Source: Nanobdellota archaeon
Lineage (GTDB): Archaea > Nanobdellota > Nanobdellia > Woesearchaeales > JAGLGH01
Direction: 5' to 3'
Assembly (NCBI GenBank): GCA_034723595.1
Contig: JAYEPB010000078.1
Location: forward strand, 9,592-73,591
Length of the DNA stretch: 64,000 bases
The translations under genes and the position numbers were made by a program. How positions within the stretch are numbered: the first letter of the stretch is position 1; every line of letters starts with the position of its first letter. This document shows positions 1 through 64,000 of this stretch, piece after piece. The notes under the pieces were generated by a model. The model was not told the origin of the DNA, ran no database searches, and was given only the letters and a program-made list of their open reading frames with translations.

Positions 1-41
1 TAGCTGCCTGCTAAAATATTCTCTTTATCAGAGGGTGTCAT
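1..41 (-). CDS. 5' end of a minus-strand gene continuing off the window (begins MTPSDKENILAGS)
   Basis: Reverse complement of 1-41 starts with ATG and stays open to the window edge. No homology signal. Confidence 0.2.
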   Translation of the reverse strand, partial: MTPSDKENILAGS

Positions 42-166
42 ATTGGTTTCCATTTTTCTTTCTTATCATTCAAATTTCTCCTAAACTGGGTAGTGTCATC
101 AAATACTATATAATAACTTTGATTTAAGCGATAAATTTATATACATAAAATTTTTATAAGATATAT

Positions 167-436
167 ATGGCACGACAGGAATCTCTCAAAAGCAAAAAAG
201 CTTCAAAAAATAAATATACTTGTCAGATTGCGGTTCTTATTTTTGTTGTGATTATCCTGGCAGGAGGCATATATCTTGGATTTGGAATGCCTTCAATAAC
301 AGGGCAGGTTACACTAAACGAGCAGGAGTTCAATATATTGACACCATTTGGATTCAATTTTGGGATGCTGATAATTGGAGTAATTGGAGTAATATATGTC
401 ATATTGTTAATATCAAAGGAGAGTGTTGAAAGATAG
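167..436 (+). CDS. small membrane protein (89 aa, two predicted TM segments)
   Basis: ORF with hydrophobic stretches IAVLIFVVIILAGGIYLGF and MLIIGVIGVIYVILLI. No recognisable family. Confidence 0.3.
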   Translation: MARQESLKSKKASKNKYTCQIAVLIFVVIILAGGIYLGFGMPSITGQVTLNEQEFNILTPFGFNFGMLIIGVIGVIYVILLISKESVER

Positions 437-516
437 CAAAGCGCCTCATATCAGGATTTAGGGGATATGTAATCTCTGGTATTATTTTTATCTTATTATT
501 TGCCAGTCTTGCAAGT

Positions 517-750
517 TTGGGATTCTCTAATATGCCTGGTTTATCCAAATTCATGTCAGTTGTTTCTGAAGAGGGGTTCAGCGGAGCTGGTATCACTGGA
601 GCTGTGGTGGCTATTGGTGAAGAGCCGGCTGCAGAAGAAGCAAAACCACCTAATTTAATAAATGTTGCAATACTTCTTATTGGGTTTTCATTTGTGGTAT
701 CGCTCCTTGCGGTAAGGACAATAAATAAGCAAAGCAAATACCGAACTTGA
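517..750 (+). CDS. small membrane protein (77 aa), Gly/Ala-rich then a C-terminal TM helix
   Basis: ORF ends with PPNLINVAILLIGFSFVVSLLAV plus basic residues. The opposite-strand ORF 399-761 looks like a low-complexity shadow. Confidence 0.25.
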   Translation: MGFSNMPGLSKFMSVVSEEGFSGAGITGAVVAIGEEPAAEEAKPPNLINVAILLIGFSFVVSLLAVRTINKQSKYRT

Positions 751-896
751 AAATAAAACACTTTTCTCCAGTAGAAGACTAGAAAAAAGTTTTTTACAGT
801 AGTATCTAAAATATAGAACTCTTATTTCGCAGCACCTTGGCTCATGAGATTCGATACCAATTAAAAAAGGATTTGCATAGCAAATCTTTTTTATAA

Positions 897-1622
897 TTAT
901 CCCAATATCTCATGGAATGGTGCTTTTGTAGGGAATACATGCAGTCCGTCGTCTCTTATTTGCATTGCAACAACTTTTGGAGAATGCTTTCTTCCTCTCA
1001 TCTTTATTATGGCAACTGCTCTCTCAAACAGATTCTCAAATGGCATCCTGTATAAGCATATTACGCCATCTACTACAAATTCCTCAAAGCCATACCAGCT
1101 GATATCTCTTTTTCCTTCTTTAACTTCGCATGTCATCACAGTTGTGCAGTTTAGTTTTTCAAGAGCAGAAGTGAGTTCAGCCATCGCATGCCTTCTCTCG
1201 CTATCAGTATCAAAAAGCATGAGGAAAAGATTCAACGAATCAATGACAATTCTCTTAGCATTTGATTCCAGAACAACTTCTTTGATCTCTCCTGCTATAT
1301 CTCTTGCATTTGCCTTTGTCTTATCCTTAAAGAATCTGACATTTCCAATAGGGCCGCCAATGACCTTTAGCTTCCCTGCTTTTTCCATCATCTCAAAATC
1401 AATGCCCAACGCTTTCAAGTCCTCAACAAGCTTATGTTTGCCCTCTTCAAATGTCACATAGACAGAGCTCTCTCCTGATGCAAATCCTTTACTTACGAAA
1501 TGCGCAGCGAATATGCTTTTCCCAGTGCCACAGCTTCCAGATATAAGTATTGTCCTGCCCTTTGGGATTCCCCCTGCAAGAAGGGCATCAACCCCTTTTA
1601 TTCCTGATTCAATAAAACTCAT
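897..1622 (-). CDS. KaiC-like / RecA-superfamily ATPase (single KaiC domain)
   Basis: Walker A GSCGTGKS, Walker B-like hydrophobic stretch followed by D (RIVIDS). Overall KaiC/RadA-paralog pattern of about 240 aa. Confidence 0.75.
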   Translation of the reverse strand: MSFIESGIKGVDALLAGGIPKGRTILISGSCGTGKSIFAAHFVSKGFASGESSVYVTFEEGKHKLVEDLKALGIDFEMMEKAGKLKVIGGPIGNVRFFKDKTKANARDIAGEIKEVVLESNAKRIVIDSLNLFLMLFDTDSERRHAMAELTSALEKLNCTTVMTCEVKEGKRDISWYGFEEFVVDGVICLYRMPFENLFERAVAIIKMRGRKHSPKVVAMQIRDDGLHVFPTKAPFHEILG

Positions 1623-1637
1623 TTTTATTACCTCCTT

Positions 1638-2219
1638 TTAACCTGCATATGCAAGTACTTTCTTCTTTATAATAATTTTCTTTGTTGTAATTATGAATAC
1701 CATACCAAATACAAATCCCAGCAGATGAAATATTGTCGATTTAATGACTGCTATATCGAAGCTGGAAGCTAGTGGTTCAATAATAAGTGAAACTGCAAAT
1801 AAAGGTATAATAATGCTTTTTGGAATAAAATTTGAGCCTTTTATTGCAACTGCTCCCATGATTGCGTAGATTCCCATTGAAAGGCCTGCAATGGTCATAT
1901 GCGAAACAATAAGACCAGTCACTAATGCAATGAATATTGATACTGTGAAGAAAGAGCCAAGATATGCCCTGGCTCCAAGATCCACTTCATATGCAAGAAA
2001 TGTTATGACTAAAATTGCAACAATATTCTGGGTAAGATGGCTAAGGCTGATATGGATAAAAGGAAATGTCAACACACGCCAAAATTGGATTGAATGATAG
2101 AATAAATCTCCTGAGAATACCATTATCTCTAATGCATTAGATACTAGAAAGAATGCTAAGCAGCTTATCAAAATAATCGACAAGCAATAAAGCGTAAGCC
2201 TGATTGAAGATATCTTCAC
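1638..2219 (-). CDS. rhomboid-family intramembrane serine protease
   Basis: Six TM segments. TM2 H-x3-N (SHLTQN), TM4 GxSxG (AGLSMG) and TM6 H-x4-G-x3-G (FHLLGFVFG) match the rhomboid catalytic core. Sits 16 bp downstream of the KaiC-like gene on the same strand. Confidence 0.6.
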   Translation of the reverse strand: MKISSIRLTLYCLSIILISCLAFFLVSNALEIMVFSGDLFYHSIQFWRVLTFPFIHISLSHLTQNIVAILVITFLAYEVDLGARAYLGSFFTVSIFIALVTGLIVSHMTIAGLSMGIYAIMGAVAIKGSNFIPKSIIIPLFAVSLIIEPLASSFDIAVIKSTIFHLLGFVFGMVFIITTKKIIIKKKVLAYAG

Positions 2220-2364
2220 AACATCTCCTCCTTGAAATATTTCTCTATCTTTTCGCCCCTCAGGACAAATCTCTTTATCCTGGTTTTAAGCCTGCGAAGA
2301 TACCATAAAACTCCTGCTCCAATAACTGATGCTGAGATTATGCCTAATATGATTATTTCCATAG

Positions 2365-2679
2365 CTAAACACCACCTTTTTCTTTTGCTTTCTTTTTCTT
2401 AGACGAGAATACAATGATTATCCCAGATATTGTAATTACAAGAAGCAATGCTATATCAAAACCCAGAGGGGTAATTCCTATTTTAATCTCACTGTCTGCC
2501 TTAGTCATATCTTCTGCATAAGAACTGCTAAAAGAGATAAATATCACCATACCTGCAGCCAGCGTAAGAAGAAATCCCAATAAAAAGCTGATTCTCAGAG
2601 TGCAACATAATTGGGAAGGAAGTATTTCAGATGAGTTTTTCCCCTGCTTATTAACAAGAGAAGATTTCTTATTTTTCAT
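2365..2679 (-). CDS. small two-TM membrane protein with a Lys-rich C-terminus
   Basis: ORF with two hydrophobic helices. Its stop overlaps the upstream gene (2679) by 1 nt, so the two are likely co-transcribed. Confidence 0.4.
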   Translation of the reverse strand: MKNKKSSLVNKQGKNSSEILPSQLCCTLRISFLLGFLLTLAAGMVIFISFSSSYAEDMTKADSEIKIGITPLGFDIALLLVITISGIIIVFSSKKKKAKEKGGV

Positions 2680-3875
2680 TATTTAGAACCTCTCTGCCAA
2701 TCTCTTTTGCCTGCCGAATATCTTATTGCTACGACAATAAGTATCATTATCATAATAAAAATAATTGGATAGATAGTAAAAGCTAAAGGTTGAATCTTCA
2801 TGCTTTCAGGCAGGATTTGTAATGCAAAAGCTGTGCTTGAGGTCTTATTATTTCCATAATATATTACATTATCTATAAGATATTCTCCTTCTTCATATAT
2901 AGCAAAATCTAATTGAATTTCTCTGCTCTTTCCCTGCGAGACATATAACCTTTTGCTCTCAATAGTTTCAATCACACTGCTGCCTTTGATAATCTGCGTT
3001 TTTAATATAGCATAAGCTGCTGAATCTCCTGTATTCTTCACATAAGAATTAAGATGAACCATGTCTGCTTCATATGCTATCTTTGGAGCTTCAATCTTGA
3101 GGATTTCAAAATCTGGGTATGATTGACCTCCTGTTTCAATAAGCAACTGATAATTATTTGCTGAAATAAGGTCTCCAGATTGCACTACTTCAATAACTAT
3201 ATTGTGTTTACCCTGAGCTATATCAGAAGAATCTAGATTCAGTATCTTTTCAATATTCTGCATTGGATTTATCTTTATGACAAAAGGGAATACATTCCTG
3301 CCTATATAAGCATTAATTACAATATCTTCTGCAGTATTTCCCTTGTTTGTCAGGTTTACAGCTATATCAATTAACGAGCCTTGCTCTGCTCCATATACTT
3401 CTACATTTTCTATTGCTATATCAGATATAGTCTTTTTTACAGCGCCAATAACAATCTCTATACTTTCTGTTCTCTTATTTTTTAATATAGAGGGAATAAT
3501 ATTAGTGAATTCCATATTTATGGTTGTATAATATAATCCCTCAGCAATATTCTCTGGAAGTTTTATCATTATCTTCAATGCAAGAGGGGATGTTTTGCTT
3601 ATTTCCATGCGATTAGGGTTGAGGGTAATCCATTCTTTTGCCTGCCCATCTGGTAAGAAAGTAACCAAAAATCCCTCATCACTATCTGTGTGGATATTGA
3701 CGAGGATTTCTCTGTATCCCCCAATTAGGATATTCTCTGCTTGTATAGAGTCAGGAATGATATCTATAGAACGCTCTTCTGCAATTGCAATTGAGCAAAA
3801 AGAGAGAAATACTACTACTATTATTATTTGTCTTAGTGTTGTCCATATAATTTCACGCATCATATATCCCCCCAT
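2679..3875 (-). CDS. cell-surface protein with an N-terminal signal/TM segment and a C-terminal TM anchor
   Basis: N-terminus IIIVVVFLSFCSIAIA, C-terminal TM IYPIIFIMIMILIVVAI followed by basic residues. Beta-rich repetitive middle region. No enzymatic motif seen. Confidence 0.45.
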   Translation of the reverse strand: MGGYMMREIIWTTLRQIIIVVVFLSFCSIAIAEERSIDIIPDSIQAENILIGGYREILVNIHTDSDEGFLVTFLPDGQAKEWITLNPNRMEISKTSPLALKIMIKLPENIAEGLYYTTINMEFTNIIPSILKNKRTESIEIVIGAVKKTISDIAIENVEVYGAEQGSLIDIAVNLTNKGNTAEDIVINAYIGRNVFPFVIKINPMQNIEKILNLDSSDIAQGKHNIVIEVVQSGDLISANNYQLLIETGGQSYPDFEILKIEAPKIAYEADMVHLNSYVKNTGDSAAYAILKTQIIKGSSVIETIESKRLYVSQGKSREIQLDFAIYEEGEYLIDNVIYYGNNKTSSTAFALQILPESMKIQPLAFTIYPIIFIMIMILIVVAIRYSAGKRDWQRGSK

Positions 3876-4035
3876 GTTTCAATGATTTTAATACTTTGCA
3901 TTCTATCTAAATTAATAATTCCTTTCAGTGATTATAAAAAGATTCGGTTGTAGGATTAAATGCAGATATATATTCTTGTTTGTTTATGAAACTACACTCT
4001 CTGGATTTACGCAAATCTTGCAAAAGTTCTCTATT

Positions 4036-4854
4036 CTAAAAATTCCTTATGATTGTTCCGTTGCTTCCTAATTCTTTATTCTCATTCTGTACAAGATAAT
4101 TGCATTTCTGGTAATAGAGTGTTCTTTTGTCAAGCACTTTTCCAAAATTGCTCTTTAGCAGATCATGCCTGCTTATTTCAGGAATTATTTTCTGCTTATC
4201 TGTGTTAAAAGCAGAATATATCCCATCAACGTCCTTTAGATATATTACTTTTCTGACTGCCCTGTCAAAAAATCCAATTAATGCTGCAACAAGGTCAGAT
4301 GCATTCTTCCCAAGAAGAACTTTTTCACCATTAGTGTTCTCTGCGCCAAATCCACTTATAACCACGACCTTGTTTTTAGGCATGTTATTATTGAATCTTT
4401 GCATTGAGTTGATATTATCAATAGATGCATAAAGATAGCTGCTGTTTGCAATTATTGGAAATTCTGATCCCTGAAGCAATAGGGCTGCATCAATGCCCTC
4501 CTCTTTTAATTTAGATGACAGCCTTTTTGCTGAATTAATCTCTCCCTGGAGAAGATAAGATGCAATAAAAGGATCATCATATACTTCATTGAATTCAGGT
4601 CTGGTAACTTCATTATTAAGAATATCATCAATATATTTTCTCTCTTCTTGGCATATCAAAAGGTTATTAATTAATTGATCTGTTCTTCCTTTTCTTGCAG
4701 AGACTACAACATAGAGACTCTGAAAACTATTGGTTTTAACATAAGTCTTTATCTTTTTAGCAATTTGGGTATAGTGTCCATATGTTTTTAACACACTGCC
4801 TCCTATTTTGATGACTTCATTGTAGCTTTCGCTTATGTTTTTTTCTAGTCTCAT
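4036..4854 (-). CDS. amino-acid kinase family protein (aspartokinase-like catalytic domain without ACT domains)
   Basis: N-terminal KIGGSVL glycine loop and the VVVSARKGRTDQL motif typical of aspartate/uridylate kinase folds. 272 aa. Confidence 0.5.
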   Translation of the reverse strand: MRLEKNISESYNEVIKIGGSVLKTYGHYTQIAKKIKTYVKTNSFQSLYVVVSARKGRTDQLINNLLICQEERKYIDDILNNEVTRPEFNEVYDDPFIASYLLQGEINSAKRLSSKLKEEGIDAALLLQGSEFPIIANSSYLYASIDNINSMQRFNNNMPKNKVVVISGFGAENTNGEKVLLGKNASDLVAALIGFFDRAVRKVIYLKDVDGIYSAFNTDKQKIIPEISRHDLLKSNFGKVLDKRTLYYQKCNYLVQNENKELGSNGTIIRNF

Positions 4855-5162
4855 TTTTTAGTACCTCCAGAATTGAATTTGTTAAGATTAGGAACTTAAA
4901 ACAATGAGACAGCATATGCCATCTTAGTTGTTTTAGTATATTTGGTTTTATAACTAGTAAAATAAGAAGTTTCTATTATACCAGGACCAGTGAAATCTTC
5001 CATAATCAGTTGAATTTAACTTCTTATATAAAAGGTTTTCCCTGAAGAAAAGGTTTGATTCTATCCAAATTTAGTTAAATATATAAACCCCCTCTGTTTA
5101 TTTGATTTATATTGTGACCATCTATACTATAAACATGTAATATTAGTTGAATATTTTAACTA

Positions 5163-5780
5163 ATGCAGGGGGGGGATTTCATGCAACAACCAATAAAATT
5201 GACAAAAAATGAAAAACTTGCTTTAAAATTTCTGATAAAAGACGGACGTATATCTGACGTAGATATATCAAAAAAATTGAGGATAACAACACAGGCTGTA
5301 GGAAAAATCAGGCGAAAGCTTGAAACCATCGGCATAATAAGAGGTTATTCTACAAACATAGATTATGGAAGGATTGGAGTTAATACATTTGCTCTTGTTG
5401 TGATGAGACTGACACTTAAGAGCTGGGAAGAATTAGGAGAACTTGGTATTGAGAAATTAGTGCTCAAGAACCCGCACATCGTCAATATCTATAGAATTCC
5501 AGAAGGTTCTGCAACACATGTGGGATTATATGGATTTAGGGATCTTGATGAACTGGACAGATTTTTTCATATTATGCAGACATCTTCTGCATATAATCAG
5601 TATGTTGAACTCAAGAAGATTTATGTCTTTTCCAACCATTCATTAATAAAAGATTCCCCTGCTCAACTTATATGCAAAGTTATTGATGAGATGGGTAAAG
5701 AAAGAATAAATGCCAAGCCCCTACCTTTTGTAGAGATTGACAGATTTGGAAATAAGGTTTCAGGAAAGAATAGCTTTTAA
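5163..5780 (+). CDS. Lrp/AsnC-family transcriptional regulator
   Basis: HTH region LIKDGRISDVDISKKLRITTQAVGKIRRKLE followed by a ligand-binding (RAM-like) domain. True start is probably the ATG at 5181 (MQQPIKL), preceded by a G8 tract acting as the SD. Confidence 0.6.
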   Translation: MQGGDFMQQPIKLTKNEKLALKFLIKDGRISDVDISKKLRITTQAVGKIRRKLETIGIIRGYSTNIDYGRIGVNTFALVVMRLTLKSWEELGELGIEKLVLKNPHIVNIYRIPEGSATHVGLYGFRDLDELDRFFHIMQTSSAYNQYVELKKIYVFSNHSLIKDSPAQLICKVIDEMGKERINAKPLPFVEIDRFGNKVSGKNSF

Positions 5781-5801
5781 ATATAGGAAACTTCGTAACT
5801 C

Positions 5802-6275
5802 ATGGCAAAGAAAAAAAAGAATATAGTTATGTACTTCTCAATGTTTGGCAAGAATGAGAAGATAGCAGATATCATTTCAATAGAGTTTGATGCGCTGAAG
5901 ATAAAGATTGCTACTTCTGGCTGGGGGCTGCTGAAGATACCAATGCATATGCTTAGAGGACTTTTGGAAAGAGATGTTGTGATGATTCCTAACACAAATC
6001 TGCAGGATTATAATATGATTTATATTGGCGGTCCAGTCTGGGCAGGCAAGCCATGCCCTGCACTTATGGACTTGATTAGGAAGATCCATATTAAAGGCAA
6101 GAATGTTGTGCTGTTCCTTACTGCTAAAGATGATTTTGGAAATGCTGAAGAACTGCTGAGAGAAGCTGTGAAGAAAAAAGGCGCAGAAGTGAAGGCATTG
6201 TTCAGGTTCCTGACAAGCGAGAATGAGGAAAAGATTAAAAAAAGATTCAAAGAGAAAGGATTAAGTTTTGACTGA
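5802..6275 (+). CDS. flavodoxin-like fold protein
   Basis: Alternating beta-alpha pattern and a segment IYIGGPVWAGKPCPALMDLI resembling flavodoxin/WrbA-type FMN-binding proteins. Weak call. Confidence 0.3.
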   Translation: MAKKKKNIVMYFSMFGKNEKIADIISIEFDALKIKIATSGWGLLKIPMHMLRGLLERDVVMIPNTNLQDYNMIYIGGPVWAGKPCPALMDLIRKIHIKGKNVVLFLTAKDDFGNAEELLREAVKKKGAEVKALFRFLTSENEEKIKKRFKEKGLSFD

Positions 6276-8315
6276 TGATGCTGGTGCTCCTTGAATAGTA
6301 GATTTGTTACTTACTTTTTTACCATAAATGTAAATATACTTCCAGGCAAATCCCTGTTTTCTTTCTATCTTTACATCAAATCCACACTGGCTAAATAGAT
6401 CTTTGATTGCTTTATTATCAGAAAGCCAATCTATGTTAGGAATTATATCAAAAAATTTGTTATACTCAACAAAACATATCTTTGCGCCTTTCTTAAGCAG
6501 TTTGTTCATGTGTGTCAGCACCTTGACAGGATTCTGAACATAACCGAGCATGCCTACAGATACGATGACATGCACATTAGGGACATCAGGATGCACTCTT
6601 TTATGATGAAGAGGGTCATGTAGTAAAGTAATATGCTTATGGCCTCTTTTCTCCATCCTCTTTTTGGTTATTGAAATATCTCGTTCACAGATATCTGTTG
6701 CATAGATTCTTCCTTTCTTCCCTACTTCTTCAGCAAGATGCATTGTGAGTGTCCCGACAGAACACCCAAATTCAAGAACTGTTTTTCCATGTATATTACC
6801 TATTAGCTTTATGACCTCTTTCCTCACTTTCACAGGCAGCATCAGGCGTTCAGTAAAGAGTGCTACATAGGCCAGCACATTATTGGTCTTCCTGACAGCC
6901 TTTGGATTATAATACATCTCAAGAAGGAAGTATATCGGCAGACCTACAAAAATCAGCGAGGCACCTAATCTCAGAATGTGCGTAGCGCCAGCTGTTTCTT
7001 TTATCCACATCCCTAATAAAAATATATTAAAGAGAATCACAATAAGAGGTCCAACCCTTGCAAAAGGAACCCGGTAGTATCTTTTGAGATTAGGTTTCTT
7101 ATCCCTTAATAAAGTCAGGCTGAATAAGACAGCAGAATACATTATCAATACTATTGGCACCAGAAGGTGCAGCAGAGTCAGGTAAGATCCTGCAGCGATA
7201 AAGACCAGAATAGAACTGATGATAGTCTGCAGTATTATGGCTTTGTGAGGTGTATAATATTTTGGATGTATCTTTGCAAATTGAGGAAGGAAAAGCTTGT
7301 CTTTTGCCATGGCAAGTATCAGGCGCGGTGCTGCAATGATCCATCCTGCAACTGATCCAATAATAGCCAGATAAACAAGCAATGTAAATATCGTTGAACC
7401 AATTGCCCCAAAGTGGACTGCTGCAAGGTCTGAAAGCGGCGCAGAGGACTCGCCAAATGTCTGCCAGGGAATCGCACTCATGGATGTTATAACAAATAAT
7501 AAGGAGATGACTGCTATTATAATGGTTCCATAAATTAATGCTTTAGGCATGACTCTTGCTCCATCTTTAGTCTCAGCAGCAAGAAAAGTGGAAGTCTCCC
7601 ATCCAAAAAATGTTTCTGCGACCAAAAATATTGTAACCATTATAGAAGATATAGGAAATACAAAAAAAGGGCTGAGGGTTGATGTCTTAAATGATGCTAA
7701 TCCTGGAATAATCAGCGCAAGCAGAGTGCCTATAGTGATGAAAGCAAAAGTCACGAGCATTACTGAACTTGTTTTCATTCCATGATATGCGATAAAGTTA
7801 AATATGAATATGAATGTAAGTGAGAAAAGTATCTGGGCCCAGACTATTTGCCCCGGAATAAGATATTGTATTGCTCCTACAACAAGCATAGCGATTGTGA
7901 TATTCCCAGCTATCAGTGTGCCCCAGCCGATTATGAAACTCCCGAACCTGCCATAAGCCTGCTTGCAGAATTCATATATCCCTCCTTCTTTTGGAAACAT
8001 GCTTGTTAACTCAGCAAAGCACATCGCGATATATATAGCAATGATTGAAAGTATGGCCCATGAAATCAATGAAGCAGGGCCTGCATGCTTGGCTCCTAAA
8101 GCAGGAAGGAAAAATATTCCAGTTCCCATTATAGAATTGATTGTGATTAGAAGGATTACTTTGAAGCTAAGTACTTTCTTCAGTTCTGTCATGGTGTGGA
8201 TATGGTGTTGAATGTATATAAAATGTTCGTTTTTAAAAATTTTGTTTTGTAACATTTTTAATGCTTGAATTGGAAAGAAAGAATATTTAAAAGAAAAAAT
8301 ATTTTTGGCTTGCAA
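6261..8315 (-). CDS. APC-family amino-acid permease fused to a C-terminal class I SAM-dependent methyltransferase domain
   Basis: About 460 aa with roughly 12 TM helices typical of amino acid/polyamine permeases. C-terminal domain carries MTase motif I VLEFGCSVG, post-I acidic IYATDI and motif II HVIVSVGMLGYV. Confidence 0.6.
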   Translation of the reverse strand: MQAKNIFSFKYSFFPIQALKMLQNKIFKNEHFIYIQHHIHTMTELKKVLSFKVILLITINSIMGTGIFFLPALGAKHAGPASLISWAILSIIAIYIAMCFAELTSMFPKEGGIYEFCKQAYGRFGSFIIGWGTLIAGNITIAMLVVGAIQYLIPGQIVWAQILFSLTFIFIFNFIAYHGMKTSSVMLVTFAFITIGTLLALIIPGLASFKTSTLSPFFVFPISSIMVTIFLVAETFFGWETSTFLAAETKDGARVMPKALIYGTIIIAVISLLFVITSMSAIPWQTFGESSAPLSDLAAVHFGAIGSTIFTLLVYLAIIGSVAGWIIAAPRLILAMAKDKLFLPQFAKIHPKYYTPHKAIILQTIISSILVFIAAGSYLTLLHLLVPIVLIMYSAVLFSLTLLRDKKPNLKRYYRVPFARVGPLIVILFNIFLLGMWIKETAGATHILRLGASLIFVGLPIYFLLEMYYNPKAVRKTNNVLAYVALFTERLMLPVKVRKEVIKLIGNIHGKTVLEFGCSVGTLTMHLAEEVGKKGRIYATDICERDISITKKRMEKRGHKHITLLHDPLHHKRVHPDVPNVHVIVSVGMLGYVQNPVKVLTHMNKLLKKGAKICFVEYNKFFDIIPNIDWLSDNKAIKDLFSQCGFDVKIERKQGFAWKYIYIYGKKVSNKSTIQGAPASSVKT

Positions 8316-8402
8316 AAGTTATTTTCAATCATTGATTATATCCTAATTTCCTTCTAAGATATCTTTCAGGAATACTCAGCTGGAATACTCAGGGATTTTC
8401 TA

Positions 8403-8633
8403 TTACTTATTAATGTTTTCTCCTGATCTATTTCCGTAAGTCTTAAAATTATCATAGAGTCGATTTTCCACAGCTAAATCAAGCTTATATTGTTCATTTA
8501 TTCGCTTAAGCTTATAGTTATGCTGGATGCCTTCTATTGTCACAGCTGTTTGATATCTTTCATTAATGTTTCGTATCTTTTTTGTGTGGCTTATATTTGC
8601 CCTAATTTTTTCTGATAATATTTTTTGTGTCAT
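8403..8633 (-). CDS. hypothetical small basic protein (76 aa)
   Basis: ORF only. Divergent from the conserved leader at 8676-8817. Confidence 0.25.
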   Translation of the reverse strand: MTQKILSEKIRANISHTKKIRNINERYQTAVTIEGIQHNYKLKRINEQYKLDLAVENRLYDNFKTYGNRSGENINK

Positions 8634-8675
8634 GGTAGTGCTTAGGAATGATTTATTATTAATAAGTTTTGTCTA

Positions 8676-8817
8676 ACTTTTTTCGCAAATGTTCCGAATC
8701 CAAAGTTCTTCCGATATCATCGGAAAATATAGTGTTTTTTTACCGTAATCCATTTTAAAGGCAACAGATTTTGGATGATTAATAAAAATTCCAACAAAAG
8801 TTGGGGAGGAAAATAAA
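8676..8817 (+). promoter_or_regulatory. conserved leader / divergent promoter region, copy 1 of 2, with palindrome TTCCGAT-ATC-ATCGGAA at 8709-8725 and a GGGGAGG SD
   Basis: About 140 bp that is about 85% identical to 10068-10211 (seen directly). Contains a 7-bp inverted repeat and a strong Shine-Dalgarno 8 nt before the ATG. Confidence 0.55.
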
Positions 8818-9306
8818 ATGGGAGAGCCATTACCACTTATTGTTAAATTACAAGAATATACAGATAAATACGAGGGATTAATGAAAAGAATAGATGAATC
8901 CTATCTGAATGAGAATTTTGGAACATTGCTAGGTTATATCCTTAGTGCGACCCCAGACCAATTGAATCCAGGAGGATACACTAATGATGAAAAAGAATTC
9001 GCACAAATGTTGGGAGATTATTATAATATAAATAAAAAGGCAGAGGATTATTTAGAAAACTTGAGAAATAAAAACGGAAAAGATTATCCAATAGACTTAA
9101 GAGCCCTAGCTTCTAGAAAAGAGATAAGAATGGGTGATGAGATAATGCTAAATGCAATAGATAAAAACAAAAGTTTAATCGAATGCCCGTTAGATGATAT
9201 AATAAATGAGTATAGTGAAAGAATTATTAAAGTAGAAAATATAGAAGATACGGATTATAAATATAGATTCATAGATCTCATTATCTCAAGATATTGCTGG
9301 GATTAA
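8818..9306 (+). CDS. hypothetical protein, paralog A of the 10212 gene (shared DESYLNENFGTLL.YIL N-terminal block)
   Basis: ORF. The first ~40 codons and the leader are near-identical to those of 10212-10637 at nucleotide level; the rest is diverged. Ends RYCWD, with no Gly-Gly. Confidence 0.5.
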   Translation: MGEPLPLIVKLQEYTDKYEGLMKRIDESYLNENFGTLLGYILSATPDQLNPGGYTNDEKEFAQMLGDYYNINKKAEDYLENLRNKNGKDYPIDLRALASRKEIRMGDEIMLNAIDKNKSLIECPLDDIINEYSERIIKVENIEDTDYKYRFIDLIISRYCWD

Positions 9307-9331
9307 TGTATCTAAAACTGAATTGATTTTT

Positions 9332-10027
9332 TTATTTTTTTAAAAATTTTATTCCAATCTGTTCTTCAATCTTTTTCCAGTTATAAATCAAAGCATCCTC
9401 ACACATATTGCATAACTTCAAAGTATCAGGATAATAATTAAATACACAACTATGTGTTACATTATAGGCTTTAGCAAGCTTCTTAGAACCATTTATTGCA
9501 TCCCCATGATGTTCTCCCAGTCCTAAAAGATGAACTGCTTCGTGTTTTGCAATTTTCTTTATAAAATCTCTTGCAGATTGTCTCTCTTTTGGAAGGTACA
9601 TATAAATAATTCCACTTCCAAATGCACCAAATCCCCAATCATAGTTATTATATGGGGCTTTTTGATCAATTATAATAACAGATGCATGAAAGTTACTGGT
9701 TCTGTTTTTATTCATATAAACTTCATCAGCAGAATAACTAATAGATTCAAAAAGATTACCCCCACATCTTAAATTATTTACAGCAGTTTCAACAGAATTA
9801 TCTACATAAGAATTCTTTACTTTAAAATCCATATTGAGTTCGTGAATTAATTCAAATAAGCCTTGTTTAACTGGTTCAACACAATAATCTGGAACATTTG
9901 AATAATTAAAGATTCCAATCTCCTTGCTCATAATCCAAGCAGGAAGTCTACTAAGTCTAATGTCAAGATAATTCATATACCTCCATTTCTGTTTGTAGAT
10001 TTCAGATTCATCCTTGTTATTTATCAT
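9332..10027 (-). CDS. HExxH zinc metallopeptidase, archaemetzincin-like
   Basis: HEAVHLLGLGEHH zincin motif followed by a Cys cluster (SCVFN...CNMC), reminiscent of the archaemetzincin HExxHxxGxxxH plus CxxC arrangement. The spacing is off by one residue, so the family call is tentative. Confidence 0.45.
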   Translation of the reverse strand: MINNKDESEIYKQKWRYMNYLDIRLSRLPAWIMSKEIGIFNYSNVPDYCVEPVKQGLFELIHELNMDFKVKNSYVDNSVETAVNNLRCGGNLFESISYSADEVYMNKNRTSNFHASVIIIDQKAPYNNYDWGFGAFGSGIIYMYLPKERQSARDFIKKIAKHEAVHLLGLGEHHGDAINGSKKLAKAYNVTHSCVFNYYPDTLKLCNMCEDALIYNWKKIEEQIGIKFLKK

Positions 10028-10067
10028 TTTAAAAATTATAAATCAGTTCCTTTTAATATATTTACCT

Positions 10068-10211
10068 CAAATTTTCTCGCAAATTTTCCGAATCCAAAGT
10101 TCTTCCGATATCGTCGGAAAATCGAGTGTTTTTTTACCGTAATCTATTTTAAAGGAAGTAGGTTTTGGATGATTAACAAAAATCCCAACAAAAGTTGGGG
10201 AGGAAAATAAA
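10068..10211 (+). promoter_or_regulatory. conserved leader / divergent promoter region, copy 2, with palindrome TTCCGA-TATCG-TCGGAA at 10103-10119 and a GGGGAGG SD
   Basis: Direct nucleotide similarity to 8676-8817. Confidence 0.55.
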
Positions 10212-10637
10212 ATGACAAAACCATTTGTAGCAATGTTGGGTGATGACTCAAATAGAAATAAAGATATGAGACTTGTAAAAACAGTAGATGAATCTTATCT
10301 AAATGAAAATTTTGGAACATTATTGGATTATATTCTTAATCCAGGAGTTGATGAATTAAATTCAGGATATAATGATGATGAGACAAATTTTGCACAAACC
10401 TGGAAAGATCTTTATGATCAGAGCAAAAGCGAACCTAAAATTGAGATTGGTCTCTGCGCAATAGATAGAAATAAGCAATTTGTTCCATGTCCACTTCATA
10501 AGGTTCTTGGAGATTATAGTGATAGGTTTATAAAACCGATGAATGAGATTGGTGAAGATGGAAATGAATATAAGTATAATGGAATTGAATTGATTATAGC
10601 TGATCTTAGTGAAGGAGGATCAATGAGGTATTTGTAA
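10212..10637 (+). CDS. hypothetical 141-aa protein, paralog B. Gly-Gly lies 5 residues from the C-terminus (...ADLSEGG-SMRYL). First gene of the E1/JAB operon.
   Basis: ORF. Its stop overlaps the start of the next gene (TAATG). Shares the DESYLNENFGTLL block with 8818. Confidence 0.5.
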   Translation: MTKPFVAMLGDDSNRNKDMRLVKTVDESYLNENFGTLLDYILNPGVDELNSGYNDDETNFAQTWKDLYDQSKSEPKIEIGLCAIDRNKQFVPCPLHKVLGDYSDRFIKPMNEIGEDGNEYKYNGIELIIADLSEGGSMRYL

Positions 10638-12103
10638 TGATATCTCAAATTCCTAAAGTATTTCTTGAAAATTTTAGAGAAAGTGATGAGTCATTCCTTA
10701 TACATCAAGGAATGATTTACACTTTACATTGTCCAACCAGTCAAAATAGTCTAAATAAATTATTCTATGCAAATAGAGATTTTAATCTATTCCAATCTGA
10801 AGATATTGACACATTACAGGAAGAATATCTTAATCATAGTAGGGATTCTATTGAGAACTTAGTAAGTGATTATATTCAGCATAATTATATTGAAAAACTT
10901 GAAAGATTAAAAATCAACATAGATTCTCAAAAGAATCTATTCCAAGAAACACAAAACAATTCAATTGAAAAATTAATTGTATTAGATATCTTTGATAAAT
11001 TTTGTAATCTCTGTAATGTCTCTAATTCTAATGGAAATAAGAATAACAAATCCAAAACTGTAGCTTCAAATTTAAAATTATCTGCAATCAATAAAACAAT
11101 GGGATTATCATCGTCATTAGATTATGCTGCTTTTGGGAAAACACCTTTTGCCAGATACCTAAATTCTATTTCTATGATGGTTCTTGGTCAAAGGGCTTAT
11201 TCCCTAAGGAAAGAAAATTCTATAACAAATAATTATGTCCAAATAAAAAATCATAAATATAAGATTTGTGAGTCCCAAACATTTGATAGATTTATTTTAG
11301 ATTACAAAAAGATTATCTCAAAGAGCATAACATCTGTGATTCAAAAGGAATCTAGTAACTATATAAATCAATTAAGCGAATTTAAAAAAGCGAAAACTGA
11401 ACTTGATATACTAATTAATCAAGAAAATCAGTTTAATGAATTAAAAGAAAGGGAAAGACGAGCAGAGATGTTCAATTGCACAATTGGGTTTAAGGCTCGA
11501 GGGAAAAATAATTCTCAGGATATATATGATATTTATATTAAATTAGATCCATATATCATGAAGAAAGATGATAATTATTATCAGTTTGATACTGTTAAGA
11601 TAGGTACTTCTCTAGCAGTATCTAGGAATCAAATTAAAATTACTAATAAACCAGAAGTTCTTACAAAAGAATATCACCACCCTTTTGTATGGGATTGGTT
11701 GAAAATTTGTGATAAGGGTTATAAAAAAGATAGATATGAAAGAGAGGGTGTTAATTTTGAAAATTTTAATGTTGATTATCTGGATGGTTTTGCGAGAAAT
11801 GTCGCAGTAGCTTTGAATGTTGCAAAAAAGATAATTGAGTATGGGTATAATGGGTCAAGAGTTTCTCCCGTCAAAAAGCTTAGTCCTTCAAAATTCCCAG
11901 AAGAATACATAAGGGGAGGTAAATCAGCAGCTTTGTCTACAGGTATAAGGATTGTTGATAATGATCTTTGGAAGGAAAATATTAACCCAAAAAAAAGCAA
12001 TATCAGATCAATTACGAGGATTAATACAGATAATCTTGAGAGTTATATGGTAAACTATCTCCAAAACAATCAGAATAATCTAATCTATTCTGAGGGGATG
12101 TGA
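10637..12103 (+). CDS. hypothetical 488-aa protein with a possible degenerate E2 (UBC)-like motif HPFVWDWLKIC
   Basis: Translationally coupled on both sides. The segment EYHHPFVWDWLKICDKG has the H-P-x...C spacing of the UBC HPN-x7-C active-site loop, but no other E2 landmarks could be verified. Confidence 0.45.
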   Translation: MISQIPKVFLENFRESDESFLIHQGMIYTLHCPTSQNSLNKLFYANRDFNLFQSEDIDTLQEEYLNHSRDSIENLVSDYIQHNYIEKLERLKINIDSQKNLFQETQNNSIEKLIVLDIFDKFCNLCNVSNSNGNKNNKSKTVASNLKLSAINKTMGLSSSLDYAAFGKTPFARYLNSISMMVLGQRAYSLRKENSITNNYVQIKNHKYKICESQTFDRFILDYKKIISKSITSVIQKESSNYINQLSEFKKAKTELDILINQENQFNELKERERRAEMFNCTIGFKARGKNNSQDIYDIYIKLDPYIMKKDDNYYQFDTVKIGTSLAVSRNQIKITNKPEVLTKEYHHPFVWDWLKICDKGYKKDRYEREGVNFENFNVDYLDGFARNVAVALNVAKKIIEYGYNGSRVSPVKKLSPSKFPEEYIRGGKSAALSTGIRIVDNDLWKENINPKKSNIRSITRINTDNLESYMVNYLQNNQNNLIYSEGM

Positions 12104-13581
12104 AAAAAATGATTTCATATATTCAGGATGATAGGCAAGTAAGAATTGATGGGTGGGGGCAAGATGGTCAGGAAAAAATAAGAAAAAGTAAACCATTAGT
12201 TCTAGGGTCAGATGTTCTTTCCCAAATGTTGTTAGTAAATTTGGCAGGACTTGGAGTAGGCAATATTATGCTTATGGATAATCAGAGAATAGGCAGAGAA
12301 GATAGATCTAACTTTCTTTATAAAAAAGAATATCAAAATGACATTTTTATAGGAAATAAGCGTGGAAAACAAATAAAAAAGATAGTAGAAAAAATAAATG
12401 ATAATATATCATTAATGTATAGACATTCTAAATTTCGGGAAGCATGGTTATATGATTTCAAGCCTTCAATAATATTTGATACTACAAATAATGTTATATC
12501 AAAAAGAGAAGCATTGTCATATAGCCTAAAATATGATATTCCCTTTATCAATATATGCGCTGATGAAAATAAAGCAATAATTACTGAATTTAATCCAAAA
12601 GATAGATGCAAAAAAGATAATGACCTTTTAGAATCTATAATCCTCAAGGAATTCTGCGATACAGAACAAGGACCAATTCCTTGCGGGGTTATAGCAGGTC
12701 TTGCAGCAGAAGAATTAAGAAAGCATGCAATAAATCTGAATAATAAAGAATCTGATAATCCTCTTAAATCTGGAGAAAGAATAATATATAATTTATATTC
12801 AGATTCTAGAGTTTCATTAGATTCAGAAGTTAATTCAAATCCATTCAGCTATCCTAGAGATGTTAAAGCTCTTTTGATTGGGGCAGGTGCTATCGGTAAT
12901 TATGTTGCATTAAATCTCTCACTTATTGGCGTAGGGAAGATTGATGTTCTTGATGGAGATGTAATTAAAGATCATAATCTAAATAGGCAGTTTGCATTCT
13001 ATGATAGAATAAAAAAAGATAAGGCAAAAGTGTTGAGTGAAAGAATAAAAGAATTCAACCCAGCTATCAAATCAGATTATTTTATAAAGATGCTTGATTC
13101 AGGGGATGGCGATATTTTTTCAAAGAACAATCCTGATGAAAAATACGATTTAGTATTTGGTTGTGTAGATAATCTTGAAGCAAGGAAACTTATTAATCAA
13201 TTTTGCGTGCGAAATTCCATTCCTTTAGTTGATGGAGCAACAGATGCTTTAAAAGGTCAAATAGCTGTTTATGACCCCAGAAAAAAAAGATGCTTGGATT
13301 GTCAATTTGATTATGATTATCGGATTGAACAGCGTAATGAAAGAAGGAAGAATTGGATTCAACAAAATGGCAATAGTTGTATTGACACAACAAACCCCAG
13401 TGTAGTTATCCCTAATATAATTATAGGAAGTGCTATGGTTGGAGAGGGATTGAGAGTTCTTTATGATAAATATAAACAAAAACCTCTAGAAGGATATTTT
13501 AAATATAATTCTAATGGGGGCGAGCGTATATCAAAAACAATGTTTAGAGGATATTTAAAAAATTGCGAGGCAGAAAAATGA
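12100..13581 (+). CDS. E1-like (ThiF/MoeB/Uba-type) activating enzyme with a tandem degenerate N-terminal and intact C-terminal adenylation domain
   Basis: N-domain RQVRIDGWGQDGQEKIRKSKPLVLGSDVLSQ...GVGNIMLMD mimics the E1 N-terminus, but the GxGxxG loop and the NLNRQ motif are lost. C-domain KALLIGAGAIGNYVALNLSLIGVGKIDVLDGDVIKDHNLNRQFAF, then GCVDNLEAR...VDGATDALKGQI, CxxC (RCLDC) and a candidate catalytic Cys in NSCIDTTNP. Confidence 0.7.
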   Translation: MKKMISYIQDDRQVRIDGWGQDGQEKIRKSKPLVLGSDVLSQMLLVNLAGLGVGNIMLMDNQRIGREDRSNFLYKKEYQNDIFIGNKRGKQIKKIVEKINDNISLMYRHSKFREAWLYDFKPSIIFDTTNNVISKREALSYSLKYDIPFINICADENKAIITEFNPKDRCKKDNDLLESIILKEFCDTEQGPIPCGVIAGLAAEELRKHAINLNNKESDNPLKSGERIIYNLYSDSRVSLDSEVNSNPFSYPRDVKALLIGAGAIGNYVALNLSLIGVGKIDVLDGDVIKDHNLNRQFAFYDRIKKDKAKVLSERIKEFNPAIKSDYFIKMLDSGDGDIFSKNNPDEKYDLVFGCVDNLEARKLINQFCVRNSIPLVDGATDALKGQIAVYDPRKKRCLDCQFDYDYRIEQRNERRKNWIQQNGNSCIDTTNPSVVIPNIIIGSAMVGEGLRVLYDKYKQKPLEGYFKYNSNGGERISKTMFRGYLKNCEAEK

Positions 13582-14741
13582 TTTCAGAAAAATTCAAACA
13601 GTTTGTCGAAAATTTCGATGTAGAAGGATATATTAGAAGATTTGAAGAAAGTGATTATTATAAAGAAAAATTTGTGCCAAAGATAAATAATATGATCAAA
13701 TCTCATTATCAAAGAGAAATAAAAAAAAGAGTAGAAAACTATGAAGGGAATAATTATGTTTATCCTGAATTCAGTAAAGTTAAGATAACGCAAAAAGCTT
13801 TAGATAAAGGGAAGTATATATCAAAAAGAGTTTGTGAATTTGCGGATTCAGATTATGAAATATATATGTATATGATTGGTGATAACTCCAATAAAGAACC
13901 TATCGTAGATGATTTTTATATAGGCATTGATCAAACTGTAGAACCTGATTATTGTAAAATCAGCCCATTCGGTAAAATTCGTACTTCGTATGATATAACA
14001 GATAATTTAGAAAAAAGAATTTTGGGGTGGAGTCATTCTCATGGTTCAATAGACACATTCCATTCTCGTAAAGATAGAAAAAACCTTCAAAAATTTGTCG
14101 CATCATATGGACTTTCTAAAAAGATTGATCTTTTAGACGATGAAGAAGGCGATGACCAATTATTGCATGATGTTTATTATACACCTAGTTTGGTATTTAA
14201 CAAATATATGTGGGAAACTAATATTCTGCCTTTTGCAGGAGTAGCTTTAGATTATACAAAATTTGGTAATAAAAAAAATACGAAATTCCATCTTAATGAT
14301 GATGTGGAGATTGAAGTAATTAAGAGTGATCCATTAACTAAAAAAGAGATGGAAGATATAGATGAAATGATTCTGGATAGAGTTAATCTTAAAGGTTTAG
14401 GTAAACTTAGAGATATTTATGAAAAAAGAACACTTGAGCAAAACTCTCCTATGGATAATGATATATCCTCTATTTTAGAAGAGCATAGTCCTGATTATAA
14501 TTCTTTAGATAAAAGTAGTCTTATAGGTCTGATTAGGAAACAAGAATCAAAATATAAGAGTCTTTTTGAAAAGTATGGAACAATTGTTAAAGATTATAAC
14601 TATTTACAGGATAAATATCATGATTTAAAAAATAAAAATAGTTCATTGAGATCAATTGTTATGAAATGTAAAAAATATATCAAGAATCAGGTCAAACTAA
14701 AAGGAGTTAAGCACCAACGAGAAAATGTCAAAAATAATTGA
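13578..14741 (+). CDS. JAB/MPN+ (JAMM) metallopeptidase, deubiquitinase-like
   Basis: JAMM motif H-x-H-x7-S-x2-D present as HSHGSIDTFHSRKD, with an upstream Glu candidate. ATG at 13578 overlaps the E1 stop (ATGA). The ORF track starts earlier, at a TTG at 13563. Confidence 0.65.
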   Translation: MISEKFKQFVENFDVEGYIRRFEESDYYKEKFVPKINNMIKSHYQREIKKRVENYEGNNYVYPEFSKVKITQKALDKGKYISKRVCEFADSDYEIYMYMIGDNSNKEPIVDDFYIGIDQTVEPDYCKISPFGKIRTSYDITDNLEKRILGWSHSHGSIDTFHSRKDRKNLQKFVASYGLSKKIDLLDDEEGDDQLLHDVYYTPSLVFNKYMWETNILPFAGVALDYTKFGNKKNTKFHLNDDVEIEVIKSDPLTKKEMEDIDEMILDRVNLKGLGKLRDIYEKRTLEQNSPMDNDISSILEEHSPDYNSLDKSSLIGLIRKQESKYKSLFEKYGTIVKDYNYLQDKYHDLKNKNSSLRSIVMKCKKYIKNQVKLKGVKHQRENVKNN

Positions 14742-14790
14742 TCTTGATGAGAGGGTATTGATGTTTTTTAATTAAAATGGGCAGTCCCTT

Positions 14791-16824
14791 ATGATAAGAA
14801 GAAAAATAGAACAAATATTAGCGAATGAAAATAAAAGAATTAATGTAAATAATGTTAATCAAAATAGTCTATCGAATAATCTTCTTGCAGTGTATTTTTT
14901 AGATAATATTCCTGATAAAAATCTTGCTATTGATGATTTGATTATTAATGATTTTTTGTATAAATTTATATCTTCTGAAGAGAAGAATAAGATTTATAAT
15001 CTTAATGAGGTAATCTCAAAATTATCAAAAGTAGATGAGAATCAAGTGAATAAATCAAAGAGTAAGAAAATCTTAATGATCCCTAAAATAAATATCCAAA
15101 TGACCTTAGCGATAGATTCTTATCTTGATTTGATTAAAAATGAAGAATCTTTGGAAATTATAACTGGATTAAAGTCAAAAGATGATTTAAAGGCATTACT
15201 GTTGATTGATAGAATTTCTGGTACTCAGAAGTATAGTGATTTAGAGTTTGTTATTGATAAAAAAGATTGCGTTGAGAAAAATGCGATTATAGCTGCAAAG
15301 TATTCAACAGAACTATCAGCCCTCTCAAAATCAGATTCTAACCTAAAATCTTCATATCAGATATTAAATAATCTTCCATCTGATTTTACTCTGACTGCTA
15401 TAAAACAAATCAAGAAGATAAATCAGGAAGTCACAGATTCCAGTATTGATTATAAAATAATATCAAAGAATCCAAAACTAATAAAAAAGATAAATGCCGT
15501 AAAAGGCAGGTATAATAATTTAAAGAGACGTACAAGCAGCTGGTTGGATAAAGAATTAAATATATACCTTGAAAAGGAATATAAAAAGATTAATTTCAAT
15601 ATATCCAGAATGACAGACCTGGATTTGGCTATTGAAAAGACAGATAATGCTTCCAGGCAGTTGAATAAGATTAAAAATAAATATAAAGCAGCAGGCATAA
15701 CTCCTGCTAAATTTAATAAGAAATATTCTCAGCTTTCTGCCCAGCAAAATAAGCTTAAAAGTTATAATGTATTAAAAAAGGGATTTGTGAAGAATTGCGC
15801 AATAATCAAAAGAGAAAGGCAGCTGATAGAAGATAAAGGGGTAGATGATATTGCTGATTTAGTATCATTAATAAATAAAGAAAAAAACATATTGAATAAT
15901 GCAGATATATCAGAAACAAAGTTTAGTGATTTAGATACTGCTAAGCAGGATTATATCAATGAATCAAAAAGGTTTAAAGATGCAGTAAATCTGGAGATCA
16001 GTTCAATCAAGCAATATTTGAATCATAGCTGTGATATATTGATTGAGAAGGCTGGTAAATATACTGGTCTATCTGGACTTTTTGGTGAGAGAGATAAAGA
16101 ATCATTGGTAGGGTTGAAAGATGAGGCAAAAAGCTTAGCTGATCAGATTTTATTGGTGAAAAAAGAGTTTGGGATACCTGATTATGTGATTCAGAAAAGC
16201 AATGAGCTTAGTAATTTAGTCGATAAACTTATTAAGAAAAATAAGTATACAATTTCTCAAAAGCTAAAGAGAGGTCTTAGTTATAAATATGCAGAAGCTG
16301 GATTGTTGGTTTCTAATTATCTCCCTTCAAAAGAGATTATTGGCGCAAGTGTTTTTTCTAGTTATCTAGAGAATGATAAATATAATATAATTCAAAAAGG
16401 CAATAAGACTATGAGTTTTGAGCAAAATTTGTCAAATCTTCCTCCTATAAATGATTTCAGCAGTGATTATATGGGTAGTTTAAAACAAAGTGACAATAAG
16501 ACTGCAAGAAAAACTTATGGTCTTGCATCAAGTCGCAAAGGGAAGAGACTAATCAATATCTTTGCCGCGGGATTAATATTCTCAATAACTTCTCTTGGGA
16601 TTTATGGGATTGTTAATCCTCAATCAACTTATGTATTGCAAAAGGAAGTAGAAACTATTGAAAAAACTGAAGATTATTCTAGCATCCATAAACCAGAACA
16701 TACAATATATGATTCTACAATTAGGGATATAGATAAGATTGTTGATAAAACGCAAAGAACATATGAATCAACAATAAGAGATTTAAAAAAGATGTTCAAT
16801 GGGAATCTTATAACACCAGATTAA
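14791..16824 (+). CDS. large Lys/Asn-rich coiled-coil protein with a C-terminal TM anchor; last gene of the E1/JAB operon
   Basis: 677 aa of low-complexity helical sequence with one hydrophobic helix near the C-terminus (LINIFAAGLIFSITSLGIYGIV). 50 bp downstream of the JAB gene, same strand. Confidence 0.45.
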   Translation: MIRRKIEQILANENKRINVNNVNQNSLSNNLLAVYFLDNIPDKNLAIDDLIINDFLYKFISSEEKNKIYNLNEVISKLSKVDENQVNKSKSKKILMIPKINIQMTLAIDSYLDLIKNEESLEIITGLKSKDDLKALLLIDRISGTQKYSDLEFVIDKKDCVEKNAIIAAKYSTELSALSKSDSNLKSSYQILNNLPSDFTLTAIKQIKKINQEVTDSSIDYKIISKNPKLIKKINAVKGRYNNLKRRTSSWLDKELNIYLEKEYKKINFNISRMTDLDLAIEKTDNASRQLNKIKNKYKAAGITPAKFNKKYSQLSAQQNKLKSYNVLKKGFVKNCAIIKRERQLIEDKGVDDIADLVSLINKEKNILNNADISETKFSDLDTAKQDYINESKRFKDAVNLEISSIKQYLNHSCDILIEKAGKYTGLSGLFGERDKESLVGLKDEAKSLADQILLVKKEFGIPDYVIQKSNELSNLVDKLIKKNKYTISQKLKRGLSYKYAEAGLLVSNYLPSKEIIGASVFSSYLENDKYNIIQKGNKTMSFEQNLSNLPPINDFSSDYMGSLKQSDNKTARKTYGLASSRKGKRLINIFAAGLIFSITSLGIYGIVNPQSTYVLQKEVETIEKTEDYSSIHKPEHTIYDSTIRDIDKIVDKTQRTYESTIRDLKKMFNGNLITPD

Positions 16825-17863
16825 TAGCCCAAACCAAGTATGCAGCATACAATCCAATCAGGAAATAGCCAGCTCTTCTGCCGATTTTCCATTTATGGGC
16901 AAGCAATAGGAAAAAGATTACAAAAACAGTAGCAAAAAGAAGTATTACTGAGCTGAAGATATTTGCAGTGCTCACAGGGATAGAAGATTTTGAGAGGGAT
17001 AATATCAAAACCCATGGCACGCCAAGACATATTAGAATATCAAAGATATTAGAGCCTATTGCATTGCTTATTGCCATGCCTCCTCTACCTTGCTTTGCAA
17101 CAATTACTGATGAGATTAGATCAGGGATAGAAGTGCCAGCAGCAAGGATTGTCAAGGCAATGATAACTTCTGGAATGCCAAGGATATGGGATATGTTAAT
17201 TGCGCTTTCAACTAATATCCAACTAAGACCTGCAATAACTGCAATTGATATGAGAAATACAAAATAATAATGTTTGGATGATGGGAAAAGTTTGTCTAAA
17301 AGAAGATCCAATGGTTTGGCAATCTTTTTCCATCTTTTGCCTTTACTCTCTTTTATCTTATTTTCTACTTTCTGGATTATATCATTATTTTTATATGGGA
17401 ATAGTTTTTTCCAGTTTATGACTGCAATAATATAGGTTATGTAGATGATTATGAATATCATAGCTTCGTTTAGGACTATCTGTCCATCTCTAAAAACAAA
17501 TAAGAGGATTATTATGGAAATTGAATAAAATAATGTATCTCTAATCACTGGCTGCCATGATAATACAGCTTTTCGAACAATAGCAGCAGCACCTATGATT
17601 ACCAGAATATTAAATAGAGCTGATCCAACAATCGTGCCTATGCCTATAGCTGCATGATCTCCAGGCTTAAGCAAAGCAAGAATTGCAACGAACAACTCAG
17701 GCGCGCTTGAACCTATTGCCATCAATGTAGCTCCAGCAGCATCAGATGATAGCTTAAGCTTTTTTGCTATCTTATCTAATGATCCAATAAAGTAGTTGTC
17801 GTATACTCTTGCAAGTAGGTAGAAAGAGATTAGTAGAGCAAAGATGAAGAGGATTATAGATAT
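16808..17863 (-). CDS. Na+/Ca2+ exchanger family (CaCA, YrbG/NCX_Mj-like) cation antiporter
   Basis: Two alpha-repeat signatures (GSSAPELF ... GTSIPDL) and about 10 TM helices. The in-frame region upstream of the first ATG/TTG (17725) encodes the expected TM1 and loop (IILFIFALLISFYLLARVYDNYFIGSLDKIAKKLKLSSDAAGATLMAIGSS). That stretch is open back to the stop at 17888-17890 and contains no ATG/GTG/TTG, so the exact start is unresolved. Confidence 0.65.
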   Translation of the reverse strand: MSIILFIFALLISFYLLARVYDNYFIGSLDKIAKKLKLSSDAAGATLMAIGSSAPELFVAILALLKPGDHAAIGIGTIVGSALFNILVIIGAAAIVRKAVLSWQPVIRDTLFYSISIIILLFVFRDGQIVLNEAMIFIIIYITYIIAVINWKKLFPYKNNDIIQKVENKIKESKGKRWKKIAKPLDLLLDKLFPSSKHYYFVFLISIAVIAGLSWILVESAINISHILGIPEVIIALTILAAGTSIPDLISSVIVAKQGRGGMAISNAIGSNIFDILICLGVPWVLILSLSKSSIPVSTANIFSSVILLFATVFVIFFLLLAHKWKIGRRAGYFLIGLYAAYLVWAINLVL

Positions 17864-17912
17864 TTTAATGGGATTGTAAATAAAGATTTAAAAAACTTTG
17901 TAATATCTTAGA

Positions 17913-18380
17913 TTAATCTGTGAATGTAAAATCTTGAATATTATTTGATAAAAAATCTTCTCTTTTCATTTCTTCAATTATGTAAAATGTCTGCTTTTCT
18001 ATGATATCAAATCTTTCTTCCAATGCTTCTATAAACTCTTCAATCTCTTTTATATTAGTGAATACTGCTTCAATTAAGTAATCATAGCCACTGTTAATTT
18101 TAAACAATGAATTGATATTTGGGCATTTATTTAGATATTCCCCACATTCCTTTTTATTTTCCTTAGCAACTTTAAGTATGATTTTTGCTTGTGTATTGTA
18201 GCCAATCTTATTAAAATCTATTAGGCAGGTGTGCTTTACTATCAAATCATTCTCAAAACCCTTTAATTTATCAAATAATGTTGACACAGGCACCCCTGTT
18301 TTCCTTGACATTTTTGTCAAAGATTCCCTTGCGTTGTTTCTTAATCTTGATACGATTTCTATGTCTTTGTTTTTAACCAT
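17913..18380 (-). CDS. Lrp/AsnC-family transcriptional regulator
   Basis: N-terminal HTH (ESLTKMSRKTGVPVSTLFDKLKGFE) and a C-terminal RAM-like domain. 155 aa. Confidence 0.6.
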   Translation of the reverse strand: MVKNKDIEIVSRLRNNARESLTKMSRKTGVPVSTLFDKLKGFENDLIVKHTCLIDFNKIGYNTQAKIILKVAKENKKECGEYLNKCPNINSLFKINSGYDYLIEAVFTNIKEIEEFIEALEERFDIIEKQTFYIIEEMKREDFLSNNIQDFTFTD

Positions 18381-18512
18381 TTTTTGTGCCTCACTTAATT
18401 ATTTTCGTTTTATTCGGAAATAAGTATACTTAGTTCTAGCCTACCATATATACTTTGTTAACACATTGTGTATATTAGTACATATATCCACATATTTTAG
18501 AAAAGTTTATAT

Positions 18513-19448
18513 ATGCGCAAGGAATTACACCCTTTTATGAAGCGAAAAGTAGTACGACACGGCTCAGCAACATTGACAATAAGCCTACCTTCAAAATGGG
18601 CAAAAAAGTTTGACATAAAGCAAGGGGATGAACTTGAGATTGAGGAGGAGGGAAGTTCATTAGCTATCTCAACTGAAAAATATTTAAAATTAAATGAATG
18701 TGAATTTGTTATTGATCCTGGAACAATTTCATACATTAGGAGTATTATTAGCAATTCCTATAAGAAAGGATATGATGTAATTAATTTAAAATTTGAAGAA
18801 CCAAATGTAATTGTAACAATTCAAAAAGTTGTTGATGGATTATTAGGATATGAGATAGTTGAACAAGGTCAAGGCTATTGTATTATTAAAAATGTTGCGT
18901 CAGGGCTAGAAACAGAATTTGAGTCTATGTTAAAGAAATCATTCTTTATGACTTTAACAATGGGAGAAATATGTCTTGAGGATATTAATAATAAAAAATT
19001 AAAAAACTATGAAGAAATTCGACAAATGAAAGATAATATAACAAAATTTACGAATTTCTGCAAAAGATTAACTAATAAGGCAAAAAAGAATCTTGACTCA
19101 AATTCATTTGCTTATCTTATTCTCTGGAGTTTAGAAAAGATTGCTAATGAATATAAATATATCTATCGTTATTTGTCTAAACATACAACAAATCAATTAT
19201 CAAAAAAAACATTGGATTATTTTAAGAATACAAATCAATTATTAAGGTTATATTTTGATGGATTTTATAAGAAAGATAATAAGATGATTAAAAATATTAC
19301 AACACTTAAAGATCAATATTTATATAAAGATTTATATGATGTATTAAAACAAACAAAACACCTAGATTCTGTTGTAATCCACCATCTTGCTAATATTATT
19401 AGAAGAGTATATGATATGACTGGTCCTTATTTTGGCATTTATCTCTAA
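18513..19448 (+). CDS. putative regulator with an N-terminal AbrB/SpoVT-type swapped-hairpin domain
   Basis: VVRHGSATLTISLPSKWAKKFDIKQGDELEI resembles AbrB/MazE-like DNA-binding barrels. The rest is helical and unassigned. Confidence 0.35.
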   Translation: MRKELHPFMKRKVVRHGSATLTISLPSKWAKKFDIKQGDELEIEEEGSSLAISTEKYLKLNECEFVIDPGTISYIRSIISNSYKKGYDVINLKFEEPNVIVTIQKVVDGLLGYEIVEQGQGYCIIKNVASGLETEFESMLKKSFFMTLTMGEICLEDINNKKLKNYEEIRQMKDNITKFTNFCKRLTNKAKKNLDSNSFAYLILWSLEKIANEYKYIYRYLSKHTTNQLSKKTLDYFKNTNQLLRLYFDGFYKKDNKMIKNITTLKDQYLYKDLYDVLKQTKHLDSVVIHHLANIIRRVYDMTGPYFGIYL

Positions 19449-22297
19449 ATCTTGTTTTTCAAAGCAACTAATTCATCTTCAACCTGCTGCATAGAATCAT
19501 ATCTTTTTTTAGGATTATATTCCAGGCATTTCATAATAACGCTTGCTAAATGAGGATTTATCTCTGGTTTTATATCCTGAAGACTCTTAGCTCTTAATTC
19601 TCCTTCATAAACCCCCTCTGCGAATTTAGTCTTATCTCCTTGTATATCCTGATAACTAATGGGTTTTTGTCCAGTCAAAGATTCATAAAGTAACACGCCA
19701 AAGCTATACTGGTCTGCTTTCTTGGTAGGAGATTCTCCACCAAGAATCCTTTCCGGAGCAGTATATTCTCTTACTCCTTTGATAGTACTTTGAGATTCTT
19801 TAAATCTTGAAAATGCTAAGTCCAAAAGAAATACCAACCCATTTCTGGCAACAATAACATTATCTTTTTTAATATCATTATGTGTAAATCCTTTTGTATG
19901 GATATAATTTAAAGAATATGCAGTTTTGGCAAAAACTTCAATTATTTCTTCTTCTGGTCGTTCTTGAGTGAAATATTGTTCAAATGTTTTTCCTTCAATA
20001 TATTCAGATATTAAACCAAGTGATTCTTTATCATTTAATTTCATTCTTTGGCTGCCTAAAAATTGTGGTAATGGTCTATATTGATAATTCTTAAAGTCAT
20101 CTCTAGACCTTGAAATTGTTTTGCTGTTTATTCTTTTTTCTTCCTTACTAATTTCATTAAGAGCTTTATCGATAGAGCCATATTTCTTAATTATTTTATC
20201 AACATTATCATTATCTAAATTTTTTGAAGGTAACTTTAAAATTTTAATAAAATCATCTTCAGTTTCATCCTGATCTCTTATTAAATAAATATTACTCCAC
20301 CCTCCATTTGTGAACTTATGAAGGATATCATAATCATCAATTTCAATCAGTGAACATTCTTTGAGTTCTTCAGATGATATACATTTATTTTCTTTTAAAA
20401 TTTGATTTAAATTTTTATAGTTCACATGTTTATTATGGACCAATTCTGTCAATTCAGAGATGATTTGCTCTTCAGTTTTATTCTGGGAGTATTTAGAATC
20501 AAGATAACTTTTAATAAATTCATATCCTTCATCTTCGATTGGTTTTATTTCAGGGGTGTTGACTGTTTCGGCAAGGTATCTTATTGATTTTGCAATTTCA
20601 CGAATAGAATGCATAGCATTAATTTTTTTTCTAAATGAATCTTTCTTATAAGACTGGATTCCTTTGTTATATAGTTCTAAAAACAAAGTTGGATTAATAT
20701 ATGCTAATTTGCCAAAACATTGATTAAATTTACTCTTATCAGGTTCCATAACTTCATCCCCCATCAATTCCCAATAATATTTATTTGCAGTTATAGAATC
20801 TTGCTCATAAAGATTAGGCAAATAATTAATCATATTCTGTTTTATCTTAGCATTTCCATTACCCCATAATTTTTTAAATAACTTCTTTGCAAACTTTTTA
20901 TTGGCTTGGAATAATTGTGGAAATACTTCTAAAACACTTAAGTTAACATCTTCCTCAGGATCTTTAATAGCTTTATAAAATAATTTTGATGCTAATATAG
21001 GATTTATTTCAAATAACTTGCCTAATGAATTAGCAGTGCCTCTTCTAACACTAGAATCATTATTGGCCATTCCTGCCAAATATAATTGTTCTAATTCATT
21101 ATTAGTCTGAAAATTAAGATAATCTATTTTAGTACTAATTAAATATCTTATGTGCTTCTGAAAACAACTTTCGCCTTCAGATATATCTTCAATTCCATTT
21201 TTATAATACTCAAAAGCCTTTCCAGGGCAGATATTAGAAATAGCAGAGAAGGAACTAAGAGTGTCCTTTTCCATACCAAAATTCCCTGTTAAACCATCTT
21301 CAAAATAAGTAACTGCAGTTTTAGGATTTACTTTAATTAAAGCATCAAGATGACCATAAAATGAAGATTTTATATCCTCATCAATAGTTTTCCCACCATT
21401 TTTCATTACATTCTCAAATAAAGTCTCTAAATATGTGGGTTGATACTTAGCTAATCTATTCAGAATTTCTCCTAATTCTCTTTCACTTAATTTATTCTTT
21501 GAAAATGTTTTCGTATAAATAATTGTCTTATCAATAACTTGTTTAGCTAATTCGAAATCTTTTGGAATCAAAGATTTAACTACTTCATGTAAATTATTTT
21601 CATAATCTAAGTAATCTTCATGAGATATTGCCATAGAGATTAAATCTTTTGTCAATTTAGGATTTGAAGCATAAGTATCTTTCAGGGATTTAATTAAATA
21701 CTGCCTTCCAGGCACTACATCTCCTGTTAAATCAGGGTCTGAAAAAAGCATATTAAATATTTTTTTAGATATCTTATGCCTATATTTTTTATCCAACATA
21801 GATTCATTTTTAATAAAATATCTATGAGCACCACATAAAAAAGGGCTAAGAGACCTCACAAATAAATTATTTTTATCCTTTATGTTTGGCTTATCTGCCA
21901 ATACCATTAATTTATTGTACATATATGATAAGGATTCATCATCACATTTCAAGAGAGAAGAGACTGCATATTCATTGATACCAGAAAGATATTGTTCTTT
22001 AGAAGAACCAACATAAAAACCCAAAGCTAATTTGGGATTAAATTTTATGAGCGCATCTAAGGATTCTACAAGCATTTCTTGTATATTCTTATTTTTAGTT
22101 TGCCAACCCTCTATATACAATTGACTAACTATTCGTTTTCTCCGTTCCCTTTCAATTTTATCTAATATTCTAGATTTTTGCTTAGAGTTCAAGCTAGAAT
22201 AAGATTCTTCAACACTAGACTCTAAAGATGCATGATTTTGACTCATATCCCATAGGAAGTGATAAAGAGTATTTAAATGTTTCTGTTTAGTTATCAC
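19445..22297 (-). CDS. eukaryote-like Ser/Thr protein kinase with a long N-terminal HEAT/ARM-type repeat region
   Basis: C-terminal about 300 aa with a Gly loop NGGWSNIY, Lys in IKILK, catalytic loop HNDIKKDN, DLA (DFG-like), APE and DQYSFGVLLYE. The N-terminal 600 aa has recurring repeats of the form (I/V)NP..A..(L/F)(Y/F)..(G/A)(I/L). Confidence 0.7.
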   Translation of the reverse strand: MITKQKHLNTLYHFLWDMSQNHASLESSVEESYSSLNSKQKSRILDKIERERRKRIVSQLYIEGWQTKNKNIQEMLVESLDALIKFNPKLALGFYVGSSKEQYLSGINEYAVSSLLKCDDESLSYMYNKLMVLADKPNIKDKNNLFVRSLSPFLCGAHRYFIKNESMLDKKYRHKISKKIFNMLFSDPDLTGDVVPGRQYLIKSLKDTYASNPKLTKDLISMAISHEDYLDYENNLHEVVKSLIPKDFELAKQVIDKTIIYTKTFSKNKLSERELGEILNRLAKYQPTYLETLFENVMKNGGKTIDEDIKSSFYGHLDALIKVNPKTAVTYFEDGLTGNFGMEKDTLSSFSAISNICPGKAFEYYKNGIEDISEGESCFQKHIRYLISTKIDYLNFQTNNELEQLYLAGMANNDSSVRRGTANSLGKLFEINPILASKLFYKAIKDPEEDVNLSVLEVFPQLFQANKKFAKKLFKKLWGNGNAKIKQNMINYLPNLYEQDSITANKYYWELMGDEVMEPDKSKFNQCFGKLAYINPTLFLELYNKGIQSYKKDSFRKKINAMHSIREIAKSIRYLAETVNTPEIKPIEDEGYEFIKSYLDSKYSQNKTEEQIISELTELVHNKHVNYKNLNQILKENKCISSEELKECSLIEIDDYDILHKFTNGGWSNIYLIRDQDETEDDFIKILKLPSKNLDNDNVDKIIKKYGSIDKALNEISKEEKRINSKTISRSRDDFKNYQYRPLPQFLGSQRMKLNDKESLGLISEYIEGKTFEQYFTQERPEEEIIEVFAKTAYSLNYIHTKGFTHNDIKKDNVIVARNGLVFLLDLAFSRFKESQSTIKGVREYTAPERILGGESPTKKADQYSFGVLLYESLTGQKPISYQDIQGDKTKFAEGVYEGELRAKSLQDIKPEINPHLASVIMKCLEYNPKKRYDSMQQVEDELVALKNKI

Positions 22298-22504
22298 TGC
22301 CCAGGGGCAATATTTGATTTTTTGTTAAAATCATAGTATTAACACTAAAAAAATTATTGTAAACATAAAATAATGGTTTGGTACTTTTTCTTAGTTATTT
22401 TTTCTCAACATTTTTTTGTACCACTTTTTTCGTTGATATAATCTAAATTTTTATGGTTCAGGTGCTAAAATTGAGTAGAAGTTTAAAAAAATAAAGAATA
22501 ATAT

Positions 22505-22960
22505 TTATTCTTCGCTTGTTGCTAGTGCTGACGTAAGGGATGCTACATTTCTTAATGTATCATCAATCTTTTTTAAAGCTTCAGCATGTTTTAATTCGAG
22601 AAATTTAGTCATTTCCGTAGGTGCTTTCAAGTTTTTTAATTTCTTTTCTTCTCTTTCCATTAATATAAGAGATTCTTTTAGCAAATGCGCATCATAAATC
22701 ATATCAACTAAAACCAAACCTAAAGATTCTAATGCATTGTCCATCACGTTGACTAATTCTTTTTCGTCTTTTTCTACATCTCTTGAGTTTCCTGCTTCTA
22801 TTGCTTTATCAAGATCTTTAAGATATTTTTTTACATTAGCGATATTTTTTTCAAGATCCCTTACTTTTTGGAATTCCTGTCTTCTCCTCATAAAATCTCC
22901 AATAAGCTTTTTCTTTGTCTCTAAAGCTATTAATCTTGCTTTATCTGCTACATCTGCCAT
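22505..22960 (-). CDS. coiled-coil protein (151 aa), function unknown
   Basis: Heptad-rich charged sequence. No enzymatic motif. Confidence 0.35.
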   Translation of the reverse strand: MADVADKARLIALETKKKLIGDFMRRRQEFQKVRDLEKNIANVKKYLKDLDKAIEAGNSRDVEKDEKELVNVMDNALESLGLVLVDMIYDAHLLKESLILMEREEKKLKNLKAPTEMTKFLELKHAEALKKIDDTLRNVASLTSALATSEE

Positions 22961-22966
22961 TTTTAT

Positions 22967-23113
22967 TCATCCTCCGATAAAAGGTATCTTCCAATTGCCT
23001 GACATTATCATATATGTCAGAAATCCACCTAATATTAATCCTATAATAATTCCTATAACAAATCCGAATCCTATTGGGCTTGTTATCACTCCTTTTTTTG
23101 AATTGAACATCAT
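22967..23113 (-). CDS. small single-pass membrane protein (48 aa, MMFNSKKGVITSPIGFGFVIGIIIGLILGGFLTYMIMSGNWKIPFIGG)
   Basis: Manually translated; not in the ORF track because it is under 60 aa. ATG at 23113. Ends 6 nt before the coiled-coil gene start. Confidence 0.35.
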   Translation of the reverse strand: MMFNSKKGVITSPIGFGFVIGIIIGLILGGFLTYMIMSGNWKIPFIGG

Positions 23114-23114
23114 T

Positions 23115-23249
23115 TTAACAGCTAATATAAGGAACTTTTAATATTCCTTTCATTATAATATACATTAATATCATGCCAAGTATAAATGCAAACACAATCC
23201 ATGTAAATGGATGAAGGATAATTCCTTTTTTTTGTTTGAATAACTTCAT
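23115..23249 (-). CDS. small single-pass membrane protein (44 aa, MKLFKQKKGIILHPFTWIVFAFILGMILMYIIMKGILKVPYISC), paralog of the 48-aa gene
   Basis: Manually translated. Shares the KKG(I/V)I...P and K(I/V)P(Y/F)I pattern with the neighbour. Its stop is 1 nt from the next ATG. Confidence 0.35.
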   Translation of the reverse strand: MKLFKQKKGIILHPFTWIVFAFILGMILMYIIMKGILKVPYISC

Positions 23250-23358
23250 GAATATCACCTCTTATTTTTATCTTTTAAGTAAGAAGTATTTAAACCTTAT
23301 TATTTTGTGATTTGATTTTTTCAAAATCAAATCAATAAGTAATGCGAAATGTTTATAT

Positions 23359-23835
23359 ATGTGTGATTTTATTTTGTATGTTATTATGATATCAGCAACC
23401 AAATCAAATCCTGGAGAGATGATCTCTAAACTAGGAGCAGCAGCCAATTCTATGAAAGAAAAGATGAAGAATCGTCAGGCAGGCGATACAAATGCAGATA
23501 AAGAGATTCTGGAGGTAATCTTCAGCGCAGATGATAATATAAAGAAACTTGCATATAGCTTTCTTCTCATGCTTGAACAAGACGGCAGGCTGAATGCAGC
23601 AAATATCCCTGTTCTTGAAGCGATTGAAAAGATGGATGATAAGATGAGGAAGCATGCGAAGCATGGCATAAAAGAGGATGATTATATCAGAAGAGTGGCA
23701 GCTCATTTTGAAGCAATGACAGAAATAAAACTCAAAAAAGCGGCAAAACTTGCAAAACATATGGGACTTGCAAAAAGATACGAAGAGATGGCAAAAGAGC
23801 ATGAGAGGATTGCTCAGGCAGAATCAAAGCCGTAA
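23359..23835 (+). CDS. hypothetical alpha-helical protein (158 aa)
   Basis: ORF only. Confidence 0.35.
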   Translation: MCDFILYVIMISATKSNPGEMISKLGAAANSMKEKMKNRQAGDTNADKEILEVIFSADDNIKKLAYSFLLMLEQDGRLNAANIPVLEAIEKMDDKMRKHAKHGIKEDDYIRRVAAHFEAMTEIKLKKAAKLAKHMGLAKRYEEMAKEHERIAQAESKP

Positions 23836-23878
23836 TATTTATATAGTCTTAATATAAATTGTATATCATGGTGACCTT

Positions 23879-25564
23879 ATGAGAAAGAAGCAGTTGTTAA
23901 TATTCCCTATTGTATTTAGTATATTATCTTCTATTGTATTTGCTGCGCAAAAGAACTGGCTAAAAGTCTTGCTTGAACCATTCTTTGGCTGGAATATCGC
24001 AGCAACATATCAGCAGGCTGCTTCATTTATTGATTTCGTATTATACATATTCATTTTTCTATACATTACAAGATACGCTATATCAAAACGATTTGAAGGA
24101 GCGACTGCAAAAAGTCTTAGTGTTGTTATAGCAATTGTGCTTGCCGTAGGTATGTCTGTTTTTGAAAGGATGTTTGATTTTAACCTTGGGAAGCTTGCCC
24201 CTCTTGCTGGCCTTATATTATTCGCGGTCATCGCAATGATAGCGTTCAATGTCATCAAGGGATTTGGAGCAGGAAGTGCAAGTGCAGGAGCATGGGCTTA
24301 TCTTCTGCTTTATGGGATTCTGAGCGCAACTGCATCAAAATATCTTACCTGGTTGTATGATAAAGTTCCATTCTTTGAAGGCATTCTTTATATTGGCGTG
24401 ATTATTTCTATATTTGGCATACTTAAAGGTCTTTGGTCTATTGTGCCTATCACAGGAGGTCAGACAACTGGAGCAGGCAAAAAATTGTGGGATATTACTA
24501 AGAAAGGCGCCTCAGGAGTCAAAGGCACACTTGATTCATGGAAGGAAAAGAGGCGGCAGAAGATTGCAGCTAAAGAACAAGAGATAAGAAACACCAAAGC
24601 AGCAATAAGCAGAATAGAAACTGATATAAATAATCTAGGAGATATTAGTGATAAGTTATGGGAAAAAGATGAATATCTTCAGAAAGAGAAACAGGAAAGA
24701 TTGAGATTATTAAGTAATGAATATAATCGTATACGATCAATTAATCAAGAGATTAACAGAATAAATAATTCAATCCAAACCTTCCGTGAGATGGATAGAT
24801 TTGGAAATGATAAAAGAGTAGCAGAAGCAGAACAGAAACTGACTGATTATAATCAAAAAGTTCAACAGTATTTGACAGAATTATCACATATCATTATAGA
24901 ATTAACTTCTTTTATCGATGAAGAGAAAAATAATCTAAGAAATCAAATTAGAGAATCAAATGAAACAAATGCAAGATTAAATGAAAAGATTAATCAGTCT
25001 AAAATGCTAATAACAGAACTTAAAAATGAATTAAAAGATATTTCAAGATTACTTCAAACTGAGAAAGATAAAAATAAAAAATCTGAATTAGAAAATAAAT
25101 CAAAAGTTATTCAAAAGAATATTAAAGAAGTGAAAGATGAAGAGAAAAAGGTCGTTAAAACCTTAAAGATAGAAACAGAAAAAAAGAAAAATATGGAAAA
25201 AGCAATTGACAAAGCAGTTGAAGAGACAAATAAATTCAAAGAGCTTGAAGAATTAGTAAAAGAAATTGATGGTATAATCAAAGGAAAAAAATACAAAAAA
25301 AGAGTTCTGAAGTTGCCCCAAACAGCCTCTGCTCAAAAAAAAGTGCTTAAAGCAGAGATTCAGAAATTGCATGAGACATATAAGACAAAACAAGATATTT
25401 TTTTCGAAAAGATGAATAAACTATACAAAATAGACAAACAATATAATGGTTTCCATAATAAAATCAGAGACTTAAATAAAGAGTTAAAGGTATTAGAGAA
25501 GGCAGGATCACCGGATGACGAAGAGAAGATAAAAATATTCCAAAAGTCATTTCCTAAAAAATAA
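23879..25564 (+). CDS. membrane-anchored coiled-coil protein, paralog 1 (multi-TM N-domain plus a long K/E-rich coiled coil)
   Basis: N-terminal about 190 aa with 4-5 TM helices and a conserved LLEPFFGWNIAATYQQAASFIDFVLY block, followed by about 350 aa of heptad-rich charged sequence. Confidence 0.55.
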   Translation: MRKKQLLIFPIVFSILSSIVFAAQKNWLKVLLEPFFGWNIAATYQQAASFIDFVLYIFIFLYITRYAISKRFEGATAKSLSVVIAIVLAVGMSVFERMFDFNLGKLAPLAGLILFAVIAMIAFNVIKGFGAGSASAGAWAYLLLYGILSATASKYLTWLYDKVPFFEGILYIGVIISIFGILKGLWSIVPITGGQTTGAGKKLWDITKKGASGVKGTLDSWKEKRRQKIAAKEQEIRNTKAAISRIETDINNLGDISDKLWEKDEYLQKEKQERLRLLSNEYNRIRSINQEINRINNSIQTFREMDRFGNDKRVAEAEQKLTDYNQKVQQYLTELSHIIIELTSFIDEEKNNLRNQIRESNETNARLNEKINQSKMLITELKNELKDISRLLQTEKDKNKKSELENKSKVIQKNIKEVKDEEKKVVKTLKIETEKKKNMEKAIDKAVEETNKFKELEELVKEIDGIIKGKKYKKRVLKLPQTASAQKKVLKAEIQKLHETYKTKQDIFFEKMNKLYKIDKQYNGFHNKIRDLNKELKVLEKAGSPDDEEKIKIFQKSFPKK

Positions 25565-26893
25565 TTGGCTAAAACTATGGCGTTTGCATCTAACATATTG
25601 GACAGATTATTAGAGCCTTTTTTTGGCTGGAATATAGCAGGAACATATCAGAGTGCTTCACAATTCATAGATTTTGTCCTTTATCTTATTTTCTTCATAT
25701 CAGTTACGCGTTTTGCGTTAGCAAAAAGATTTGATGCAAAGACGCAGAGACCCATTACTATCATGTTAGGCATTGCTCTTGCGATAGGGATGTCATTCTT
25801 TGGAATGAGATGGGGATTTAGCATAGGTGATTTAGCGCCTTTGGCAGGATTATTATTTTTGTTTGTGCTTGGCATGATGTTCTTTAAACTTATCAAAGAC
25901 ATGGGTGATAGCGCCCCAGGAGCAGGAGCATTTGCATTCCTTCTTATCTTCTTTTCAATGACTGCAATAGTGCCAAGCTTCTACAGCTGGATAATTCAAA
26001 AAGTCCCATTTCTAGAGGCTCTGCTTTCTATAGGTGTAATTTTGGCAGTGTTTATAGCTGTGAAAGAGATGTTTGGGCTTATAACTGGTGGAGGAGGGGC
26101 AAAAGCAGATGGGGATATGGGTTTGAGTGATAGCCAAGAATATCTGAAGAAGAAAGAAAAGAAAAAAAGAGAAATTGTTGAAAAAGGAGTTGAAAGATTA
26201 AGGCAAGAAGCTGATGAAGTAAGAGAAAAGGCCGCAGTTGCAAAGACTCCAGAGGAGAAAAAAGCATATAAAAAAAAAGCAGATGATAATAGGGCAAAGG
26301 CTGATGAGAAGTTGGAAGATGAACTAACTTCAAGAGGTTCTATTGGAGGTATTCCAGTTAGATCAAGGTTATCTAGTGCAGAACTAATAAAAAGAAGAAA
26401 AGAATACCTCAAAAGGTTAGAAGACCTTGAAAAAGAGAAATTGGAAGAAATAGAAACAATTAAAAAAGAATTAATAGAATTTCAAGAAAAATTAGAACAA
26501 ATGAACCTACGGAATTATGAAGATTTATCAGATGGAAATAAGGAAATCTACATAGATATAGGAAGGAATATTCAAAATAAATTATTAAAATTAGTAAATA
26601 CTTTGTTTAAACTTGAAAAATGTGAAATTAAAGACTTAGAATTTCTGAAAAAATTAAGATATAATGTTGATACTAGGCAAATATCAAGATTTTATTTAAA
26701 CATAATCGGCAATGAAGAGATGATAAAGAAGGAATATAATTTAGTTATGCTTGTAAAAAGATTTTCAGAGAAGATAGTTAAAATTATGGAAGAACAAAAT
26801 AAGATTCCTCATCTCCCTGGATTAATTTCAAGAATAATACAAGTAGTTGATAAATTAAAAGAAATCAATGAAGAGTCATTAAGTAGATTATGA
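25565..26893 (+). CDS. membrane-anchored coiled-coil protein, paralog 2
   Basis: Same architecture and the same LLEPFFGWNIAGTYQSASQFIDFVLY block. Likely true start is the ATG at 25577 (MAFASNIL). Confidence 0.55.
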   Translation: MAKTMAFASNILDRLLEPFFGWNIAGTYQSASQFIDFVLYLIFFISVTRFALAKRFDAKTQRPITIMLGIALAIGMSFFGMRWGFSIGDLAPLAGLLFLFVLGMMFFKLIKDMGDSAPGAGAFAFLLIFFSMTAIVPSFYSWIIQKVPFLEALLSIGVILAVFIAVKEMFGLITGGGGAKADGDMGLSDSQEYLKKKEKKKREIVEKGVERLRQEADEVREKAAVAKTPEEKKAYKKKADDNRAKADEKLEDELTSRGSIGGIPVRSRLSSAELIKRRKEYLKRLEDLEKEKLEEIETIKKELIEFQEKLEQMNLRNYEDLSDGNKEIYIDIGRNIQNKLLKLVNTLFKLEKCEIKDLEFLKKLRYNVDTRQISRFYLNIIGNEEMIKKEYNLVMLVKRFSEKIVKIMEEQNKIPHLPGLISRIIQVVDKLKEINEESLSRL

Positions 26894-27940
26894 TTGATTT
26901 AAATCTATATTTTTATAATTCACTTTTTCCCCATCCACAATCAATAGACCTGCTTTATTATCACTAGCGCATCCTGGATTATAGAATAATGTTGATGTAT
27001 TAGTATTCTCTGCTATAAGATTTTCTTCAATATCATGCGCATTATGGCTAGCATAAGGTATGTGGTTGCTTATGACCTTATTGATATTATATTTATTATA
27101 CCATTCTTTTAGGAACTTGCTTCCACAATTTTCTTTTGATTCAATAGCAAAAAGAGAACAGTTGTCATTCCTAAATAAATCAGCTGCTTTTTGCAACTGC
27201 GCATTAAGATTATCCTCTTCCTCTGAATTGTCAATAATTTTAAAACCATTATTTTTCACTTCTTCTTTATGGTTTAATGGTACTGTTCCTATTTGTAGAT
27301 TACTTAGATTGCCTTGCTCATCTGGTTGAAGGAGTATTAGTTTATAGAAATGCGAATAATCAACACTGGTATTTTTATCAAATTTGCTGGGAACATGATT
27401 AAATGCAATAGTATTACTCTGATTTTTATCTTTTAACATTTCATCCAGTGAATTAGGATTTGTTACATAAACAAGATCATTTTCAAGACCTCCAAATTCT
27501 CTGATTTTCTCAATATCAGAAGGTGAAATTTCTACATATTCATCGCCAAGAAAAACATATAATCCACTTTCAGCAGTATCAGTTTCAATAAATTGCTTCC
27601 CCTTATTAGTCCCTGGTAAAAATAATAAGTCGTGATCCTCTTTTGTAAATATTTGGTCATCACTAGTTACAATATCTACAATATTTTGATATTCTTTCTT
27701 AATTTCAGTTAATGCATCAAAATAATCAAGTACAGTCTCATGACTGCCTGGCTGTACATAAACAGGCTTTTGAGTTTCCCCCATTCTTTTAAGAGTATTA
27801 TATATAATCTGTTTGTTATCACCTATATCTCCATTAAGAATCCATGCATCTACACCGTCATTAGTTATTTTATCAATTAACTCATCAAGTGGTGTGTCTG
27901 TTCCATGAATATCTCCTATGACTCCGTATTTTGTTACCAT
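26888..27940 (-). CDS. calcineurin-like metallophosphoesterase
   Basis: Motifs GDIHG, NGDIGDN (the GDxxDRG position) and PGSHE (the GNHE position). Confidence 0.6.
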   Translation of the reverse strand: MVTKYGVIGDIHGTDTPLDELIDKITNDGVDAWILNGDIGDNKQIIYNTLKRMGETQKPVYVQPGSHETVLDYFDALTEIKKEYQNIVDIVTSDDQIFTKEDHDLLFLPGTNKGKQFIETDTAESGLYVFLGDEYVEISPSDIEKIREFGGLENDLVYVTNPNSLDEMLKDKNQSNTIAFNHVPSKFDKNTSVDYSHFYKLILLQPDEQGNLSNLQIGTVPLNHKEEVKNNGFKIIDNSEEEDNLNAQLQKAADLFRNDNCSLFAIESKENCGSKFLKEWYNKYNINKVISNHIPYASHNAHDIEENLIAENTNTSTLFYNPGCASDNKAGLLIVDGEKVNYKNIDLNQS

Positions 27941-28101
27941 CTTAAATGAGTATTGGATAACTTATATTTAAATGTTTGGTTTTTGTTACTCTCGCCAAGT
28001 AACAAATATGCCTTCAAAGAAATATCAATACTACTCACCATATAAACCTTGCACAATTAAAGAACAATCTGATTATATTTAAATCAAAAACTTCTTAGCT
28101 C

Positions 28102-28650
28102 TCAGCTAATCTTAGCCTTAACTTTCTCAAATCCAAAAGCAAGAATTCCTCCGGATATCACAGTTATCCATTGCATAATGCCCATTGCGCTAAGGAATAT
28201 AACTGGCAGAAATCCGAATTTAAACATTACAAAAGCTGCTATGAATAAGAATATTGATTTAACAGCAGCCCCAATAATTAAAGCAGAAAAATAATCCCAT
28301 TTCTTATGTATATTCAAGAACTTGAATGCACCCACTAACAGGCTGTTTCCAATCCAAATAAAAGCAATCATATAAATCAAGAATGGGGTAAAACTTCCAA
28401 AAATCAATCCAGCAGCCAATACACCAAGTGAGGGGAGCATAATTACAGGCAGTAATTTGTAGCCTTTGACGCTCATGGCAGCACTTATAAGCATAGCATT
28501 TACAATAGTTCCAACAAGCCATTGCGGATGCGCCAGCATGAAAGGCAGGAAGAAACCTGCTAAGGAATATAGCACAACTTCTATTGCCTCATGTCTTATG
28601 CTCCATTTGTATCTCTGAAGGTTTGCAAGTTTGTTAATATTGATATACAT
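28102..28650 (-). CDS. polytopic integral membrane protein (about 6 TM), family unassigned
   Basis: Hydrophobic throughout; could be an ECF/S-component-like transporter subunit, but no motif was verified. Confidence 0.4.
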   Translation of the reverse strand: MYININKLANLQRYKWSIRHEAIEVVLYSLAGFFLPFMLAHPQWLVGTIVNAMLISAAMSVKGYKLLPVIMLPSLGVLAAGLIFGSFTPFLIYMIAFIWIGNSLLVGAFKFLNIHKKWDYFSALIIGAAVKSIFLFIAAFVMFKFGFLPVIFLSAMGIMQWITVISGGILAFGFEKVKAKIS

Positions 28651-28738
28651 ATATGTTAATATTAAATGAACTTATATTTAAAAACTTCGTTTTGCTTTTT
28701 TAGAAAATTATTTAAATGCCGCTATTCTGTAGGCACTT

Positions 28739-29179
28739 ATGCCTGATAAACTTGATAAAATAATTGAGAATAAGAAACTGCTGCTTCCAATCCTGACTGA
28801 AATTCAGGACAAATACGGCTATATCTCTGAATCTGTTGTCAGGCAGCTCAGTAAAAAGATAAATATACCTATGGCTGAGATATATGGTGTTGCTACATTT
28901 TATTCATTCCTTTCTACAAAGCCACAGGGCAAGAACATAATTCACATCTGCAATAGTCCATCATGCTATCTTAATGGTTCGCTTGATATAATCAGATTCC
29001 TTGAAAAAGAACTAGGTATAAAATCTGGTGAAACAACTGATGACAAGCTGTTTTCGCTGCATATAGGCTCATGCATTGGATGCTGTGATAAGGCTCCTGC
29101 TATGCTTGTCAATGGAAAATTGTATTCAGATCTAACAAAAAGAAAGATGAGGGTAATCATACAAAAATGCAGATCCTAG
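28739..29179 (+). CDS. NuoE/HoxE/HndA-like [2Fe-2S] thioredoxin-like subunit of an NAD(P)H-dependent hydrogenase
   Basis: Cys pattern CNSPSC ... SCIGCC typical of the 24-kDa subunit family. Immediately upstream of, and overlapping, the NuoF-like gene. Confidence 0.8.
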   Translation: MPDKLDKIIENKKLLLPILTEIQDKYGYISESVVRQLSKKINIPMAEIYGVATFYSFLSTKPQGKNIIHICNSPSCYLNGSLDIIRFLEKELGIKSGETTDDKLFSLHIGSCIGCCDKAPAMLVNGKLYSDLTKRKMRVIIQKCRS

Positions 29180-30288
29180 AGAAATCAGAACTTAAAGCCT
29201 GGGAAAAGGCAAATGCTATGAAGCCAGAAGAAGTAATTGCATTGCTTAATGATAAGGGTCTGACTGGTCGTGGTGGAGCATGCTTTCCTGCAGGAAAGAA
29301 ATGGGGATTTGCATTGGATGCTGAAGGAGATGAGAAATTTGTCATATGCAATGCTGATGAAGGTGAGCCAGGAACATTCAAGGACAGATTTATAATCGAA
29401 AATAATCCTGAAACTCTTATTGAAGGTATATTGATAGCATGTAATACAGTAGGGGCAAAGCAGGCATATATCTATTTAAGAAGAGAATACAGGTATCTTG
29501 AATTTGACCTTAACAAAATCATAAAAAAAGTTATAAAACAAGCAGATACAGACATCAGCATAGAAATTGTTCTTGGGGCTGGAGCTTATATCTGCGGTGA
29601 AGAGACAGCAATAATAAATTCAATTGAAGGGAAAAGAGGCCAGCCATATTACAAGCCGCCTTTTCCTGCTGTCAAGGGTCTGTTCGGGAAGCCTACTGTA
29701 ATCAATAATGTAGAGACTCTTGCAAATGTTCCTCTTGCAATAATCAAAAAAGATTGGGATTCAAGCCTTAGGCTTTTTTCTCTTTCAGGGAATCTGAAAA
29801 AGCCAGGAGTATATGAACTGTCATTAGGGACATCTTTTAATGCAATTGCGCAGTTTGGCAAACCTGAAAAAAAGCTAAAAGCAATTTATTTCGGCTGTGC
29901 AGGGGGATGTATTCCTTTTAATCAGAAACATAAGATAGATACTGAGGTAATTAATTCAACTGGATGCATGCTTGGTTCATGCACAATGATTGTTGTTGAT
30001 GAAAGCCAAAGCATAGTTGATGTTGCAGTAAACATAGCAAAATTCTTTGAATATGAATCATGCGGCAAATGCACACCATGCAGAGAAGGCAATATGAGGG
30101 TTCTTGCGCTGCTGGAGAAGATATCGCTGGGATATGCCAATATGGAAGATATTGCACTTCTTGAGGAGTTGTGCTGTGTGATAAAGGACAGCTCATTGTG
30201 CGGGCTTGGGCAAAGCTCAACAATTCATCTATTAACTGCATTGAAACATTTTAGGGAGGAATTTGAAGAAAAATGCAAATCACGCTGA
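29167..30288 (+). CDS. NuoF/HoxF/HndC-like flavoprotein subunit (NAD(P)H and FMN binding, 4Fe-4S)
   Basis: GRGGACFPAGKKWG NADH-binding glycine motif, FMN-binding region and an ESCGKCTPCREG 4Fe-4S motif. Confidence 0.85.
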   Translation: MQILEKSELKAWEKANAMKPEEVIALLNDKGLTGRGGACFPAGKKWGFALDAEGDEKFVICNADEGEPGTFKDRFIIENNPETLIEGILIACNTVGAKQAYIYLRREYRYLEFDLNKIIKKVIKQADTDISIEIVLGAGAYICGEETAIINSIEGKRGQPYYKPPFPAVKGLFGKPTVINNVETLANVPLAIIKKDWDSSLRLFSLSGNLKKPGVYELSLGTSFNAIAQFGKPEKKLKAIYFGCAGGCIPFNQKHKIDTEVINSTGCMLGSCTMIVVDESQSIVDVAVNIAKFFEYESCGKCTPCREGNMRVLALLEKISLGYANMEDIALLEELCCVIKDSSLCGLGQSSTIHLLTALKHFREEFEEKCKSR

Positions 30289-31946
30289 ACAAAAAAAAGA
30301 TAGAGTGTGAAAAAGGAAAGACAATCCTTGATATCGCAAAAGAAAAAGGAATAAGAATCCCTACATTATGCTATCAGGAAGATTTCCATCCTGAAGCAAG
30401 ATGCAGGATATGTCTTGTTGAAGTAAATGGGAAACTTATGCCAGCTTGTTCTACCCATGTATGGGAAGGGATGGTTATTGAGACAGATACTGAAAAAGTG
30501 AAAAAAACAAGGCGCATGAACCTTGAGCTGATGATGGCAGACCATCAGAAAGCATGTTTTATTGAAAGCAGGACGCATGAGTTGTGCAGGATTGTTGCAG
30601 AAGAAGAAATAGGTAACATCAGATTCGAGCCTGTAAAAAAACATACTCCAGACATAAAAGGAAGGGCTGTAGTAAGGGATCCAAATAAGTGCATCAGCTG
30701 CGGCAGATGTGTCCAGGCATGCAGAGATACGCAGAATATTACTGCAATAGATTTCGCCCATAGAGGTCATAGGGAGAAAGTCACACCTTATTTTGGAAAG
30801 AGCCTGAATGAGGTATATTGCATAAAGTGCGGGCAATGTATACTCAGCTGTCCAGTAGAAGCTATTGTGGAACAGAGCCATATTGATATTGTAGTCCAGC
30901 ATCTTGCTGATCTTAAGAAACATGTTGTTGTCCAGACAGCTCCTGCGATAAGGGCATCATTAGGAGAAGAATTTGGCTATAAGCCTGGCATGCTTGTAAA
31001 AGGCAAGATGGTGGCAGCTGCAAAAGCTTTGGGATTTGATAAAGTATTTGACACAAACACAGGCGCAGACCTTACAATAATTGAAGAGGCAAATGAACTG
31101 CTTGAAAGAGTCAAAAACAATAAGCCTCTGCCTATGTTTACATCATGCTGTCCAGCCTGGGTTAAGTATATCGAGCACTTCAGGCATGATCTTATACCTC
31201 ATCTTTCAACATGCAAGAGTCCTCATGAGATGCTTGGAGCAGTAGTCAAGACATATTATGCAGAAAAGGCAGGCATAAACGCAGATGATATTGTCATGGT
31301 CAGCATTATGCCATGCACTGCAAAGAAGTTTGAGGCATCAAGAGAAAAGCTGAAAGGTAATGTAGATTATGTTCTTACAACAAGGGAATTCGCTAAGCTT
31401 ATCAAGATGAAGAATATTGATTTTGGTAAGCTTGGTGACGAGACATTTGATGATCCATTAGGCATATCTACTGGAGCAGGAGCAATTTTCGGAGCAACAG
31501 GCGGAGTGATGGAAGCTGCGCTAAGGACAGCTTATGAGACAGCTACAGGCAAAAGCCTGACAAAGATAGAATTTGATCAGGTAAGGGGTGTAGCTGGAAT
31601 AAAGAAAGGGTCTATATTTCTGAATGACCTTGAAGTTAAATTTGCAGTGGCGCATGGCATGATGAATGCATGCAATCTTATTGAGTCATACAAAGATTTT
31701 CATTTTATTGAGGTTATGGCATGTCCTGGCGGATGCATAGGCGGAGGAGGTCAGCCAATCCCAACAACATGGGATATCAGGCAAAAAAGGATAAATGCAA
31801 TCTATGAAGAGGATAGGAACCTGCCTCTCAGGAAATCGCATGAAAACCCTGCTTTGAAAAAAGTATATGAGGAATTCTTAGGAGATGCAGGCGGGCATAA
31901 GGCTCATGAATTGCTGCATACTGGGTATGTTAAGAGGGGGTTGTGA
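30273..31946 (+). CDS. hydA: [FeFe]-hydrogenase catalytic subunit HydA (N-terminal 2Fe-2S and 4Fe-4S ferredoxin domains plus the H-cluster domain)
   Basis: H-cluster signatures L1 TSCCPAW, L2 MPCTAKKFE and L3 EVMACPGGCIGGGGQP are all present. N-terminal plant-type ferredoxin Cys pattern and two CxxCxxCxxxCP motifs. Confidence 0.85.
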   Translation: MQITLNKKKIECEKGKTILDIAKEKGIRIPTLCYQEDFHPEARCRICLVEVNGKLMPACSTHVWEGMVIETDTEKVKKTRRMNLELMMADHQKACFIESRTHELCRIVAEEEIGNIRFEPVKKHTPDIKGRAVVRDPNKCISCGRCVQACRDTQNITAIDFAHRGHREKVTPYFGKSLNEVYCIKCGQCILSCPVEAIVEQSHIDIVVQHLADLKKHVVVQTAPAIRASLGEEFGYKPGMLVKGKMVAAAKALGFDKVFDTNTGADLTIIEEANELLERVKNNKPLPMFTSCCPAWVKYIEHFRHDLIPHLSTCKSPHEMLGAVVKTYYAEKAGINADDIVMVSIMPCTAKKFEASREKLKGNVDYVLTTREFAKLIKMKNIDFGKLGDETFDDPLGISTGAGAIFGATGGVMEAALRTAYETATGKSLTKIEFDQVRGVAGIKKGSIFLNDLEVKFAVAHGMMNACNLIESYKDFHFIEVMACPGGCIGGGGQPIPTTWDIRQKRINAIYEEDRNLPLRKSHENPALKKVYEEFLGDAGGHKAHELLHTGYVKRGL

Positions 31947-32515
31947 GATGAAATGTTAGTGAGTTAATCTTTTGTAGTTGAATTGATATCTGAATGTCCA
32001 GACCAATACTGTTTTGGATTCTTTTCTGAATCAAGATATTTCTAATTTTATTTTTCCAATCTCTCTTATTTGAGCCCAAGTTTGACAGTTAAATAATTAA
32101 GAGTCCTTAGAATTGTTTGGTTTACCATGACACAAACAAAACTAAGGACAAATACTATAAAATCAAACAACAATATATCTTTTCCGGTTGGAACTGCTTT
32201 AGCAGTCAAAAAATATAGCGAAAAACTGCATTTTGAGCATATTTTTTCTAAATTCAAGCAACGAGGAATTTCGCTTAAAGCCTATCTTTGACAATTTTGG
32301 CAAATCCCTCAACTTTTTGATTATTGCATCCAATGAGCTTGAAAAATCTCAATGCCCCACTTTCATTAACTCTATGAAATGTAAACGGAGAAGTTGCGTC
32401 TAATATTTCTTTTTCAATATCTTTGTTGAAACCGACTAATGCTTTTTCAAAATCTTTTTCTTTATTCATCCTAATCTGCAAGGTATATTTTTATGACCAA
32501 AAACCCAATGTAAGA

Positions 32516-33655
32516 TTATACTCTGCTGTTTGGGTTTTTGATTTTAATATATATATCTTTTAAAGAAGTATTTCTTTGATATCTTTGTTTTTTTAGATAA
32601 TTGTAAATTCTTGAATTATTGAGTATGATTGTCATTTGACTGAGATATTTTCTTGAATCTTTATCAAAACTTTCTTTTAGCGCTTTTTTTGCAATCTTTT
32701 GGCCTAATCTTCTGGTCATATACATAGGTAAGTCAAATGATTGTGTTTTTTTCAGAACTTCATATATCTTTAATTTATCTTTGCTTTTTAGTTCTTTATT
32801 TAAATAATCTTCAAGTTCTGGTTTTTGTTGAATTGCAGAGTAAACTGATGCTGTGATTAACCCATTTTCTATATCTGAAAACTGATCCTGATAAGGTCGT
32901 TCTATTGATGCTGCTTTTTTTGCAGGAATATTATCTGCAACATCATTTACTATTTGTATTCCTGTTCCTAATGCGATTCCAAATTCTGTTAAAGATTTAA
33001 TCTTTTTTTCACTTGCTTTAGCTAAATAACCTCCAATTCTGGCAACAAAACCTAAGAAATAACCGCATTTTCTTCTGCAAGCTTTCTCATACAAGGGCAG
33101 GTAATCTTCTATAGGCAATTTATGCGCTTTATTTCTTAGATTTAATGTATCAATATCATCTCCTTGTCCAAGATAAATCTTATTATTTACTTCTTCTAAT
33201 TCAATTATGATCTTTTCTTTAATAGAGGATTCAACTGAAGTTTTCCTAATCATTTTTTTTGATTTATCATAAAGTTTCATACCTTCAATAACTACTCTTT
33301 GTTCATCAGCTCTGTCATTAACTTCTCCTTTTTTGTCAAGAAACCAATTAATCAAATACGTAGATAAATTATAGACTTCTATTGCAGAGCCTATCTTATA
33401 AATATCTTCTACTATTTGATTATCATTTTTAGAAGCAATATATGCTTGCTCAATAATAAACTCTCTTAATCTTGGAGAATTTTCTCTTTTTTTATGAATT
33501 GCATTTACAAGATATTTGCTTCTCTCACTTCTATCTGAATCATTGACTATTTCTTCTAATGCTGAAGATACATATTTGGTAACTTTGCCTGAACATGTTT
33601 TCATCAATAGATGATATTGGTCTAGGCAATTTTCTCTGAATTGTATTTCATTCAT
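32516..33655 (-). CDS. hypothetical protein, possibly with an isoprenoid-synthase-like fold (degenerate Asp-rich motifs)
   Basis: GQGDDIDTL and GIQIVNDVADN loosely resemble the first and second aspartate-rich motifs of trans-prenyl/terpene synthases. Weak. Confidence 0.25.
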   Translation of the reverse strand: MNEIQFRENCLDQYHLLMKTCSGKVTKYVSSALEEIVNDSDRSERSKYLVNAIHKKRENSPRLREFIIEQAYIASKNDNQIVEDIYKIGSAIEVYNLSTYLINWFLDKKGEVNDRADEQRVVIEGMKLYDKSKKMIRKTSVESSIKEKIIIELEEVNNKIYLGQGDDIDTLNLRNKAHKLPIEDYLPLYEKACRRKCGYFLGFVARIGGYLAKASEKKIKSLTEFGIALGTGIQIVNDVADNIPAKKAASIERPYQDQFSDIENGLITASVYSAIQQKPELEDYLNKELKSKDKLKIYEVLKKTQSFDLPMYMTRRLGQKIAKKALKESFDKDSRKYLSQMTIILNNSRIYNYLKKQRYQRNTSLKDIYIKIKNPNSRV

Positions 33656-33767
33656 TGTGCATCCTCCTTTATTACTTGGAAGTGATGTAGGGAGTACAAT
33701 TAAAGATTGCTCTCTGGTTTTCGCATTTTTAGTAACATTTATAAAGAATAATGCAAATGATTCAAAA

Positions 33768-34706
33768 ATGGATGCAAAAGATAAAAGGATATTGCATGAA
33801 TTATCTAAAAATGCACGTATTCCTATAAAACATCTAGCTAAAATAATTCGAATGAGTGAAAGTTCTACTATTTATAGATTGGAAAGACTTGAGAAAAAAG
33901 GAATTCTTCTTGGAACGCACGCTATAATTAATAGCTATAAGCTTGGATATTTGGGATTTAGAGCTTATCTTTTTTTACAAGGGACAACTAGAAATAAAGA
34001 AGATGAAATTTTAAATTGGCTAACTAGTAGAACTGAAACTTCAGTTATTGGAATAACTCAACACAATGAAGAAATAATAATTATGTCCTGGGTTAAATCT
34101 ATAGATATTTTTAACAATTTTATTAAGCAGTTTAAAGAAAATTATGGTGAGTTTATCAAGGATTTCCAGATTTTTTCATATGTTGGAACTATATACTATC
34201 CTAGAAATTATCTCAATCCTAAAAATAAAGGAAAAGAAATAATAGTAAGAACATCAGTTCCAGTCGATTATGATTCATTAGATTTATCCATCCTAAAACA
34301 ATTATCTGTTAATGGGAGGAAAACAGCATTAAAAATCTCAAAAGAATTAAACAAACCAGTAAAAACTATAATCAACAGGATGAAACTTCTAATAAAGAAA
34401 GAGATAATTATAGGGTATAGCGCAAATATTGATCTTAATAAAATAGGTTATGAGTATTATAAAATAAACTTGATATTTAGTAAAAATATAAATTATAATA
34501 CATTACTGTCTTTTGCAAGAGAATTAGATAATAGCATTTATGTTGATGAAGCAATAAGTAAGTATGACTTTGAACTAAATATCGAAGTTGAAAATAAAGA
34601 AGAATTAAATGCCATAATAAATAATATAAAACAACTAACAGGAGGAATTAAACATATTGAAATTAAACAGATAAGTAAATATCTTAAATTGAGTTTTCTG
34701 AATTGA
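33768..34706 (+). CDS. tandem-domain Lrp/AsnC-like transcriptional regulator (two HTH-RAM units in one chain)
   Basis: Two repeats, each with an HTH (KRILHELSKNARIPIKHLAKIIRMSESSTIYRLERLEKKGIL and LSILKQLSVNGRKTALKISKELNKPVKTIINRMKLL) followed by a ligand-binding-like domain. The ORF track start at 33657 probably over-extends; the ATG at 33768 (MDAKDKRIL) is preferred. Confidence 0.55.
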   Translation: MDAKDKRILHELSKNARIPIKHLAKIIRMSESSTIYRLERLEKKGILLGTHAIINSYKLGYLGFRAYLFLQGTTRNKEDEILNWLTSRTETSVIGITQHNEEIIIMSWVKSIDIFNNFIKQFKENYGEFIKDFQIFSYVGTIYYPRNYLNPKNKGKEIIVRTSVPVDYDSLDLSILKQLSVNGRKTALKISKELNKPVKTIINRMKLLIKKEIIIGYSANIDLNKIGYEYYKINLIFSKNINYNTLLSFARELDNSIYVDEAISKYDFELNIEVENKEELNAIINNIKQLTGGIKHIEIKQISKYLKLSFLN

Positions 34707-34914
34707 TAAATCAAAATTTACTTTGCAAATTTTGGTGGGTTATATTTCTTATACGCAGAAGAGACAATACTCAGATCGATACCCAACATTTATGTTTGGG
34801 AGGAGTTCATTTTAAGGAGATTGGGCATTAGCTTATAAATTGAGTCGTTTTTATTACTAATTGATCGTTAATATTAGCTCTGGCATTGAATATCTATAAA
34901 CGAATCAGAAAAAT

Positions 34915-35262
34915 TTACCACTTATCTATTTTTTCTTCAACCTTATCAGTCCAGTTTTGAATAATTTCTTTAATAATCTTCCTGATATTTGATCTTGAAT
35001 TGCATTCATAGGTATAAATATAACCTCCATTATCTAAATTCCTTTGATGCCTAATAATTATACCTTTCTCAGACAATTTTTTAACAGCTTTTTGTATTGT
35101 TGTAAGATTAAGATTTAATTTTTTTGATATAGAATTTGTTGTGCATTCTTTATTTGTATATTCTAGAAAATATTTCATTATCTTTAATTCTGTTCTGGTT
35201 AAACCTAATCCACATTTAATAATGTCATCCAGGTTGAATTGTTTACATGCGAAATCTATCAT
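34915..35262 (-). CDS. winged-helix transcriptional regulator (MarR/TrmB-like, 115 aa)
   Basis: HTH NSISKKLNLNLTTIQKAVKKLSEKGII. Overlaps the upstream CDF gene stop by 4 nt, suggesting a regulator-transporter operon. Confidence 0.5.
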   Translation of the reverse strand: MIDFACKQFNLDDIIKCGLGLTRTELKIMKYFLEYTNKECTTNSISKKLNLNLTTIQKAVKKLSEKGIIIRHQRNLDNGGYIYTYECNSRSNIRKIIKEIIQNWTDKVEEKIDKW

Positions 35263-36329
35263 TTTCTAATCATTGAAATGTGACACTTTGGACATTTCAT
35301 TTTTAAGCAAGGGGTTTCTCTATTATGTTTTATTGTATATCCGCATTTTGGACAAATACAATAACCACCTGGTCCTTTCCCTTGAGCACCAAAATGTTCT
35401 CTTTTAAATTTACCTTTTTTTAACCATCCAAAACCTTTTCCAAAAATAATTTTTGAAACAACATCTTTAGATTGAAAATATGAATCTGTAACATCATAAC
35501 TTTTTATTTGAATTGCTACATATTCAAGAACATCAATCTCTTTTATTAAGTCTTTTTTTATCTTTTCAGATATTTTTGTTGCTTTTTCTACATTTAAATC
35601 TGGAGGTAATTCAATTTCTATATTCGCTGAAATTACTGGACCTCTTTTCTGGGTTTTTAAATTCCCTAGTGTAATTTCATTCTCTTTTAAAATATTTTTA
35701 ATTTTATCTTCTATCTCATCATCTGCTTTTTTATCCAGTAAAGAATCTGTCGCTTCTTTTCCCAATTCAATAGATTCTTTAATAATATAAATTCCAATCA
35801 AGGCTGATAAAATTGAATCAATATATGCCCAATAAGGCATTATAAATAATCCTATTAAAACTGCTATTGAAGTATAAACATCAACCCTATCGTGGACACC
35901 ATCTGAGAGTAAACTTATTGAATTTTCCTTTTTCCCATAATGGATCTTAAGTCTAGCTACTATTTCATTAGCAATAGCAGAAATTATCATAATCCCTACA
36001 GCTAAGTAACTTAATGAAATAATCTCAGGTTTAATAAATCCTTTATATGATTTATATAAAATCCATAATCCTGTTAAAAATAACATTAAAGTTATAATTG
36101 TTCCAGATAAAACTTCATATTTATAATAACCATAAGGATGTTTTTTATCTTCTGGTCTTCTTGAAATTTTAATCCCAATAAAACTAATTCCAGATGAAAA
36201 TACATCCATCCCTGAATGAATCCCTTCTGCTAAAACAGAAACAGAACCAGTAAGAAATCCAATAATTAGTTTACCTACTGCTAAAAAAAGATTTACAAAG
36301 ATTGATACTAAAGCAATTCCTTCTTTCAT
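35259..36329 (-). CDS. cation diffusion facilitator (CDF) metal efflux transporter with a C-terminal zinc ribbon
   Basis: Six TM helices and the CDF signature region (H/D-rich TM2/TM5), a cytoplasmic C-domain, then CPKCG...CPKC. Start set at MKEGIALV (36329). The longer ORF-track N-terminus (to 36461) runs into the IS200 left end and is probably spurious. Confidence 0.65.
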   Translation of the reverse strand: MKEGIALVSIFVNLFLAVGKLIIGFLTGSVSVLAEGIHSGMDVFSSGISFIGIKISRRPEDKKHPYGYYKYEVLSGTIITLMLFLTGLWILYKSYKGFIKPEIISLSYLAVGIMIISAIANEIVARLKIHYGKKENSISLLSDGVHDRVDVYTSIAVLIGLFIMPYWAYIDSILSALIGIYIIKESIELGKEATDSLLDKKADDEIEDKIKNILKENEITLGNLKTQKRGPVISANIEIELPPDLNVEKATKISEKIKKDLIKEIDVLEYVAIQIKSYDVTDSYFQSKDVVSKIIFGKGFGWLKKGKFKREHFGAQGKGPGGYCICPKCGYTIKHNRETPCLKMKCPKCHISMIRK

Positions 36330-36339
36330 TGTCTTGAGC

Positions 36340-37030
36340 AAGGATACTACACACTTTAGTGTGTATAGGAATTGCGTAGCACAATCCTTGCGTTTCCTCC
36401 GTAAAGTTTTTCTAACATTGTGATTATAATAAGAGTGCGCAACGAAATTTGGCGCGTGCACTCAAATTTTTTGCAATTTGATGAGCGTGAGCTGTAAAAA
36501 TTTTTCGTCGCGCGGAGGCGAACGAAAGTGGAATTTGTGAATGTTGAATTAAAACATTATAACCATAAGGTTGGAATAAATTATTGGCATCTTGAGTTTA
36601 CGACCAAATATCGTTATAAGATGTTTGGTAAGTTCAAGTATAAAAGCCTTATTGAAGCTTGTATACGTAAAGTTGCTCATAGACATAACATTGAAATCCA
36701 TGTAATTAATGTTATGCCTGAACACATTCATATACTTGTTACTTTGCCAAAGGGTGTGGATGATGAAAAAGCTTTTCAACTTCTTAAAGGCGCTTCATCA
36801 TACTATTTCTTTAACAACCATCCTAAAGCTCGTTTAAGATATCCTCAAGGACATCTCTGGAGCAGAGGTGGTTGCGCTGTAACAGTTGGTTATAATCAAT
36901 TCAGCGAAACTGAACAATATATTCTGCAACAAGCAGAGCACCATGGTCTTGCTTGCTAGGCCAACTTAGTGACCTTTATGGGATACTGTGGACTTTAGTC
37001 CACAGAGGAGGTCATTTTATGCTATTCATT
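36340..37030 (+). mobile_element. IS200/IS605-family insertion sequence (tnpA only) with GC-rich imperfect subterminal hairpins
   Basis: GC-rich hairpin-forming left end 36390-36520 (GAGTGCGC..GCGCGTGCACTC and TTCGTCGCGC..GCGAACGAA). tnpA ORF. Right-end hairpin GTGGACTTTAGTCCAC at 36990-37005. Boundaries are approximate. Confidence 0.55.
36528..36959 (+). CDS. tnpA: IS200-type Y1 (HUH) transposase TnpA
   Basis: HUH motif MPEHIHILV and the conserved GHLWSRGGCAVTVG block characteristic of IS200/IS605 TnpA. About 140 aa. Confidence 0.8.
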   Translation: MEFVNVELKHYNHKVGINYWHLEFTTKYRYKMFGKFKYKSLIEACIRKVAHRHNIEIHVINVMPEHIHILVTLPKGVDDEKAFQLLKGASSYYFFNNHPKARLRYPQGHLWSRGGCAVTVGYNQFSETEQYILQQAEHHGLAC

Positions 37031-37032
37031 CT

Positions 37033-37365
37033 TTATTCTAGGCTCTTCATGATTTCATCAATTTTCTGTTTTAAAATCTCCTTTTGCGCAAAGCCAGTTA
37101 TTCTATCAATCTCCTTGCCTTCTTTTGTGATGACTAAACAAGGTATTCCTTGTATCTGAAATTGATTTGCAAGTTCTGGGTCATCTTCTGTGCTTATCTT
37201 AGCAAATTTTAATTTACCTTCATAGTCATTACTTAATTCTTCAAATACTGGGCCCATCATCTGGCAAGGACCGCACCAAGATGCCCAGAAGTCAATTATC
37301 ACTGGAATCTGTGAATTAGTTATTTCTTCCTGAAAATTGTTTTTATCTATCTTTTTAATTGCCAT
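37033..37365 (-). CDS. trxA: thioredoxin
   Basis: WCGPC active site and thioredoxin-fold length (110 aa). Confidence 0.85.
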
Positions 37366-37503
37366 TTTGATTTTCCTCCTTTTGGTCTTTATTAGCAGTA
37401 CTGATAGAAATCTGAAGTACTATTTAAATGTTTTTGAGTACTTATCAAATCCTTGCAAAAATAGAGATACTCTTCCTAAACATAGGAGATGGATACTCTG
37501 AAA

Positions 37504-38313
37504 TCATGGTTTTGCAACCAACCACATACTCTCAAAAAAACTCCAAAAAGATTCAGCTATTTGTTTACTCTGGATTAAAACTGCTCTTGATTCTTCACTA
37601 TAAGTTATAATCAATATTTTTTCTTTTGATATTACAATAGTTGAGGGTGTAATTGTTTCAATAAATCTTAATTTTGTATGAGGAATGCCTTTGAATATAT
37701 CTGAGATACTCCTATATTTGTTATTATAAACTAATCTGGTTCTAATTTCTTTTTTAGCTTTTTTCATATAAAACCGCCTAACCATTAATTCATATTTTTT
37801 CCCAAATGGACCTTTGGCTCCAAAAACCAGATATTCATCGCCTTTTGTTAGATTATCAATAAAATCCAGCATTGCTGTTTCAATACCTTTGTATCCCTGA
37901 TACATAGTTGTTTCCTGAATTTCACTTACTATTTCCTTTTTCAAACTAAGTTCAGGAATAATTTTCTTAATCTCTTCAGTTTCTTTTTCCAGTTCTTTCT
38001 TCTTCTCATCCATGTAATCTAAGAGCCTTTTTGGATCAGTGGCTTGAAAATACTTAACATTATTTTTGATAATATGCGAAACTAATCCTTTTTGCTCTAA
38101 TCTTTCCAGAATTACATATACTTTAGAACTTGTTATATGTGATTTGTCAATAATTTTGCCTACAGAACTAACTCCTAAATCTAATAGTGCCATATAAACC
38201 CTAACTTCTCCTCCAGTCATCCCTATTTTTTCCAGTAATTTAGTATCAATCTCCATGTTACTTCTCTCTAAGGGGGAGATAATATTTAAATATTCCGGTT
38301 TCTTCCTAATCAT
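37504..38313 (-). CDS. TrmB-family transcriptional regulator
   Basis: N-terminal wHTH (GGEVRVYMALLDLGVSSVGKIIDKSHITSSKVYVILERLEQKGLV) and a C-terminal effector-domain length typical of archaeal TrmB. Confidence 0.6.
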   Translation of the reverse strand: MIRKKPEYLNIISPLERSNMEIDTKLLEKIGMTGGEVRVYMALLDLGVSSVGKIIDKSHITSSKVYVILERLEQKGLVSHIIKNNVKYFQATDPKRLLDYMDEKKKELEKETEEIKKIIPELSLKKEIVSEIQETTMYQGYKGIETAMLDFIDNLTKGDEYLVFGAKGPFGKKYELMVRRFYMKKAKKEIRTRLVYNNKYRSISDIFKGIPHTKLRFIETITPSTIVISKEKILIITYSEESRAVLIQSKQIAESFWSFFESMWLVAKP

Positions 38314-38327
38314 CAGAGGATTATATT

Positions 38328-39071
38328 ATGTCAGAACAGGATTTCACAAAGATTGGAAGAGAATATGATCAGATTTATAGGGCAAAGATGAGTGATTTAG
38401 AAGCAATCACATTAGATGTGCTTGAGACTTTGAAACCAGATAAAAAAGTTAAAGTATGCGATGTTGGCGCAGGTACAGGGTTAGTTGCAGACTTATTAAA
38501 ACAAGCAGGGTGGAATTTTGATTATTTAGGTATAGAACCATCTGCGCTTTATGAGCAGCTTAAAGATAGAGTTGGAATTGAAAAATCATTAAGAGATACT
38601 TCTGATTTACTAAAATCATTTAATGGATCATTTGATGCAGTTATTTACTCAAAATCGCTTCATGAAATATTAATCAGCAAATTACTTGCCCATTATAAGT
38701 TGGAATCTAATAAAGATTTGCATGATTTATACTTGCAAGAATCAGATAGTTATCAATCAAGAAAACAATTAGCACTAAGAGAGGTTTTGGAAGATTCATT
38801 TAATTCTCTAAGACCCACTGGATTTGTAGTTGTTTCAGATATGGAATATCCAGATTATTTAAGCAAAATAACAATCTCTGAAAGTGTCAAATATGTTTAT
38901 CAAACATTCAAACATCTTAATTATAGGGAACAAACATTGCCAATAATTGAAATTGAAACAGCAATAGAAACTACTCCCTGGAGAATTATTGATAGAAGAG
39001 AGACTGCTAAAAGAAAAGATCCAAATATCAAAACTAAAGTTTATAGTCTGGCAATTCAGAAAGTGATGTAA
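38328..39071 (+). CDS. class I SAM-dependent methyltransferase
   Basis: Motif I VCDVGAGTGLVADLL and a downstream acidic residue. Confidence 0.55.
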   Translation: MSEQDFTKIGREYDQIYRAKMSDLEAITLDVLETLKPDKKVKVCDVGAGTGLVADLLKQAGWNFDYLGIEPSALYEQLKDRVGIEKSLRDTSDLLKSFNGSFDAVIYSKSLHEILISKLLAHYKLESNKDLHDLYLQESDSYQSRKQLALREVLEDSFNSLRPTGFVVVSDMEYPDYLSKITISESVKYVYQTFKHLNYREQTLPIIEIETAIETTPWRIIDRRETAKRKDPNIKTKVYSLAIQKVM

Positions 39072-39072
39072 A

Positions 39073-39684
39073 ATGCTTCAAGATCATCTGGCTAAAAAAC
39101 AACTTGAAGTTATTGATGAGAAATTTGTTGAATGGACTGCTGGCGTAAGTAAAACTGATGCAAGAATTAATATTTTTAATAATCTATTAAATATTCCTTA
39201 TGGAATCAATCTTAATATACATGATGTCAGGAATTGCAGCAGAATTTTTGATGAGAAGATGGCTCATTGTATTCCAAAACATTTTATCTTAGCTCACATG
39301 TTTCAAAAACTGGGTCTAGAAGTTAAGCTAATAAGTATCCCATTTAACTGGAATTCTTTTTCAGAATATCTTCCTAAACAGATAAGAAAAAAGGCAGAGA
39401 ATTTGCCAGACTCTTTGCACTTGGCCTGTGAATGTAAAATCAATAATAGATGGATTTTAGTAGATTGTTCATTGGATTCAAAACTAAAAGCATTAGGATT
39501 TCATATTAATGATAATTGGGATGGATACTCTAATACAATCCCTGCTGTAGTGCCAAATCAGATTTTGAGACACAATACTGTAGATGAAAGACTGGAGTTG
39601 GAAAAGAGATTTTCTGCAAAAAATTGCAATAAAATACAATTCTTTAATCTTTTAAACAGATATCTGGCTCAGTTAAGACTTTAA
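39073..39684 (+). CDS. transglutaminase-like (papain-fold) domain protein, tentative
   Basis: AHCIPKHFILAHMFQKLGLEV resembles the TGase-like Cys motif (C..FA.L...LLR..G). A downstream W..VD element is present, but the His position is not clear. Confidence 0.3.
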   Translation: MLQDHLAKKQLEVIDEKFVEWTAGVSKTDARINIFNNLLNIPYGINLNIHDVRNCSRIFDEKMAHCIPKHFILAHMFQKLGLEVKLISIPFNWNSFSEYLPKQIRKKAENLPDSLHLACECKINNRWILVDCSLDSKLKALGFHINDNWDGYSNTIPAVVPNQILRHNTVDERLELEKRFSAKNCNKIQFFNLLNRYLAQLRL

Positions 39685-39756
39685 TGTTATTAGCAATATT
39701 ACTCAGAGCCAAATCTAATAGATAAATTTATATAAAAACTGAATCTAATTATAATT

Positions 39757-40077
39757 ATGATTATCAAAGGAAAAGATGCAAATCAAAAAAAAGCAGGAGT
39801 CATGAATATTAATGAATATAAAATAAATTCAGATTTTAGTGGGTCTCTTATTGAAATCAATGGAGATCATGGAGCATTAAAATGCTTAAAAGAAGATAGG
39901 ATTTATTTTATAATTGAAGGTAATGGAAAATTTGTCATTAACAATCAAGAAAGTGCTGTTTCTGCTAATGATTTAATATTCATTTCAAAGAACACTTCTT
40001 ATAATATTATAGGAAAAATGAGATATTTTTTGATTTGCTCACCTGAATTTAATCCTGATGATGATGTATTTTTTTAA
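39757..40077 (+). CDS. hypothetical protein (106 aa, beta-rich, possibly cupin-like)
   Basis: ORF only. Confidence 0.3.
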   Translation: MIIKGKDANQKKAGVMNINEYKINSDFSGSLIEINGDHGALKCLKEDRIYFIIEGNGKFVINNQESAVSANDLIFISKNTSYNIIGKMRYFLICSPEFNPDDDVFF

Positions 40078-40084
40078 TATATTT

Positions 40085-40200
40085 TATACCACCAGTCTGT
40101 GACTGGTGTAATCAAGTAGTATTAAATATGCTCAATAGGGAGTGACCCTCGGCGAAGCCGAGCATGCCACCAGTCACGGACTTTTGACAGCTTTGTTATT
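40085..40200 (+). ncRNA. GC-rich structured intergenic element (nested hairpins). Terminator and/or small structured RNA candidate.
   Basis: Seen directly: ACCAGTC-TGTG-GACTGGT hairpin right after the 40077 stop. Then GTGAC...CTCGGC-GAA-GCCGAG...CCACCAGTCAC nested helices, in a segment far more GC-rich than its surroundings. No tRNA cloverleaf could be drawn. Confidence 0.25.
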
Positions 40201-40264
40201 GCTTCACAATATTTTTTAATATTAAAATCCTTAAATTTAATAATCCCAAAAGTTTATAAATAAA

Positions 40265-40639
40265 GTGTGGTTTCCAATTAATATGGCAATTGAAAAATAC
40301 TTAGTAAAACGTGAAGTAACATTTCCTGACCATAATAATCCAACGTTTTTTGAAGCACTAATTGTAAATTCAGATAAGTCAATATTAGATTTAGGAGGTC
40401 AAGTACAGTGTGAAGTCTATTCTTCTAATACTCCTTATGAATTAGGGAAGAAGGTGGGTTCAAAAGATAAGAATCAATATCTGGGTGCATATTTTGATGA
40501 TAGGTTACCTCCTGAGTTAAAAACAGTAATGATATTTAAGGATAGGCATATTGTCAGATATTCTCCACTTGGTAATGATGTTAAACACACAGAACAATTT
40601 GATCAAGGGGTTATTGATGCATTGACTTCAGATAAATAA
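40265..40639 (+). CDS. hypothetical protein (124 aa)
   Basis: ORF only. Confidence 0.3.
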   Translation: MWFPINMAIEKYLVKREVTFPDHNNPTFFEALIVNSDKSILDLGGQVQCEVYSSNTPYELGKKVGSKDKNQYLGAYFDDRLPPELKTVMIFKDRHIVRYSPLGNDVKHTEQFDQGVIDALTSDK

Positions 40640-40837
40640 TGGTTTCTCGTATTGAAAACTTTGAAAATCTATAGGGTTTTTCAAAGACTATCTCTCTTGG
40701 GAAAATAGGAATGCAATCGATAATGAAGATGAAGAATATTTTAAGCATAGTTTATTTCCTAAATTCATGAAAGAATCTTATGGTTTAAATATTATAGAAT
40801 AGAAAAGCATTTAAAGAATGTTATTAAATCAAATTCT

Positions 40838-41815
40838 ATGGTAAATTATGAAAAACAACTTGCAAAAACAGCGCTTGACATATCAGCAGTAAAGCTTGAT
40901 CCAAATAATCCTTTCAAGTGGGCATCAGAATATTTTATGCCAATATATAATGACAACAGGATTCTTCTCGGAAGTTTTGAGAACAGAAAACTTGCTTCAG
41001 AGGCTTTGAAGGATATTGTGAAGCGCAAGAATATTGAATATGATATGGTTGCCGGAACACCGACTGCAGGCATAGCTCCAGCAGTAGGGCTTGCTTCTTT
41101 GCTTGATTGTCCGGTTGTTATTCCTGAGAATGGTAGGGTATTTTGTTTTGATGATGAGGTCAATAATTATCTTCTTGGAAGGATTGGGGATTTAGGGGAT
41201 AATTTTGATATGATAGCGAGCACATCTCCCTATGGCATTGTTCCAGGGGTCATGCTTGCAAATAAAATGGAGCTTCCTTTTATCTATGTAAGACCTAAGA
41301 AAAAAGAGCATGGCATGGGCAAGCAGATTGAAGGTGTATCCCCAAAAGACAAGAGGGTATTTCTTGTTGATTATCATATAGGCAATAATTATTTACTTCC
41401 TGCAGTAAGGGCTATACTTAAGGAAAATGGGGGATTGCATGATGTTGTAGGTATAAATGAAAATATTTCTGATATTCTCAAGCCAGTTTCTTTGAAAAAT
41501 AAGTCTGTAATAGCTGTTGAGGATGTTGTCAGTACAGGCGGAAGCTGTGTAAAGGAGATAAATAATTACAGGAAGCTTGGAGCAGATGTAAAGCATTGCT
41601 TGACTCTTTATGGTTATGGTATGAAGAAAGCTTTTGACTTATTTGAGGAAAATGGTGTTGCTTTGGATTCTGCTTATTCGTATGATGCAGTAGTTAGGGA
41701 AGCGGAAGATACAGGATATATCTCAAAGCAGGATGTGAAGCTTCTTAAGGAATGGATCAAAGACCCTTTTGGCTGGGGAGAGAAGCTTGGTTTTAAGAGG
41801 GTTGTTAAGAAATAA
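40838..41815 (+). CDS. phosphoribosyltransferase (type I PRTase, PyrE-like core) with an extra N-terminal PRTase-like half
   Basis: PRPP-binding motif VIAVEDVVSTGGS in the C-terminal half. The N-terminal half also looks PRTase-like (VFLVDYHIGNN) but is degenerate. Confidence 0.5.
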   Translation: MVNYEKQLAKTALDISAVKLDPNNPFKWASEYFMPIYNDNRILLGSFENRKLASEALKDIVKRKNIEYDMVAGTPTAGIAPAVGLASLLDCPVVIPENGRVFCFDDEVNNYLLGRIGDLGDNFDMIASTSPYGIVPGVMLANKMELPFIYVRPKKKEHGMGKQIEGVSPKDKRVFLVDYHIGNNYLLPAVRAILKENGGLHDVVGINENISDILKPVSLKNKSVIAVEDVVSTGGSCVKEINNYRKLGADVKHCLTLYGYGMKKAFDLFEENGVALDSAYSYDAVVREAEDTGYISKQDVKLLKEWIKDPFGWGEKLGFKRVVKK

Positions 41816-41904
41816 GATTGTTTTCTTTTTCTTCTTTTCTTGCGAAATATTTATATACTTCAACGCATTTGCGTATATTAACGCACAATAAAGAGGTATC
41901 AAAC

Positions 41905-42060
41905 ATGAAAAGATTTACTGTATCTATACCAAAAGAGCTTAAATACAAGTTAGATAAATTACCAGATGTTAACTGGCCAATGGTCATTAGGGATGCAATA
42001 AAGGAAAAAGTAGAAAAACTTGAAAAATTCGAAGCATTAGAAAGAAAGGGTGAATTGTAA
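41905..42060 (+). CDS. small DNA-binding antitoxin-like protein (RHH/CopG-like), antitoxin candidate 1
   Basis: MKRFTVSIPKELKYKLDKLPDVNWPMVIRDAIKEKV resembles a ribbon-helix-helix beta-strand plus helix start. The ORF track starts at an upstream TTG; the ATG at 41905 is preferred. Confidence 0.35.
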   Translation: MKRFTVSIPKELKYKLDKLPDVNWPMVIRDAIKEKVEKLEKFEALERKGEL

Positions 42061-42363
42061 ATGGTGAGCATTACTGTTCCTTTGGATGACAAGCTTTTTG
42101 TAAAATTAAAGCAATTTTCATGGGTAAACTGGTCTGAGGTTGCAAGGGAGAAATTGATGAAGCGCGAAATCTTTGATAAGTATATAAAAACAAAAAAAAT
42201 ATCTAAAGAGGATGAGAGATTTTGCGAAGAGATTGATTGGCATCCTGTTGATGAACTTCCTTTGAAAAAAGAATTTATCGAAAGACTCAAGAAGGCGCAG
42301 TCTAGACCAGATGGGAAATCAATGACTCCAGAGGAATTTAACAAGTGGTGTGAAGAGTTATGA
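42061..42363 (+). CDS. antitoxin-like protein, paralogous N-terminus to the 41905 gene
   Basis: ITVPLDDKLFVKLKQFSWVNWSEVAREKL parallels the N-terminus of the preceding gene. Overlaps the toxin gene start by 4 nt. Confidence 0.35.
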   Translation: MVSITVPLDDKLFVKLKQFSWVNWSEVAREKLMKREIFDKYIKTKKISKEDERFCEEIDWHPVDELPLKKEFIERLKKAQSRPDGKSMTPEEFNKWCEEL

Positions 42364-42623
42364 TGCTTGATATTTCAAGGCTTCGGAAGAATTTAGGAAG
42401 ACTCAAAAGCAAAAATCCATCTTTATTCAAAGCTGTTCAGAAGAAGATTAATCAAATCGCTTTTTGTGATGAAATATCTATTGAGCATTTTAAGAATCTT
42501 AAGGGGAACATAAGCGGTCTTAAGCGTGTTCATATTGGCAGCTTTGTCCTTACCTTTCAAGTCAAGAACGGAATGGTAATCTTCTATAATTTTGACCATC
42601 ATGATAGAATATATAACAAATAA
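42360..42623 (+). CDS. RelE/ParE-family type II toxin
   Basis: C-terminal KRVHIGSFVLTFQVKNGMVIFYNFDHHDRIY matches the RelE/ParE core (basic residue, hydrophobic beta-sheet, HHD). Confidence 0.5.
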   Translation: MMLDISRLRKNLGRLKSKNPSLFKAVQKKINQIAFCDEISIEHFKNLKGNISGLKRVHIGSFVLTFQVKNGMVIFYNFDHHDRIYNK

Positions 42624-42666
42624 AATCAAAAATAATCTCTAAATTAATTAAGAAAAAAATAAGAAA

Positions 42667-44196
42667 TCATTTCTTTTTTCTGATGATGAACAATCCACCC
42701 AATACAGCAATCAATCCCAATCCTAAAGTTATTGTACTGAATTCAGGGATATCAGTAGGAGATACAATCTTTGTATCATTTGCTTCCAATGTCACAAAGT
42801 TTGCTGATGAGCAGGTAACATTATATTCATGTGTTCCAGCTGCTGCAAATGATTTTGTGTAGTTATAATCAGGACTATTAAAATCCATTGTGTACCATGT
42901 TCCTTCGTCATCAAATGTGATATTGCATTCACCAGAGATAGGAGTTCCATCAGTTGAATTAATGTATTCTGCTGTGAATTCAATTGAGTCTAATGCATAT
43001 TTGATTCCTGCTTCTGCTTCTATTGTAAGGTTAGCATCTGCACCTGCTGCAAATCCTGTAAAATGAGCAACATCAACTGTTAATGTGCTTCCTTCGCATT
43101 GGATGTTTGTGCATAATGACTCTGGGCAGCGCTGATTTTCGCTAAGGATTGATGCAAATGTGCTTGCAGTCTTTGAATAGAACACATAAGGCTTATTGCA
43201 GTCAACATTATAGAATGTGAGTGTTGCTGAGTCATTGAAGGATGAGTGCAAAGCTGAGGAATTTACAAAGATAACCTTGTCTTCTATTTTTATATGCGCG
43301 TCATAATCTTCGCCATCTGAATTGATTCCATGATCCTCTGCAAACTGGATTTTGCCTTTCCCTGTTTTTGCAAGAGTCAGGTTTGTTACGTTTGTCACAT
43401 CAACTGCTGAGAAGTTGGTTGTTTCTGTGGATGTGAAGTTTGTGTAGGTTGGCTCATTTGAAGCAGCTGCTGCGCTGTAAGGAATATTTGGCGGCGTGAA
43501 GCCATCACCTTCAGGATCATACATAAGATCATTCGAATCTTCTGTTCTAGCTATACCTTTTGAAATTCTTACCTCATCAAGGTATGCTGCATGATATCTT
43601 AATAATGTTATGTATTCATTAGATGATGTCAGACTATAATCAAATATATCAGACCTCTCTTCTATGCCATCAATATACGCTTTAAGCACGCTGCTTGCTC
43701 TAACAAAAGCAACATGATGCCAGTTACCATCATTAACTCCTGGTGGTAAATTAAACTCTGTCGTATGCTCAGAACCAGCAATATAAGACCTGAATCTCAC
43801 TAGGCCATTTGAGAATGTAATACCCCAATAATCATCACCACCACCAGAATATATTATTTCTGCAAAATTTGAAGCTAGTGTGTTAATCCAAAAATCAATC
43901 GTAAAATCATCTGCCCCAAGAACATTAACACCACTCACATATCTAATCTGAATAGAATTAGCATTCAGGGCACTAGCAGTTAAAGAACTTTGGCCAAATT
44001 TAGATTTCGTAGTTGAATGTCGTGCATCTCCAGTTCCATATATGTTGATTGCAGTCTCACTAGCATCTTCAATGTTAGTGCTTCCATCTTGATGATCTGA
44101 ATGGACAAGGAGTATAGTAAACTCGTCATTACCGCCAGCCAATACAAAACTTCCCAAAAGAAGCCCCATAGCAATCATCAATATTATCTTTTTCAT
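42667..44196 (-). CDS. secreted surface glycoprotein with a LamG/ConA-like lectin head, a shared stalk module and a PEF-CTERM archaeosortase anchor
   Basis: N-terminal signal peptide. LamG-like block (IDFWINTLASNF...GNWHHVAFVRASSVLKAYIDG). Many N-x-S/T sequons. C-terminus DIPEFSTITLGLGLIAVLGGLFIIRKKK. Confidence 0.6.
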   Translation of the reverse strand: MKKIILMIAMGLLLGSFVLAGGNDEFTILLVHSDHQDGSTNIEDASETAINIYGTGDARHSTTKSKFGQSSLTASALNANSIQIRYVSGVNVLGADDFTIDFWINTLASNFAEIIYSGGGDDYWGITFSNGLVRFRSYIAGSEHTTEFNLPPGVNDGNWHHVAFVRASSVLKAYIDGIEERSDIFDYSLTSSNEYITLLRYHAAYLDEVRISKGIARTEDSNDLMYDPEGDGFTPPNIPYSAAAASNEPTYTNFTSTETTNFSAVDVTNVTNLTLAKTGKGKIQFAEDHGINSDGEDYDAHIKIEDKVIFVNSSALHSSFNDSATLTFYNVDCNKPYVFYSKTASTFASILSENQRCPESLCTNIQCEGSTLTVDVAHFTGFAAGADANLTIEAEAGIKYALDSIEFTAEYINSTDGTPISGECNITFDDEGTWYTMDFNSPDYNYTKSFAAAGTHEYNVTCSSANFVTLEANDTKIVSPTDIPEFSTITLGLGLIAVLGGLFIIRKKK

Positions 44197-45851
44197 TTCA
44201 TATCACCTTTTTTCCTTATTATGAGTAATCCAGCCAGCACAGCAACCAATCCTAATCCAAGTGTCAAAACACTAAACTCAGGAATATCAACACTGCTGAC
44301 CAGCTTTGTATCATTCGCTTCAAGAGTTACAAAGCTTGCAGATGAGCATGTTACATTGTATTCATGTGTTCCAGCTGCTGTGAATCCTGATGATTTTGTG
44401 TAATTGTATTGCGAGCCGTTGTAATCCATTGGATACTCAGCAGTCCAATTATCATCAAAGCTGATGTTGCACTCGCCTGATATTGGAGTTCCATCTGTGC
44501 TGTTGATGTACCATGCATAGAAATCAATAGGGTCGAGAGGATAGAATACTCCTGCCTCTGCTTCGATTGTGAGATTTGCATCTGTTCCTGCTGCGAATCC
44601 TGTAAAGTGCTCAACATCAACTGTCAATGTGCTATCAGTGCATTGGATGTTTGTGCATAAAGGAGCAAGACAGCGCTGATTCTCATTAAGAATTGCTGCA
44701 AATGTGCTCGCAGTCTCTGAATAGAATACATAAGGCTTATTGCAGTCAACATTATAGAATGTTAGTGTTGCAGAATTATTGAAGGTTGAATCCAAAGCTG
44801 CGCTGTTCACATATATCATTGCATTTTCTATCTTTACATTTGTGTCATAATCTTCACCCTCTGCATTGATATTATGGTCAGATGGGAATGCTATTTTTCC
44901 TTTGTCATCAATTGCTAAAGTTAGGTTTGGTACGCTGGATAGAGTGGCTGCTGAGAAGTTTGTTGTTTCTTGGGATGTGAATTCTGTGTATGTTGGATCT
45001 GAAATTGTCACAGCTTGTACGCAGCGAAAGCCGATCTTCCTGTCCGATGCCGAAGGCGCGTCGCTCAGGAGCAGAGCGAAAGCCCCGGCGTTGGCACCGG
45101 CGTCCGAGCCGCCACCCCGGAGGAAAGCATGAACATTCCCAGTTGGATTAGCAGCATTATCATCTGTATATAATCTGCCTACACCATAATCTGCATTCCA
45201 ATTGCTGTTAGATGGCCTAATCTCATCATAAGACAATAAACCATAAGTATTAATAGCTGTAAACTCTATCCATTCGCTGTCAGGGTTGCTGTCATAAGGC
45301 ATTTCTTCAGTTGTGCAGCTTGCGCCAGCGCAAACAATAGTATCATCTGTCCATTCCCAAACATTTCCTGACAAATCCCAGATAGTTCCTCCATTCGAAA
45401 GCGCAAGTTCTGCTTTTGTATCTCTACCTGTGCCAGATTCTGGATCATCCCCATCATAACCTACACTGTCAAGATTCCCCACGTTGCCCCGATATAAACC
45501 GCCGCTGCCAACTGTACTGCCAATAACTCCATCTGCCCAGTTAGCAGTTTGCTGTTCTATATTCCTTGCAATAGTCATCCATTCTGCATTAGTAATCAAA
45601 TGATAGCCAGCTCCAAGGCTTGCGCATTCAGCAATCGCATTAGTTTGCGTGATGCTCGCCCAGGGGGTGCCGTCTGCCTGTGATGTTGCATTTCCGCCAA
45701 CATTCTTTGCCTCATATTTCATAACGCAAAAGTCAGACGTACTATAAGTGGCACTGCCTGGAACTAATACCCAGTTTGCAGGGCATGAGCCTGCTGAAGC
45801 AAATGTTGAAGCCAAAACAATTGCAAATAAAATCAATATAATCTTCTTCAT
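44193..45851 (-). CDS. secreted surface glycoprotein with an FGE-sulfatase (SUMF1/DUF323)-like head, the shared stalk module and a PEF-CTERM anchor
   Basis: Signal peptide. GNVWEWT and RGGS...GFRCV motifs of the formylglycine-generating-enzyme fold. The C-terminal 270 aa are highly similar to the downstream paralog and end in DIPEFSVLTLGLGLVAVLAGLLIIRKKG. Confidence 0.6.
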   Translation of the reverse strand: MKKIILILFAIVLASTFASAGSCPANWVLVPGSATYSTSDFCVMKYEAKNVGGNATSQADGTPWASITQTNAIAECASLGAGYHLITNAEWMTIARNIEQQTANWADGVIGSTVGSGGLYRGNVGNLDSVGYDGDDPESGTGRDTKAELALSNGGTIWDLSGNVWEWTDDTIVCAGASCTTEEMPYDSNPDSEWIEFTAINTYGLLSYDEIRPSNSNWNADYGVGRLYTDDNAANPTGNVHAFLRGGGSDAGANAGAFALLLSDAPSASDRKIGFRCVQAVTISDPTYTEFTSQETTNFSAATLSSVPNLTLAIDDKGKIAFPSDHNINAEGEDYDTNVKIENAMIYVNSAALDSTFNNSATLTFYNVDCNKPYVFYSETASTFAAILNENQRCLAPLCTNIQCTDSTLTVDVEHFTGFAAGTDANLTIEAEAGVFYPLDPIDFYAWYINSTDGTPISGECNISFDDNWTAEYPMDYNGSQYNYTKSSGFTAAGTHEYNVTCSSASFVTLEANDTKLVSSVDIPEFSVLTLGLGLVAVLAGLLIIRKKGDMK

Positions 45852-45930
45852 TTTAAATCACCTTTTTTCCAATAAATAATCATAATAACTATATTCTCTA
45901 TATCAATCATATAAAAATCTTCCTAAAAAA

Positions 45931-48453
45931 TCAAATATCCAGCAAACTCTTCTGCACAAAAGTATCGATTTTTTCCTTAATCTTTTTTTCATCTTTTGGC
46001 TCAGGTCTTTTCTTAGTCTTCAATTCTGCATGGATTTTTTCGCCGATTTCATCTTCCATCTCAAGTCGAGTCATTATGATTTTGCTCCTGTCTATAACTC
46101 CAACAGGCACGCCAGCAAGTTTTGCTACCTGTATCCCATAGCTCTTGTCAGTGCTGCCTTCGATGATTTTTCTTAAGAAGATAATCTTATCATCTTTCTC
46201 CTTGACAGCGATGTTGTAGTTCCTTATTCCCTGAAGCTTTTCAGCGAGCTTGTTCATCTGATGGTAATGGGTGGCAAAGAGAGTTTTTGCTTTTATATTG
46301 TCATGTATATATTCTGCGATTGCCCATGCAAGCGAAACTCCGTCATATGTGGAAGTTCCCCTGCCAATCTCATCCAGCACGATGAAAGATCTTGCTGTGG
46401 CATTGTTCAGGATATTTGCAGTTTCAGTCATCTCTACCATAAATGTGGATTGTCCCATAGTAAGATCATCATAAGCGCCAACTCTTGTGAAGATGCGGTC
46501 AACTGTGCAGATTGAGGCTTTTGCTGCAGGAATAAATGAGCCAATCTGTGCCATTATGATAATTAGAGCTGCCTGCCTCATATATGATGATTTGCCAGCC
46601 ATGTTAGGACCTGTTATTATCTGGATGTAATTGCCTGTGTCAATTGAGATGTCATTAGGTATGTAGATATCTTCAAGAGTCTCAAGCACTGGATGCCTGC
46701 TGTCAATTATGTGGATATTGCCTTCTTCATTTATAAATGGCTTTGTATAATTGTTGTCAGCAGCAATTTTTGCAAGATTCGCAATGACATCAAGTTCTGC
46801 AATAGACTGCGCAGTCTGCTGTATCTTGCTTGTCTGCTCTGCTATCTGCTTTATTATAGCCTGGAATATGTTGTATTCAAGGGTATTCAGCTTTTCTTCT
46901 GCGCCAAGAATAAGCTCTTCCTGCTTTTTCAACTCGTCTGTGATATATCTTTCACAATTTACCTGTGTTTGCTTTCTTATGTATTCCTGCGGTACAAGAT
47001 GCAGGTTTGATTTAGTTATTTCTATGAAATATCCGAATACCCTGTTATATTTTATCTTTAGGGATTTTATGCCAGTCTTTTCCTGCTCTTTCTGTTCAAG
47101 ACCTGCAATGTAGTTTTTTCCGTTTTTGGTTATATCCTTTAGTTTTTTAAGCTCTTCATCATATTCTGCTTTTATCAGGTTGCCTTCACGCAGGGATAAT
47201 GGAGGATCATCTTCGATTGCTTTGTTTATGATATCATGGATGTTATCCAGTCCATCCATATCTGCAATATTTTTAAGAATATCAGAATCTGATTCTGCTA
47301 TGATTGTTTTTATCTTGGGTATGAATGACAATGATCTCCTGAGCGCATTGAGGTCTCTTGCGTTTGCTGATCCGTAGCTAATCCTGCTTATCAGCCTTTC
47401 AATATCCAGGATATGCTTGAGATTATCTCTTATGTCTTCCCTTTTTATCATGTCGCTGAATAATTCTTCAACAGCTTCCTGCCTTTTTTTGATGTCTTTT
47501 GTCTCTATAAGCGGTCTGAGAAGCCATTTCTTCATCAGCCTGGATCCCATTGGAGTCTTTGTCTTATCCAGGATGCTTATCAGAGTTCCTCTTAAACTGT
47601 TTTCTCTTATGTTGCTTATCAGCTCAAGGTTGCGCTGTGTGCTTGCGTCAAGCACCATGAATTCAGAATCATTGAACTTTTTTATCTTATTGATATGGGA
47701 TAATGATGTCTTTTGCGTCTCTATGAGGTAGCTTATCAATGCTCCAGATGCAGATATCATCTCTTCTTCATTTGTTATGTCAAATCCCTCAAGATTGATT
47801 ACATTGAAATGCTCTTTAATTGTTTCTTTGCTTTTTTCATCCCAGTAATGCCTGTCATCATAGCCTGAGATTATGGTCCCAAGCTGGCTTATGCTCTTAG
47901 CCCAGTCTGAATCTTCCTGTGATAAGGGTATTATGCATTCGCTGGGTTTGAACCTGTTGAGTTCAGATATAACTTTGTCCATGCTTTCTGCTTTTGAAGT
48001 GAGAAATTCGCCTGTGGAGATGTCAGCTATTGCAATGCCGAATATGTCTTTATCCTTGATTATAGAAAAAATATAGTTGTTGTTTTTCTCGTCAAGCAAG
48101 CAATCTTCTATAATTGTTCCCGGGGTGACAATCCTTACAAGCCCTCTCTTTACAAGGCCTTTTGCTTTTTTAGGATCTTCGAGCTGCTCAACTATCGCTA
48201 CCTTGTAGCCTTTTCTAATCAGTTTTGCAAGGTACTGCTCAAGAGCATGATATGGTATGCCTGCAAGTGGTGCTTTTGTCTCACCCTTTCCTCTTGCTGT
48301 CAGCACTATGTTAAGCTCTCTTGCGACAATCTTTGCATCTTCATAGAATGTTTCATAGAAGTCGCCCATCCTGAATAAGCAGAGGGCATCAGGATTTTGG
48401 TTCTTTATTTCCATATACTGGCGCATGCCTGGTGTAAGCTTCATATTATCCAC
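45931..48453 (-). CDS. mutS: DNA mismatch repair protein MutS (bacterial MutS1 type)
   Basis: Walker A GPNMAGKSSYMRQ, Walker B DEIGRGTSTYDG and the MutS domain order across 840 aa. Confidence 0.85.
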   Translation of the reverse strand: MDNMKLTPGMRQYMEIKNQNPDALCLFRMGDFYETFYEDAKIVARELNIVLTARGKGETKAPLAGIPYHALEQYLAKLIRKGYKVAIVEQLEDPKKAKGLVKRGLVRIVTPGTIIEDCLLDEKNNNYIFSIIKDKDIFGIAIADISTGEFLTSKAESMDKVISELNRFKPSECIIPLSQEDSDWAKSISQLGTIISGYDDRHYWDEKSKETIKEHFNVINLEGFDITNEEEMISASGALISYLIETQKTSLSHINKIKKFNDSEFMVLDASTQRNLELISNIRENSLRGTLISILDKTKTPMGSRLMKKWLLRPLIETKDIKKRQEAVEELFSDMIKREDIRDNLKHILDIERLISRISYGSANARDLNALRRSLSFIPKIKTIIAESDSDILKNIADMDGLDNIHDIINKAIEDDPPLSLREGNLIKAEYDEELKKLKDITKNGKNYIAGLEQKEQEKTGIKSLKIKYNRVFGYFIEITKSNLHLVPQEYIRKQTQVNCERYITDELKKQEELILGAEEKLNTLEYNIFQAIIKQIAEQTSKIQQTAQSIAELDVIANLAKIAADNNYTKPFINEEGNIHIIDSRHPVLETLEDIYIPNDISIDTGNYIQIITGPNMAGKSSYMRQAALIIIMAQIGSFIPAAKASICTVDRIFTRVGAYDDLTMGQSTFMVEMTETANILNNATARSFIVLDEIGRGTSTYDGVSLAWAIAEYIHDNIKAKTLFATHYHQMNKLAEKLQGIRNYNIAVKEKDDKIIFLRKIIEGSTDKSYGIQVAKLAGVPVGVIDRSKIIMTRLEMEDEIGEKIHAELKTKKRPEPKDEKKIKEKIDTFVQKSLLDI

Positions 48454-48638
48454 ATTTGATGAATATGGAGATTATTTAAATATGTTGCTAAAAATTTGGG
48501 TTGGAGAATTTTTAAGGGGTATAAGGTGATGGTTTGCTATGGTTTGGGAAATATGTATGACTTCGTTGAATAATTATAAAAAATCATAGAAGTCTAGTTT
48601 AAGAAAGTTATTTAAATCACCATTCAATTCCATAATCC

Positions 48639-49220
48639 ATGATAATAGGAGTTGATCTTGATGATACGCTTGCGTCTTGTATAAAATATTTTCTTGATTT
48701 CTATAATGATAAGCATAGCACAGAATTTATAATTGATGATGTGAAGGCTTATGGTCTTTGGGAAATATTTGGCTGTTCAAAAGAGAGTGTGATGGATGAT
48801 ATAGCTGAATTCTATGCTCATCCTGATTTTGATAATATGACTCCAATTGAAGGTTCGGTTCAGGCAATACAAAGGCTTGCGGAAGAGCATGATATTTATG
48901 TAATTACAGCAAGGCCTTCTTATCTGGAAGATAAAATTAGAAATAGGATTGAATCTAATTATGGGTCATGCTTTAGGGATATTATTCTTACTAATCAGGT
49001 GTTTGAGAAAGACGATGCAAGAAAAAAATCAGACATCTGTAATGATCTTGGCGCAAAGTTGATGATTGAGGATAGTGTAAGTCATGCATATGATTGCGTG
49101 TCTGAAGGTATAGATGTCTTTTTGATGGATATGCCCTGGAATCAAAGCTATAACGCAGATGATAAAATAACCAGGGTGTATTCCTGGAAAGATATTGAAA
49201 AAGAAATAAATTTGGGTTAA
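48639..49220 (+). CDS. HAD-superfamily 5'(3')-deoxyribonucleotidase-like hydrolase
   Basis: Motif I IGVDLDDTLA (DxDxT), the characteristic small cap, length 193 aa. Confidence 0.55.
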   Translation: MIIGVDLDDTLASCIKYFLDFYNDKHSTEFIIDDVKAYGLWEIFGCSKESVMDDIAEFYAHPDFDNMTPIEGSVQAIQRLAEEHDIYVITARPSYLEDKIRNRIESNYGSCFRDIILTNQVFEKDDARKKSDICNDLGAKLMIEDSVSHAYDCVSEGIDVFLMDMPWNQSYNADDKITRVYSWKDIEKEINLG

Positions 49221-49222
49221 AT

Positions 49223-49456
49223 CTAAATCCCTAATGCGTTTTTTATGGCTTCTTTGTTAAATCCGATGATGGCTTCTTCATCTATAAGGATTACAGGAAC
49301 TCCCATCTGGCCTGATTTCTCAAGCATCTCGTTCCTTGCTTCTGTGTCTTCTGAAACATCATATTCTTTGAATTCTATATTATTTTCTTTTAAGAAGTCT
49401 TTTGCCATATTGCAGTATGGGCATGTTGGTGTGCTATAAACTTTTACTTCAACCAT
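49223..49456 (-). CDS. glutaredoxin/NrdH-like small redox protein
   Basis: CPYC active site in a 77-aa thioredoxin fold. Confidence 0.7.
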   Translation of the reverse strand: MVEVKVYSTPTCPYCNMAKDFLKENNIEFKEYDVSEDTEARNEMLEKSGQMGVPVILIDEEAIIGFNKEAIKNALGI

Positions 49457-49508
49457 GATATCACCTCATACTTGATTCATTAAATGATGGAGTATTTAAT
49501 ATTTTGTT

Positions 49509-49892
49509 TTAGCAGCAATATAGTTCCTTCGGCACTTTTCCTTTCTCCACTTTGCCGAATGGATTGCCGTACTTGCGGACATTTTCTATCATCCGCTTGT
49601 TCGCTTCTGTCTCTTTCCCTGATTTGACCAGTTTTTCCCTCTCACCTATAACAGGTATTGCGACATTTGCTGCGCATCTTGCCCTGCAGGCACCGCATAG
49701 TGTACAGTCATAGAAAGTTAAGTCTGGTTCTTCATGCTGATTTATTATGAAAGCCTTGCCTCGAGGGCTGTATTTCTCGTTTTTCAATTGTTCGAATACA
49801 GGGCATGCAGTTCTGCACATCCCGCATTGCACACATCTGTCAACTTTATTGGGTTCTTGGTTCATTTTGATTATCCTTATTGTTGCTGTCAA
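49509..49892 (-). CDS. 2x[4Fe-4S] ferredoxin-domain protein (GlcF/HdrC-like N-terminal module)
   Basis: CVQCGMCRTACP and CTLCGACRARC motifs. Overlaps the upstream FAD-oxidase gene end in a different frame. The internal ATG at 49865 is a possible start. Confidence 0.6.
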   Translation of the reverse strand: MTATIRIIKMNQEPNKVDRCVQCGMCRTACPVFEQLKNEKYSPRGKAFIINQHEEPDLTFYDCTLCGACRARCAANVAIPVIGEREKLVKSGKETEANKRMIENVRKYGNPFGKVEKGKVPKELYCC

Positions 49893-51054
49893 TTAGCTTA
49901 TTTTTATTGAGTATTGCTTCTGGGTCATATTTCTTCTTCAGCATGTGCATTGTCTGCCTGAAATCTTCTTTAACATAGTCCTTTTTTTTCAGGCCAATTC
50001 CATGCTCTCCGCTGACTTCTCCGCCAAGCTCTTCAACAAGCCTGTACATTTCTGGAAGAAGGTCGCCTGTCTTGAAACGAGGGTGCAGAATACCTATGCC
50101 CAGATGGCCAAATGAAGGTATGTCATGCTGTTCAAGCCAGCTTATAAATTGAGGTATGTCTTTTAGAGGTATCTTTGGGTCTTCTTTTATTCCATATCCT
50201 TCTGAAGACAGGACAATGCCTACATTTTCTCTCATCTTCCATGATTCATCTATATCTTTTTCGTCAAATATCTCACCAGTGTCATCGTTGTATTCAACAA
50301 ACAGGTAATAGTATAATGATTTTAGCCCTGCAATCCTAGCAGCAATCTTGTCAATAAATTCAATAGCATTTAGCTTTTCAGGATCAAGCGATTTCACAAC
50401 ATCCATCAGCTCTGGCATTGTTTCAAGCTTGAAGATGTCAAGAGACCGTATTTTTGTAAGTTCAGCAAGATTAAGTTTTGCTTTTATTATTATGCCAGTT
50501 GTGCCTTCCCTTCCGCAGAAATGTTTTATGTTTTTGTCATTTGCTGTCATCACTCTGCCCATGCCGTCAATGATTTCTAAACCCTTTATCCACTCCATAG
50601 TCTTGCCATATCTTATTGCGCGCATCCCTGCAGCATTTGTAGATATCATACCCCCTATTGTGCAAACCTTATGTGATGCAGGTATGACTGGGAAAAAAAG
50701 ATTGTGTTTTGCAAGCTCTTTATTGAGATTGTCAAGGATAACACCTGGCTCTACGATTACTGTTTTTGATTTTGGGTCAATTTTTATTATTTTGTCCATC
50801 TTTGAGAAATCAACAACAATTGAATCCTGCGGCACTGCTGCTCCTGCAAGCCCTGTGCCTGCGCCTCTGGGGGTAATTGTAGAGTCTGTCCTGTGGGCAT
50901 ATCTGATAACTTTATATACATCTTCTTTGCTGGCAGGCCATATGACTGCTGATGCCTTGCCTTCAATCTGTGAGGCATCTACGCTGTAAACTAAAAGATT
51001 AAGTTTCTCATCAGAGGCATTTTTTCCAAATTGTTTATTCAGGAAACTGGTCAT
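49846..51054 (-). CDS. FAD-linked oxidase (GlcD / D-lactate dehydrogenase family)
   Basis: PCMH-type FAD-binding signature RGAGTGLAGAAVP and FAD-oxidase C-terminal domain length (402 aa). Confidence 0.7.
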   Translation of the reverse strand: MTSFLNKQFGKNASDEKLNLLVYSVDASQIEGKASAVIWPASKEDVYKVIRYAHRTDSTITPRGAGTGLAGAAVPQDSIVVDFSKMDKIIKIDPKSKTVIVEPGVILDNLNKELAKHNLFFPVIPASHKVCTIGGMISTNAAGMRAIRYGKTMEWIKGLEIIDGMGRVMTANDKNIKHFCGREGTTGIIIKAKLNLAELTKIRSLDIFKLETMPELMDVVKSLDPEKLNAIEFIDKIAARIAGLKSLYYYLFVEYNDDTGEIFDEKDIDESWKMRENVGIVLSSEGYGIKEDPKIPLKDIPQFISWLEQHDIPSFGHLGIGILHPRFKTGDLLPEMYRLVEELGGEVSGEHGIGLKKKDYVKEDFRQTMHMLKKKYDPEAILNKNKLIDSNNKDNQNEPRTQ

Positions 51055-51815
51055 TCTATTTCTTTGCCTCCTTCATTGGGGGTTTGGCTCTGGATTGCAT
51101 ATTTTCCAATTAAGAGCTGGCTGAATTCAAGCACTTCAATTCCCCTATCTTTTGCATGCTCTTTGAAGTGCGAGTAGCACATAGGGCATGGTGTGACAAG
51201 AGATACTGTCTTGCAAAGTTTCAGCCTTGCCTTTGCTATCTTGTTTGCTAAGTCCGGATTGTGATTCTTCAGCCCTCCTCCTGCGCCGCAGCATAGAGAA
51301 TCATTGTGATTGCATGGAAGTTCTAGTAATTTGAGATTAAGATTTTTTATTATCTTTCTAGGTTCATCAAATATCCTTCCTTTTCTTCCAAGATGGCAGG
51401 GATCATGATATGTTATTTTATTCCCTTCAACATCCTTTGCAAATTTAGGGTCAATCTTGTGGATGTTTTTCACAATAGTCTCAGTGATATGTTCTACATC
51501 AAGCCCGTAATTGTCTTTTAGTATAAGATAGCATGCAGGGCAGCTTGTTATTATTTTTTTAATTCCGTATTTACTGAGAAATATTCTGTTTGATTCCTGT
51601 AGATCTTCAAAATCGCTTTTGTATCCAGCATTAAGCACTGGGCTGCCGCAGCAATTGAATTCAGGTATGAAAATGAAATCTATTTCCATCATCTTTAGAA
51701 GATTCTTATAATTTTCCTCTATATCAGGATAGACAAAATGGGTCAGGCAGCCTGGATAGTATAAGATATTGCCGCCGCTGATAAGCTTTTTAAGTTTTCC
51801 AAATAGTTTTTTCAT
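51051..51815 (-). CDS. CCG (cysteine-rich) domain protein, HdrD/GlcF/LldE-like
   Basis: Two CCG domains (C..C...CCGSPV and C...CCGAGGG). Its 4-nt overlap with the FAD-oxidase gene suggests a complex. Confidence 0.65.
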   Translation of the reverse strand: MKKLFGKLKKLISGGNILYYPGCLTHFVYPDIEENYKNLLKMMEIDFIFIPEFNCCGSPVLNAGYKSDFEDLQESNRIFLSKYGIKKIITSCPACYLILKDNYGLDVEHITETIVKNIHKIDPKFAKDVEGNKITYHDPCHLGRKGRIFDEPRKIIKNLNLKLLELPCNHNDSLCCGAGGGLKNHNPDLANKIAKARLKLCKTVSLVTPCPMCYSHFKEHAKDRGIEVLEFSQLLIGKYAIQSQTPNEGGKEIE

Positions 51816-52006
51816 CTTAAGAAATTTGGTAAAATTGGAAATATAAAAAGGTTTCTAAAGTGGTCTGATTTTTATCATGTGGGGTAGGGTTTGTTTGGGA
51901 TTTTGATTCTGGGTTTGGTGGAAAATCAAGCCATTGATGAAAAACTTTAATAATAAGATCATTTTATATGCTTTAATGTAAAAAACATTCAAGGGGGATT
52001 AGTAAA

Positions 52007-52393
52007 ATGAGAAACTATAAAATAAGTAAAGGGGCAGCAATTGATTTGCAGGAGTGGGCATTAGAATTTTCAAGTGTAAAAAATGTACTAAAATCATTAC
52101 CTCAAATACCTGATGGTTCTAATAATAAGATTGAAGAAGGATTATATGTTGATTATAGTATAGATGAAGAAGAATTGGATGGGGGGGCAGATTGGCCTGA
52201 TATAGGAGTTGTCACAATCTATGCTGTATTAAATGATCAGAAGATTTATTTTGGTGAGATTAGGGCATATAATCAGGAAATGATCTGGCTTTCAACAAGA
52301 GAAGATGAAGAAGTTGATACTGTAGAAAACTGGTTTGAGTTAATAAAAGAGGATTATGAGGCATTAGTTCAGTCAAAAAATGAAGATAAATGA
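52007..52393 (+). CDS. hypothetical acidic protein (128 aa)
   Basis: ORF only. Confidence 0.3.
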   Translation: MRNYKISKGAAIDLQEWALEFSSVKNVLKSLPQIPDGSNNKIEEGLYVDYSIDEEELDGGADWPDIGVVTIYAVLNDQKIYFGEIRAYNQEMIWLSTREDEEVDTVENWFELIKEDYEALVQSKNEDK

Positions 52394-52404
52394 AAAAATT
52401 AGAA

Positions 52405-52545
52405 AATCAATTAACAGCTAACTACCTTGAGAATCTCTTCTCCATATTTCATTATCTTTGCTGGTCCAAGACCATGCACATCTTCTAGTTCTGCTAATGT
52501 CATAGGCATCTTCTGGGCGATATCAAGAAGGGTTCTGTCATGAGA
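52405..52545 (-). pseudogene. duplicated 3'-terminal fragment (last ~43 codons plus stop) of the UvrD-like helicase gene found at 54114-56246
   Basis: About 137 bp with 2 mismatches to 54108-54245 (seen directly). Encodes ...HDRTLLDIAQKMPMTLAELEDVHGLGPAKIMKYGEEILKVVSC* with no upstream coding continuation. Confidence 0.6.
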
Positions 52546-52637
52546 TTCATTAGCAGAAACAGAATAAATCAGTATTTCATACTATTATTGTATATATATA
52601 TACAAAAATAGTAACATTTATATAGTTTGCAGTATTC

Positions 52638-53264
52638 TTGATAACTATGCCATACAATAAAAAAGAAATTAACGCTGAAGTGCTATTTGAATTTATTCAA
52701 TCAATCTCTGGATTTTTTGAAGAGGAAATAGAGATGTATGCACTTGGTGGCACTGCTTTAACAATACTTCATATTAAGCCCTCAACTTTAGATATAGATA
52801 TTAATATTGATAAAATGGAAGAATATAGATATACCTGCAAAATCTTTGAACAGATAGGTTTTGAAAAAAAAGGAGTCTTTCGTTGGCTTAGCCAGGAAGG
52901 TATGGCATTCGATCTATTTTATGGATCTAATATATTAGGTACAGATTTGCTTCCAGATTGCCTTGATAAATCTAAATATATAAGATCTTTTGGTAAGATT
53001 AAACTTTATACCCTTTCAATATATGATATTATCATAAGCAAATTAGCAAGAGGTGACATGAGGGATTTTGATGATCTCAAAAGAGTATTTGAAAAGAAAG
53101 AAATAGACTTGCAAATGCTTATTCAGAGATATAAGGAAACAATGGATATTTCCATAGTTGCAGATTATAAACAAAAATTACTTGATTTGATTGAAATTAA
53201 GTTCAAAGAATGGAAATTTAGTCTTAATAGGGGCATTATAGAGGAGGTTAAGAAATGGGATTAA
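52638..53264 (+). CDS. minimal nucleotidyltransferase (MNT/pol-beta fold) domain protein
   Basis: GG-x12-DIDI pattern (LGGTALTILHIKPSTLDIDINI) matching the G[GS]...DxD nucleotidyltransferase signature. Confidence 0.45.
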   Translation: MITMPYNKKEINAEVLFEFIQSISGFFEEEIEMYALGGTALTILHIKPSTLDIDINIDKMEEYRYTCKIFEQIGFEKKGVFRWLSQEGMAFDLFYGSNILGTDLLPDCLDKSKYIRSFGKIKLYTLSIYDIIISKLARGDMRDFDDLKRVFEKKEIDLQMLIQRYKETMDISIVADYKQKLLDLIEIKFKEWKFSLNRGIIEEVKKWD

Positions 53265-54091
53265 ATATAGAAAATCAACTTGCAGATGCAGGATACAAGA
53301 TGTTGGGAGCAGATGAAAAAAATGAGAAGCTAATCTTATCTATTTTAAATACTTCAAATATTCGTTATCTGAAAGCAATTCCTTTCTTGATATATAATCA
53401 GAATCCTAATTTGAATCATATATATAAAAGAACAAAAAGTAAGAAATTGTTCTGCGCAATCATAAGTATTACCCACAAGATTTTCTCTGAATTTAAAATT
53501 CCAACAATTATACCTATATCTATATTGAGCAGATCTATGTCTCAGGCAGATTATGAACTGAAATTCAAATTGAATTATTCTGAATTTAGAGATGAATTTG
53601 AGATGCAATTGCGAAATGAGCAAAAACCAGAACTTTTGATAAATAAGCAAAAAATATATGCTGAAAGAAATCTGCAGATGTATCTTTCTCAAATATTTAC
53701 TAAAAAAGAAAAGCAGATAATTAAAAGGATATTGGAAGAGAAACCAATAAGCAGAACTGATTATGAGTATTATTCACGCAAAACAAAGAAAAAATTTCAG
53801 AGTATAATTAGTTTGCAAGAATTTGCTCAAACACTCTATGCTTTGGCTCCTAAATATGATGAAAGTCTGTTTAACCTAAAGAAGATGATTGAAAAGTGGC
53901 TTGAAAGCTATCGAAAAACTAAAGATATATCCATAGATAAATATCATATCTTTGATAGTGATAGCTTATTTATTATGTTTAAAGAAGGGAGTTCTCAGCG
54001 ATTGATTAATACTATTGTTAAACTAAAAGAGATTAAGGATAAGGAGATATTAAGACTTCTTGATGTGTATCGAGAGTGTGATTTTAGATGA
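53255..54091 (+). CDS. hypothetical protein co-transcribed with the nucleotidyltransferase (10-nt overlap)
   Basis: ORF. Helical and Lys-rich, with no recognisable motif. Could be the cognate partner, either HEPN-like or an unrelated effector. Confidence 0.35.
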   Translation: MGLNIENQLADAGYKMLGADEKNEKLILSILNTSNIRYLKAIPFLIYNQNPNLNHIYKRTKSKKLFCAIISITHKIFSEFKIPTIIPISILSRSMSQADYELKFKLNYSEFRDEFEMQLRNEQKPELLINKQKIYAERNLQMYLSQIFTKKEKQIIKRILEEKPISRTDYEYYSRKTKKKFQSIISLQEFAQTLYALAPKYDESLFNLKKMIEKWLESYRKTKDISIDKYHIFDSDSLFIMFKEGSSQRLINTIVKLKEIKDKEILRLLDVYRECDFR

Positions 54092-54113
54092 TTGAATGAA
54101 AGTTCCATATCAA

Positions 54114-56246
54114 TTAACAACTAACTACCTTGAGAATCTCTTCTCCATATTTCATTATCTTTGCTGGTCCAAGACCATGCACCTCTTCTAGTTCTGCTAA
54201 TGTCATAGGCATCTTCTGGGCGATATCAAGAAGGGTTCTGTCATGCATTATTATATAAGCAGGAGTGCCCATCTCTCTGCTGATTGCGCTTCGCCATTCT
54301 TTGAGCCTTGTTATGACATCACTTGATTTTCCTGAATTTATTTTTCCCAGGTTTGTTTTTGTGTTTGTTGTTGGTTGAACCTTTATCTCTTTCTCTTCAA
54401 TTATTTCCAGCATTGCATCAGTTATAAAATATGTATGTTTGCTGCCAGAATATGTCAGGTATAAGTTGTTTCTTGCCCTGCTCATCGCAACATAAAATAG
54501 TCTCCTTTCCTCTTCTTCCTTGTCGTATTCCTCTGCCTTGACCATGTCTATTACTGGATGCTCGCTGCCTTTGCAGGGAAAATTGATTCCATGACAGCCG
54601 ATTACAAAGACCATTTCTGCTTCCAGTCCTTTAATTGCATGTATTGTTGCAAGAGTTACATCATTTTCTCCAGCCATAATTGTTCTTTTAATCTCATCGC
54701 TTCTGACCACATGCTTTATCCCCCTCAGTTTCATCATCTGCGACAGCTCGTTCAGCTGCCTGTTGGTTCTTGCAAGCACAAATATCTCTTTCCTGGGAAT
54801 ATCTGATGCAATTATGCTCTGTATCACAAATTCAGATTCAGTATCTTCAGAATTAAATTTCAAAAGCTTGATATCCTTATTTCCCTCAAGCGATGATTCA
54901 AGGTCTGCCAGTCCCATGTTTTTTATTGATCTGTTTATCAGCCCAACTATGTGCTTTGTTGACCTGTAATTTTTTGTCAGAGTGATTATGTCGCAGCTAG
55001 GGTATTTTTCTTCAAAGTTCAGTATGTATTTTAGGTCTGAGCCTCTCCAGCCGTATATTGACTGCCTTGGGTCTCCTACGCAGAATAAGTTATCAGGAGA
55101 AAAAATATCTATGAGCTTTATCTGTGTTGAATTGACATCCTGATATTCATCTATAAGTACATGATCAAATTTCTGCACAAGATCTTTGCGTTTTTCAAAA
55201 AGAGATATTGTGTCTATCAGTTGGTCTGCAAAATCTCTAAGCCCATGCTTTTTCATGTATGCTTCAATATAATTGCAGATTCCAAAAACAAGATTTGCGC
55301 TTTTTTCATGTTCAAAGTCAATATCAAAGGATGATGCTTCAATCTTCTGATTCTTGAACTTGAAGTAGTCCCTGATAAAAAAGCAGTCATTCATAAATAT
55401 GTTTGCGAGCTGATCATAAGTTTTGCCGCGTTTCTGGGCATAGTTGAAATAAGTATCAACTGCATTGTTGATATTAATGTTAAGTTTAAACAGAGCTTTG
55501 TTTATCAATTTAATCTTATCTCGATAATTGATGACTCTTACCTGCTTGTCATATACAAGGTCATTATGCTGCCTAAGAATCTTTTCGCAGAATGAATTGA
55601 ATGTCTCAATCATTACATTATCAAGATTTCCTTTTTTTGCTATTCTTTGCATCATTTCCTGTCTTGCTTTTCTTGTGAATGTTATTGCGAGAATCTTCTT
55701 TGGGTCTGCTGACCTGTATTTTACAAGGAATTCAACCCGTTTTGTCAGCACTGTTGTCTTGCCAGAACCTGCTCCTGCTATGCATAATATGTGCTTTTTA
55801 CTGCTGAGGATTGATTTTTTCTGTTCATCATTGAATCTTGACAAAGCATCTCCAAATGCTTCAAACATCTTTTTGTCTTGTTCTGTTATTTCAGTCTTTG
55901 TTTCTTTGAAGTTAAATGATAGTTTTCTTTTGTATAATGAGGGGTTTTCGATTTCAGCTTTGCCTTTTGCGCTAAGTTCCATGACTTTCCAGAATTTGTT
56001 ACTGCTTAAAGAAACCAGTTTTATCATATCATTGAGTCTGAGATTGTCTATCATGTTACCTATTTCTTCTTTATTATAAGCAAGGCTTCCAAAGGTTTCC
56101 AGAAGATGCAACCTGTTCCTGATTATTGATTCATGGCTGTTTTTGCCTTGCAGAAATTCAATCAACAGTTTTTTTCCTACGCCAAAGGGAATTTCTTCTA
56201 ATGCTTTCAATATAAACAGATAATCCAGTTGATTGCTGTCATCCAT
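54114..56246 (-). CDS. UvrD/Rep/PcrA-family superfamily-1 DNA helicase with a C-terminal HRDC-like tail
   Basis: Walker A CIAGAGSGKTTVLTKR, helicase motifs across 710 aa, and a C-terminal helix-hairpin-helix-like segment. Confidence 0.75.
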   Translation of the reverse strand: MDDSNQLDYLFILKALEEIPFGVGKKLLIEFLQGKNSHESIIRNRLHLLETFGSLAYNKEEIGNMIDNLRLNDMIKLVSLSSNKFWKVMELSAKGKAEIENPSLYKRKLSFNFKETKTEITEQDKKMFEAFGDALSRFNDEQKKSILSSKKHILCIAGAGSGKTTVLTKRVEFLVKYRSADPKKILAITFTRKARQEMMQRIAKKGNLDNVMIETFNSFCEKILRQHNDLVYDKQVRVINYRDKIKLINKALFKLNININNAVDTYFNYAQKRGKTYDQLANIFMNDCFFIRDYFKFKNQKIEASSFDIDFEHEKSANLVFGICNYIEAYMKKHGLRDFADQLIDTISLFEKRKDLVQKFDHVLIDEYQDVNSTQIKLIDIFSPDNLFCVGDPRQSIYGWRGSDLKYILNFEEKYPSCDIITLTKNYRSTKHIVGLINRSIKNMGLADLESSLEGNKDIKLLKFNSEDTESEFVIQSIIASDIPRKEIFVLARTNRQLNELSQMMKLRGIKHVVRSDEIKRTIMAGENDVTLATIHAIKGLEAEMVFVIGCHGINFPCKGSEHPVIDMVKAEEYDKEEEERRLFYVAMSRARNNLYLTYSGSKHTYFITDAMLEIIEEKEIKVQPTTNTKTNLGKINSGKSSDVITRLKEWRSAISREMGTPAYIIMHDRTLLDIAQKMPMTLAELEEVHGLGPAKIMKYGEEILKVVSC

Positions 56247-56309
56247 AGGAAAAAGGAGAGAGGGATTATTTAAGAATGTTGTGATTTGATTTATGGGTTC
56301 AAAAGATTC

Positions 56310-57293
56310 TTATGGAATTTTTTGAAGGGCTATAATTTTAGTTTTATACTCCTCTGGGACTGTTTGTATCTGTGATAAGTATTCATTCATAAGGTTAGTT
56401 GCGAAGTTTCTTTGTTTAAATGAAAGCTTACTATACTTGATATAAAATACATGTAAATCATTCATTTTTCTAACATGATAATTAACTTTTAATGTTTTCA
56501 CTTCTTCAGAACTCACTGCTGATCTTACTAATTTATGAAACTCATTGAATTCACTTAAACTTTCAACAGTCATTTGCGTGTAAACTGGCTCTCGATTCGA
56601 TGCTATATCTTGAATAAGAAATTTTTCAACGAAAAAATATGCCTTTGCATTAGCTAATTCTATATCTTTGACAAAGTCAGGTAATTTTTTTTGTCTGAAT
56701 TGAGAATTATAAGTCATCATTTTTGGATGTGTTTTTAAGATTATTTTTGCTAAATTATTCTCTCTTTCTGGCTTTATTCTTTTACATTTTTCAGAAGTGC
56801 TGTTAAAATCTCTTCTTCTTGAATAGTATATAGTATTTTTTTCAGATTCACTTAGACTTTGCCATGTTTCTTCTGAAAAAGAATCGTAGATAAAATCTAG
56901 CATTTGATTCATTCTTACAGCTGAATCGTCTTCTATATAATTTTTTAATTCGCCTTTTAATTCAAATAATTCTTCTTTTGTCAAAGCTAGAAGGTCATAT
57001 GTATCACTTGTTTGTAATTTAATAAAACCCATTGCAGTTTTAATTCTTTCCTCAATCTCTTTGTTATTTCTTTTTTCTAATTTATAACGAAGCAATGGCA
57101 TTGGGTTTACTCTGATTGAAGGCAGTATTAATTCAACAGTCTTACTTAGTCTTTTGTACTTTTTATTAATTACCATTATTATCCTCTTAATGAATCTGTA
57201 ATCTGTGTAAATATAATTTATTATATAAATCTTGCCCTTTTGTAACTCTTTCAGAGTAATCACAGAATCAGAGATTATTGTGGAGGTCTGCAA
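56310..57293 (-). CDS. hypothetical protein (327 aa)
   Basis: ORF only; the start may be internal (MVINKKYKRL). Confidence 0.35.
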   Translation of the reverse strand: MQTSTIISDSVITLKELQKGKIYIINYIYTDYRFIKRIIMVINKKYKRLSKTVELILPSIRVNPMPLLRYKLEKRNNKEIEERIKTAMGFIKLQTSDTYDLLALTKEELFELKGELKNYIEDDSAVRMNQMLDFIYDSFSEETWQSLSESEKNTIYYSRRRDFNSTSEKCKRIKPERENNLAKIILKTHPKMMTYNSQFRQKKLPDFVKDIELANAKAYFFVEKFLIQDIASNREPVYTQMTVESLSEFNEFHKLVRSAVSSEEVKTLKVNYHVRKMNDLHVFYIKYSKLSFKQRNFATNLMNEYLSQIQTVPEEYKTKIIALQKIP

Positions 57294-57604
57294 TGTTTGC
57301 TACCAAGATGTATGAATATAGTGTATAGTGCAGGAACATTGTCAGTTGATGTTCTTCATTTTTCTGATTATGCAGTAAATGGAAACTCTAATTAGAAATA
57401 TTTAAATATTAACTATGTTTTCCATAAGTTATGAATAGCAAAATTAGGATAGGTATTGAAATAAGTTTGCTAGCTCTGCTTCTGTTATTATAGATTAGCT
57501 CTCATTGCTGATCTGGCCAATATCAACTATTAGTTTATGGAGGACAAAAATGAAAAACAAAACGCAAAAAACAATAAACAAAAAACAATTCTGGGGAAAC
57601 AAAA

Positions 57605-59110
57605 ATGGGTAGAGTAATCATATTTGATACTACTTTAAGAGATGGGGAACAGGCATCAGGATTTCATTTATATCCTGAAGAAAAACTTGCGATAGCAAAA
57701 CAATTAGCAAGATTAAGAGTTGATGTTATTGAAGCAGGCTTTGCAGCTTCATCTGATGGCGATCTTAAAGCGATATATAATATTGCAGAAGAAGTTGGTG
57801 GAAAAGATGGACCTGTAATATGTTCCCTTGCTAGGGCAAATGAAGGAGATATAGAATTAGCTGCAAGGGCATTAAGTCCAGCCTACAATAGCAGAATACA
57901 TACTTTTATTGCGACAAGTGACATACATGTTGGCAACAAGTATCACAAAAATAAAGATTGGATAATAGAACAAACAGTTAAGGCAGTTGAAAAAGCAAGA
58001 AACTATACAGATGATGTAGAGTTCTCATGTGAGGACTTTGGAAGATCTGATAAAGATTATATAGTGCAAGTTGTATCTGAAGCAATAAATGCTGGAGCAA
58101 CAACAATAAATCTTCCTGATACCATAGGATGGCTAATGCCAGATGATTGTTGTGAGAAAGTAGATTATGTAATAACTGCAGTGAGGGAAAAAGGTCTTGA
58201 TGCGATTTTTTCTGTGCATAATCATAATGATCAGGGCATGGCAACAGCAGTAACAATCGCAGGAATAAAAGCAGGAGCAAGACAGGCAGAGGTAACTATT
58301 AATGGGATTGGCGAAAGGGCAGGCAATACTGCATTAGAAGAGATTGTTGCAATACTTAAAACAAGAAAAATAGCTTATTGCAATATTGATTCAAAACTGA
58401 TTGGTCCCACAAGCAGGTTGGTAAGCAAGTATACAGGGGTAGAGCCCCAGCCTAATAAAGCAATAGTAGGGAGTAATGCATTTGCTCATGAGGCAGGAAT
58501 ACATCAGGATGGGATGGAAAAAGATGCAAGGACTTATGAGATAATGGATCCGTGTGACTATGGTGTTGAAAGTATCATAACATTTGGTCCCAGGTCTGGA
58601 AGGCGAGCTCTGAAAGCAAAGCATGAGGAATTGGGCATAAAATTAAGTGATAATGATTTTCAGATAGCTGCGCAAAGGTTTACAGATATAGCAGATAAAT
58701 TAAAATATTCAGATGATGCAGATGTAGTGAGGGCAATAAAGGGTGAAGAGATTCCTAAGTATTATGAACTTGTAAGCTATACTCCTGCAGTTAGCAAGGG
58801 TTATTCTATGGATCTTAGATTAAAGATTGGCAATGGGGTTGAAACAGTGTGTTCTGCAGGCAATGGACAGATAGATGCAGGTATCAACGCTATCATGGAA
58901 TCAGTAAACCTTGATTGCGAATTTAAATATTTTGAAGCAAACTCAAAAGGGTCTGGATCAGATGCAATAGGTCATACTAAATTAGAGCTTACTAAAAATG
59001 GCTGGAGCGTAATAGGAAAAAGTGAAAATACAGATATGGTCACAAGCACACTTCAGGCATTTGTTGACGGGTGTAATCGGATTAAGTATATGGAGGATTA
59101 TTTTGATTAA
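57605..59110 (+). CDS. leuA: 2-isopropylmalate synthase / (R)-citramalate synthase family (LeuA/CimA) with a C-terminal regulatory domain
   Basis: N-terminal IIFDTTLRDGEQASGF, the HxH metal site region and the LeuA-dimer-type C-terminal domain. 501 aa. Confidence 0.8.
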   Translation: MGRVIIFDTTLRDGEQASGFHLYPEEKLAIAKQLARLRVDVIEAGFAASSDGDLKAIYNIAEEVGGKDGPVICSLARANEGDIELAARALSPAYNSRIHTFIATSDIHVGNKYHKNKDWIIEQTVKAVEKARNYTDDVEFSCEDFGRSDKDYIVQVVSEAINAGATTINLPDTIGWLMPDDCCEKVDYVITAVREKGLDAIFSVHNHNDQGMATAVTIAGIKAGARQAEVTINGIGERAGNTALEEIVAILKTRKIAYCNIDSKLIGPTSRLVSKYTGVEPQPNKAIVGSNAFAHEAGIHQDGMEKDARTYEIMDPCDYGVESIITFGPRSGRRALKAKHEELGIKLSDNDFQIAAQRFTDIADKLKYSDDADVVRAIKGEEIPKYYELVSYTPAVSKGYSMDLRLKIGNGVETVCSAGNGQIDAGINAIMESVNLDCEFKYFEANSKGSGSDAIGHTKLELTKNGWSVIGKSENTDMVTSTLQAFVDGCNRIKYMEDYFD

Positions 59111-59154
59111 AAGTCTGCGTAGCCAACTACCTGGGGAACGAAGGTTTCCAAGTT

Positions 59155-60231
59155 TTATATTTTTGATTTAAGATTACTTTTTTTCAGTTCATCTTCAACA
59201 TTTTTATAAAATCCTTTTGGTATTGTCTTTCCCCTCTTAGGAGGGCAACCATAATTATATACCCCTCCATATTTCCTGCGATTAGTTGAGTTTTCCCAAA
59301 GGTTTTTTATTGATTGTTTTTTTAAATCTCCTATTATTGTTTTATCATCTCCTTCACATCTCAATGCCAGGCCAGTAGATGTCAAATAAAATCCATTTGA
59401 AAGCAAAGTGCATATATGGGTGCCTGGATATGATGAGATTCCATCATAAATAATTCCTTTTTCTTTATTATATTTATAAATCTTTGAGACTAATTCTATT
59501 TTTTCTTTTTCAGAAACATCATCCTTGATTGAACCATCAGGGAGAAGTGACCTCCCAGCGCAGGCAAGAAAAGGAATTAATGGATATATATTACGCTCTC
59601 GAAAAAAAGTATAGATCTCAAACAGTCCACTAATAGTATATTTTGTTATTGGTGCGACAATTGCAAGATGGGTAGGATTATGATTCACAAATCCTTCTTT
59701 TATGAGAATTTCTAAAGCCAGATCTTTTTTTGCCTTTAAATTTTTACGACCTGTTGATTGTTCAACAATCTCTTCATAAAATGAATCATATCTAATCATC
59801 AAGCTAGTGTTGGTTTTTTTAAGTTTAGTTGCATTTAATCTATTTATTGTGTGACCCTGTGTAAAAACTACTGATTTTATTCCTTCATCCTGCAGCCAGT
59901 AAAGAAAATTAAATATGCCTTTATTTTCAAATGGTTCGCCTGCACCAAGCACTCTTACACTTTTCAGGCCCAATGGTTTAGCTTCTGAAACAACTTTCTT
60001 TATCTTATTTAAATCTAAATAAGTTTGAAATTTATCCAAAGCACCATCTTTTCTAAAACACATAGGACAGTTTAAGCTACAATCAGTTCCAAAATCTATA
60101 TCTAAATGAAGTAGGCGTCCTTTAGACCTTTTTACTTCATCCCTGGATAATGACCATCCATCAAGGTCATTAATAAAATCAAAAGGCACTTTGTTTGGAA
60201 ATTTTACAGGTAAATCTGGATATTGTTTCAT
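59155..60231 (-). CDS. radical SAM enzyme
   Basis: CxxxCxxC motif CSLNCPMCF near the N-terminus; 358 aa. Confidence 0.65.
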   Translation of the reverse strand: MKQYPDLPVKFPNKVPFDFINDLDGWSLSRDEVKRSKGRLLHLDIDFGTDCSLNCPMCFRKDGALDKFQTYLDLNKIKKVVSEAKPLGLKSVRVLGAGEPFENKGIFNFLYWLQDEGIKSVVFTQGHTINRLNATKLKKTNTSLMIRYDSFYEEIVEQSTGRKNLKAKKDLALEILIKEGFVNHNPTHLAIVAPITKYTISGLFEIYTFFRERNIYPLIPFLACAGRSLLPDGSIKDDVSEKEKIELVSKIYKYNKEKGIIYDGISSYPGTHICTLLSNGFYLTSTGLALRCEGDDKTIIGDLKKQSIKNLWENSTNRRKYGGVYNYGCPPKRGKTIPKGFYKNVEDELKKSNLKSKI

Positions 60232-60902
60232 ATTTTTCCCCCCTCAATAGCAAGCCATAAATCCCCAATTTCTACTAATTGATTATTTGTCAATCCAACT
60301 TTATTGTAAGTTTCTTTTAATTCTTCTCCTCCAAATCTATAGAATGTTCCTTTGTTAGTGACTGTTCTATTATTGCCAATATCATAAATTGTTATACCGA
60401 TTGTTGGATAGTATTTCTGGAGAAATTCTGTGGTATAATTTTCTTTATTCCAAGTAATTGTTCTGATTTGAGATCCTGGTTTAGTAATTCTTTTCGTTTC
60501 TTTTAGCAAGGATATTCTTTCATCTAATCCTATACTACCTATTAGATTAAATGTCGAATATGTAAGACTGAAATAATCGTCTGGAAATTTTGTATTCAAT
60601 GCATCTGCGTATTTGATATTAATATTCATGAACTCTGATGTTCTCTTTAATGCTTCTGTAAGCATTTTAGAGTCATCTTCAATACCAAAAAATTGAACTG
60701 ATGGAAATTTTCCTGCAAGATGATACAAAGGTCTTCCAATACCGCAGCCAATATCAATTACATTTGTGCATTCTCCATTTGCGCATTTTCCAATATTCTG
60801 TAATGCTTTTATTAAATAGTCTTTTTCTGCATCAAATGTTCTTTTTAGTTCAGGCAAAGGGTTTTGGATAGCTTCCATATAATTTTGGAAATAATTCTTC
60901 AT
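60228..60902 (-). CDS. class I SAM-dependent methyltransferase
   Basis: Motif I VIDIGCGIGRPL. 4-nt overlap with the radical SAM gene. Confidence 0.6.
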   Translation of the reverse strand: MKNYFQNYMEAIQNPLPELKRTFDAEKDYLIKALQNIGKCANGECTNVIDIGCGIGRPLYHLAGKFPSVQFFGIEDDSKMLTEALKRTSEFMNINIKYADALNTKFPDDYFSLTYSTFNLIGSIGLDERISLLKETKRITKPGSQIRTITWNKENYTTEFLQKYYPTIGITIYDIGNNRTVTNKGTFYRFGGEELKETYNKVGLTNNQLVEIGDLWLAIEGGKI

Positions 60903-60999
60903 GTGAAAGGGGTAATCTAATCAATTATGTTAAAATTTTTAATGAATTTTTGCACAAAATGGTAACATTTATATATCTCAAGAGATTTTTGTAACATAT

Positions 61000-61962
61000 A
61001 TGGCTCTGCTGGATGTTAAAGATAGAAAAATACTGTATGAACTTGACTTCAATTCAAGAAAAACATATTCTGAAATTGCAAAAAAGATCAGAATGAGCAA
61101 AAGAGGAGTAGAATATAAAATTAAAAATCTTGAGAAAAAACAAATAATTTTAGGTTATGCACCAATAATAAATATTTCAAAATTAGGTTATTTATACTGC
61201 AGAATTTTTGTTAAATTTCAGAATATTACAAAAGATAAGTTAAAGGAAATAGAACATTATATTATCACAAATAAAAAAATTGGTTGGTCAATCAAATATT
61301 ATGGAAAATATGACAATGGATTTACAATTTGGGCGAAAAATATCAGCGAATTTAAATCAATCGCAAATGAATTTTATTCCAGATTTAGTACATATATTAA
61401 AGAAAGAACTGAATCAATAGCTACAAATGTTTTCTTTTATAAAAATAGATATTTGTTAAAAGATGATTGTATGGATTATCTTGAGTTAATTGAAACAGAA
61501 GAGAAAAGAAATCTTGATAATCTTGACAAAAACATATTGATAGCTCTTTCAAAGAATCCTCGAATTTCACAAATAGAAATATCAAGAATCTTAAATGTAT
61601 CTATAAAGACAGTTTCAAGCAGATTAAAGAAATTGATAAAGGAAAATATTTTATTAGGTACAAGACCAACAATAAATCATGAACTCTTAGGATACACATA
61701 TTATAAAATTTTTATGAACTTAGTTAATTTTAATCCACAGAGAATAAAACAATTTGAATCATATATTGCTTCAAATCATCGGACAATATATATAATAAAA
61801 GCAATGGGGACCTGTGATTTAGATATAGAGATTATGGTTGAGTCAAATAAAGAATTAGTCCATTTTATTGAAGATTTACAGAATAAATTCCCAACTTTAA
61901 TAAAAGATTATCAAACAATGCTATTAACAGATACAGTAAAAATAACTTATTTGCCTTTTTGA
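61000..61962 (+). CDS. tandem-domain Lrp/AsnC-like transcriptional regulator
   Basis: Two HTH-plus-RAM-like units (DRKILYELDFNSRKTYSEIAKKIRMSKRGVEYKIKNLEKKQIIL and LDKNILIALSKNPRISQIEISRILNVSIKTVSSRLKKLIKENILL). Same architecture as 33768-34706. Confidence 0.55.
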   Translation: MALLDVKDRKILYELDFNSRKTYSEIAKKIRMSKRGVEYKIKNLEKKQIILGYAPIINISKLGYLYCRIFVKFQNITKDKLKEIEHYIITNKKIGWSIKYYGKYDNGFTIWAKNISEFKSIANEFYSRFSTYIKERTESIATNVFFYKNRYLLKDDCMDYLELIETEEKRNLDNLDKNILIALSKNPRISQIEISRILNVSIKTVSSRLKKLIKENILLGTRPTINHELLGYTYYKIFMNLVNFNPQRIKQFESYIASNHRTIYIIKAMGTCDLDIEIMVESNKELVHFIEDLQNKFPTLIKDYQTMLLTDTVKITYLPF

Positions 61963-61992
61963 CAGGATATATTATCAATAATTTGATTTAAA

Positions 61993-63465
61993 ATGGCGTT
62001 ACTAACAAAATCTAAATACATTGCAGGTCTTCAGTGTCCAAAGCTATTATGGTTCTTGATTAATGATAAGGGCAAGGTTCCTGAGCCTTTAAGAGAGGCT
62101 CAATATAGGATGGATGTTGGGACAGAGGTAGGAGTTCTTGCTATAAAATTATTTCCTGGTGGGGTAAGCATTCCAACTAATGATTTTAAGGCAAACTTGA
62201 ATATTACGAAAGAGAATTTATCAAAAAATATGCCTCTTTTTGAGGCTGGAATCTTGGCTAATAATTGTTTTTCAAGAATTGATATACTAAAACCAAACAA
62301 AGATGGTTCTTTTGATATTATTGAGGTTAAATCTGGCACTAAAGTTAAAGAAGAGAATATCCATGATGTATCTTTTCAGAAATATTGTTGTGAGATGGCA
62401 GGATTAAAGATTGCCAGGTGTTCTTTATGTTTTATAAATAATCAGTATGTCAGAGAAAAGGAATTAAATATTAATGAATTATTCACAATTCAGGATATTA
62501 CTGCTGAAGTTGTTCAAGCGCAACAAGGTATTCAAGAACGAATTGATGAGTTCTTTAATATTATTAAATCTCCAAATTTACCTTCAGTTTCAATAGGAAG
62601 ACATTGTAATTCTCCTTATTCTTGTAATTTAATGGATGAATGTTGGGGATTCTTGCCAAAGAATAATGTCTTCACATTATATATGGGGGGAAAGAAAAGC
62701 ATTGAACTATTCAGTAAAGATATTCATAGTATTGCAGATATTCCTGATGATTTTAAACTAACAAATAATCAGGGGATTCAGAGGAAATGTGAACAAACAG
62801 GTGAGGTTCATATACAGCCTTTTGAGATTAAACAATTCCTGAACACTTTAATTTATCCACTTTATCATCTGGATTTTGAAACATTTTCACCTGCTATTCC
62901 AAGATATGATTATTCAAGACCTTATCAAAAAATACCTTTCCAGTTTTCACTGCATATTGAACAAGAAGATGGTTCAACAGAGCACATATCCTTTTTAGCT
63001 GAGGGTAAAGAAGACCCAAGACCTGCATTTTTAGCCAGATTAAAAGAGGTTATGGGAACACAAGGAAGTGTTGTAGTCTATAATCAAGCCTTTGAAAAAT
63101 GGGTGTTAAATACTCTGGCAAGAGACTTTCCAGAATACAAAGGTTGGGTAAATGAAATATTGCTAAGAGTAGCAGATCTTTTAATCCCTTTCAGAAGCTT
63201 TAATTATTATCATCCAAGCCAGCAGGGAAGCGCATCTCTTAAAAAAGTCCTTCCAGCACTTACAGGAGAAAGCTATGAAGGAATGGAAATCGCAGATGGA
63301 GGAGATGCAAGTCTGAGATATGAGGAAATAACCTTTGGTGATATAGCTGAAGAAGAAAGAGCAAAAGTTAGAGAAAATCTTGAGAAATATTGTGAACTTG
63401 ATACTTGGGCAGAAGTGGTTATTATAAGAAAATTAAAGGAAATTGTCGGAAATAGTAACATTTAA
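61993..63465 (+). CDS. PD-(D/E)xK nuclease-superfamily protein (RecB-like, DUF2779-type), tentative
   Basis: RIDILKP...FDIIEVKSG gives a D...D-x-E-x-K arrangement. The family call is from memory of the architecture only. Confidence 0.35.
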   Translation: MALLTKSKYIAGLQCPKLLWFLINDKGKVPEPLREAQYRMDVGTEVGVLAIKLFPGGVSIPTNDFKANLNITKENLSKNMPLFEAGILANNCFSRIDILKPNKDGSFDIIEVKSGTKVKEENIHDVSFQKYCCEMAGLKIARCSLCFINNQYVREKELNINELFTIQDITAEVVQAQQGIQERIDEFFNIIKSPNLPSVSIGRHCNSPYSCNLMDECWGFLPKNNVFTLYMGGKKSIELFSKDIHSIADIPDDFKLTNNQGIQRKCEQTGEVHIQPFEIKQFLNTLIYPLYHLDFETFSPAIPRYDYSRPYQKIPFQFSLHIEQEDGSTEHISFLAEGKEDPRPAFLARLKEVMGTQGSVVVYNQAFEKWVLNTLARDFPEYKGWVNEILLRVADLLIPFRSFNYYHPSQQGSASLKKVLPALTGESYEGMEIADGGDASLRYEEITFGDIAEEERAKVRENLEKYCELDTWAEVVIIRKLKEIVGNSNI

Positions 63466-63773
63466 ATTCTCAGTTCTGATTTCAAATTTAGGATAAATAA
63501 CTTTTGAGGTAAAAAGTTAATCTCTTATTTGCGAATGAAAGTGAGACATAAGTGAGCCATAGGGTTTAATACCCAGACCATTATAGGTTGGGGGAATAGT
63601 TCATTTATTGCAGGGAAAATAACATAATTCCTTATATGGCATCATTTATTCCTGCTGGAAAAACTGCTGCTAGGACAGACAATAAAGTTAGCAGGAAAAT
63701 CTTGTTCTTTGAAGATAGAAAAAGTAGAATCTATTGCAAGAATTGATGTATGGCTATTTTTTTAAAGAAAAAA

Positions 63774-63892
63774 TAGCCCCGCTCGGAAATACGTGTGATG
63801 TCTGAGACTGAGTATTTTGCTCATACAAAACATTTCGAACCGAGGTCCCAGGACCCAAAATCCTAGATGATTGGCCACTACACTACGGGGCT
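63774..63892 (-). tRNA. tRNA-Gln (anticodon UUG) with an insertion (presumed intron) of about 46 nt in the T-loop
   Basis: Manual fold of the reverse complement: acceptor AGCCCCG/CGGGGCT with the A1-U72 pair typical of archaeal tRNA-Gln; discriminator A; no encoded CCA; T6 trailer. D-arm GTGT-AGTGGCCAA-TCAT. Anticodon stem TAGGA/TCCTG with loop TTTTGGG (U33, UUG, G37). Variable loop GGAC. T-stem CTCGG/CCGAG enclosing TTCGAAA plus 46 extra nt. Confidence 0.75.
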
Positions 63893-64000
63893 ATGTAAGT
63901 TAGTAGGAAGAAAGGATTATTTATAAAGTTTTCCAAAACTTAAGAGCTTCTTCTTCAATAAAGTGAAGCTTGGCAGGGATGATTAGGCAGTGTAGAGGTT

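What the first reader, a model, noticed from the sequence alone, without database searches (positions are those of the whole stretch)
8676..10637. Duplicated leader plus 5' coding block shared by two diverged paralogs, each in a divergent promoter region with a conserved palindrome
About 140 bp upstream of 8818 and of 10212 are about 85% identical. They include an SD GGGGAGG, and a 7-bp inverted repeat (TTCCGAT-ATC-ATCGGAA) in copy 1 that copy 2 keeps only as a 6-bp variant (TTCCGA-TATCG-TCGGAA). The first ~40 codons (DESYLNENFGTLL...) are also near-identical at nucleotide level, while the rest of the two proteins has diverged strongly. That pattern points to gene conversion, a recent partial duplication, or constraint on a structured 5' leader or operator. 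Each copy faces a divergently transcribed gene; one of these is an HExxH metallopeptidase.
Basis: seen in the sequence. Interest (0 to 1): 0.55.

Follow-up and report, generated by a model that had tools for sequence, protein, structure and literature searches.

The report
Conserved promoter block before ubiquitin-like genes
A 140-base non-coding block occurs twice in this Nanoarchaeota genome, is kept in related genomes better than the genes it precedes, and is most likely the shared promoter and control region of a ubiquitin-like protein-tagging operon and of an orphan relative of its tag protein.

Summary
The repeat is real and sharper than reported. Window 8678-8817 and 10072-10211 are 91% identical, against about 50% on both sides. 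The first 21 codons are not conserved (48% nt). The shared coding block is codons 22-42, a protein motif found across the family.

Seven more leader copies turned up in related Nanoarchaeota contigs. Leader identity stays at 72-77% where four-fold synonymous sites are saturated (23-47%), so the block is under purifying selection. The two window copies also share 5 unique derived bases, which points to some gene conversion.

The conservation profile fits an archaeal promoter. It runs: an upstream array of TTCCG half-sites that includes the palindrome, a T-run, a TATA-like box (ATTTTAAAG) 58-66 nt before the ATG, a variable 23-nt spacer, then an invariant ~35-nt 5'UTR with a CCAAC/GTTGG hairpin abutting the SD.

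I found no RNA covariation, no Rfam match and no coding signal.

The downstream genes form a Bil-like ubiquitination operon:
- a beta-grasp Ubl ending in GG plus a short tail;
- a putative E2;
- a two-domain E1;
- a JAB peptidase.

Copy 1 heads an orphan Ubl paralogue that lacks the GG.

The regulator, the transcription start and the binding sites are all inferred, not shown. This is a new variant of a known kind, of moderate interest.

The parts
8678..8817 (+). Leader copy 1: conserved non-coding block in front of the type-B Ubl-like gene
   Evidence: 91.4% identical to 10072-10211. nhmmer E 9e-42 with the 9-copy profile. Aligned with 8 other copies.
10072..10211 (+). Leader copy 2: the same block in front of the Ubl gene that heads the E2-E1-JAB operon
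8692..8725 (.). Array of TTCCG half-sites in copy 1: TTCCGA at 8692, then the palindrome TTCCGAT-ATC-ATCGGAA at 8709-8725. Inferred binding sites for a regulator.
   Evidence: These are the only clusters of 3 TTCCG/CGGAA within 60 nt in 64 kb. 35-44% of columns vary across the 9 copies. No RNA covariation.
10086..10119 (.). The same half-site array in copy 2. The palindrome at 10103-10119 carries one A>G change.
8735..8760 (+). T7 run (8735-8741), BRE-like ACCGTAATCC and TATA-like box ATTTTAAAG (8752-8760). Inferred core promoter of the Ubl-like gene; the box lies 58-66 nt before the ATG.
   Evidence: The TATA segment is the most conserved part, with 20% variable columns. The T-run/CAGAAAGCC/ATTTTAAA arrangement recurs in the distant loci L011, L012 and L010.
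10129..10154 (+). The same T-run, BRE-like and TATA-like box in copy 2
8761..8783 (+). Variable spacer between the TATA box and the inferred transcription start (copy 2: 10155-10177)
   Evidence: 87% of columns vary across the 9 copies, the least conserved segment. w1 vs w2 is 78% here.
8784..8817 (+). Inferred 5'UTR of copy 1: A-run, stem-loop CCAAC-AAAA-GTTGG (8791-8804; the MFE helix adds a U.G pair, 8790-8805) and SD GGGGAGG (8803-8809)
   Evidence: 97% identical between the two copies. The stem is invariant in 9 copies. The 6-bp stem folds at -6.4 and -9.2 kcal/mol, z -1.9 and -3.1.
10178..10211 (+). Inferred 5'UTR of copy 2: hairpin at 10185-10198 and SD at 10197-10203
8656..8666 (-). 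Upstream TATA-like box TTATTAATAAG (copy 2: 10050-10060), about 27 nt from the divergent start codon. Inferred promoter of a leaderless divergent transcript.
   Evidence: The position is conserved in 8 of 9 copies. It is absent in L009, which has no divergent gene.
8818..9306 (+). Type-B Ubl-like paralogue (162 aa), with no C-terminal GG and a 27-aa insert. It stands alone, with no operon downstream.
   Evidence: 40% identical to the 141-aa protein. Orthologue P0005 is in L004.
10212..10637 (+). Type-A Ubl (141 aa, ends ..SEGG-SMRYL), first gene of the operon
   Evidence: AF2 pLDDT 91. Foldseek top hits are all ubiquitin-like beta-grasp domains, best E 3.9e-3 with probability about 1. Most family members inspected end in GG with or without a short tail.
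9332..10027 (-). Divergent HExxH protein 'M1' (231 aa; HEAVHLLGLGEHH ... CNMC)
   Evidence: Motif found. Orthologues sit divergent from leaders in L004 and L008. No Pfam, NCBIfam or PDB match.
8403..8633 (-). 76-aa divergent ORF facing copy 1; doubtful gene
   Evidence: No family hit and no homologue among the divergent genes of related loci.
10637..12103 (+). 488-aa protein, putative E2 (YHHPFV..IC motif)
   Evidence: Conserved next to the Ubl in every operon seen. hhalign places HHPFV..IC on the HPN..IC of UBE2D2, but with probability 1.6%. The AF2 model failed at pLDDT 33.
12100..13581 (+). E1 with two ThiF-type domains
   Evidence: Pfam ThiF 2.4e-60 in 2 stretches. The C-terminal half matches the active domain of Uba1 at 1.7e-16 and the N-terminal part matches SAE1 at 3e-4.
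13563..14741 (+). JAB/MPN+ peptidase
   Evidence: Exact HxHx7SxxD motif, HSHGSIDTFHSRKD, at aa 158. Weak Prok-JAB hit and weak Rpn11-like hit.
14791..16824 (+). 677-aa protein rich in coiled coil with one C-terminal TM helix, the last operon gene; function unknown
   Evidence: Homologous to the 444-aa protein in L008. Sequence shown.

Best explanation
The 140-bp block is a dedicated cis-regulatory cassette that heads every gene of one ubiquitin-like (Ubl) protein family in this Nanoarchaeota lineage.

Read 5' to 3' it contains:
(a) about 60 bp carrying four to five TTCCG-type half-sites, including the 17-bp palindrome. These are inferred binding sites for a sequence-specific transcription regulator.
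(b) A T-run, a BRE-like element and a TATA-like box ATTTTAAAG, 58-66 nt before the ATG. This is the inferred core promoter.
(c) A 23-bp spacer that is free to vary.
(d) A 5'UTR of about 35 nt. It starts near 8781-8786 (copy 2: 10175-10180) and forms a short stem-loop whose 3' arm overlaps the first G residues of the SD.

The window holds two copies because two family members use the cassette. One is the conjugatable Ubl (GG plus tail) that heads a Bil-like Ubl/E2/E1/JAB operon. The other is a stand-alone paralogue without the GG. The two would therefore be switched on together.

The sequence is held by purifying selection across genomes. Inside this genome it has also been homogenised by gene conversion.

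Shown: the conservation, the sharp boundaries, the segment-wise conservation profile, the absence of RNA covariation and of coding signal, and the nature of the downstream genes (the E2 assignment excepted).

Inferred: the TSS, regulator binding, co-regulation, and any role of the divergent HExxH proteins.
For: - There are nine distinct copies, always directly upstream of a Ubl-family gene. L009 has no divergent gene, so the block belongs to the Ubl side.
- Leader identity between the window clade and L008/L009 is 72-77%. Four-fold sites of the orthologous E1, permease and 488-aa genes are 40%, 47% and 23% identical, and the Ubl CDS is 62%.
- Within L004 the two leaders are 80% identical while the two Ubl genes are 49% identical in nt and 33% in aa.
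- The share of variable columns fits the order TATA, spacer, transcript: TATA 20%, next 23 nt 87%, hairpin plus SD 26%, upstream block 35-44%.
- Variable sites show no 3-nt periodicity (11/10/9), and frames are interrupted by stops.
- There are no compensatory pairs and no Rfam hit.
- TTCCG/CGGAA clusters occur only in the two leaders within 64 kb.
- In distant operons (L010, L011, L012; Ubl 24-33% identical) the best plus-strand hit of the leader profile falls just upstream of the Ubl gene. L011 keeps ACAGAAAGCCATTTTAAA.
- There is a precedent. Bacterial Type II Bil operons often share a promoter region with divergent capH/capP regulator genes (bioRxiv 10.1101/2023.09.26.559546; PMC13373217).
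Against: - There are no transcript data, so the TSS and the promoter assignment rest on sequence logic alone.
- No DNA-binding protein gene is conserved next to the cassette.
- The palindrome is imperfect in 8 of 9 copies, and its arms do not change symmetrically.
- A second TATA-like box upstream could drive plus-strand transcription through the whole block.
- Seven of the nine copies come from closely related genomes. The window and L001 are about 80% identical at four-fold sites. The case for selection therefore rests mainly on the L008/L009 comparison and on the contrast with the paralogue CDS.
- The hits in distant loci are not significant one by one (E 0.27-3.8).
Confidence: 0.6

Rival explanations
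1. The whole block is a long structured 5' leader RNA, or a short cis-encoded RNA. Transcription would start about 25 nt downstream of the upstream TATA-like box (near 8686). The hairpin at 8709-8725 followed by the U7 run at 8735-8741 would act as an attenuator or terminator. Alternatively, the UUUUCC and UCC stretches would pair with the SD region (GGAGGAAAAU) to gate translation.
For: - A hairpin followed 9 nt later by a conserved T6-7 run is present in all 9 copies.
- Four of the hairpin changes are G.U-compatible on the plus strand.
- RNAalifold pairs AUUUUCC (cols 59-65) with GGAAAAU after the SD in 8 of 9 copies.
- Copy 2 folds better than shuffles, z -2.8.
- Distant loci also have a stem next to or over the SD.
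Against: - There are zero compensatory changes in the hairpins. Four cells in the hairpin are unpaired: C.A in L008 and L009, A.C in L001, U.C in L008.
- The covariation term is only +0.35 to +0.95 kcal/mol.
- Copy 1 folds no better than shuffles, z -0.8.
- Loops and linkers are as conserved as the stems.
- An excellent conserved TATA box followed by a freely varying 23-nt spacer sits inside the supposed RNA.
- L009 lacks the upstream box.
- No Rfam family matches.
Confidence: 0.17
2. There is no function beyond an ordinary promoter. The similarity of the two window copies would simply reflect recent gene conversion or a partial duplication between paralogous loci.
For: - w1 and w2 are 91% identical, more than either is to the leader of its orthologue (85% and 81-83%).
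- They share 5 unique derived bases, against at most 2 for any other pair.
- The similarity stops abruptly on both sides.
Against: - The block is kept at 72-77% across genomes with saturated synonymous sites.
- It is kept at 80% between the two L004 copies, which show no sign of homogenisation.
- Its boundaries are the same in every genome.
- Conversion alone cannot explain conservation between genomes.
Confidence: 0.08
3. The block is a recombination joint. It would be a conserved site at which [peptidase gene] and [Ubl gene or operon] cassettes are exchanged, either by homologous recombination or by a site-specific recombinase that recognises the palindrome.
For: - The flanks are shuffled between genomes. 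M1, M2, a 329-aa gene, a 76-aa ORF or no divergent gene lie on one side, and Ubl types A, B or C on the other.
- Leaders group by the divergent gene family rather than by Ubl type, with 4 fixed differences between the groups.
- The 34-nt near-invariant stretch before the ATG would serve as a crossover point.
Against: - No recombinase or integrase gene lies in or next to any locus.
- No flanking direct repeats were found.
- Shuffling is the expected by-product of any conserved repeated sequence and does not explain why the sequence is conserved.
Confidence: 0.05
4. The block encodes a small protein or an N-terminal extension. This would be the minus-strand frame ..KKTLDFPTISEELWIRKICEK.., which in L001 and L003 runs into the divergent gene. 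The plus-strand extension called in L003 as a 197-aa protein is a second candidate.
For: One minus-strand frame is open over about 22 codons in all 9 copies. Gene callers extended ORFs through the leader in L001 (463 aa) and L003 (197 aa).
Against: - There is no start codon in w2 or L004a.
- Stops fall 4-6 codons after the candidate ATG in L004b, L006, L008 and L009.
- Plus-strand frames contain stops in most copies.
- Variable sites show no codon periodicity, 11/10/9.
Confidence: 0.02

Closest known systems
Shared divergent promoter regions of bacterial Type II Bil (BilABCD, '6C/CEHH') operons controlled by CapH+CapP, and the analogous CapW and CapK+CapS modules
   Same: - A Ubl/E2/E1/JAB operon whose first gene is the Ubl.
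- A gene for an HExxH-motif protein upstream in the opposite direction, sharing the promoter region.
- A palindrome in that region.
- In the related loci L001 and L004 the divergent 410-424-aa HExxH protein gives a faint Peptidase_M78 (CapP family) hit, E 0.045.
   Different: - No HTH repressor gene (the CapH equivalent) is present.
- The window's own divergent protein (M1) gives no M78 hit.
- The host is an archaeon, so the promoter is of the TATA/BRE type.
- The cassette is repeated in front of several paralogous Ubl genes and is itself strongly conserved.
- The divergent partner is interchangeable and sometimes absent.
Type II Bil ubiquitination-like antiviral system (Chambers et al., bioRxiv 10.1101/2023.09.26.559546; Hor et al., bioRxiv 10.1101/2023.09.04.556158)
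   Same: - A single-beta-grasp Ubl with a C-terminal Gly followed by a tail that would need trimming.
- An E1 built from an inactive and an active adenylation domain in one chain.
- A JAB peptidase.
- A protein with an HP..IC motif in the E2 position.
   Different: - The gene order is Ubl-E2-E1-JAB, not bilA-B-C-D.
- The putative E2 is 488 aa with a long helical N-terminal part and is unconfirmed.
- There is an extra 677-aa membrane-anchored coiled-coil protein.
- The Ubl family has no Pfam or NCBIfam model.
- An additional non-conjugatable Ubl paralogue is present.
- The host is a DPANN archaeon.
Archaeal promoters with upstream regulator sites (BRE/TATA plus operator or activator sites, as for Lrp- or TrmB-family regulators; from general knowledge)
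   Same: - A TATA-like box with a BRE-like element.
- An inferred start about 25 nt downstream.
- Repeated half-sites and a palindrome upstream of the BRE/TATA, where archaeal activators typically bind.
   Different: The regulator is unknown. The motif TTCCGA-N5-TCGGAA does not correspond to a site I can assign to a known family. Conservation of the whole 140 bp is unusually high for a promoter.
Structured 5' leaders, riboswitches and SD-sequestering hairpins
   Same: A conserved non-coding sequence upstream of an SD, with a small stem-loop that overlaps the first bases of the SD.
   Different: There is no Rfam match and no covariation, and a probable promoter lies inside the block.

Membership tests
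Type II Bil-like ubiquitination operon | Ubl with a beta-grasp fold and a C-terminal glycine, often followed by a tail | tested here: met
   AF2 pLDDT 91, pTM 0.83. The Foldseek PDB top hits are all ubiquitin-like folds (RAWUL, FERM F1, USP UBL, PB1), best E 3.9e-3 with probability about 1. The protein ends ..SEGG-SMRYL. GG with or without a short tail is found in most family members inspected.
Type II Bil-like ubiquitination operon | E1 with an inactive plus an active adenylation domain in one chain | tested here: met
   Pfam ThiF 2.4e-60 in 2 stretches. Residues 255-396 match the active domain of Uba1 at 1.7e-16. Residues 9-74 match the SAE1 inactive subunit at about 3e-4. GAGAIG lies at 261 and a degenerate GWGQDG at 18.
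Type II Bil-like ubiquitination operon | E2 (CEHH/UBC-like) with a catalytic cysteine | tested here: inconclusive
   An invariant YHHPFV..IC motif is present. hhalign aligns it to the HPN..IC of UBE2D2 with probability 1.6% only. There is no PDB or Pfam hit. The AF2 model is unusable at pLDDT 33.
Type II Bil-like ubiquitination operon | JAB/JAMM peptidase | tested here: met
   Exact HxHx7SxxD motif, HSHGSIDTFHSRKD. Weak Prok-JAB hit at E 0.009. Weak Rpn11-like hit.
Type II Bil-like ubiquitination operon | Fixed gene order bilA-bilB-bilC-bilD | tested here: not met
   The order here, and in L001, L008 and L010, is Ubl, E2-like, E1, JAB. Bacterial operons are reported as consistently A-B-C-D.
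Type II Bil-like ubiquitination operon | Protection against viruses by Ubl conjugation | not testable with these tools
PADLOC 2023 gives only generic E1-E2 hits for the E1.
CapH+CapP-controlled promoter | Divergent Peptidase_M78 (CapP) gene sharing the promoter region | tested here: inconclusive
   The window's M1 (9332-10027) has HEAVH but no M78 hit. M2 in L004 gives a faint M78 hit at E 0.045. L006, L009 and copy 1 have no HExxH partner.
CapH+CapP-controlled promoter | Adjacent XRE-type HTH repressor gene (CapH) | tested here: not met
   No HTH-domain gene lies next to any of the 9 cassettes.
CapH+CapP-controlled promoter | Repressor-bound palindromic operator in the shared promoter | not testable with these tools
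   A palindrome is present, but binding cannot be tested.
Structured cis-regulatory RNA (riboswitch or attenuator) | Conserved secondary structure supported by compensatory changes, or a match to a curated family | tested here: not met
   There are 0 pairs with a change on both sides and 4 unpaired cells in the palindrome helix. Rfam gives no match at E<=1 locally or at gathering score for the whole window.
Archaeal BRE/TATA promoter | A/T-rich TATA box preceded by a BRE, with the start about 25 nt downstream | tested here: inconclusive
   The conserved ATTTTAAAG, followed by a variable 23-nt spacer and then renewed conservation, fits this layout. No TSS data exist.

The most novel reading that the evidence does not exclude
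The upstream half of the block (about 8686-8741) would be transcribed as a short RNA, or as the 5' part of a long leader. Its hairpin plus U-run would act as an attenuator. Its UUUUCC/UCC stretches would pair with the SD region of every Ubl-family mRNA. That would make it a dedicated RNA switch coupling expression of an archaeal ubiquitination-like system and its non-conjugatable Ubl paralogue to some signal.
Probability: 0.12. Interest if true: 0.75.

Novelty: new variant of a known kind. Interest (0 to 1): 0.5.

Why it matters
Ubiquitin-like conjugation operons of the Bil and Bub type are a current topic in prokaryotic immunity and in the origin of eukaryotic ubiquitination. How they are switched on is known only for bacteria (CapW, CapH/CapP, CapK/CapS).

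This locus shows a DPANN-archaeal version of such an operon. Its control region is conserved more strongly than the modifier gene itself and is re-used in front of several paralogous modifier genes, including one that cannot be conjugated.

That gives a concrete 140-bp target for finding the archaeal regulator and the inducing signal. It also offers a sequence tag, usable with nhmmer, for finding further members of this rare family; only 5 proteins matched among 5.8 billion by word-indexed search.

It also flags annotation errors, where ORFs have been extended through the leader.

Tried and rejected
- Rfam scans of 8000-11000 (E<=1) and of the whole window found nothing.
- RNAalifold and explicit pair counting on 6 and 9 copies gave no compensatory changes.
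- Exact-pattern scans for the leader found nothing in IMG/VR or in JGI metagenomes. In GTDB genomes they found one true hit (L006) and one chance hit in a Bryobacterales gene (L007).
- Protein-based scans of JGI metagenomes failed. No pattern could be derived from A6, and there were no confirmed hits with A7.
- A search for a third copy or a regulon in the window, using a 27-mer with 3 mismatches, the palindrome pattern, nhmmer and TTCCG clusters, found only the two copies. Isolated TCGGAAA sites at 18414, 63446 and 63783 resemble nothing in the leader.
- The coding hypotheses for the leader were rejected.
- The 76-aa ORF is not a remnant of the HExxH gene.
- The motif TCTYCCRA proposed by eye for distant loci did not hold up when counted.
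- Identification of the HExxH proteins and the 488-aa protein by Pfam, NCBIfam, PADLOC and PDB profiles gave nothing usable.
- AF2 of the 488-aa protein with a 3-sequence alignment failed at pLDDT 33. The deeper alignment A9 was not accepted by the tool.
Full report
**1. The observation**

The two regions align without gaps at an offset of 1394 nt.
- Window 8678-8817 and 10072-10211 are 91.4% identical over 140 nt.
- Identity drops to 52% in the 44 nt upstream and to 48% in the first 63 coding nt.
- A 27-mer from the block occurs exactly twice in 64 kb and never in 100 shuffles.
- The SD (GGGGAGG, 8803-8809 and 10197-10203) and the palindrome are as described. Copy 1 has TTCCGAT-ATC-ATCGGAA at 8709-8725. 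Copy 2 at 10103-10119 carries one A>G change.
- Both copies face a minus-strand ORF whose start codon is in the same register (8633 and 10027).

One claim needs correcting.
- Codons 1-21 are not conserved (48% nt, 19% aa).
- The shared coding block is codons 22-42 (81% nt, 81% aa, third positions 67%).
- That block, DESYLNENFGTLL.YIL, is a protein motif conserved across the family.
- The two proteins are alignable end to end at 40% identity, E 1e-25.

**2. Source and relatives**

The two small proteins are annotated hypothetical proteins of a Nanoarchaeota MAG. The family is rare. Only 5 clusters matched among 5.8 billion proteins by word-indexed search. An exhaustive profile search found 56 representatives at 50% clustering.

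Looking up the contigs of relatives, plus one DNA-pattern scan of GTDB genomes, gave seven further distinct copies of the leader:
- L001 (= L002)
- L003
- L004, which carries two copies (one = L005)
- L006
- L008
- L009

L006 and L008 are syntenic with the window through the permease-methyltransferase gene.

In every case the block ends at the ATG of a Ubl-family gene. In L009 the upstream gene is co-directional, and the block is still there. It therefore belongs to the Ubl gene, not to the divergent gene.

**3. Is it selected?**

Core-leader identity is 80-91% within the close clade and 72-77% between that clade and L008/L009.

Window versus L008, for comparison:

| Gene | Four-fold sites identical |
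|---|---|
| E1 | 40% |
| Permease | 47% |
| 488-aa gene | 23% |

These values are at saturation for a 33% GC genome. The Ubl coding DNA is 62% identical.

Within L004 the two leaders are 80% identical, while their Ubl genes are 49% (nt) and 33% (aa) identical. The non-coding block is therefore conserved better than the gene it precedes, with the same boundaries in all genomes. This is purifying selection.

A caveat applies. Window and L001 are close (about 80% at four-fold sites), so the argument rests on L008/L009 and on the contrast between paralogues.

There is also concerted evolution in the window genome.
- w1 and w2 share 5 derived bases unique within the close clade, 4 of them unique among all 9 copies. 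No other pair shares more than 2.
- w1 shares none with the leader of its orthologue L004a.

**4. What kind of element?**

- **Coding is excluded.** Variable columns fall 11/10/9 over the three phases. The only frame open in all copies lacks a start codon in two copies and has early stops in four.
- **RNA structure is unsupported.** Neither hairpin has a compensatory pair. The palindrome helix has C.A in L008 and L009, A.C in L001 and U.C in L008. The SD hairpin is invariant and so uninformative. The RNAalifold covariation term is negligible. Copy 1 folds no better than shuffles, while copy 2 gives z -2.8. Rfam finds nothing.
- **The segment-wise conservation profile is informative**:

| Segment | Variable columns |
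|---|---|
| Upstream 50 nt with TTCCG half-sites and palindrome | 35-44% |
| T-run | 22% |
| TATA-like ATTTTAAAG (8752-8760) | 20% |
| Next 23 nt (8761-8783) | 87% |
| A-run + CCAAC/GTTGG stem-loop + SD | 26% |

This is the layout of an archaeal promoter: regulator sites, BRE/TATA, a sequence-tolerant spacer of about 25 nt, then the transcript. It predicts a TSS near 8781-8786 and 10175-10180 and a 5'UTR of about 35 nt.

The UTR stem (6 bp; -6.4 kcal/mol in copy 1, -9.2 in copy 2) covers the first two or three G residues of the SD.

A second TATA-like box (8656-8666) lies about 27 nt from the divergent start codon. It would give a leaderless divergent mRNA, and it is missing in L009.

TTCCG/CGGAA occurs 30 times in 64 kb. 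Six of these fall in the two leaders, which are the only places with three within 60 nt.

The distant operons L010, L011 and L012 have Ubls 24-33% identical, and L010 has 56% GC. In each, the best plus-strand nhmmer hit of the leader profile lies directly upstream of the Ubl gene. The E-values (0.27-3.8) are not significant singly. L011 keeps ACAGAAAGCCATTTTAAA, and L012 and L010 keep the T-run/CCG.AA/TATA arrangement.

**5. The genes served**

- **The 141-aa protein.** It models with pLDDT 91. All its top Foldseek hits are ubiquitin-like beta-grasp domains. It ends SEGG-SMRYL, and most family members inspected end in GG with or without a short tail.
- **The 488-aa protein downstream.** It has an invariant YHHPFV..IC motif. 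hhalign places this on the HPN..IC of UBE2D2, but at negligible probability. Its AF2 model failed. It is a putative E2 only.
- **The E1.** It has two ThiF-type domains. The C-terminal half matches the active domain of Uba1 at 1.7e-16, and the N-terminal part matches SAE1 at 3e-4.
- **The JAB peptidase.** It has an exact HxHx7SxxD motif.
- **The 677-aa protein.** It is rich in coiled coil with one C-terminal TM helix.

This is the gene content of Type II Bil operons, with a different gene order.

Copy 1 of the leader serves a stand-alone paralogue (type B). It lacks the GG and carries a conserved 27-aa insert, so it cannot be conjugated.

A third type (C, ending in GGN or GGNG) heads further operons of the same kind in L004, L006 and L009.

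The divergent partner varies:
- an HEAVH..CNMC protein (M1: window copy 2, L004a, L008)
- an unrelated 410-424-aa HEF[GC]H protein with a faint Peptidase_M78 hit (M2: L001, L003, L004b)
- a 329-aa protein without HExxH (L006)
- a doubtful 76-aa ORF (window copy 1)
- nothing (L009)

Leaders group by divergent-gene family rather than by Ubl type. Cassettes have therefore recombined at or near the invariant stretch before the ATG.

**6. Mechanism proposed**

The block is the promoter, operator and 5'UTR cassette of the Ubl gene family. It places the conjugation operon and the non-conjugatable paralogue under one control.

The nearest known analogue is the shared divergent promoter of bacterial Bil, Bub and CBASS operons governed by CapH+CapP and related modules. 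Membership in that scheme is not established. No HTH repressor gene is present, and the window's HExxH protein has no M78 signature.

I put 0.6 on the promoter/operator reading. The rivals get 0.17 for a transcribed structured or attenuating leader, 0.08 for conversion without special function, 0.05 for a recombination site and 0.02 for coding.

**7. Verdict**

The structured-RNA and regulon ideas found no support.

The element is a new variant of a known kind, a regulatory region of a ubiquitination-like operon. It is notable for being better conserved than its genes and for being re-used across paralogues in a DPANN archaeon. Interest is moderate (0.5).

Noticed in passing
window 10212-10637 vs L001 1666-2091: The Ubl evolves unusually fast at the protein level. 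Between two close genomes it is 74.5% aa identical, while the E1 is 90.8%. Codon positions 1, 2 and 3 are 85%, 91% and 86% identical, so there is no excess of synonymous change. This suggests relaxed or diversifying selection on the modifier.
   Followed up: partly
window 8818-9306; L004 1539-2009: A type-B Ubl paralogue without the C-terminal GG carries a strongly conserved 27-aa insert (KAEDYLENLRNKNGKDYPIDLRALASR). It is always a stand-alone gene behind its own leader copy. It could be a decoy, a sensor or a regulator of the conjugation system.
   Followed up: partly
window 8403-10211; L001, L004, L006, L008: The cassettes [divergent gene][leader][Ubl gene or operon] are arranged differently in each genome. 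The window has 76aa|B|M1|A-operon; L004 has M1|B|M2|C-operon; L001 has M2|A-operon; L008 has M1|A-operon; L006 has 329aa|C. This indicates recombination at the leaders.
   Followed up: partly
L003 701-1294; L001 210-1601 (minus strand): Public gene calls run through the leader. One is a 197-aa call for a 141-aa Ubl homologue, starting at a GTG. The other is a 463-aa call for a 424-aa HExxH protein. Both are likely annotation artefacts caused by frames left open in the conserved block.
   Followed up: yes
window 12100-13581: The E1 is a single 493-aa chain with a degenerate N-terminal adenylation domain and an active C-terminal one, the eukaryote-like pseudo-dimer layout. The segment after the CLDC motif that would hold the catalytic Cys is only about 30 aa long.
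   Followed up: partly
window 6261-8192 (-); L008 521-2413: An amino-acid permease is fused to a C-terminal SAM-dependent methyltransferase domain. The fusion is conserved (84% aa) and syntenic in a second Nanoarchaeota genome.
   Followed up: no
window 19445-22297 (-) and 18513-19448 (+): A 950-aa protein with a C-terminal Ser/Thr protein kinase domain sits next to a 311-aa protein with an N-terminal MazE/AbrB-type domain. An Lrp/AsnC regulator lies at 17913-18380. All are just downstream of the ubiquitination-like operon.
   Followed up: no
L010 3995-20094 (GCA_964587045.1, 56% GC): A distant operon of the same family carries two JAB paralogues. Its neighbours include Mrr_cat, AAA ATPase, an AsnC-like protein and two transglutaminase-core genes. 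The setting looks like a defence island.
   Followed up: no
L007 1594-1653 (Bryobacterales MAG): A 28-nt degenerate leader pattern with 22 specified bases matched by chance inside a GC-rich coding region of an unrelated bacterium. This is a reminder that a single pattern hit in 596 Gb needs checking against its context.
   Followed up: yes

Follow-up and report, generated by a model that had tools for sequence, protein, structure and literature searches.

Ubiquitin-like modifiers (Ubl) in prokaryotes are encoded together with their conjugating and processing enzymes in several described operon types. The BilABCD (bacterial ISG15-like) systems, whose Types I and II are the operons that Iyer, Burroughs and Aravind classed as 6d and 6c/CEHH, are one such type. 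The Caldiarchaeum subterraneum/Asgard-type operon, which encodes ubiquitin, proteins resembling E1 and E2, a small RING protein and an Rpn11-like protein, is another. Trimming of pro-Ubl tails by a JAMM peptidase has precedent both in Caldiarchaeum (PMC5654768) and in Bil (PMC10557695). Here we describe an operon in a 64,000-nucleotide stretch of DNA (hereafter the window, meaning the whole stretch analysed). The host is a tiny, symbiotic-type DPANN archaeon (Woesearchaeota).

The operon occupies positions 10212-16824 and, according to the open reading frame list, consists of five genes on the plus strand. It is real and varies a type of system already described, with a tag family and an E2 family that are unnamed in databases, and it probably constitutes a complete E1-E2-JAB-type cascade for conjugating a ubiquitin-like modifier to proteins. 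Genes 1, 2 and 5 are covered by no model in Pfam, NCBIfam or PADLOC, and our literature search found no paper describing such an operon system. A first-pass annotation of this DNA had reported five co-directional genes with overlapping stops and starts. All five are present as claimed, but the overlap coupling extends only through genes 1 to 4, whereas gene 5 begins after a gap of 49 nt. When read off the sequence, the gene 1/gene 2 junction is TAATG (10635-10639) and the gene 3/gene 4 junction is ATGA (13578-13581), both as annotated. The ATGA listed at 12100 is actually GTGA within ATGTGA; coupling of genes 2 and 3 is nonetheless real, with the GTG at 12100 as the sole overlapping start and the nearest downstream ATG at 12109.

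Gene 3 (12100-13581, plus strand, 493 aa) is identified by its sequence motifs and profile matches as an E1. Two ThiF-type stretches (Pfam ThiF, 2.4e-60) correspond to a fused inactive adenylation domain (IAD; aa 1-247, nt 12100-12840) and active adenylation domain (AAD; aa 253-493), in agreement with the earlier description of a two-domain E1-like enzyme. The N-terminal half alone matches MoeB, ThiF, SAE1 and NAE1, and has lost the Gly-rich loop, leaving a degenerate P-loop (GSDVLSQ). The C-terminal domain retains the GxGxxG, NLNRQ and DN..R Asp features (GAGAIGN, 12880-12900; NLNRQ, 12976-12990; CVDNLEAR, 13162-13185), and its top PDB matches are the active domains of Uba1 and Uba6. The same domain has a CxxC at residues 398/401 (13291-13302), Cys427 (13378-13380) as its candidate catalytic residue, and Cys489. 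The loop cysteine, Cys427, is kept in all relatives, including bacterial ones, and the CxxC and C-terminal cysteine are conserved within the archaeal clade, where the window protein has one C-terminal cysteine compared with two in its relatives.

An ordinary MoeB/ThiF, which the first-pass annotation had named as the competing identity for this protein, was considered and rejected: the IAD and AAD are fused in one chain, and the scores fall far under every NCBIfam MoeB/ThiF/UbaA curated cut-off (e.g. 146.9 versus 275 bits). The same observations bear on a broader possibility, in which C-terminal activation of the gene 1 product by the E1 serves a purpose other than tagging, either as a MoaD/ThiS/SAMP-like thiocarboxylate sulfur carrier or in a MccB/PaaA-like precursor-peptide modification. 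ThiF, MoeB, SAMP-E1 and MccB are indeed all among the gene 3 matches, and gene 1 lacks detectable ubiquitin similarity. However, gene 3 is a fused pseudo-dimer rather than a homodimer of a single domain, no rhodanese domain, MoaE, ThiG or sulfurtransferase was found among the neighbours, and an E2-type protein with an invariant cysteine always adjoins. In addition, the gene 1 tail beyond Gly-Gly varies and is missing in some cases, unlike a conserved peptide core. We therefore consider non-tagging activation most improbable.

Under the conjugation reading, gene 1 (10212-10637, plus strand, 141 aa) would encode the precursor of the ubiquitin-like modifier. Its C-terminus reads ...SEGG-SMRYL, with Gly135-Gly136 at 10614-10619 and the SMRYL tail at 10620-10634. 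G136 is invariant in the family alignment; 12 homologs keep the glycine, with tails of 0-16 residues after Gly-Gly; in two orthologs nothing follows Gly-Gly. Homologs lie immediately 5ʹ of the E2-like gene in every locus examined, and among the proteins of these loci only the gene 1 product carries a conserved C-terminal Gly-Gly. As judged from the alignment, a conserved Gly-Gly followed by a variable, disposable tail is a candidate signature of a pro-modifier trimmed by a JAB peptidase. The protein may adopt a beta-grasp fold. It has no match in Pfam or NCBIfam, its AlphaFold model is poor (pLDDT 58) and gives no Foldseek match, and hhalign comparison with Ub, NEDD8, SUMO and ISG15 gives no signal (P=0.6). 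The earlier statement that the partner proteins do not resemble known beta-grasp components calls for amendment here in view of the C-terminus, which is typical of pro-ubiquitin-like modifiers. In one case (P0119), a gene 1-like domain is naturally fused to an E2-like protein.

Gene 2 (10637-12103, plus strand, 488 aa) had been left without an assignment, and no partner protein was thought to resemble an E2. Motif and profile searches call for both statements to be revised. An N-terminal helical domain (aa 1-277) precedes a UBC-like domain (aa 278-445, nt 11468-11971) that, by sequence, bears an E2-type active-site motif, YHHPFVWDWLKIC (11672-11710), ending in the candidate catalytic Cys358 (11708-11710). 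The motif has the form Y-x-HPFV-x6-IC, in which the third position, Asn in canonical HPN, is Phe; the HP(N)-to-Cys distance is canonical, and the HP-x8-Cys-x8-W/Y spacing is the same as in UBE2D2. The family comprises 139 cluster representatives, most of which contain HPFVxxxGxIC. Among 56 sequences, Cys358 is the sole invariant column, and Y346, H348, P349 and F350 are at least 90% conserved. A profile search of the PDB returned 19 matches, 14 of them to Rad6/UBE2A/B-type E2s aligned on the Cys358 loop, and comparison with canonical E2s in hhalign yielded P=1.7e-5 (reversed control, P=0.35) for a local similarity of about 31 aligned columns, all around the active site. Predicted secondary structure, at low confidence, is a beta-meander followed by helices, which fits the UBC layout; the structure model, with a pLDDT of 34, is too poor to use. 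Pfam E2 models (UQ_con, Prok-E2_A-E) match none of the 76 family members scanned. At one locus (L029), three E2-like paralogs accompany a single E1 and a single modifier, which fits the E2-like protein as carrier of specificity.

These data also permit an assessment of a different allocation of roles, in which gene 1 is a target or accessory and the E1 and E2-like proteins conjugate another C-terminus, as CBASS Cap2 does with a CD-NTase, or in which the E2-like domain is a different cysteine enzyme that mimics the E2 motif. The low-confidence gene 1 model with neither Foldseek nor hhalign fold support, the local nature of the gene 2 similarity, and the presence of gene 5 and a metallopeptidase neighbour that have no assigned role are compatible with such schemes. 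Yet the conserved Gly-Gly is confined to gene 1 and is the very C-terminus in two orthologs, gene 1 accompanies the E2-like gene at every locus examined, and an unbiased PDB-wide search with the gene 2 profile finds, at the cysteine loop, E2 enzymes and nothing else. We judge these arrangements highly unlikely.

Gene 4 (13578-14741, plus strand) encodes 387 aa from the ATG at 13578, or 392 aa from an alternative start at 13563, and its motif marks it as a JAB (JAMM/MPN+) metallopeptidase. The JAMM glutamate lies within DYEIYMY (13851-13871) and the HSH-x7-S-x2-D segment at 14034-14075. The intact site noted previously is confirmed, with the full E...HSH-x7-S-x2-D motif conserved in seven of seven aligned homologs. 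Similarity to named families is weak, both for Pfam Prok-JAB (E 0.009; 16.3 bits versus a curated cut-off of 25) and for the best PDB match, the Caldiarchaeum Rpn11-like protein (E 0.13). A helical or coiled-coil structure is likely for the C-terminal ~130 aa. With a two-domain E1 and an intact JAMM site in one operon, the earlier proposal of a candidate Ubl-conjugation system is supported.

In the cascade we propose, gene 1 would be made as a pro-modifier ending ...SEGG-SMRYL, and the gene 4 JAMM would cleave after Gly136 to bare the di-glycine C-terminus. The gene 3 E1, acting as a single-chain IAD-AAD pseudo-dimer, would adenylate the modifier glycine with ATP and load it as a thioester on crossover-loop Cys427. 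The modifier would then be handed to Cys358 of the gene 2 E2-like domain, which would join it to lysines of target proteins in the absence of a separate E3. The 277-aa N-terminal domain of gene 2 probably sets target choice, and gene 4 could also strip the tag. No RING or E3 protein was found in the system, consistent with the earlier reading of the partner proteins.

Gene 5 (14791-16824, plus strand, 677 aa) has a conserved N-terminal domain of ~145 aa followed by a long helical middle region. Its annotation as membrane-anchored agrees with a hydropathy scan, which finds a single hydrophobic span (aa 587-608, nt 16549-16614). Homologs occupy the equivalent position in L001, L002 and L005 (N-terminal domain versus the 648-aa L005 protein, E 3e-5). 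The protein may be a target, scaffold or specificity factor, most likely a target or scaffold that sites the reaction at the membrane.

The diverged gene 1 copy and leader reported upstream of the operon are both present. The paralog (8818-9306, plus strand, 162 aa) is 45% identical to gene 1, contains a ~30-aa insertion and ends in ...SRYCWD without a C-terminal Gly-Gly; an ortholog in L003 (P0010) has the same insertion and likewise lacks Gly-Gly. Lacking this terminus, the paralog is presumably not conjugatable, and is probably a regulator or decoy. Leader/promoter elements of ~135 nt, ~93% identical to each other, precede the paralog (8683-8817, plus strand) and gene 1 (10077-10211, plus strand). 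The first copy carries a box TTCCGAATCCAAA, the palindrome TTCCGA-TATCA-TCGGAA, a TATA-like CCATTTTAAAGG and a hairpin, CCAAC-AAAA-GTTGG, that adjoins a GGAGG ribosome-binding site. The element occurs only twice in the window, where no copies are expected by chance, and is conserved in L001, L002 and L003. Between the paralog and gene 1 lies a putative zinc metallopeptidase (9332-10027, minus strand, 231 aa), in which C...CxxC comes after HEAVHLLGLGEHH. The protein shows at most weak similarity to M7 snapalysin (Pfam, PDB), and its homologs adjoin the system in L001, L003 and L006, making it a recurrent neighbour.

A check of related gene neighbourhoods, suggested in the first-pass annotation, recovered the order modifier-E2L-(JAB)-E1-JAB, as assigned from sequence, in at least nine distinct loci (the window, L001, L002, L005, L006, L010, L013, L028 and L029) at 25-90% protein identity. 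The arrangement is far beyond chance. L003 and L008 hold partial versions. Most of these loci are Woesearchaeota-like, and Deltaproteobacteria hold distant cousins of the system.

The same chemistry could instead serve Bil-like antiviral defence, in which virion proteins of DPANN viruses are tagged during infection. The Ubl, E2, E1 and JAB gene set matches BilABCD, Bil likewise operates without an E3 and with Ubl pre-processing by its JAB, the family is patchy and rare (clusters of one or two members), as is frequent for defence genes, and the leader, operator-like and strongly conserved, is suggestive of expression that can be induced. Against this, PADLOC yields only generic Cap2-type E1 matches and no Bil-type match for the operon, and the flanks are housekeeping genes in both the window and L028 (SHMT, PGK, an aaRS and shikimate DH in the latter). 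Moreover, the window shares synteny of an upstream permease gene with L001, no relatives were found on viral contigs or in phage or plasmid records, and gene 2 retains the classical His that Bil E2s lack. We regard the defence reading as unlikely, albeit plausible, and with low confidence favour regulated cellular tagging or proteostasis over a mobile defence island.

The operon shares with Bil a core of four genes (Ubl, E2, JAB and E1) and the lack of an E3. Both have a single-chain E1 with inactive and active adenylation domains and a cysteine in a crossover-loop insertion. The E1 zinc site formed in BilD by the crossover CxxC and C-terminal Cys residues, and JAB pre-processing of a Ubl with extra residues past the conserved Gly, would be further parallels (PMC10557695). 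In contrast, gene 2 keeps His-Pro eight residues before the Cys, whereas Bil E2s use a His after it (CEHH motif), and carries the 277-aa N-terminal domain; the CxxC-to-loop-Cys insertion of gene 3 is ~26 residues rather than a ~80-aa CYS domain, and gene 1 has no recognisable beta-grasp sequence. The operon also adds a fifth, membrane-anchored gene, resides in a DPANN archaeon, and among the listed PDB matches its E1 is nearer in sequence to Uba1/Uba6/SAE2 than to any Bil chain.

Bub and Type II CBASS Cap2/Cap3 likewise combine E1-, E2- and peptidase-type genes in a single operon. However, Bub forms Ser oxyesters, employs a Ser-His protease and has a homodimeric peptidase-E1 fusion that lacks a catalytic Cys, whereas gene 3 and the E2-like protein retain conserved cysteines and the operon's peptidase is of the JAMM kind. 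In Cap2, E2 and E1 are fused and the substrate conjugated is a CD-NTase; the window operon has no nucleotidyltransferase. Eukaryotic E1s (Uba1/Uba6, SAE1-SAE2, NAE1-UBA3) give the best PDB sequence matches of gene 3 and share its IAD-AAD pseudo-dimer logic, its AAD motifs and, in SAE1, the N-terminal motif DRQxR-x-GW, although gene 3 is only 493 aa and lacks FCCH/SCCH catalytic-Cys domains and a ubiquitin-fold domain. Relative to the Caldiarchaeum subterraneum/Asgard-type operon, the window operon differs in having no RING E3, another gene order, a fifth gene, an E2 three times larger, and gene 1 and 2 products unmatched by Pfam ubiquitin and UQ_con models. The two nevertheless share an archaeal setting, an E2 with an HPx-Cys active-site loop, the relationship, albeit weak, of gene 4 to the Caldiarchaeum Rpn11-like protein, and a JAMM/Rpn11-like peptidase that in the described system removes the post-Gly-Gly tail before E1 activation (PMC5654768).

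The proposal of the first-pass annotation that an operon with adjacent E1 and JAB genes is a candidate ubiquitin-like (Ubl) conjugation system is supported by our homology searches, which also allow putative roles to be given to two of the three proteins that it had listed as unknown. The five co-directional open reading frames have the sizes described and all lie on the plus strand: gene 1 (10212-10637, 141 aa), the candidate modifier; gene 2 (10637-12103, 488 aa), an E2-like protein, or 'E2L'; gene 3 (12100-13581, 493 aa), the E1; gene 4 (13578-14741, 387 aa), the JAB/JAMM peptidase; and gene 5 (14791-16824, 677 aa). Direct reading confirms the TAATG junction between genes 1 and 2 (10635-10639) and the ATGA junction between genes 3 and 4 (13578-13581). 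The ATGA placed at 12100 proved inexact, because the sequence there is ...ATG TGA (12098-12103), with GTG at 12100 as the overlapping start and the next ATG at 12109. Gene 5 follows gene 4 after a gap of 49 nt, as read from the sequence, and a GGAGG ribosome-binding site is located 9 nt 5' of the gene 1 ATG. The window has a G+C content of ~30%, and neither tRNA nor Rfam features were found within it.

Gene 3 encodes a protein of two E1-like domains, as had been noticed, and Pfam ThiF matches it in two stretches (2.4e-60). Used alone, the N-terminal 247 residues match MoeB (4.6e-7), SAE1 (4e-5), ThiF and NAE1. In the PDB, the C-terminal half best matches Uba1 and Uba6 in their active adenylation domains (~2e-16; 1.7e-16 for Uba1), followed by SAE2, ThiF and MoeB. 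The Gly-rich nucleotide loop is degenerate in the first domain (GSDVLSQ) and intact in the second (GAGAIGN), which also contains NLNRQ (Arg/Gln) and CVDNLEAR (Mg-binding Asp), both conserved across relatives. By homology, gene 3 is a canonical-style, pseudo-dimeric E1 composed of inactive and active adenylation domains (IAD and AAD), and not a MoeB or ThiF. The opposing case, an ordinary MoeB/ThiF serving sulfur-carrier genes, was not borne out. NCBIfam scores fall far under their cut-offs (146.9 versus 275.25 for ThiF, 126.5 versus 266 for MoeB and 89.5 versus 450 for UbaA), and a Pfam scan revealed no MoaD, ThiS, MoaE, ThiG or rhodanese among the immediate operon neighbours or ten flanking genes. 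Because of these scores, the two-domain structure and the lack of adjoining sulfur-carrier genes, a sulfur-carrier role of the MoeB, ThiF or UbaA kind was rejected. In a metagenome scan with the E1 alignment, the only matches were three ThiF fragments, all unrelated.

The crossover region of this E1 contains a CxxC pair (398/401) followed, 26 residues on, by Cys427, a candidate catalytic Cys in the crossover loop. A Cys occupies the crossover-loop position in all ten informative relatives, including those of a bacterial clade that keeps the loop Cys without the CxxC pair. In the archaeal clade, the C-terminal end of the protein carries one or two further Cys residues. A single Cys (...KNCEAEK; 13558-13578 in the window) is present in the window and in the related locus L002, and two are present in loci L001, L005 and L013 (CGC, CGIC and CGGC). 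In the latter three proteins, the paired residues and the CxxC would together make up a four-Cys zinc site; the window E1 may hold zinc through three Cys residues, or may lack zinc. Canonical eukaryotic E1s feature a ubiquitin-fold domain (UFD) at their C-terminus for recruiting the E2. There is no room for this domain in gene 3, because the protein ends ~55 residues past the crossover region, in the Cys-containing tail.

The first-pass annotation held that the partner proteins resemble no E2, which needs amending for gene 2, given the HP-x8-Cys loop and invariant Cys of its E2-like C-terminal domain. The 488-aa product is 100% identical to a hypothetical protein from a 'Nanoarchaeota archaeon' MAG. 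A word-seeded search with gene 2 recovered only four relatives, and 139 (76 below 1e-10) were recovered when 1.84 billion representatives were searched with a profile. The family comprises full-length proteins of ~430 aa together with many of 170-250 aa that match positions ~290-440 only. In an alignment of 56 sequences, Cys358 is the sole invariant column, and conservation reaches 90% or more at Y346, H348, P349 and F350. Most members carry HPFV-x3-G-x-IC, in which the HPF lies eight residues before the Cys and Phe replaces the Asn of the canonical HPN; the family consensus has W or Y eight residues after Cys358. The HP-x8-C spacing is identical to that of the E2 loop 'HPN...G.IC' and to that of UBE2D2. 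The alignments contain no conserved stretch of 7-10 residues.

When the 56-sequence profile was used to search the entire PDB, 14 of 19 matches were Rad6/UBE2A/B-type E2s aligned exactly at the Cys loop, each of them weak (E 0.12-0.7); a profile made from only three gene 2 sequences had given no match. Comparison of 128 C-terminal domains with six canonical E2s by hhalign gave a probability of 78% (P=1.7e-5) over 31 columns only, against P=0.35 for a reversed-template control. The hand-entered template sequences are a limitation of this comparison; the PDB search did not depend on them. Gene 2 belongs to no family in Pfam, NCBIfam or PADLOC, and a Pfam scan of 56+20 relatives revealed no E2 model and no shared family. 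An AlphaFold2 model from a three-sequence alignment is unreliable (pLDDT 34); its order of secondary structure, with strands at 281-335, a loop, and helices at 384-435, is compatible with the meander-loop-helices arrangement of the UBC fold. Gene 2 is likely, although not proven, to be an E2-like enzyme. A match of its N-terminal region to the cell-wall-binding repeats of clostridial toxins (E 0.0027) is the sum of four individually insignificant stretches, and was dropped as compositional.

Gene 1 is a candidate modifier precursor, as judged from its C-terminus and its genetic linkage. Its homologs adjoin the E2-like gene on the 5' side in every locus, and all carry Gly-Gly (Ser-Gly once) 4-6 residues past the last hydrophobic strand, with G136 invariant in the family alignment. 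The tails that follow are unconserved and range from no residues (L013, L028) to 16 (L006). With a slash after the Gly-Gly, the C-termini are SEGG/SMRYL in the window, SEGG/SMKYL (L002), SSSG/LS (L001), INGG/NG (L003), STGG/AYSLIFLESF (L005), YGGG/LDSLMNHSNPSPKTDG (L006), TPGG/NSLDSICDYRG (L010), PTGG/QIGDAYES (L008), TPGG/YI (L029), SVGG-stop (L013) and IAGG-stop (L028). The claim that no partner resembles a beta-grasp protein stands insofar as gene 1 matches no ubiquitin-like profile, and does not extend to its C-terminus, where Gly-Gly plus a tail is found as in a pro-Ubl. Comparison of the gene 1 family with Ub, NEDD8, SUMO and ISG15 by hhalign gave no signal (P=0.6); no family was found in Pfam, NCBIfam or PADLOC; and word-seeded searches found only six proteins each. 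An AlphaFold2 model based on six sequences (pLDDT 58) has the element order b-b-a-a-a-b-b-a-b, which is compatible with a beta-grasp, and Foldseek found no significant match for this low-confidence model.

The diverged copy of gene 1 that had been noticed just upstream is present at 8818-9306 (+) and is 45% identical to gene 1. This paralog lacks the C-terminal Gly-Gly and carries an insertion of ~30 aa (YLENLRNKNGKDYPIDLRALASRKEIRMGD). Its ortholog in L003, P0010, has the same insertion and likewise no Gly-Gly, and Gly-Gly is also absent from a third protein, P0119, a fusion of an E2L domain with a gene 1-like domain. Because the loss and the insertion are shared by the paralog and P0010, and because P0119 is also without Gly-Gly, modifier versions that cannot be conjugated seem to be a maintained class.

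The JAMM site reported for gene 4 is intact: seven of seven homologs share both the Glu of DYEIYMY and HSHGSIDTFHSRKD, in the form E ... HSH-x7-S-x2-D. Pfam Prok-JAB matches the protein at E 0.009 (16.3 bits, under the cut-off of 25), and a weak PDB match aligns it with a Caldiarchaeum Rpn11-like chain (E 0.13). Homologs of gene 5 follow the JAB gene in L001, L002 and L005. Their conserved portion is the N-terminal ~145 residues (E 3e-5), and a transmembrane span is seen only in proteins of the window type. Gene 5 has no family in Pfam, NCBIfam or PADLOC scans, and may be a target or a membrane scaffold.

To evaluate whether the neighbourhood is conserved in related genomes, as had been suggested, all retrieved loci were scanned with HMMs made from the five operon proteins. 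The window, L001/L012, L002, L005, L013 and L028 have the order modifier-E2L-E1-JAB; L006/L007, L010/L011 and L029 have modifier-E2L-JAB-E1-JAB; and L008/L009 have versions with a short E2L. The linkage of these genes is old, because the E2L proteins in these loci are as little as ~22-28% identical to that of the window. The L028 locus sits in a 269-kb contig amid genes for SHMT, PGK, an aminoacyl-tRNA synthetase and shikimate dehydrogenase. In L029 (1142-10302), a single E1 and a single GG protein are accompanied by two JABs and three E2L paralogs, which suggests diversification of E2L for different targets; HPLRWGGVGGIC replaces HPFV in one of these paralogs. Upstream of the modifier gene in the more distant archaeal loci L005 (2541-5304), L006 (3522-6358), L007 and L010 lies a conserved block encoding proteins of ~205, 92 and 366 aa, followed by a transglutaminase-core (DUF553-like) protein and then the modifier gene; loci of the window type lack the block.

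Searches with the E1 also led to Deltaproteobacterial loci (L014-L017, including Syntrophobacterales MAGs; e.g. L016 1865-9368). These encode a small protein of 124 aa ending in QEGG/RSP, a distant E2L (394 aa, E 1e-6 to 1e-8), a ClpB/Cdc48-like AAA+ ATPase, a JAB-like protein, and an IAD-AAD E1 in which the loop Cys is present and the CxxC zinc pair is absent.

The leader of gene 1 is duplicated, as had been described. Copies of this ~135-nt non-coding element at 8683-8817 (before the paralog) and 10077-10211 (before gene 1) are ~93% identical, and further copies are located in L001 (3390-3522), L002 (1530-1665) and L003 (1400-1538 and 3300-3435). Across six genes in four genomes, mean column identity is ~85%, compared with 30-56% identity for the encoded proteins. 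The leader contains a box (TTCCGAATCCAAA), a palindrome (TTCCGA-N5-TCGGAA), a TATA-like element (CCATTTTAAAGG) and a hairpin (CCAAC-N4-GTTGG) that touches the GGAGG site. Repeats of the TTCCG/CGGAA type are kept in more distant loci, including three copies of CCGGAA-N3-TTCCGG in L013. No compensatory changes supporting an RNA structure were seen among the leader copies, and the element probably serves some regulator as operator and promoter. A sigma-70 promoter and terminator scan gave counts near shuffled expectation, and this model is uninformative for an archaeal host.

Between the paralog and gene 1, on the opposite strand (9332-10027, -), is a gene for a putative zinc metallopeptidase of 231 aa with HEAVHLLGLGEHH and then C...CxxC. 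Homologs adjoin the system in L001, L003 and L006, and a further HEFxH protein (410-463 aa) occupies the same place in L002 and L003. The 231-aa protein weakly resembles M7/snapalysin (best E~1 in a PDB profile search), and may serve the system as an accessory protease.

The best-supported explanation for the operon, drawing its chemistry from homology and motifs, is a JAB-primed E1-E2 relay. The JAB would prime the gene 1 protein by trimming, after which a thioester relay from E1 to E2 would attach this protein to targets without an E3. The same JAB would double as the eraser of the tag. The large N-terminal domain of E2L and the presence of several E2L paralogs in L029 suggest that this protein selects the targets. 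A more radical reading, which we consider unlikely, is that the modifier (14-16 kDa) has a new, non-beta-grasp fold that converged on Gly-Gly, that the E1 (fused IAD-AAD) and E2 (HPx-Cys-W) belong to a lineage common to DPANN archaea and Deltaproteobacteria whose branch point lies close to the root of the canonical, eukaryote-type cascade, and that the E2 N-terminal domain is a built-in E3. If true, the system would be an independent, E3-less form of tagging with its own modifier family, and the known hosts of 'eukaryote-like' E1/E2 architecture would extend well beyond Asgard and TACK archaea.

The operon neighbours are ordinary chromosomal genes: an amino-acid permease-methyltransferase fusion, an amino-acid kinase, a Na/Ca exchanger, an AsnC-type regulator, a PhoU/AbrB-like protein and a Ser/Thr kinase. 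We weakly favour a cellular regulatory or proteostasis role over a mobile, Bil-like defence island, because of these housekeeping flanks, the synteny of the permease gene in L001, and the fact that no relatives were found in viral contigs, phage records or plasmid records. If the role were in host-symbiont interaction or virus defence, a new aspect of DPANN biology would be revealed.

Several neighbours recur in other loci. The fusion of a permease with a class I SAM methyltransferase (6261-8315, -; 684 aa by the first start) keeps the same upstream position in L001. Regulators of the AsnC/Lrp family are encoded a few kb or less from the system in the window (17913-18380, -), L006 (two) and L029 (two). 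A large, 950-aa Ser/Thr protein kinase with a repeat-rich N-terminus is encoded nearby in the window (19445-22297, -), and the kinase near the system in L029 is a kinase-methyltransferase fusion. The recurrence of the regulators and kinases may be due to chance. The coordinates given for the regulators and the L029 kinase are 169-633 and 2918-3421 in L006 and 14317-19302 in L029.

Beyond eukaryotes, complete cascades of E1, E2, Ubl and deubiquitinase have been described in a few archaea (Caldiarchaeum, Asgard) and in the bacterial Bil, Bub and CBASS systems. CBASS relies on Cap2/Cap3, with an E2-E1 fusion, and on a CD-NTase; neither a Cap2-type fusion nor a CD-NTase is matched by the operon, and a CBASS reading was rejected. 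A RiPP/MccB reading was likewise rejected, because the segment after Gly-Gly is variable or absent rather than a conserved peptide core. Bub forms Ser oxyesters and employs a Ser protease, whereas the present operon has a conserved Cys in both E1 and E2L, and its peptidase is a stand-alone JAMM. By analogy, the operon appears to work like Bil and the ubiquitin operons of Caldiarchaeum and Asgard archaea. However, the archaeal systems include a RING protein as well as ubiquitin and UQ_con domains that Pfam recognizes, all of which are missing here. No description of a Ubl-E2-E1-JAB system in DPANN archaea or Woesearchaeota was found in full-text literature, a collection whose coverage excludes most subscription journals.

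The locus would represent a further cascade lineage, in genome-reduced DPANN archaea, and would give a testable function to ~140 cluster representatives of the E2-like type, so far uncharacterised, and to the GG-ended proteins that partner them. That its modifier and E2 fall outside curated family libraries shows how standard annotation misses whole ubiquitin-like systems. In addition, the small size of the set (five genes) and the unusual conservation of its regulatory leader suit it to studies of E3-independent target selection. The closest parallels are found part by part. BilD consists of an IAD and an AAD, has a Cys-bearing insertion in the crossover loop, and binds zinc through two Cys residues of the crossover and two of the C-terminus (PMC10557695); the gene 3 E1 shares this layout, including the lack of a UFD, but with a much shorter insertion. 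The Gly-Gly-plus-tail of the gene 1 family follows the pattern of BilA, from which BilC removes up to nine residues past the Gly (PMC10557695), and of Caldiarchaeum pro-ubiquitin, whose nine-residue tail is cut off by Rpn11 (PMC5654768). E2s of the BilB type lack the classical His before the Cys and have a conserved His after it, with CEHH in Type II (PMC10557695), whereas gene 2 departs from this signature with a near-invariant His348-Pro349 before Cys358. The operon would combine a eukaryote-style IAD/AAD E1 with a putative E2 that carries the classical HP-x8-Cys loop.

What the first reader, a model, noticed from the sequence alone, without database searches (positions are those of the whole stretch)
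12100..13581. Single-chain pseudo-dimeric E1: degenerate N-terminal plus intact C-terminal adenylation domain
Prokaryotic E1-like enzymes (MoeB, ThiF, archaeal UbaA) are normally homodimers of one adenylation domain. This 493-aa protein has two ThiF-like domains in tandem. The first keeps the canonical E1 N-terminal RQxRxxGWG..GQ.K element but has lost the GxGxxG nucleotide loop and the NLNRQ motif. The second has GAGAIG, D-x-D, NLNRQFAF, GCVDN, CxxC and a Cys in SCIDTTNP reminiscent of the Uba1 P-x-C-T active-site context. This inactive-plus-active arrangement mirrors the eukaryotic Uba1 and heterodimeric SAE1/UBA2 logic.
Basis: partly seen in the sequence, partly recalled or inferred. Interest (0 to 1): 0.7.

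Follow-up and report, generated by a model that had tools for sequence, protein, structure and literature searches.

The report
Minimal two-domain E1 in DPANN archaea
This gene encodes a ubiquitin-activating-type (E1) enzyme built from a dead and a live copy of the same domain in one chain, sitting in a four-gene ubiquitin-like tagging operon found only in tiny DPANN archaea; the design was known from eukaryotes and one bacterial defence system, not from these archaea.

Summary
ORF 12100-13581 (+) has two ThiF/E1 domains (Pfam E 2.8e-16 and 2e-43). The N-terminal one has lost the GxGxxG loop, the NLNRQ arginine and the Mg-aspartate but keeps the N-terminal arginine segment. The C-terminal one keeps every adenylation motif, a CxxC and an invariant crossover-loop Cys427.

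About 29 species-level genomes, all DPANN archaea, carry this E1, nearly always in one co-directional cluster:
- a small protein ending in GG plus a variable tail (candidate Ubl, fold inferred only);
- a protein with an invariant Cys in a Y-x-HPF-x(6-9)-IC motif (E2-like, moderate evidence);
- the E1;
- a JAB/JAMM peptidase with a complete motif.

The most likely function is a Ubl-E1-E2 conjugation cascade with JAB processing, working like Bil or Caldiarchaeum systems. It fails membership tests for both: there is no CYS domain, no UFD, no CEHH-type E2, no RING protein and no defence-model hit. The single-chain architecture itself is not new, because BilD was published in 2023/24. I rate it a new variant of a known kind, of moderate to high interest.

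The parts
12100..13581 (+). E1 gene (493 aa from GTG 12100; probably 490 aa from ATG 12109): single-chain IAD-AAD enzyme
12130..12753 (+). Inactive adenylation domain (IAD), residues 11-218
   Evidence: Pfam ThiF E 2.8e-16. G-loop equivalent is G36-S-D-V-L-S41. R296 and D357 equivalents are lost (N71/F72, T128/N130). The IAD profile hits MoeB, ThiF, the Uba1 domains, SAE1 and NAE1
12133..12144 (+). N-terminal arginine segment R12-Q-V-R15 (candidate arginine finger donated by the IAD to the AAD site)
   Evidence: An Arg lies in this segment in 27 of 28 family members; the exception is N-terminally truncated. The role is inferred by analogy with BilD Arg9 (PMC10557695) and, from my own recollection, a MoeB arginine
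12856..13524 (+). Active adenylation domain (AAD), residues 253-475
   Evidence: Pfam ThiF E 2e-43; PDB phmmer hits Uba1/Uba6 AAD at E ~2e-16; all catalytic motifs invariant
12880..12897 (+). Nucleotide loop GAGAIG (261-266)
   Evidence: G261 and G263 in 28/28, G266 in 27/28
12976..12990 (+). NLNRQ motif (293-297)
   Evidence: N293 and R296 in 28/28
13168..13170 (+). Asp357 of GCVDN (Mg/ATP aspartate)
   Evidence: 28/28
13291..13302 (+). CxxC (C398, C401), first half of the predicted Zn site
   Evidence: 27/28 each. The partner C-x-C at the C-terminus is present in most members (C489 16/28, C491 22/28). The window protein has C489 but A491
13378..13380 (+). Cys427, candidate catalytic (thioester) cysteine in the crossover loop
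   Evidence: Invariant 28/28. It lies in a flexible loop (pLDDT < 50) between helix 405-423 and helix 436-454. The spacer from C401 is 10-25 residues across the family
10212..10637 (+). Candidate ubiquitin-like modifier precursor (141 aa), G135-G136 at 10614-10619 followed by the tail SMRYL
   Evidence: Family found beside the E1 in 18 of 29 loci. GG followed by a 0-15 aa variable tail in most members; one ends exactly at GG. The stop overlaps the next gene's start (TAATG). A beta-grasp fold is not shown
10637..12103 (+). E2-like protein (488 aa). E2-like domain at residues 283-432 (11483-11932). Motif Y346-x-H-P-F...C358 at 11672-11710
13563..14741 (+). JAB/JAMM metallopeptidase (392 aa from TTG 13563; probably 387 aa from ATG 13578, overlapping the E1 stop as ATGA). 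E99 at 13857-13859; H158-S-H160-x7-S168-x2-D171 at 14034-14075
   Evidence: Weak Pfam Prok-JAB hit (E 0.009). E99, H158, S159, H160 and D171 are invariant and S168 is at 90% or more in 22 sequences. Present in 25 of 29 loci. Junction sequence
8818..9306 (+). Paralogue of the Ubl candidate (162 aa) without the C-terminal GG
   Evidence: 45% identity to the 141-aa protein; ends ...ISRYCWD

Best explanation
The gene encodes a monomeric, minimal canonical-type E1.

Domain roles:
- The N-terminal ThiF domain cannot bind ATP. It serves as the structural partner (IAD) and probably donates an N-terminal arginine to the active site.
- The C-terminal ThiF domain (AAD) binds Mg-ATP and adenylates the C-terminal glycine of a small modifier.
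- The invariant Cys427, in the short flexible crossover loop, then takes the modifier as a thioester.

The E1 is the third gene of a translationally coupled operon, which most likely works as follows:
1. The 141-aa protein is made as a precursor ending in GG-SMRYL.
2. The JAB/JAMM peptidase trims the tail to expose GG, and can later remove conjugates.
3. The E1 activates the modifier.
4. The modifier passes to Cys358 of the E2-like protein. That protein's roughly 280-residue N-terminal region would select targets, since no E3 is encoded.

Shown here: the two-domain anatomy, motif loss and retention, the predicted pseudo-dimer fold, the complete JAMM motif, and operon conservation in DPANN archaea.

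Inferred: the beta-grasp fold of the modifier, E2 catalysis, the thioester chemistry, the monomeric state, the targets and the biological role (antiviral defence or protein regulation).
For: E1 anatomy:
- Both halves hit Pfam ThiF, and the halves are homologous to each other.
- Over 28 homologues the ATP motifs are 27-28/28 in the AAD and absent from the IAD.
- An N-terminal Arg is present in 27/28, and the crossover spacer is 10-25 residues.

E1 fold:
- The AF2 model has pLDDT 85.8 and pTM 0.91.
- Foldseek top hits are whole-chain UBA7, UBA6 and UBA1.

Operon:
- Gene junctions overlap or are 6 nt apart.
- Of 29 DPANN loci with this E1, JAB is adjacent in 25, the E2-like gene in 24 and the GG-protein in 18, all on the same strand.
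- The JAMM motif is invariant.
- The GG plus variable tail is conserved.

Precedent for the same logic: BilABCD (PMC10557695) and Caldiarchaeum Ub/E1/E2/Rpn11 (PMC5654768).
Against: - No fold evidence exists for the modifier. hhalign against ubiquitin gave prob 0.7% and the PDB profile search found nothing.
- The window E1 has lost one of the four predicted Zn cysteines (A491).
- The pseudo-dimer rests on a predicted structure, not a solved one.
- Several profiles used for the neighbourhood count were built from the same loci.
Confidence: 0.8

Rival explanations
1. It is a true member of the bacterial Bil (ISG15-like, BilABCD) antiviral defence family, acquired by DPANN archaea, and tags virus structural proteins.
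Against: - BilD is not among the 60 listed PDB sequence hits, of 75 and 78 found, for the full protein or the IAD profile.
- There is no ~80-aa CYS domain.
- The E2 motif is HPF...C, not BilB's CEHH (PMC11354881).
- PADLOC hits are only to CBASS Cap2 models, on the AAD; the neighbours hit nothing.
- Flanking genes are housekeeping.
- No copy was found in IMG/VR viral contigs.
Confidence: 0.12
2. It is the Caldiarchaeum/Asgard (eukaryote-type) archaeal ubiquitin system in a divergent form.
For: The host is archaeal. The pro-modifier has a GG plus tail and a JAMM/Rpn11-like peptidase beside it, as in C. subterraneum (PMC5654768). The best sequence hits of the AAD are eukaryotic Uba1/Uba6. The E2-like motif has the canonical His-Pro-x...Cys order.
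Against: - The modifier shows no detectable similarity to ubiquitin.
- Neither E2 nor Ub is recognised by Pfam.
- No RING-finger gene is seen: no other ORF of 60 aa or more lies between the operon genes on the + strand.
- There is no UFD or CYS domain on the E1.
- All carriers are DPANN, not Aigarchaeota or Asgard.
Confidence: 0.05
3. It is a sulfur-carrier activating enzyme of the MoeB/ThiF/UbaA type that underwent a tandem duplication. It serves cofactor or tRNA thiolation rather than protein conjugation.
For: The highest NCBIfam scores are to ThiF and MoeB models. MoeB and ThiF rank high in PDB searches. The short crossover loop with a single Cys resembles ThiF.
Against: - All NCBIfam scores are far below cut-off (146.9 against 275 bits for ThiF).
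- There is no rhodanese domain.
- The conserved partners are a JAB peptidase and a Cys-bearing E2-like protein, not ThiG/ThiH/MoaE-type genes.
- The modifier has a processed GG tail.
Confidence: 0.04
4. The N-terminal domain is not a silent partner. It is a second working site, or the protein acts as a homodimer of two-domain chains.
For: D60, at the beta2 acidic position, and a K/R at 87-88 are retained in the IAD.
Against: The IAD has no glycine-rich loop, no NLNRQ arginine and no Mg-aspartate in any of 28 members. The model packs the IAD against the AAD as in BilD and UBA1.
Confidence: 0.03

Closest known systems
E1 BilD of bacterial Type II BilABCD (Ensifer aridi; PDB 8TYZ; PMC10557695)
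   Different: Only 14% identity. There is no ~80-residue helical CYS domain; Cys427 lies 10-25 residues after the CxxC. The IAD is still recognisable as ThiF by Pfam, whereas BilD's was annotated as E2 family C. The partner E2 has HPF...C rather than CEHH. The hosts are DPANN archaea. No defence-model hit was found and no antiviral role is shown.
Eukaryotic canonical E1s: Uba1/UBA6/UBA7 (single chain) and SAE1-UBA2, NAE1-UBA3 (heterodimers)
   Different: This protein is half the size. It has no FCCH, SCCH/CYS, four-helix bundle or UFD domains.
Homodimeric E1-like enzymes MoeB, ThiF, archaeal UbaA, UBA5, BubCD, Cap2
   Same: They share the adenylation fold and motifs. The short crossover loop carries the reactive residue directly, as in ThiF and UBA5.
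Caldiarchaeum subterraneum Ub/E1/E2/srfp/Rpn11 operon (PMC5654768)
   Same: It is an archaeal operon in which a GG-tailed pro-modifier is processed by a JAMM peptidase and then passed through E1 and E2.
   Different: That system has a recognisable ubiquitin, a UBC E2, a RING E3 and an E1 with a cysteine domain and a UBL domain. None of these is detectable here.

Membership tests
E1/ThiF adenylation superfamily (PF00899) | Match to the family model above its gathering score | tested here: met
   204 bits for the whole protein; 59.9 bits (N-half) and 148.7 bits (C-half) against a cut-off of 28.1
E1/ThiF adenylation superfamily (PF00899) | GxGxxG loop, NLNRQ Arg, conserved Lys and Mg-Asp in the catalytic domain | tested here: met
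   All are present in the AAD and invariant or near-invariant in 28 homologues
Canonical (Uba1-type) E1 architecture | Inactive plus active adenylation domains forming a pseudo-dimer | tested here: met
   Motif loss in the N-terminal domain. AF2 pTM 0.91. Two-domain superposition on UBA1 (439 residues) and BilD (382 residues). This rests on a prediction, not an experiment
Canonical (Uba1-type) E1 architecture | Catalytic cysteine carried on an inserted CYS (FCCH/SCCH) domain | tested here: not met
   The C401-C427 spacer is 10-25 residues in all 28 members. The model shows one helix (405-423) and a loop
Canonical (Uba1-type) E1 architecture | [quoted passage not shown] | tested here: not met
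   The chain ends about 18 residues after the AAD match. The model shows only two short strands and no extra domain
Bil system (BilABCD / ISG15-like) | E1 with IAD-AAD plus a mobile ~80-aa helical CYS domain | tested here: not met
   IAD-AAD is present, the CYS domain is not (definition from PMC10557695 and PMC11601596)
Bil system (BilABCD / ISG15-like) | Operon with a Ubl, an E2 and a JAB peptidase | tested here: inconclusive
   JAB is met. The E2-like assignment is moderately supported. The Ubl is inferred from the GG tail and position only
Bil system (BilABCD / ISG15-like) | E2 (BilB) with the CEHH catalytic motif (Type II) | tested here: not met
   The conserved motif is Y-x-H-P-F-x(6-9)-I-C, with no conserved E/H/H after the Cys (motif definition from PMC11354881)
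Bil system (BilABCD / ISG15-like) | Recognition by defence-system profile models | tested here: not met
   PADLOC 2.0 hits only CBASS Cap2 E1-E2 models, on the AAD. Nothing was found for the other four proteins. I did not verify that this PADLOC release contains Bil models
Bil system (BilABCD / ISG15-like) | Protection against viruses by tagging a virion protein | not testable with these tools
   Needs experiments. The genomic flanks are housekeeping genes
Caldiarchaeum/Asgard eukaryote-type ubiquitin system | Modifier with detectable similarity to ubiquitin | tested here: not met
   hhalign against ubiquitin gave prob 0.7%. There is no PDB or Pfam hit
Caldiarchaeum/Asgard eukaryote-type ubiquitin system | Small RING-finger E3 in the cluster | tested here: not met
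   No further + strand ORF of 60 aa or more lies within 8.8-16.8 kb of the window beyond those described. Related loci were not screened for RING motifs
UBC/E2 superfamily | His-Pro-Asn loop followed 7-10 residues later by the catalytic Cys | tested here: inconclusive
   H348-P349-F350 (Phe in place of Asn) and invariant C358. The motif aligns with the UBE2W HPHVYSNGHIC segment
UBC/E2 superfamily | UBC fold | tested here: inconclusive
JAB/JAMM metallopeptidases | E-x(n)-H-S/T-H-x7-S-x2-D motif | tested here: met
   E99, H158, S159, H160 and D171 are invariant and S168 is at 90% or more in 22 sequences. The Pfam Prok-JAB match is below cut-off (16.3 against 25 bits)
Homodimeric MoeB/ThiF/UbaA-type E1-like enzymes | Single adenylation domain per chain; match to an equivalog model | tested here: not met
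   There are two domains per chain. All NCBIfam scores are far below cut-off

The most novel reading that the evidence does not exclude
This DPANN family may be a third, independent lineage of pseudo-dimeric E1, or a surviving early stage of the canonical one. In that reading the IAD-AAD fusion arose before any catalytic-cysteine domain or UFD was added. The operon would then be a self-contained, E3-less protein-tagging system special to ultra-small symbiotic archaea, used for example against viruses or in dealing with the host cell. If a phylogeny placed it at the base of the eukaryotic, Asgard and Bil E1s, it would bear directly on how the ubiquitin E1 was assembled.
Probability: 0.2. Interest if true: 0.8.

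Novelty: new variant of a known kind. Interest (0 to 1): 0.6.

Why it matters
The origin of the eukaryotic E1, one dead and one live adenylation domain in a single enzyme, is usually traced from homodimeric MoeB/ThiF-type enzymes. Bacterial BilD showed in 2023/24 that the asymmetric design exists outside eukaryotes.

This window adds a compact archaeal version with nothing but the two domains and a loop cysteine. It sits in a conserved Ubl/E2-like/E1/JAB operon whose E2-like and modifier proteins match no curated family. That gives a small (~490 aa), probably monomeric model E1 for studying what the inactive domain contributes. It adds a data point on whether the domain duplication happened once or several times. 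It also points to an unstudied protein-tagging pathway in DPANN archaea, whose cell biology is almost unknown.

Tried and rejected
Searches that found nothing useful:
- Pfam, NCBIfam and PADLOC on the four neighbouring proteins gave no family.
- The word-indexed homologue search with the E2-like profile returned only 5 proteins, and with its C-terminal domain only 1. The exhaustive representative search was needed (185 representatives).
- The modifier profile against PDB sequences, and hhalign against ubiquitin, gave no signal.
- hhalign of the two N-terminal repeats against E2s was negative.
- The viral contig scan found only one single-domain relative.
- Rfam and tRNA scans of the window were empty, so taxonomy came from homologue labels.
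- Literature searches for DPANN, Nanoarchaeota or Woesearchaeota together with ubiquitin, E1 or JAMM found no description of this system. The 2009 E1 natural-history paper is not held.

Ideas rejected:
- The N-half as rhodanese or an unrelated Rossmann domain.
- The 677-aa downstream protein as part of the system; it is conserved only in the closest relative.
Full report
**Observation**

The ORF exists as described: 12100-13581 on the + strand, GTG start, 493 aa. An ATG at 12109, preceded at 11 nt by GAGGGG, is the more likely start. The closest homologues are 490 aa.

The whole protein matches Pfam ThiF in two stretches. Scanned separately, the N-half matches at E 2.8e-16 (residues 11-218) and the C-half at E 2e-43. 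The halves align to each other by BLASTP at E 3e-5, with 20% identity over 152 residues.

**Family and motif conservation**

A homologue search found about 29 full-length relatives of 455-575 aa. Where labelled, they are Nanoarchaeota or Woesearchaeota. A scan of one genome per species found the two-domain protein in about 29 genomes. All are DPANN archaea, including the complete genome of Archaeon GW2011_AR15. Several MAGs carry 'Methanosarcinales' labels that I take to be placeholders. The window's own neighbouring protein is on record as a hypothetical protein from a Nanoarchaeota MAG.

In the 28-sequence alignment:
- The C-terminal domain keeps G261, G263, D282, D285, D287, N293, R296, K308 and D357 in every member. 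C398 and C401 are kept in 27/28, and C427 in 28/28.
- The N-terminal domain has G36-S-D-x-L-S/A/G where the glycine loop should be.
- The N-terminal domain has no equivalent of R296 or D357 in any member.
- An arginine in the N-terminal R-Q-x-R segment is present in 27/28.

The N-terminal domain profile finds MoeB, ThiF, both Uba1 domains, SAE1 and NAE1 with similar scores. It is a mildly diverged E1 domain with no special affinity to eukaryotic inactive domains.

**Structure**

The AlphaFold2 model, built with the family alignment, has mean pLDDT 85.8 and pTM 0.91.

| Search | Match | Score | Aligned residues | Identity |
|---|---|---|---|---|
| Foldseek | UBA7, UBA6, UBA1, whole chain | TM 0.60-0.69 on the query | - | - |

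The two domains are therefore predicted to pack as in known single-chain E1s.

The region between the CxxC and Cys427 is one helix (405-423) plus a low-confidence loop. Across the family the spacer is only 10-25 residues. There is no inserted catalytic-cysteine domain, and there is no C-terminal UFD. Most family members end in C-x-C, which with the CxxC would form the Zn site described for BilD. The window protein has lost one of those four cysteines.

**Genomic context**

The E1 is the third of four tightly packed genes:
- The 141-aa gene's stop overlaps the start of the 488-aa gene (TAATG).
- The E1 ATG follows the 488-aa gene's stop by 6 nt.
- The next gene's ATG overlaps the E1 stop (ATGA).

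Profile searches over ORFs of 29 related loci find a JAB protein next to the E1 in 25, the 488-aa family in 24 and the small protein in 18. All lie on the E1 strand. The usual order is small protein, 488-aa family, E1, JAB. Several loci are cut by contig ends. The 677-aa downstream protein is conserved only in the nearest relative.

Flanking genes are ordinary: an amino-acid permease-methyltransferase fusion, a KaiC-like ATPase, a rhomboid protease and a Na/Ca exchanger.

**The partner proteins**

- **JAB peptidase.** The downstream protein has the full JAMM signature. E99, H158, S159, H160 and D171 are invariant and S168 is near-invariant in 22 sequences, although its Pfam match is below threshold.
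- **Small protein (candidate modifier).** The family has a conserved N-terminal segment and a roughly 70-residue C-terminal part ending in GG. A tail of 0-15 residues follows, and one member ends exactly at GG. This is the pattern of a pro-modifier trimmed by a JAMM peptidase, as shown for BilA/BilC and for Caldiarchaeum ubiquitin/Rpn11 (PMC10557695, PMC5654768). Its fold is not shown: there was no PDB, Pfam or ubiquitin similarity.
- **488-aa protein (E2-like).** The family has 185 representatives at 50% identity in an exhaustive search. Many are short proteins that match only the C-terminal domain.
  - It has one invariant residue, Cys358, within Y-x-H-P-F-x(6-9)-I-C.
  - The only PDB sequences its profile touches are E2 enzymes, aligned on their HPxVYSNGHIC active site. 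These hits are not significant on their own (E ~1).
Its N-terminal repeats give 0.1%.
  - Its AF2 model (pLDDT 85.3) shows two N-terminal units, each a four-stranded meander plus a very long helix, followed by a beta-rich domain with helices.
  - I read it as an E2-like protein with a large N-terminal extension, with moderate confidence.

**Mechanism**

The most likely mechanism has five steps:
1. The JAB peptidase exposes the GG of the modifier.
2. The AAD adenylates it, with the IAD acting as scaffold and arginine donor.
3. Cys427 in the mobile crossover loop forms the thioester.
4. The modifier moves to Cys358 of the E2-like protein.
5. The E2-like protein's N-terminal region selects targets, as no E3 gene is present.

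The anatomy, motif pattern, predicted fold and operon conservation are shown here. The chemistry, the modifier's fold, the targets and the biological role are inferred.

**Comparison with known systems**

It works like Bil and like the Caldiarchaeum system, but it fails defining tests for both.

| Feature | Bil / BilD | Caldiarchaeum system | This operon |
|---|---|---|---|
| Catalytic-cysteine domain on E1 | ~80-aa helical CYS domain | cysteine domain present | none |
| E2 catalytic motif | CEHH (PMC11354881) | recognisable UBC E2 | HPF...C |
| Modifier | BilA beta-grasp | recognisable ubiquitin | no detectable Ub similarity |
| E3 | none predicted | RING srfp | none seen |
| Other | PADLOC gives no Bil hit here, only CBASS Cap2 models on the AAD | UBL domain on E1 | no UFD or UBL domain |

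It is not a MoeB/ThiF/UbaA-type enzyme, because it has two domains and scores far below all equivalog cut-offs. No copy was found in viral contigs. Full-text searches found no description of such a system in DPANN archaea.

**Verdict**

One correction applies: the single-chain inactive/active E1 is no longer unknown in prokaryotes, since BilD has it.

What is new here is a minimal version, two domains and a loop cysteine with nothing else. It sits in a DPANN-restricted operon whose modifier and E2-like proteins belong to no curated family. I rate it a new variant of a known kind, with interest 0.6.

Noticed in passing
window 9332-10027 (-): A 231-aa protein between the two Ubl-like genes carries HEAVHLLGLGEHH followed by cysteines. 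This is a zincin or archaemetzincin-like HExxHxxGxxH motif, yet it has no significant Pfam or NCBIfam hit.
   Followed up: no
window 8818-9306 (+): A 162-aa paralogue of the candidate modifier (45% identity) lacks the C-terminal GG; it ends ...ISRYCWD. It also has an internal ~30-residue insertion. It may be a non-conjugatable copy.
   Followed up: partly
window 10637-11480 (+), residues 1-270 of the 488-aa protein: The AF2 model shows two similar N-terminal units (residues 1-127 and 170-269), each a four-stranded meander followed by a 50-residue helix. They have no detectable similarity to E2s. Many family members lack this region altogether, for example the 219-aa version in L001 and short representatives.
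   Followed up: partly
L006, L009, L010, L020, L033 (loci around the E1): Several related loci carry two JAB paralogues, usually one on each side of the E1. L006 has a 1033-aa JAB-containing protein.
   Followed up: no
alignment A1 columns 401-460; proteins P0014, P0015, P0016: A subclade of the E1 family has a ~55-residue insertion inside the active adenylation domain, between the KA..L..RIK helix and the GCVDN strand.
   Followed up: no
window 13564-13572 (E1 residues 489-491): The window E1 and its two closest relatives have lost one of the two C-terminal cysteines (A491; Cys in 22 of 28 family members). The predicted Zn site therefore has three Cys ligands here.
   Followed up: partly
window 14791-16824 (+): The 677-aa protein after the JAB gene has a C-terminal hydrophobic helix and no family hit. 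It is conserved only in the nearest relative (L005), so it is probably not part of the core system.
   Followed up: partly
window 6261-8315 (-) and L004 521-2413 (-): An amino-acid permease fused to a class I methyltransferase domain lies upstream of the operon, both in the window and in the 62%-identical relative's contig.
   Followed up: no
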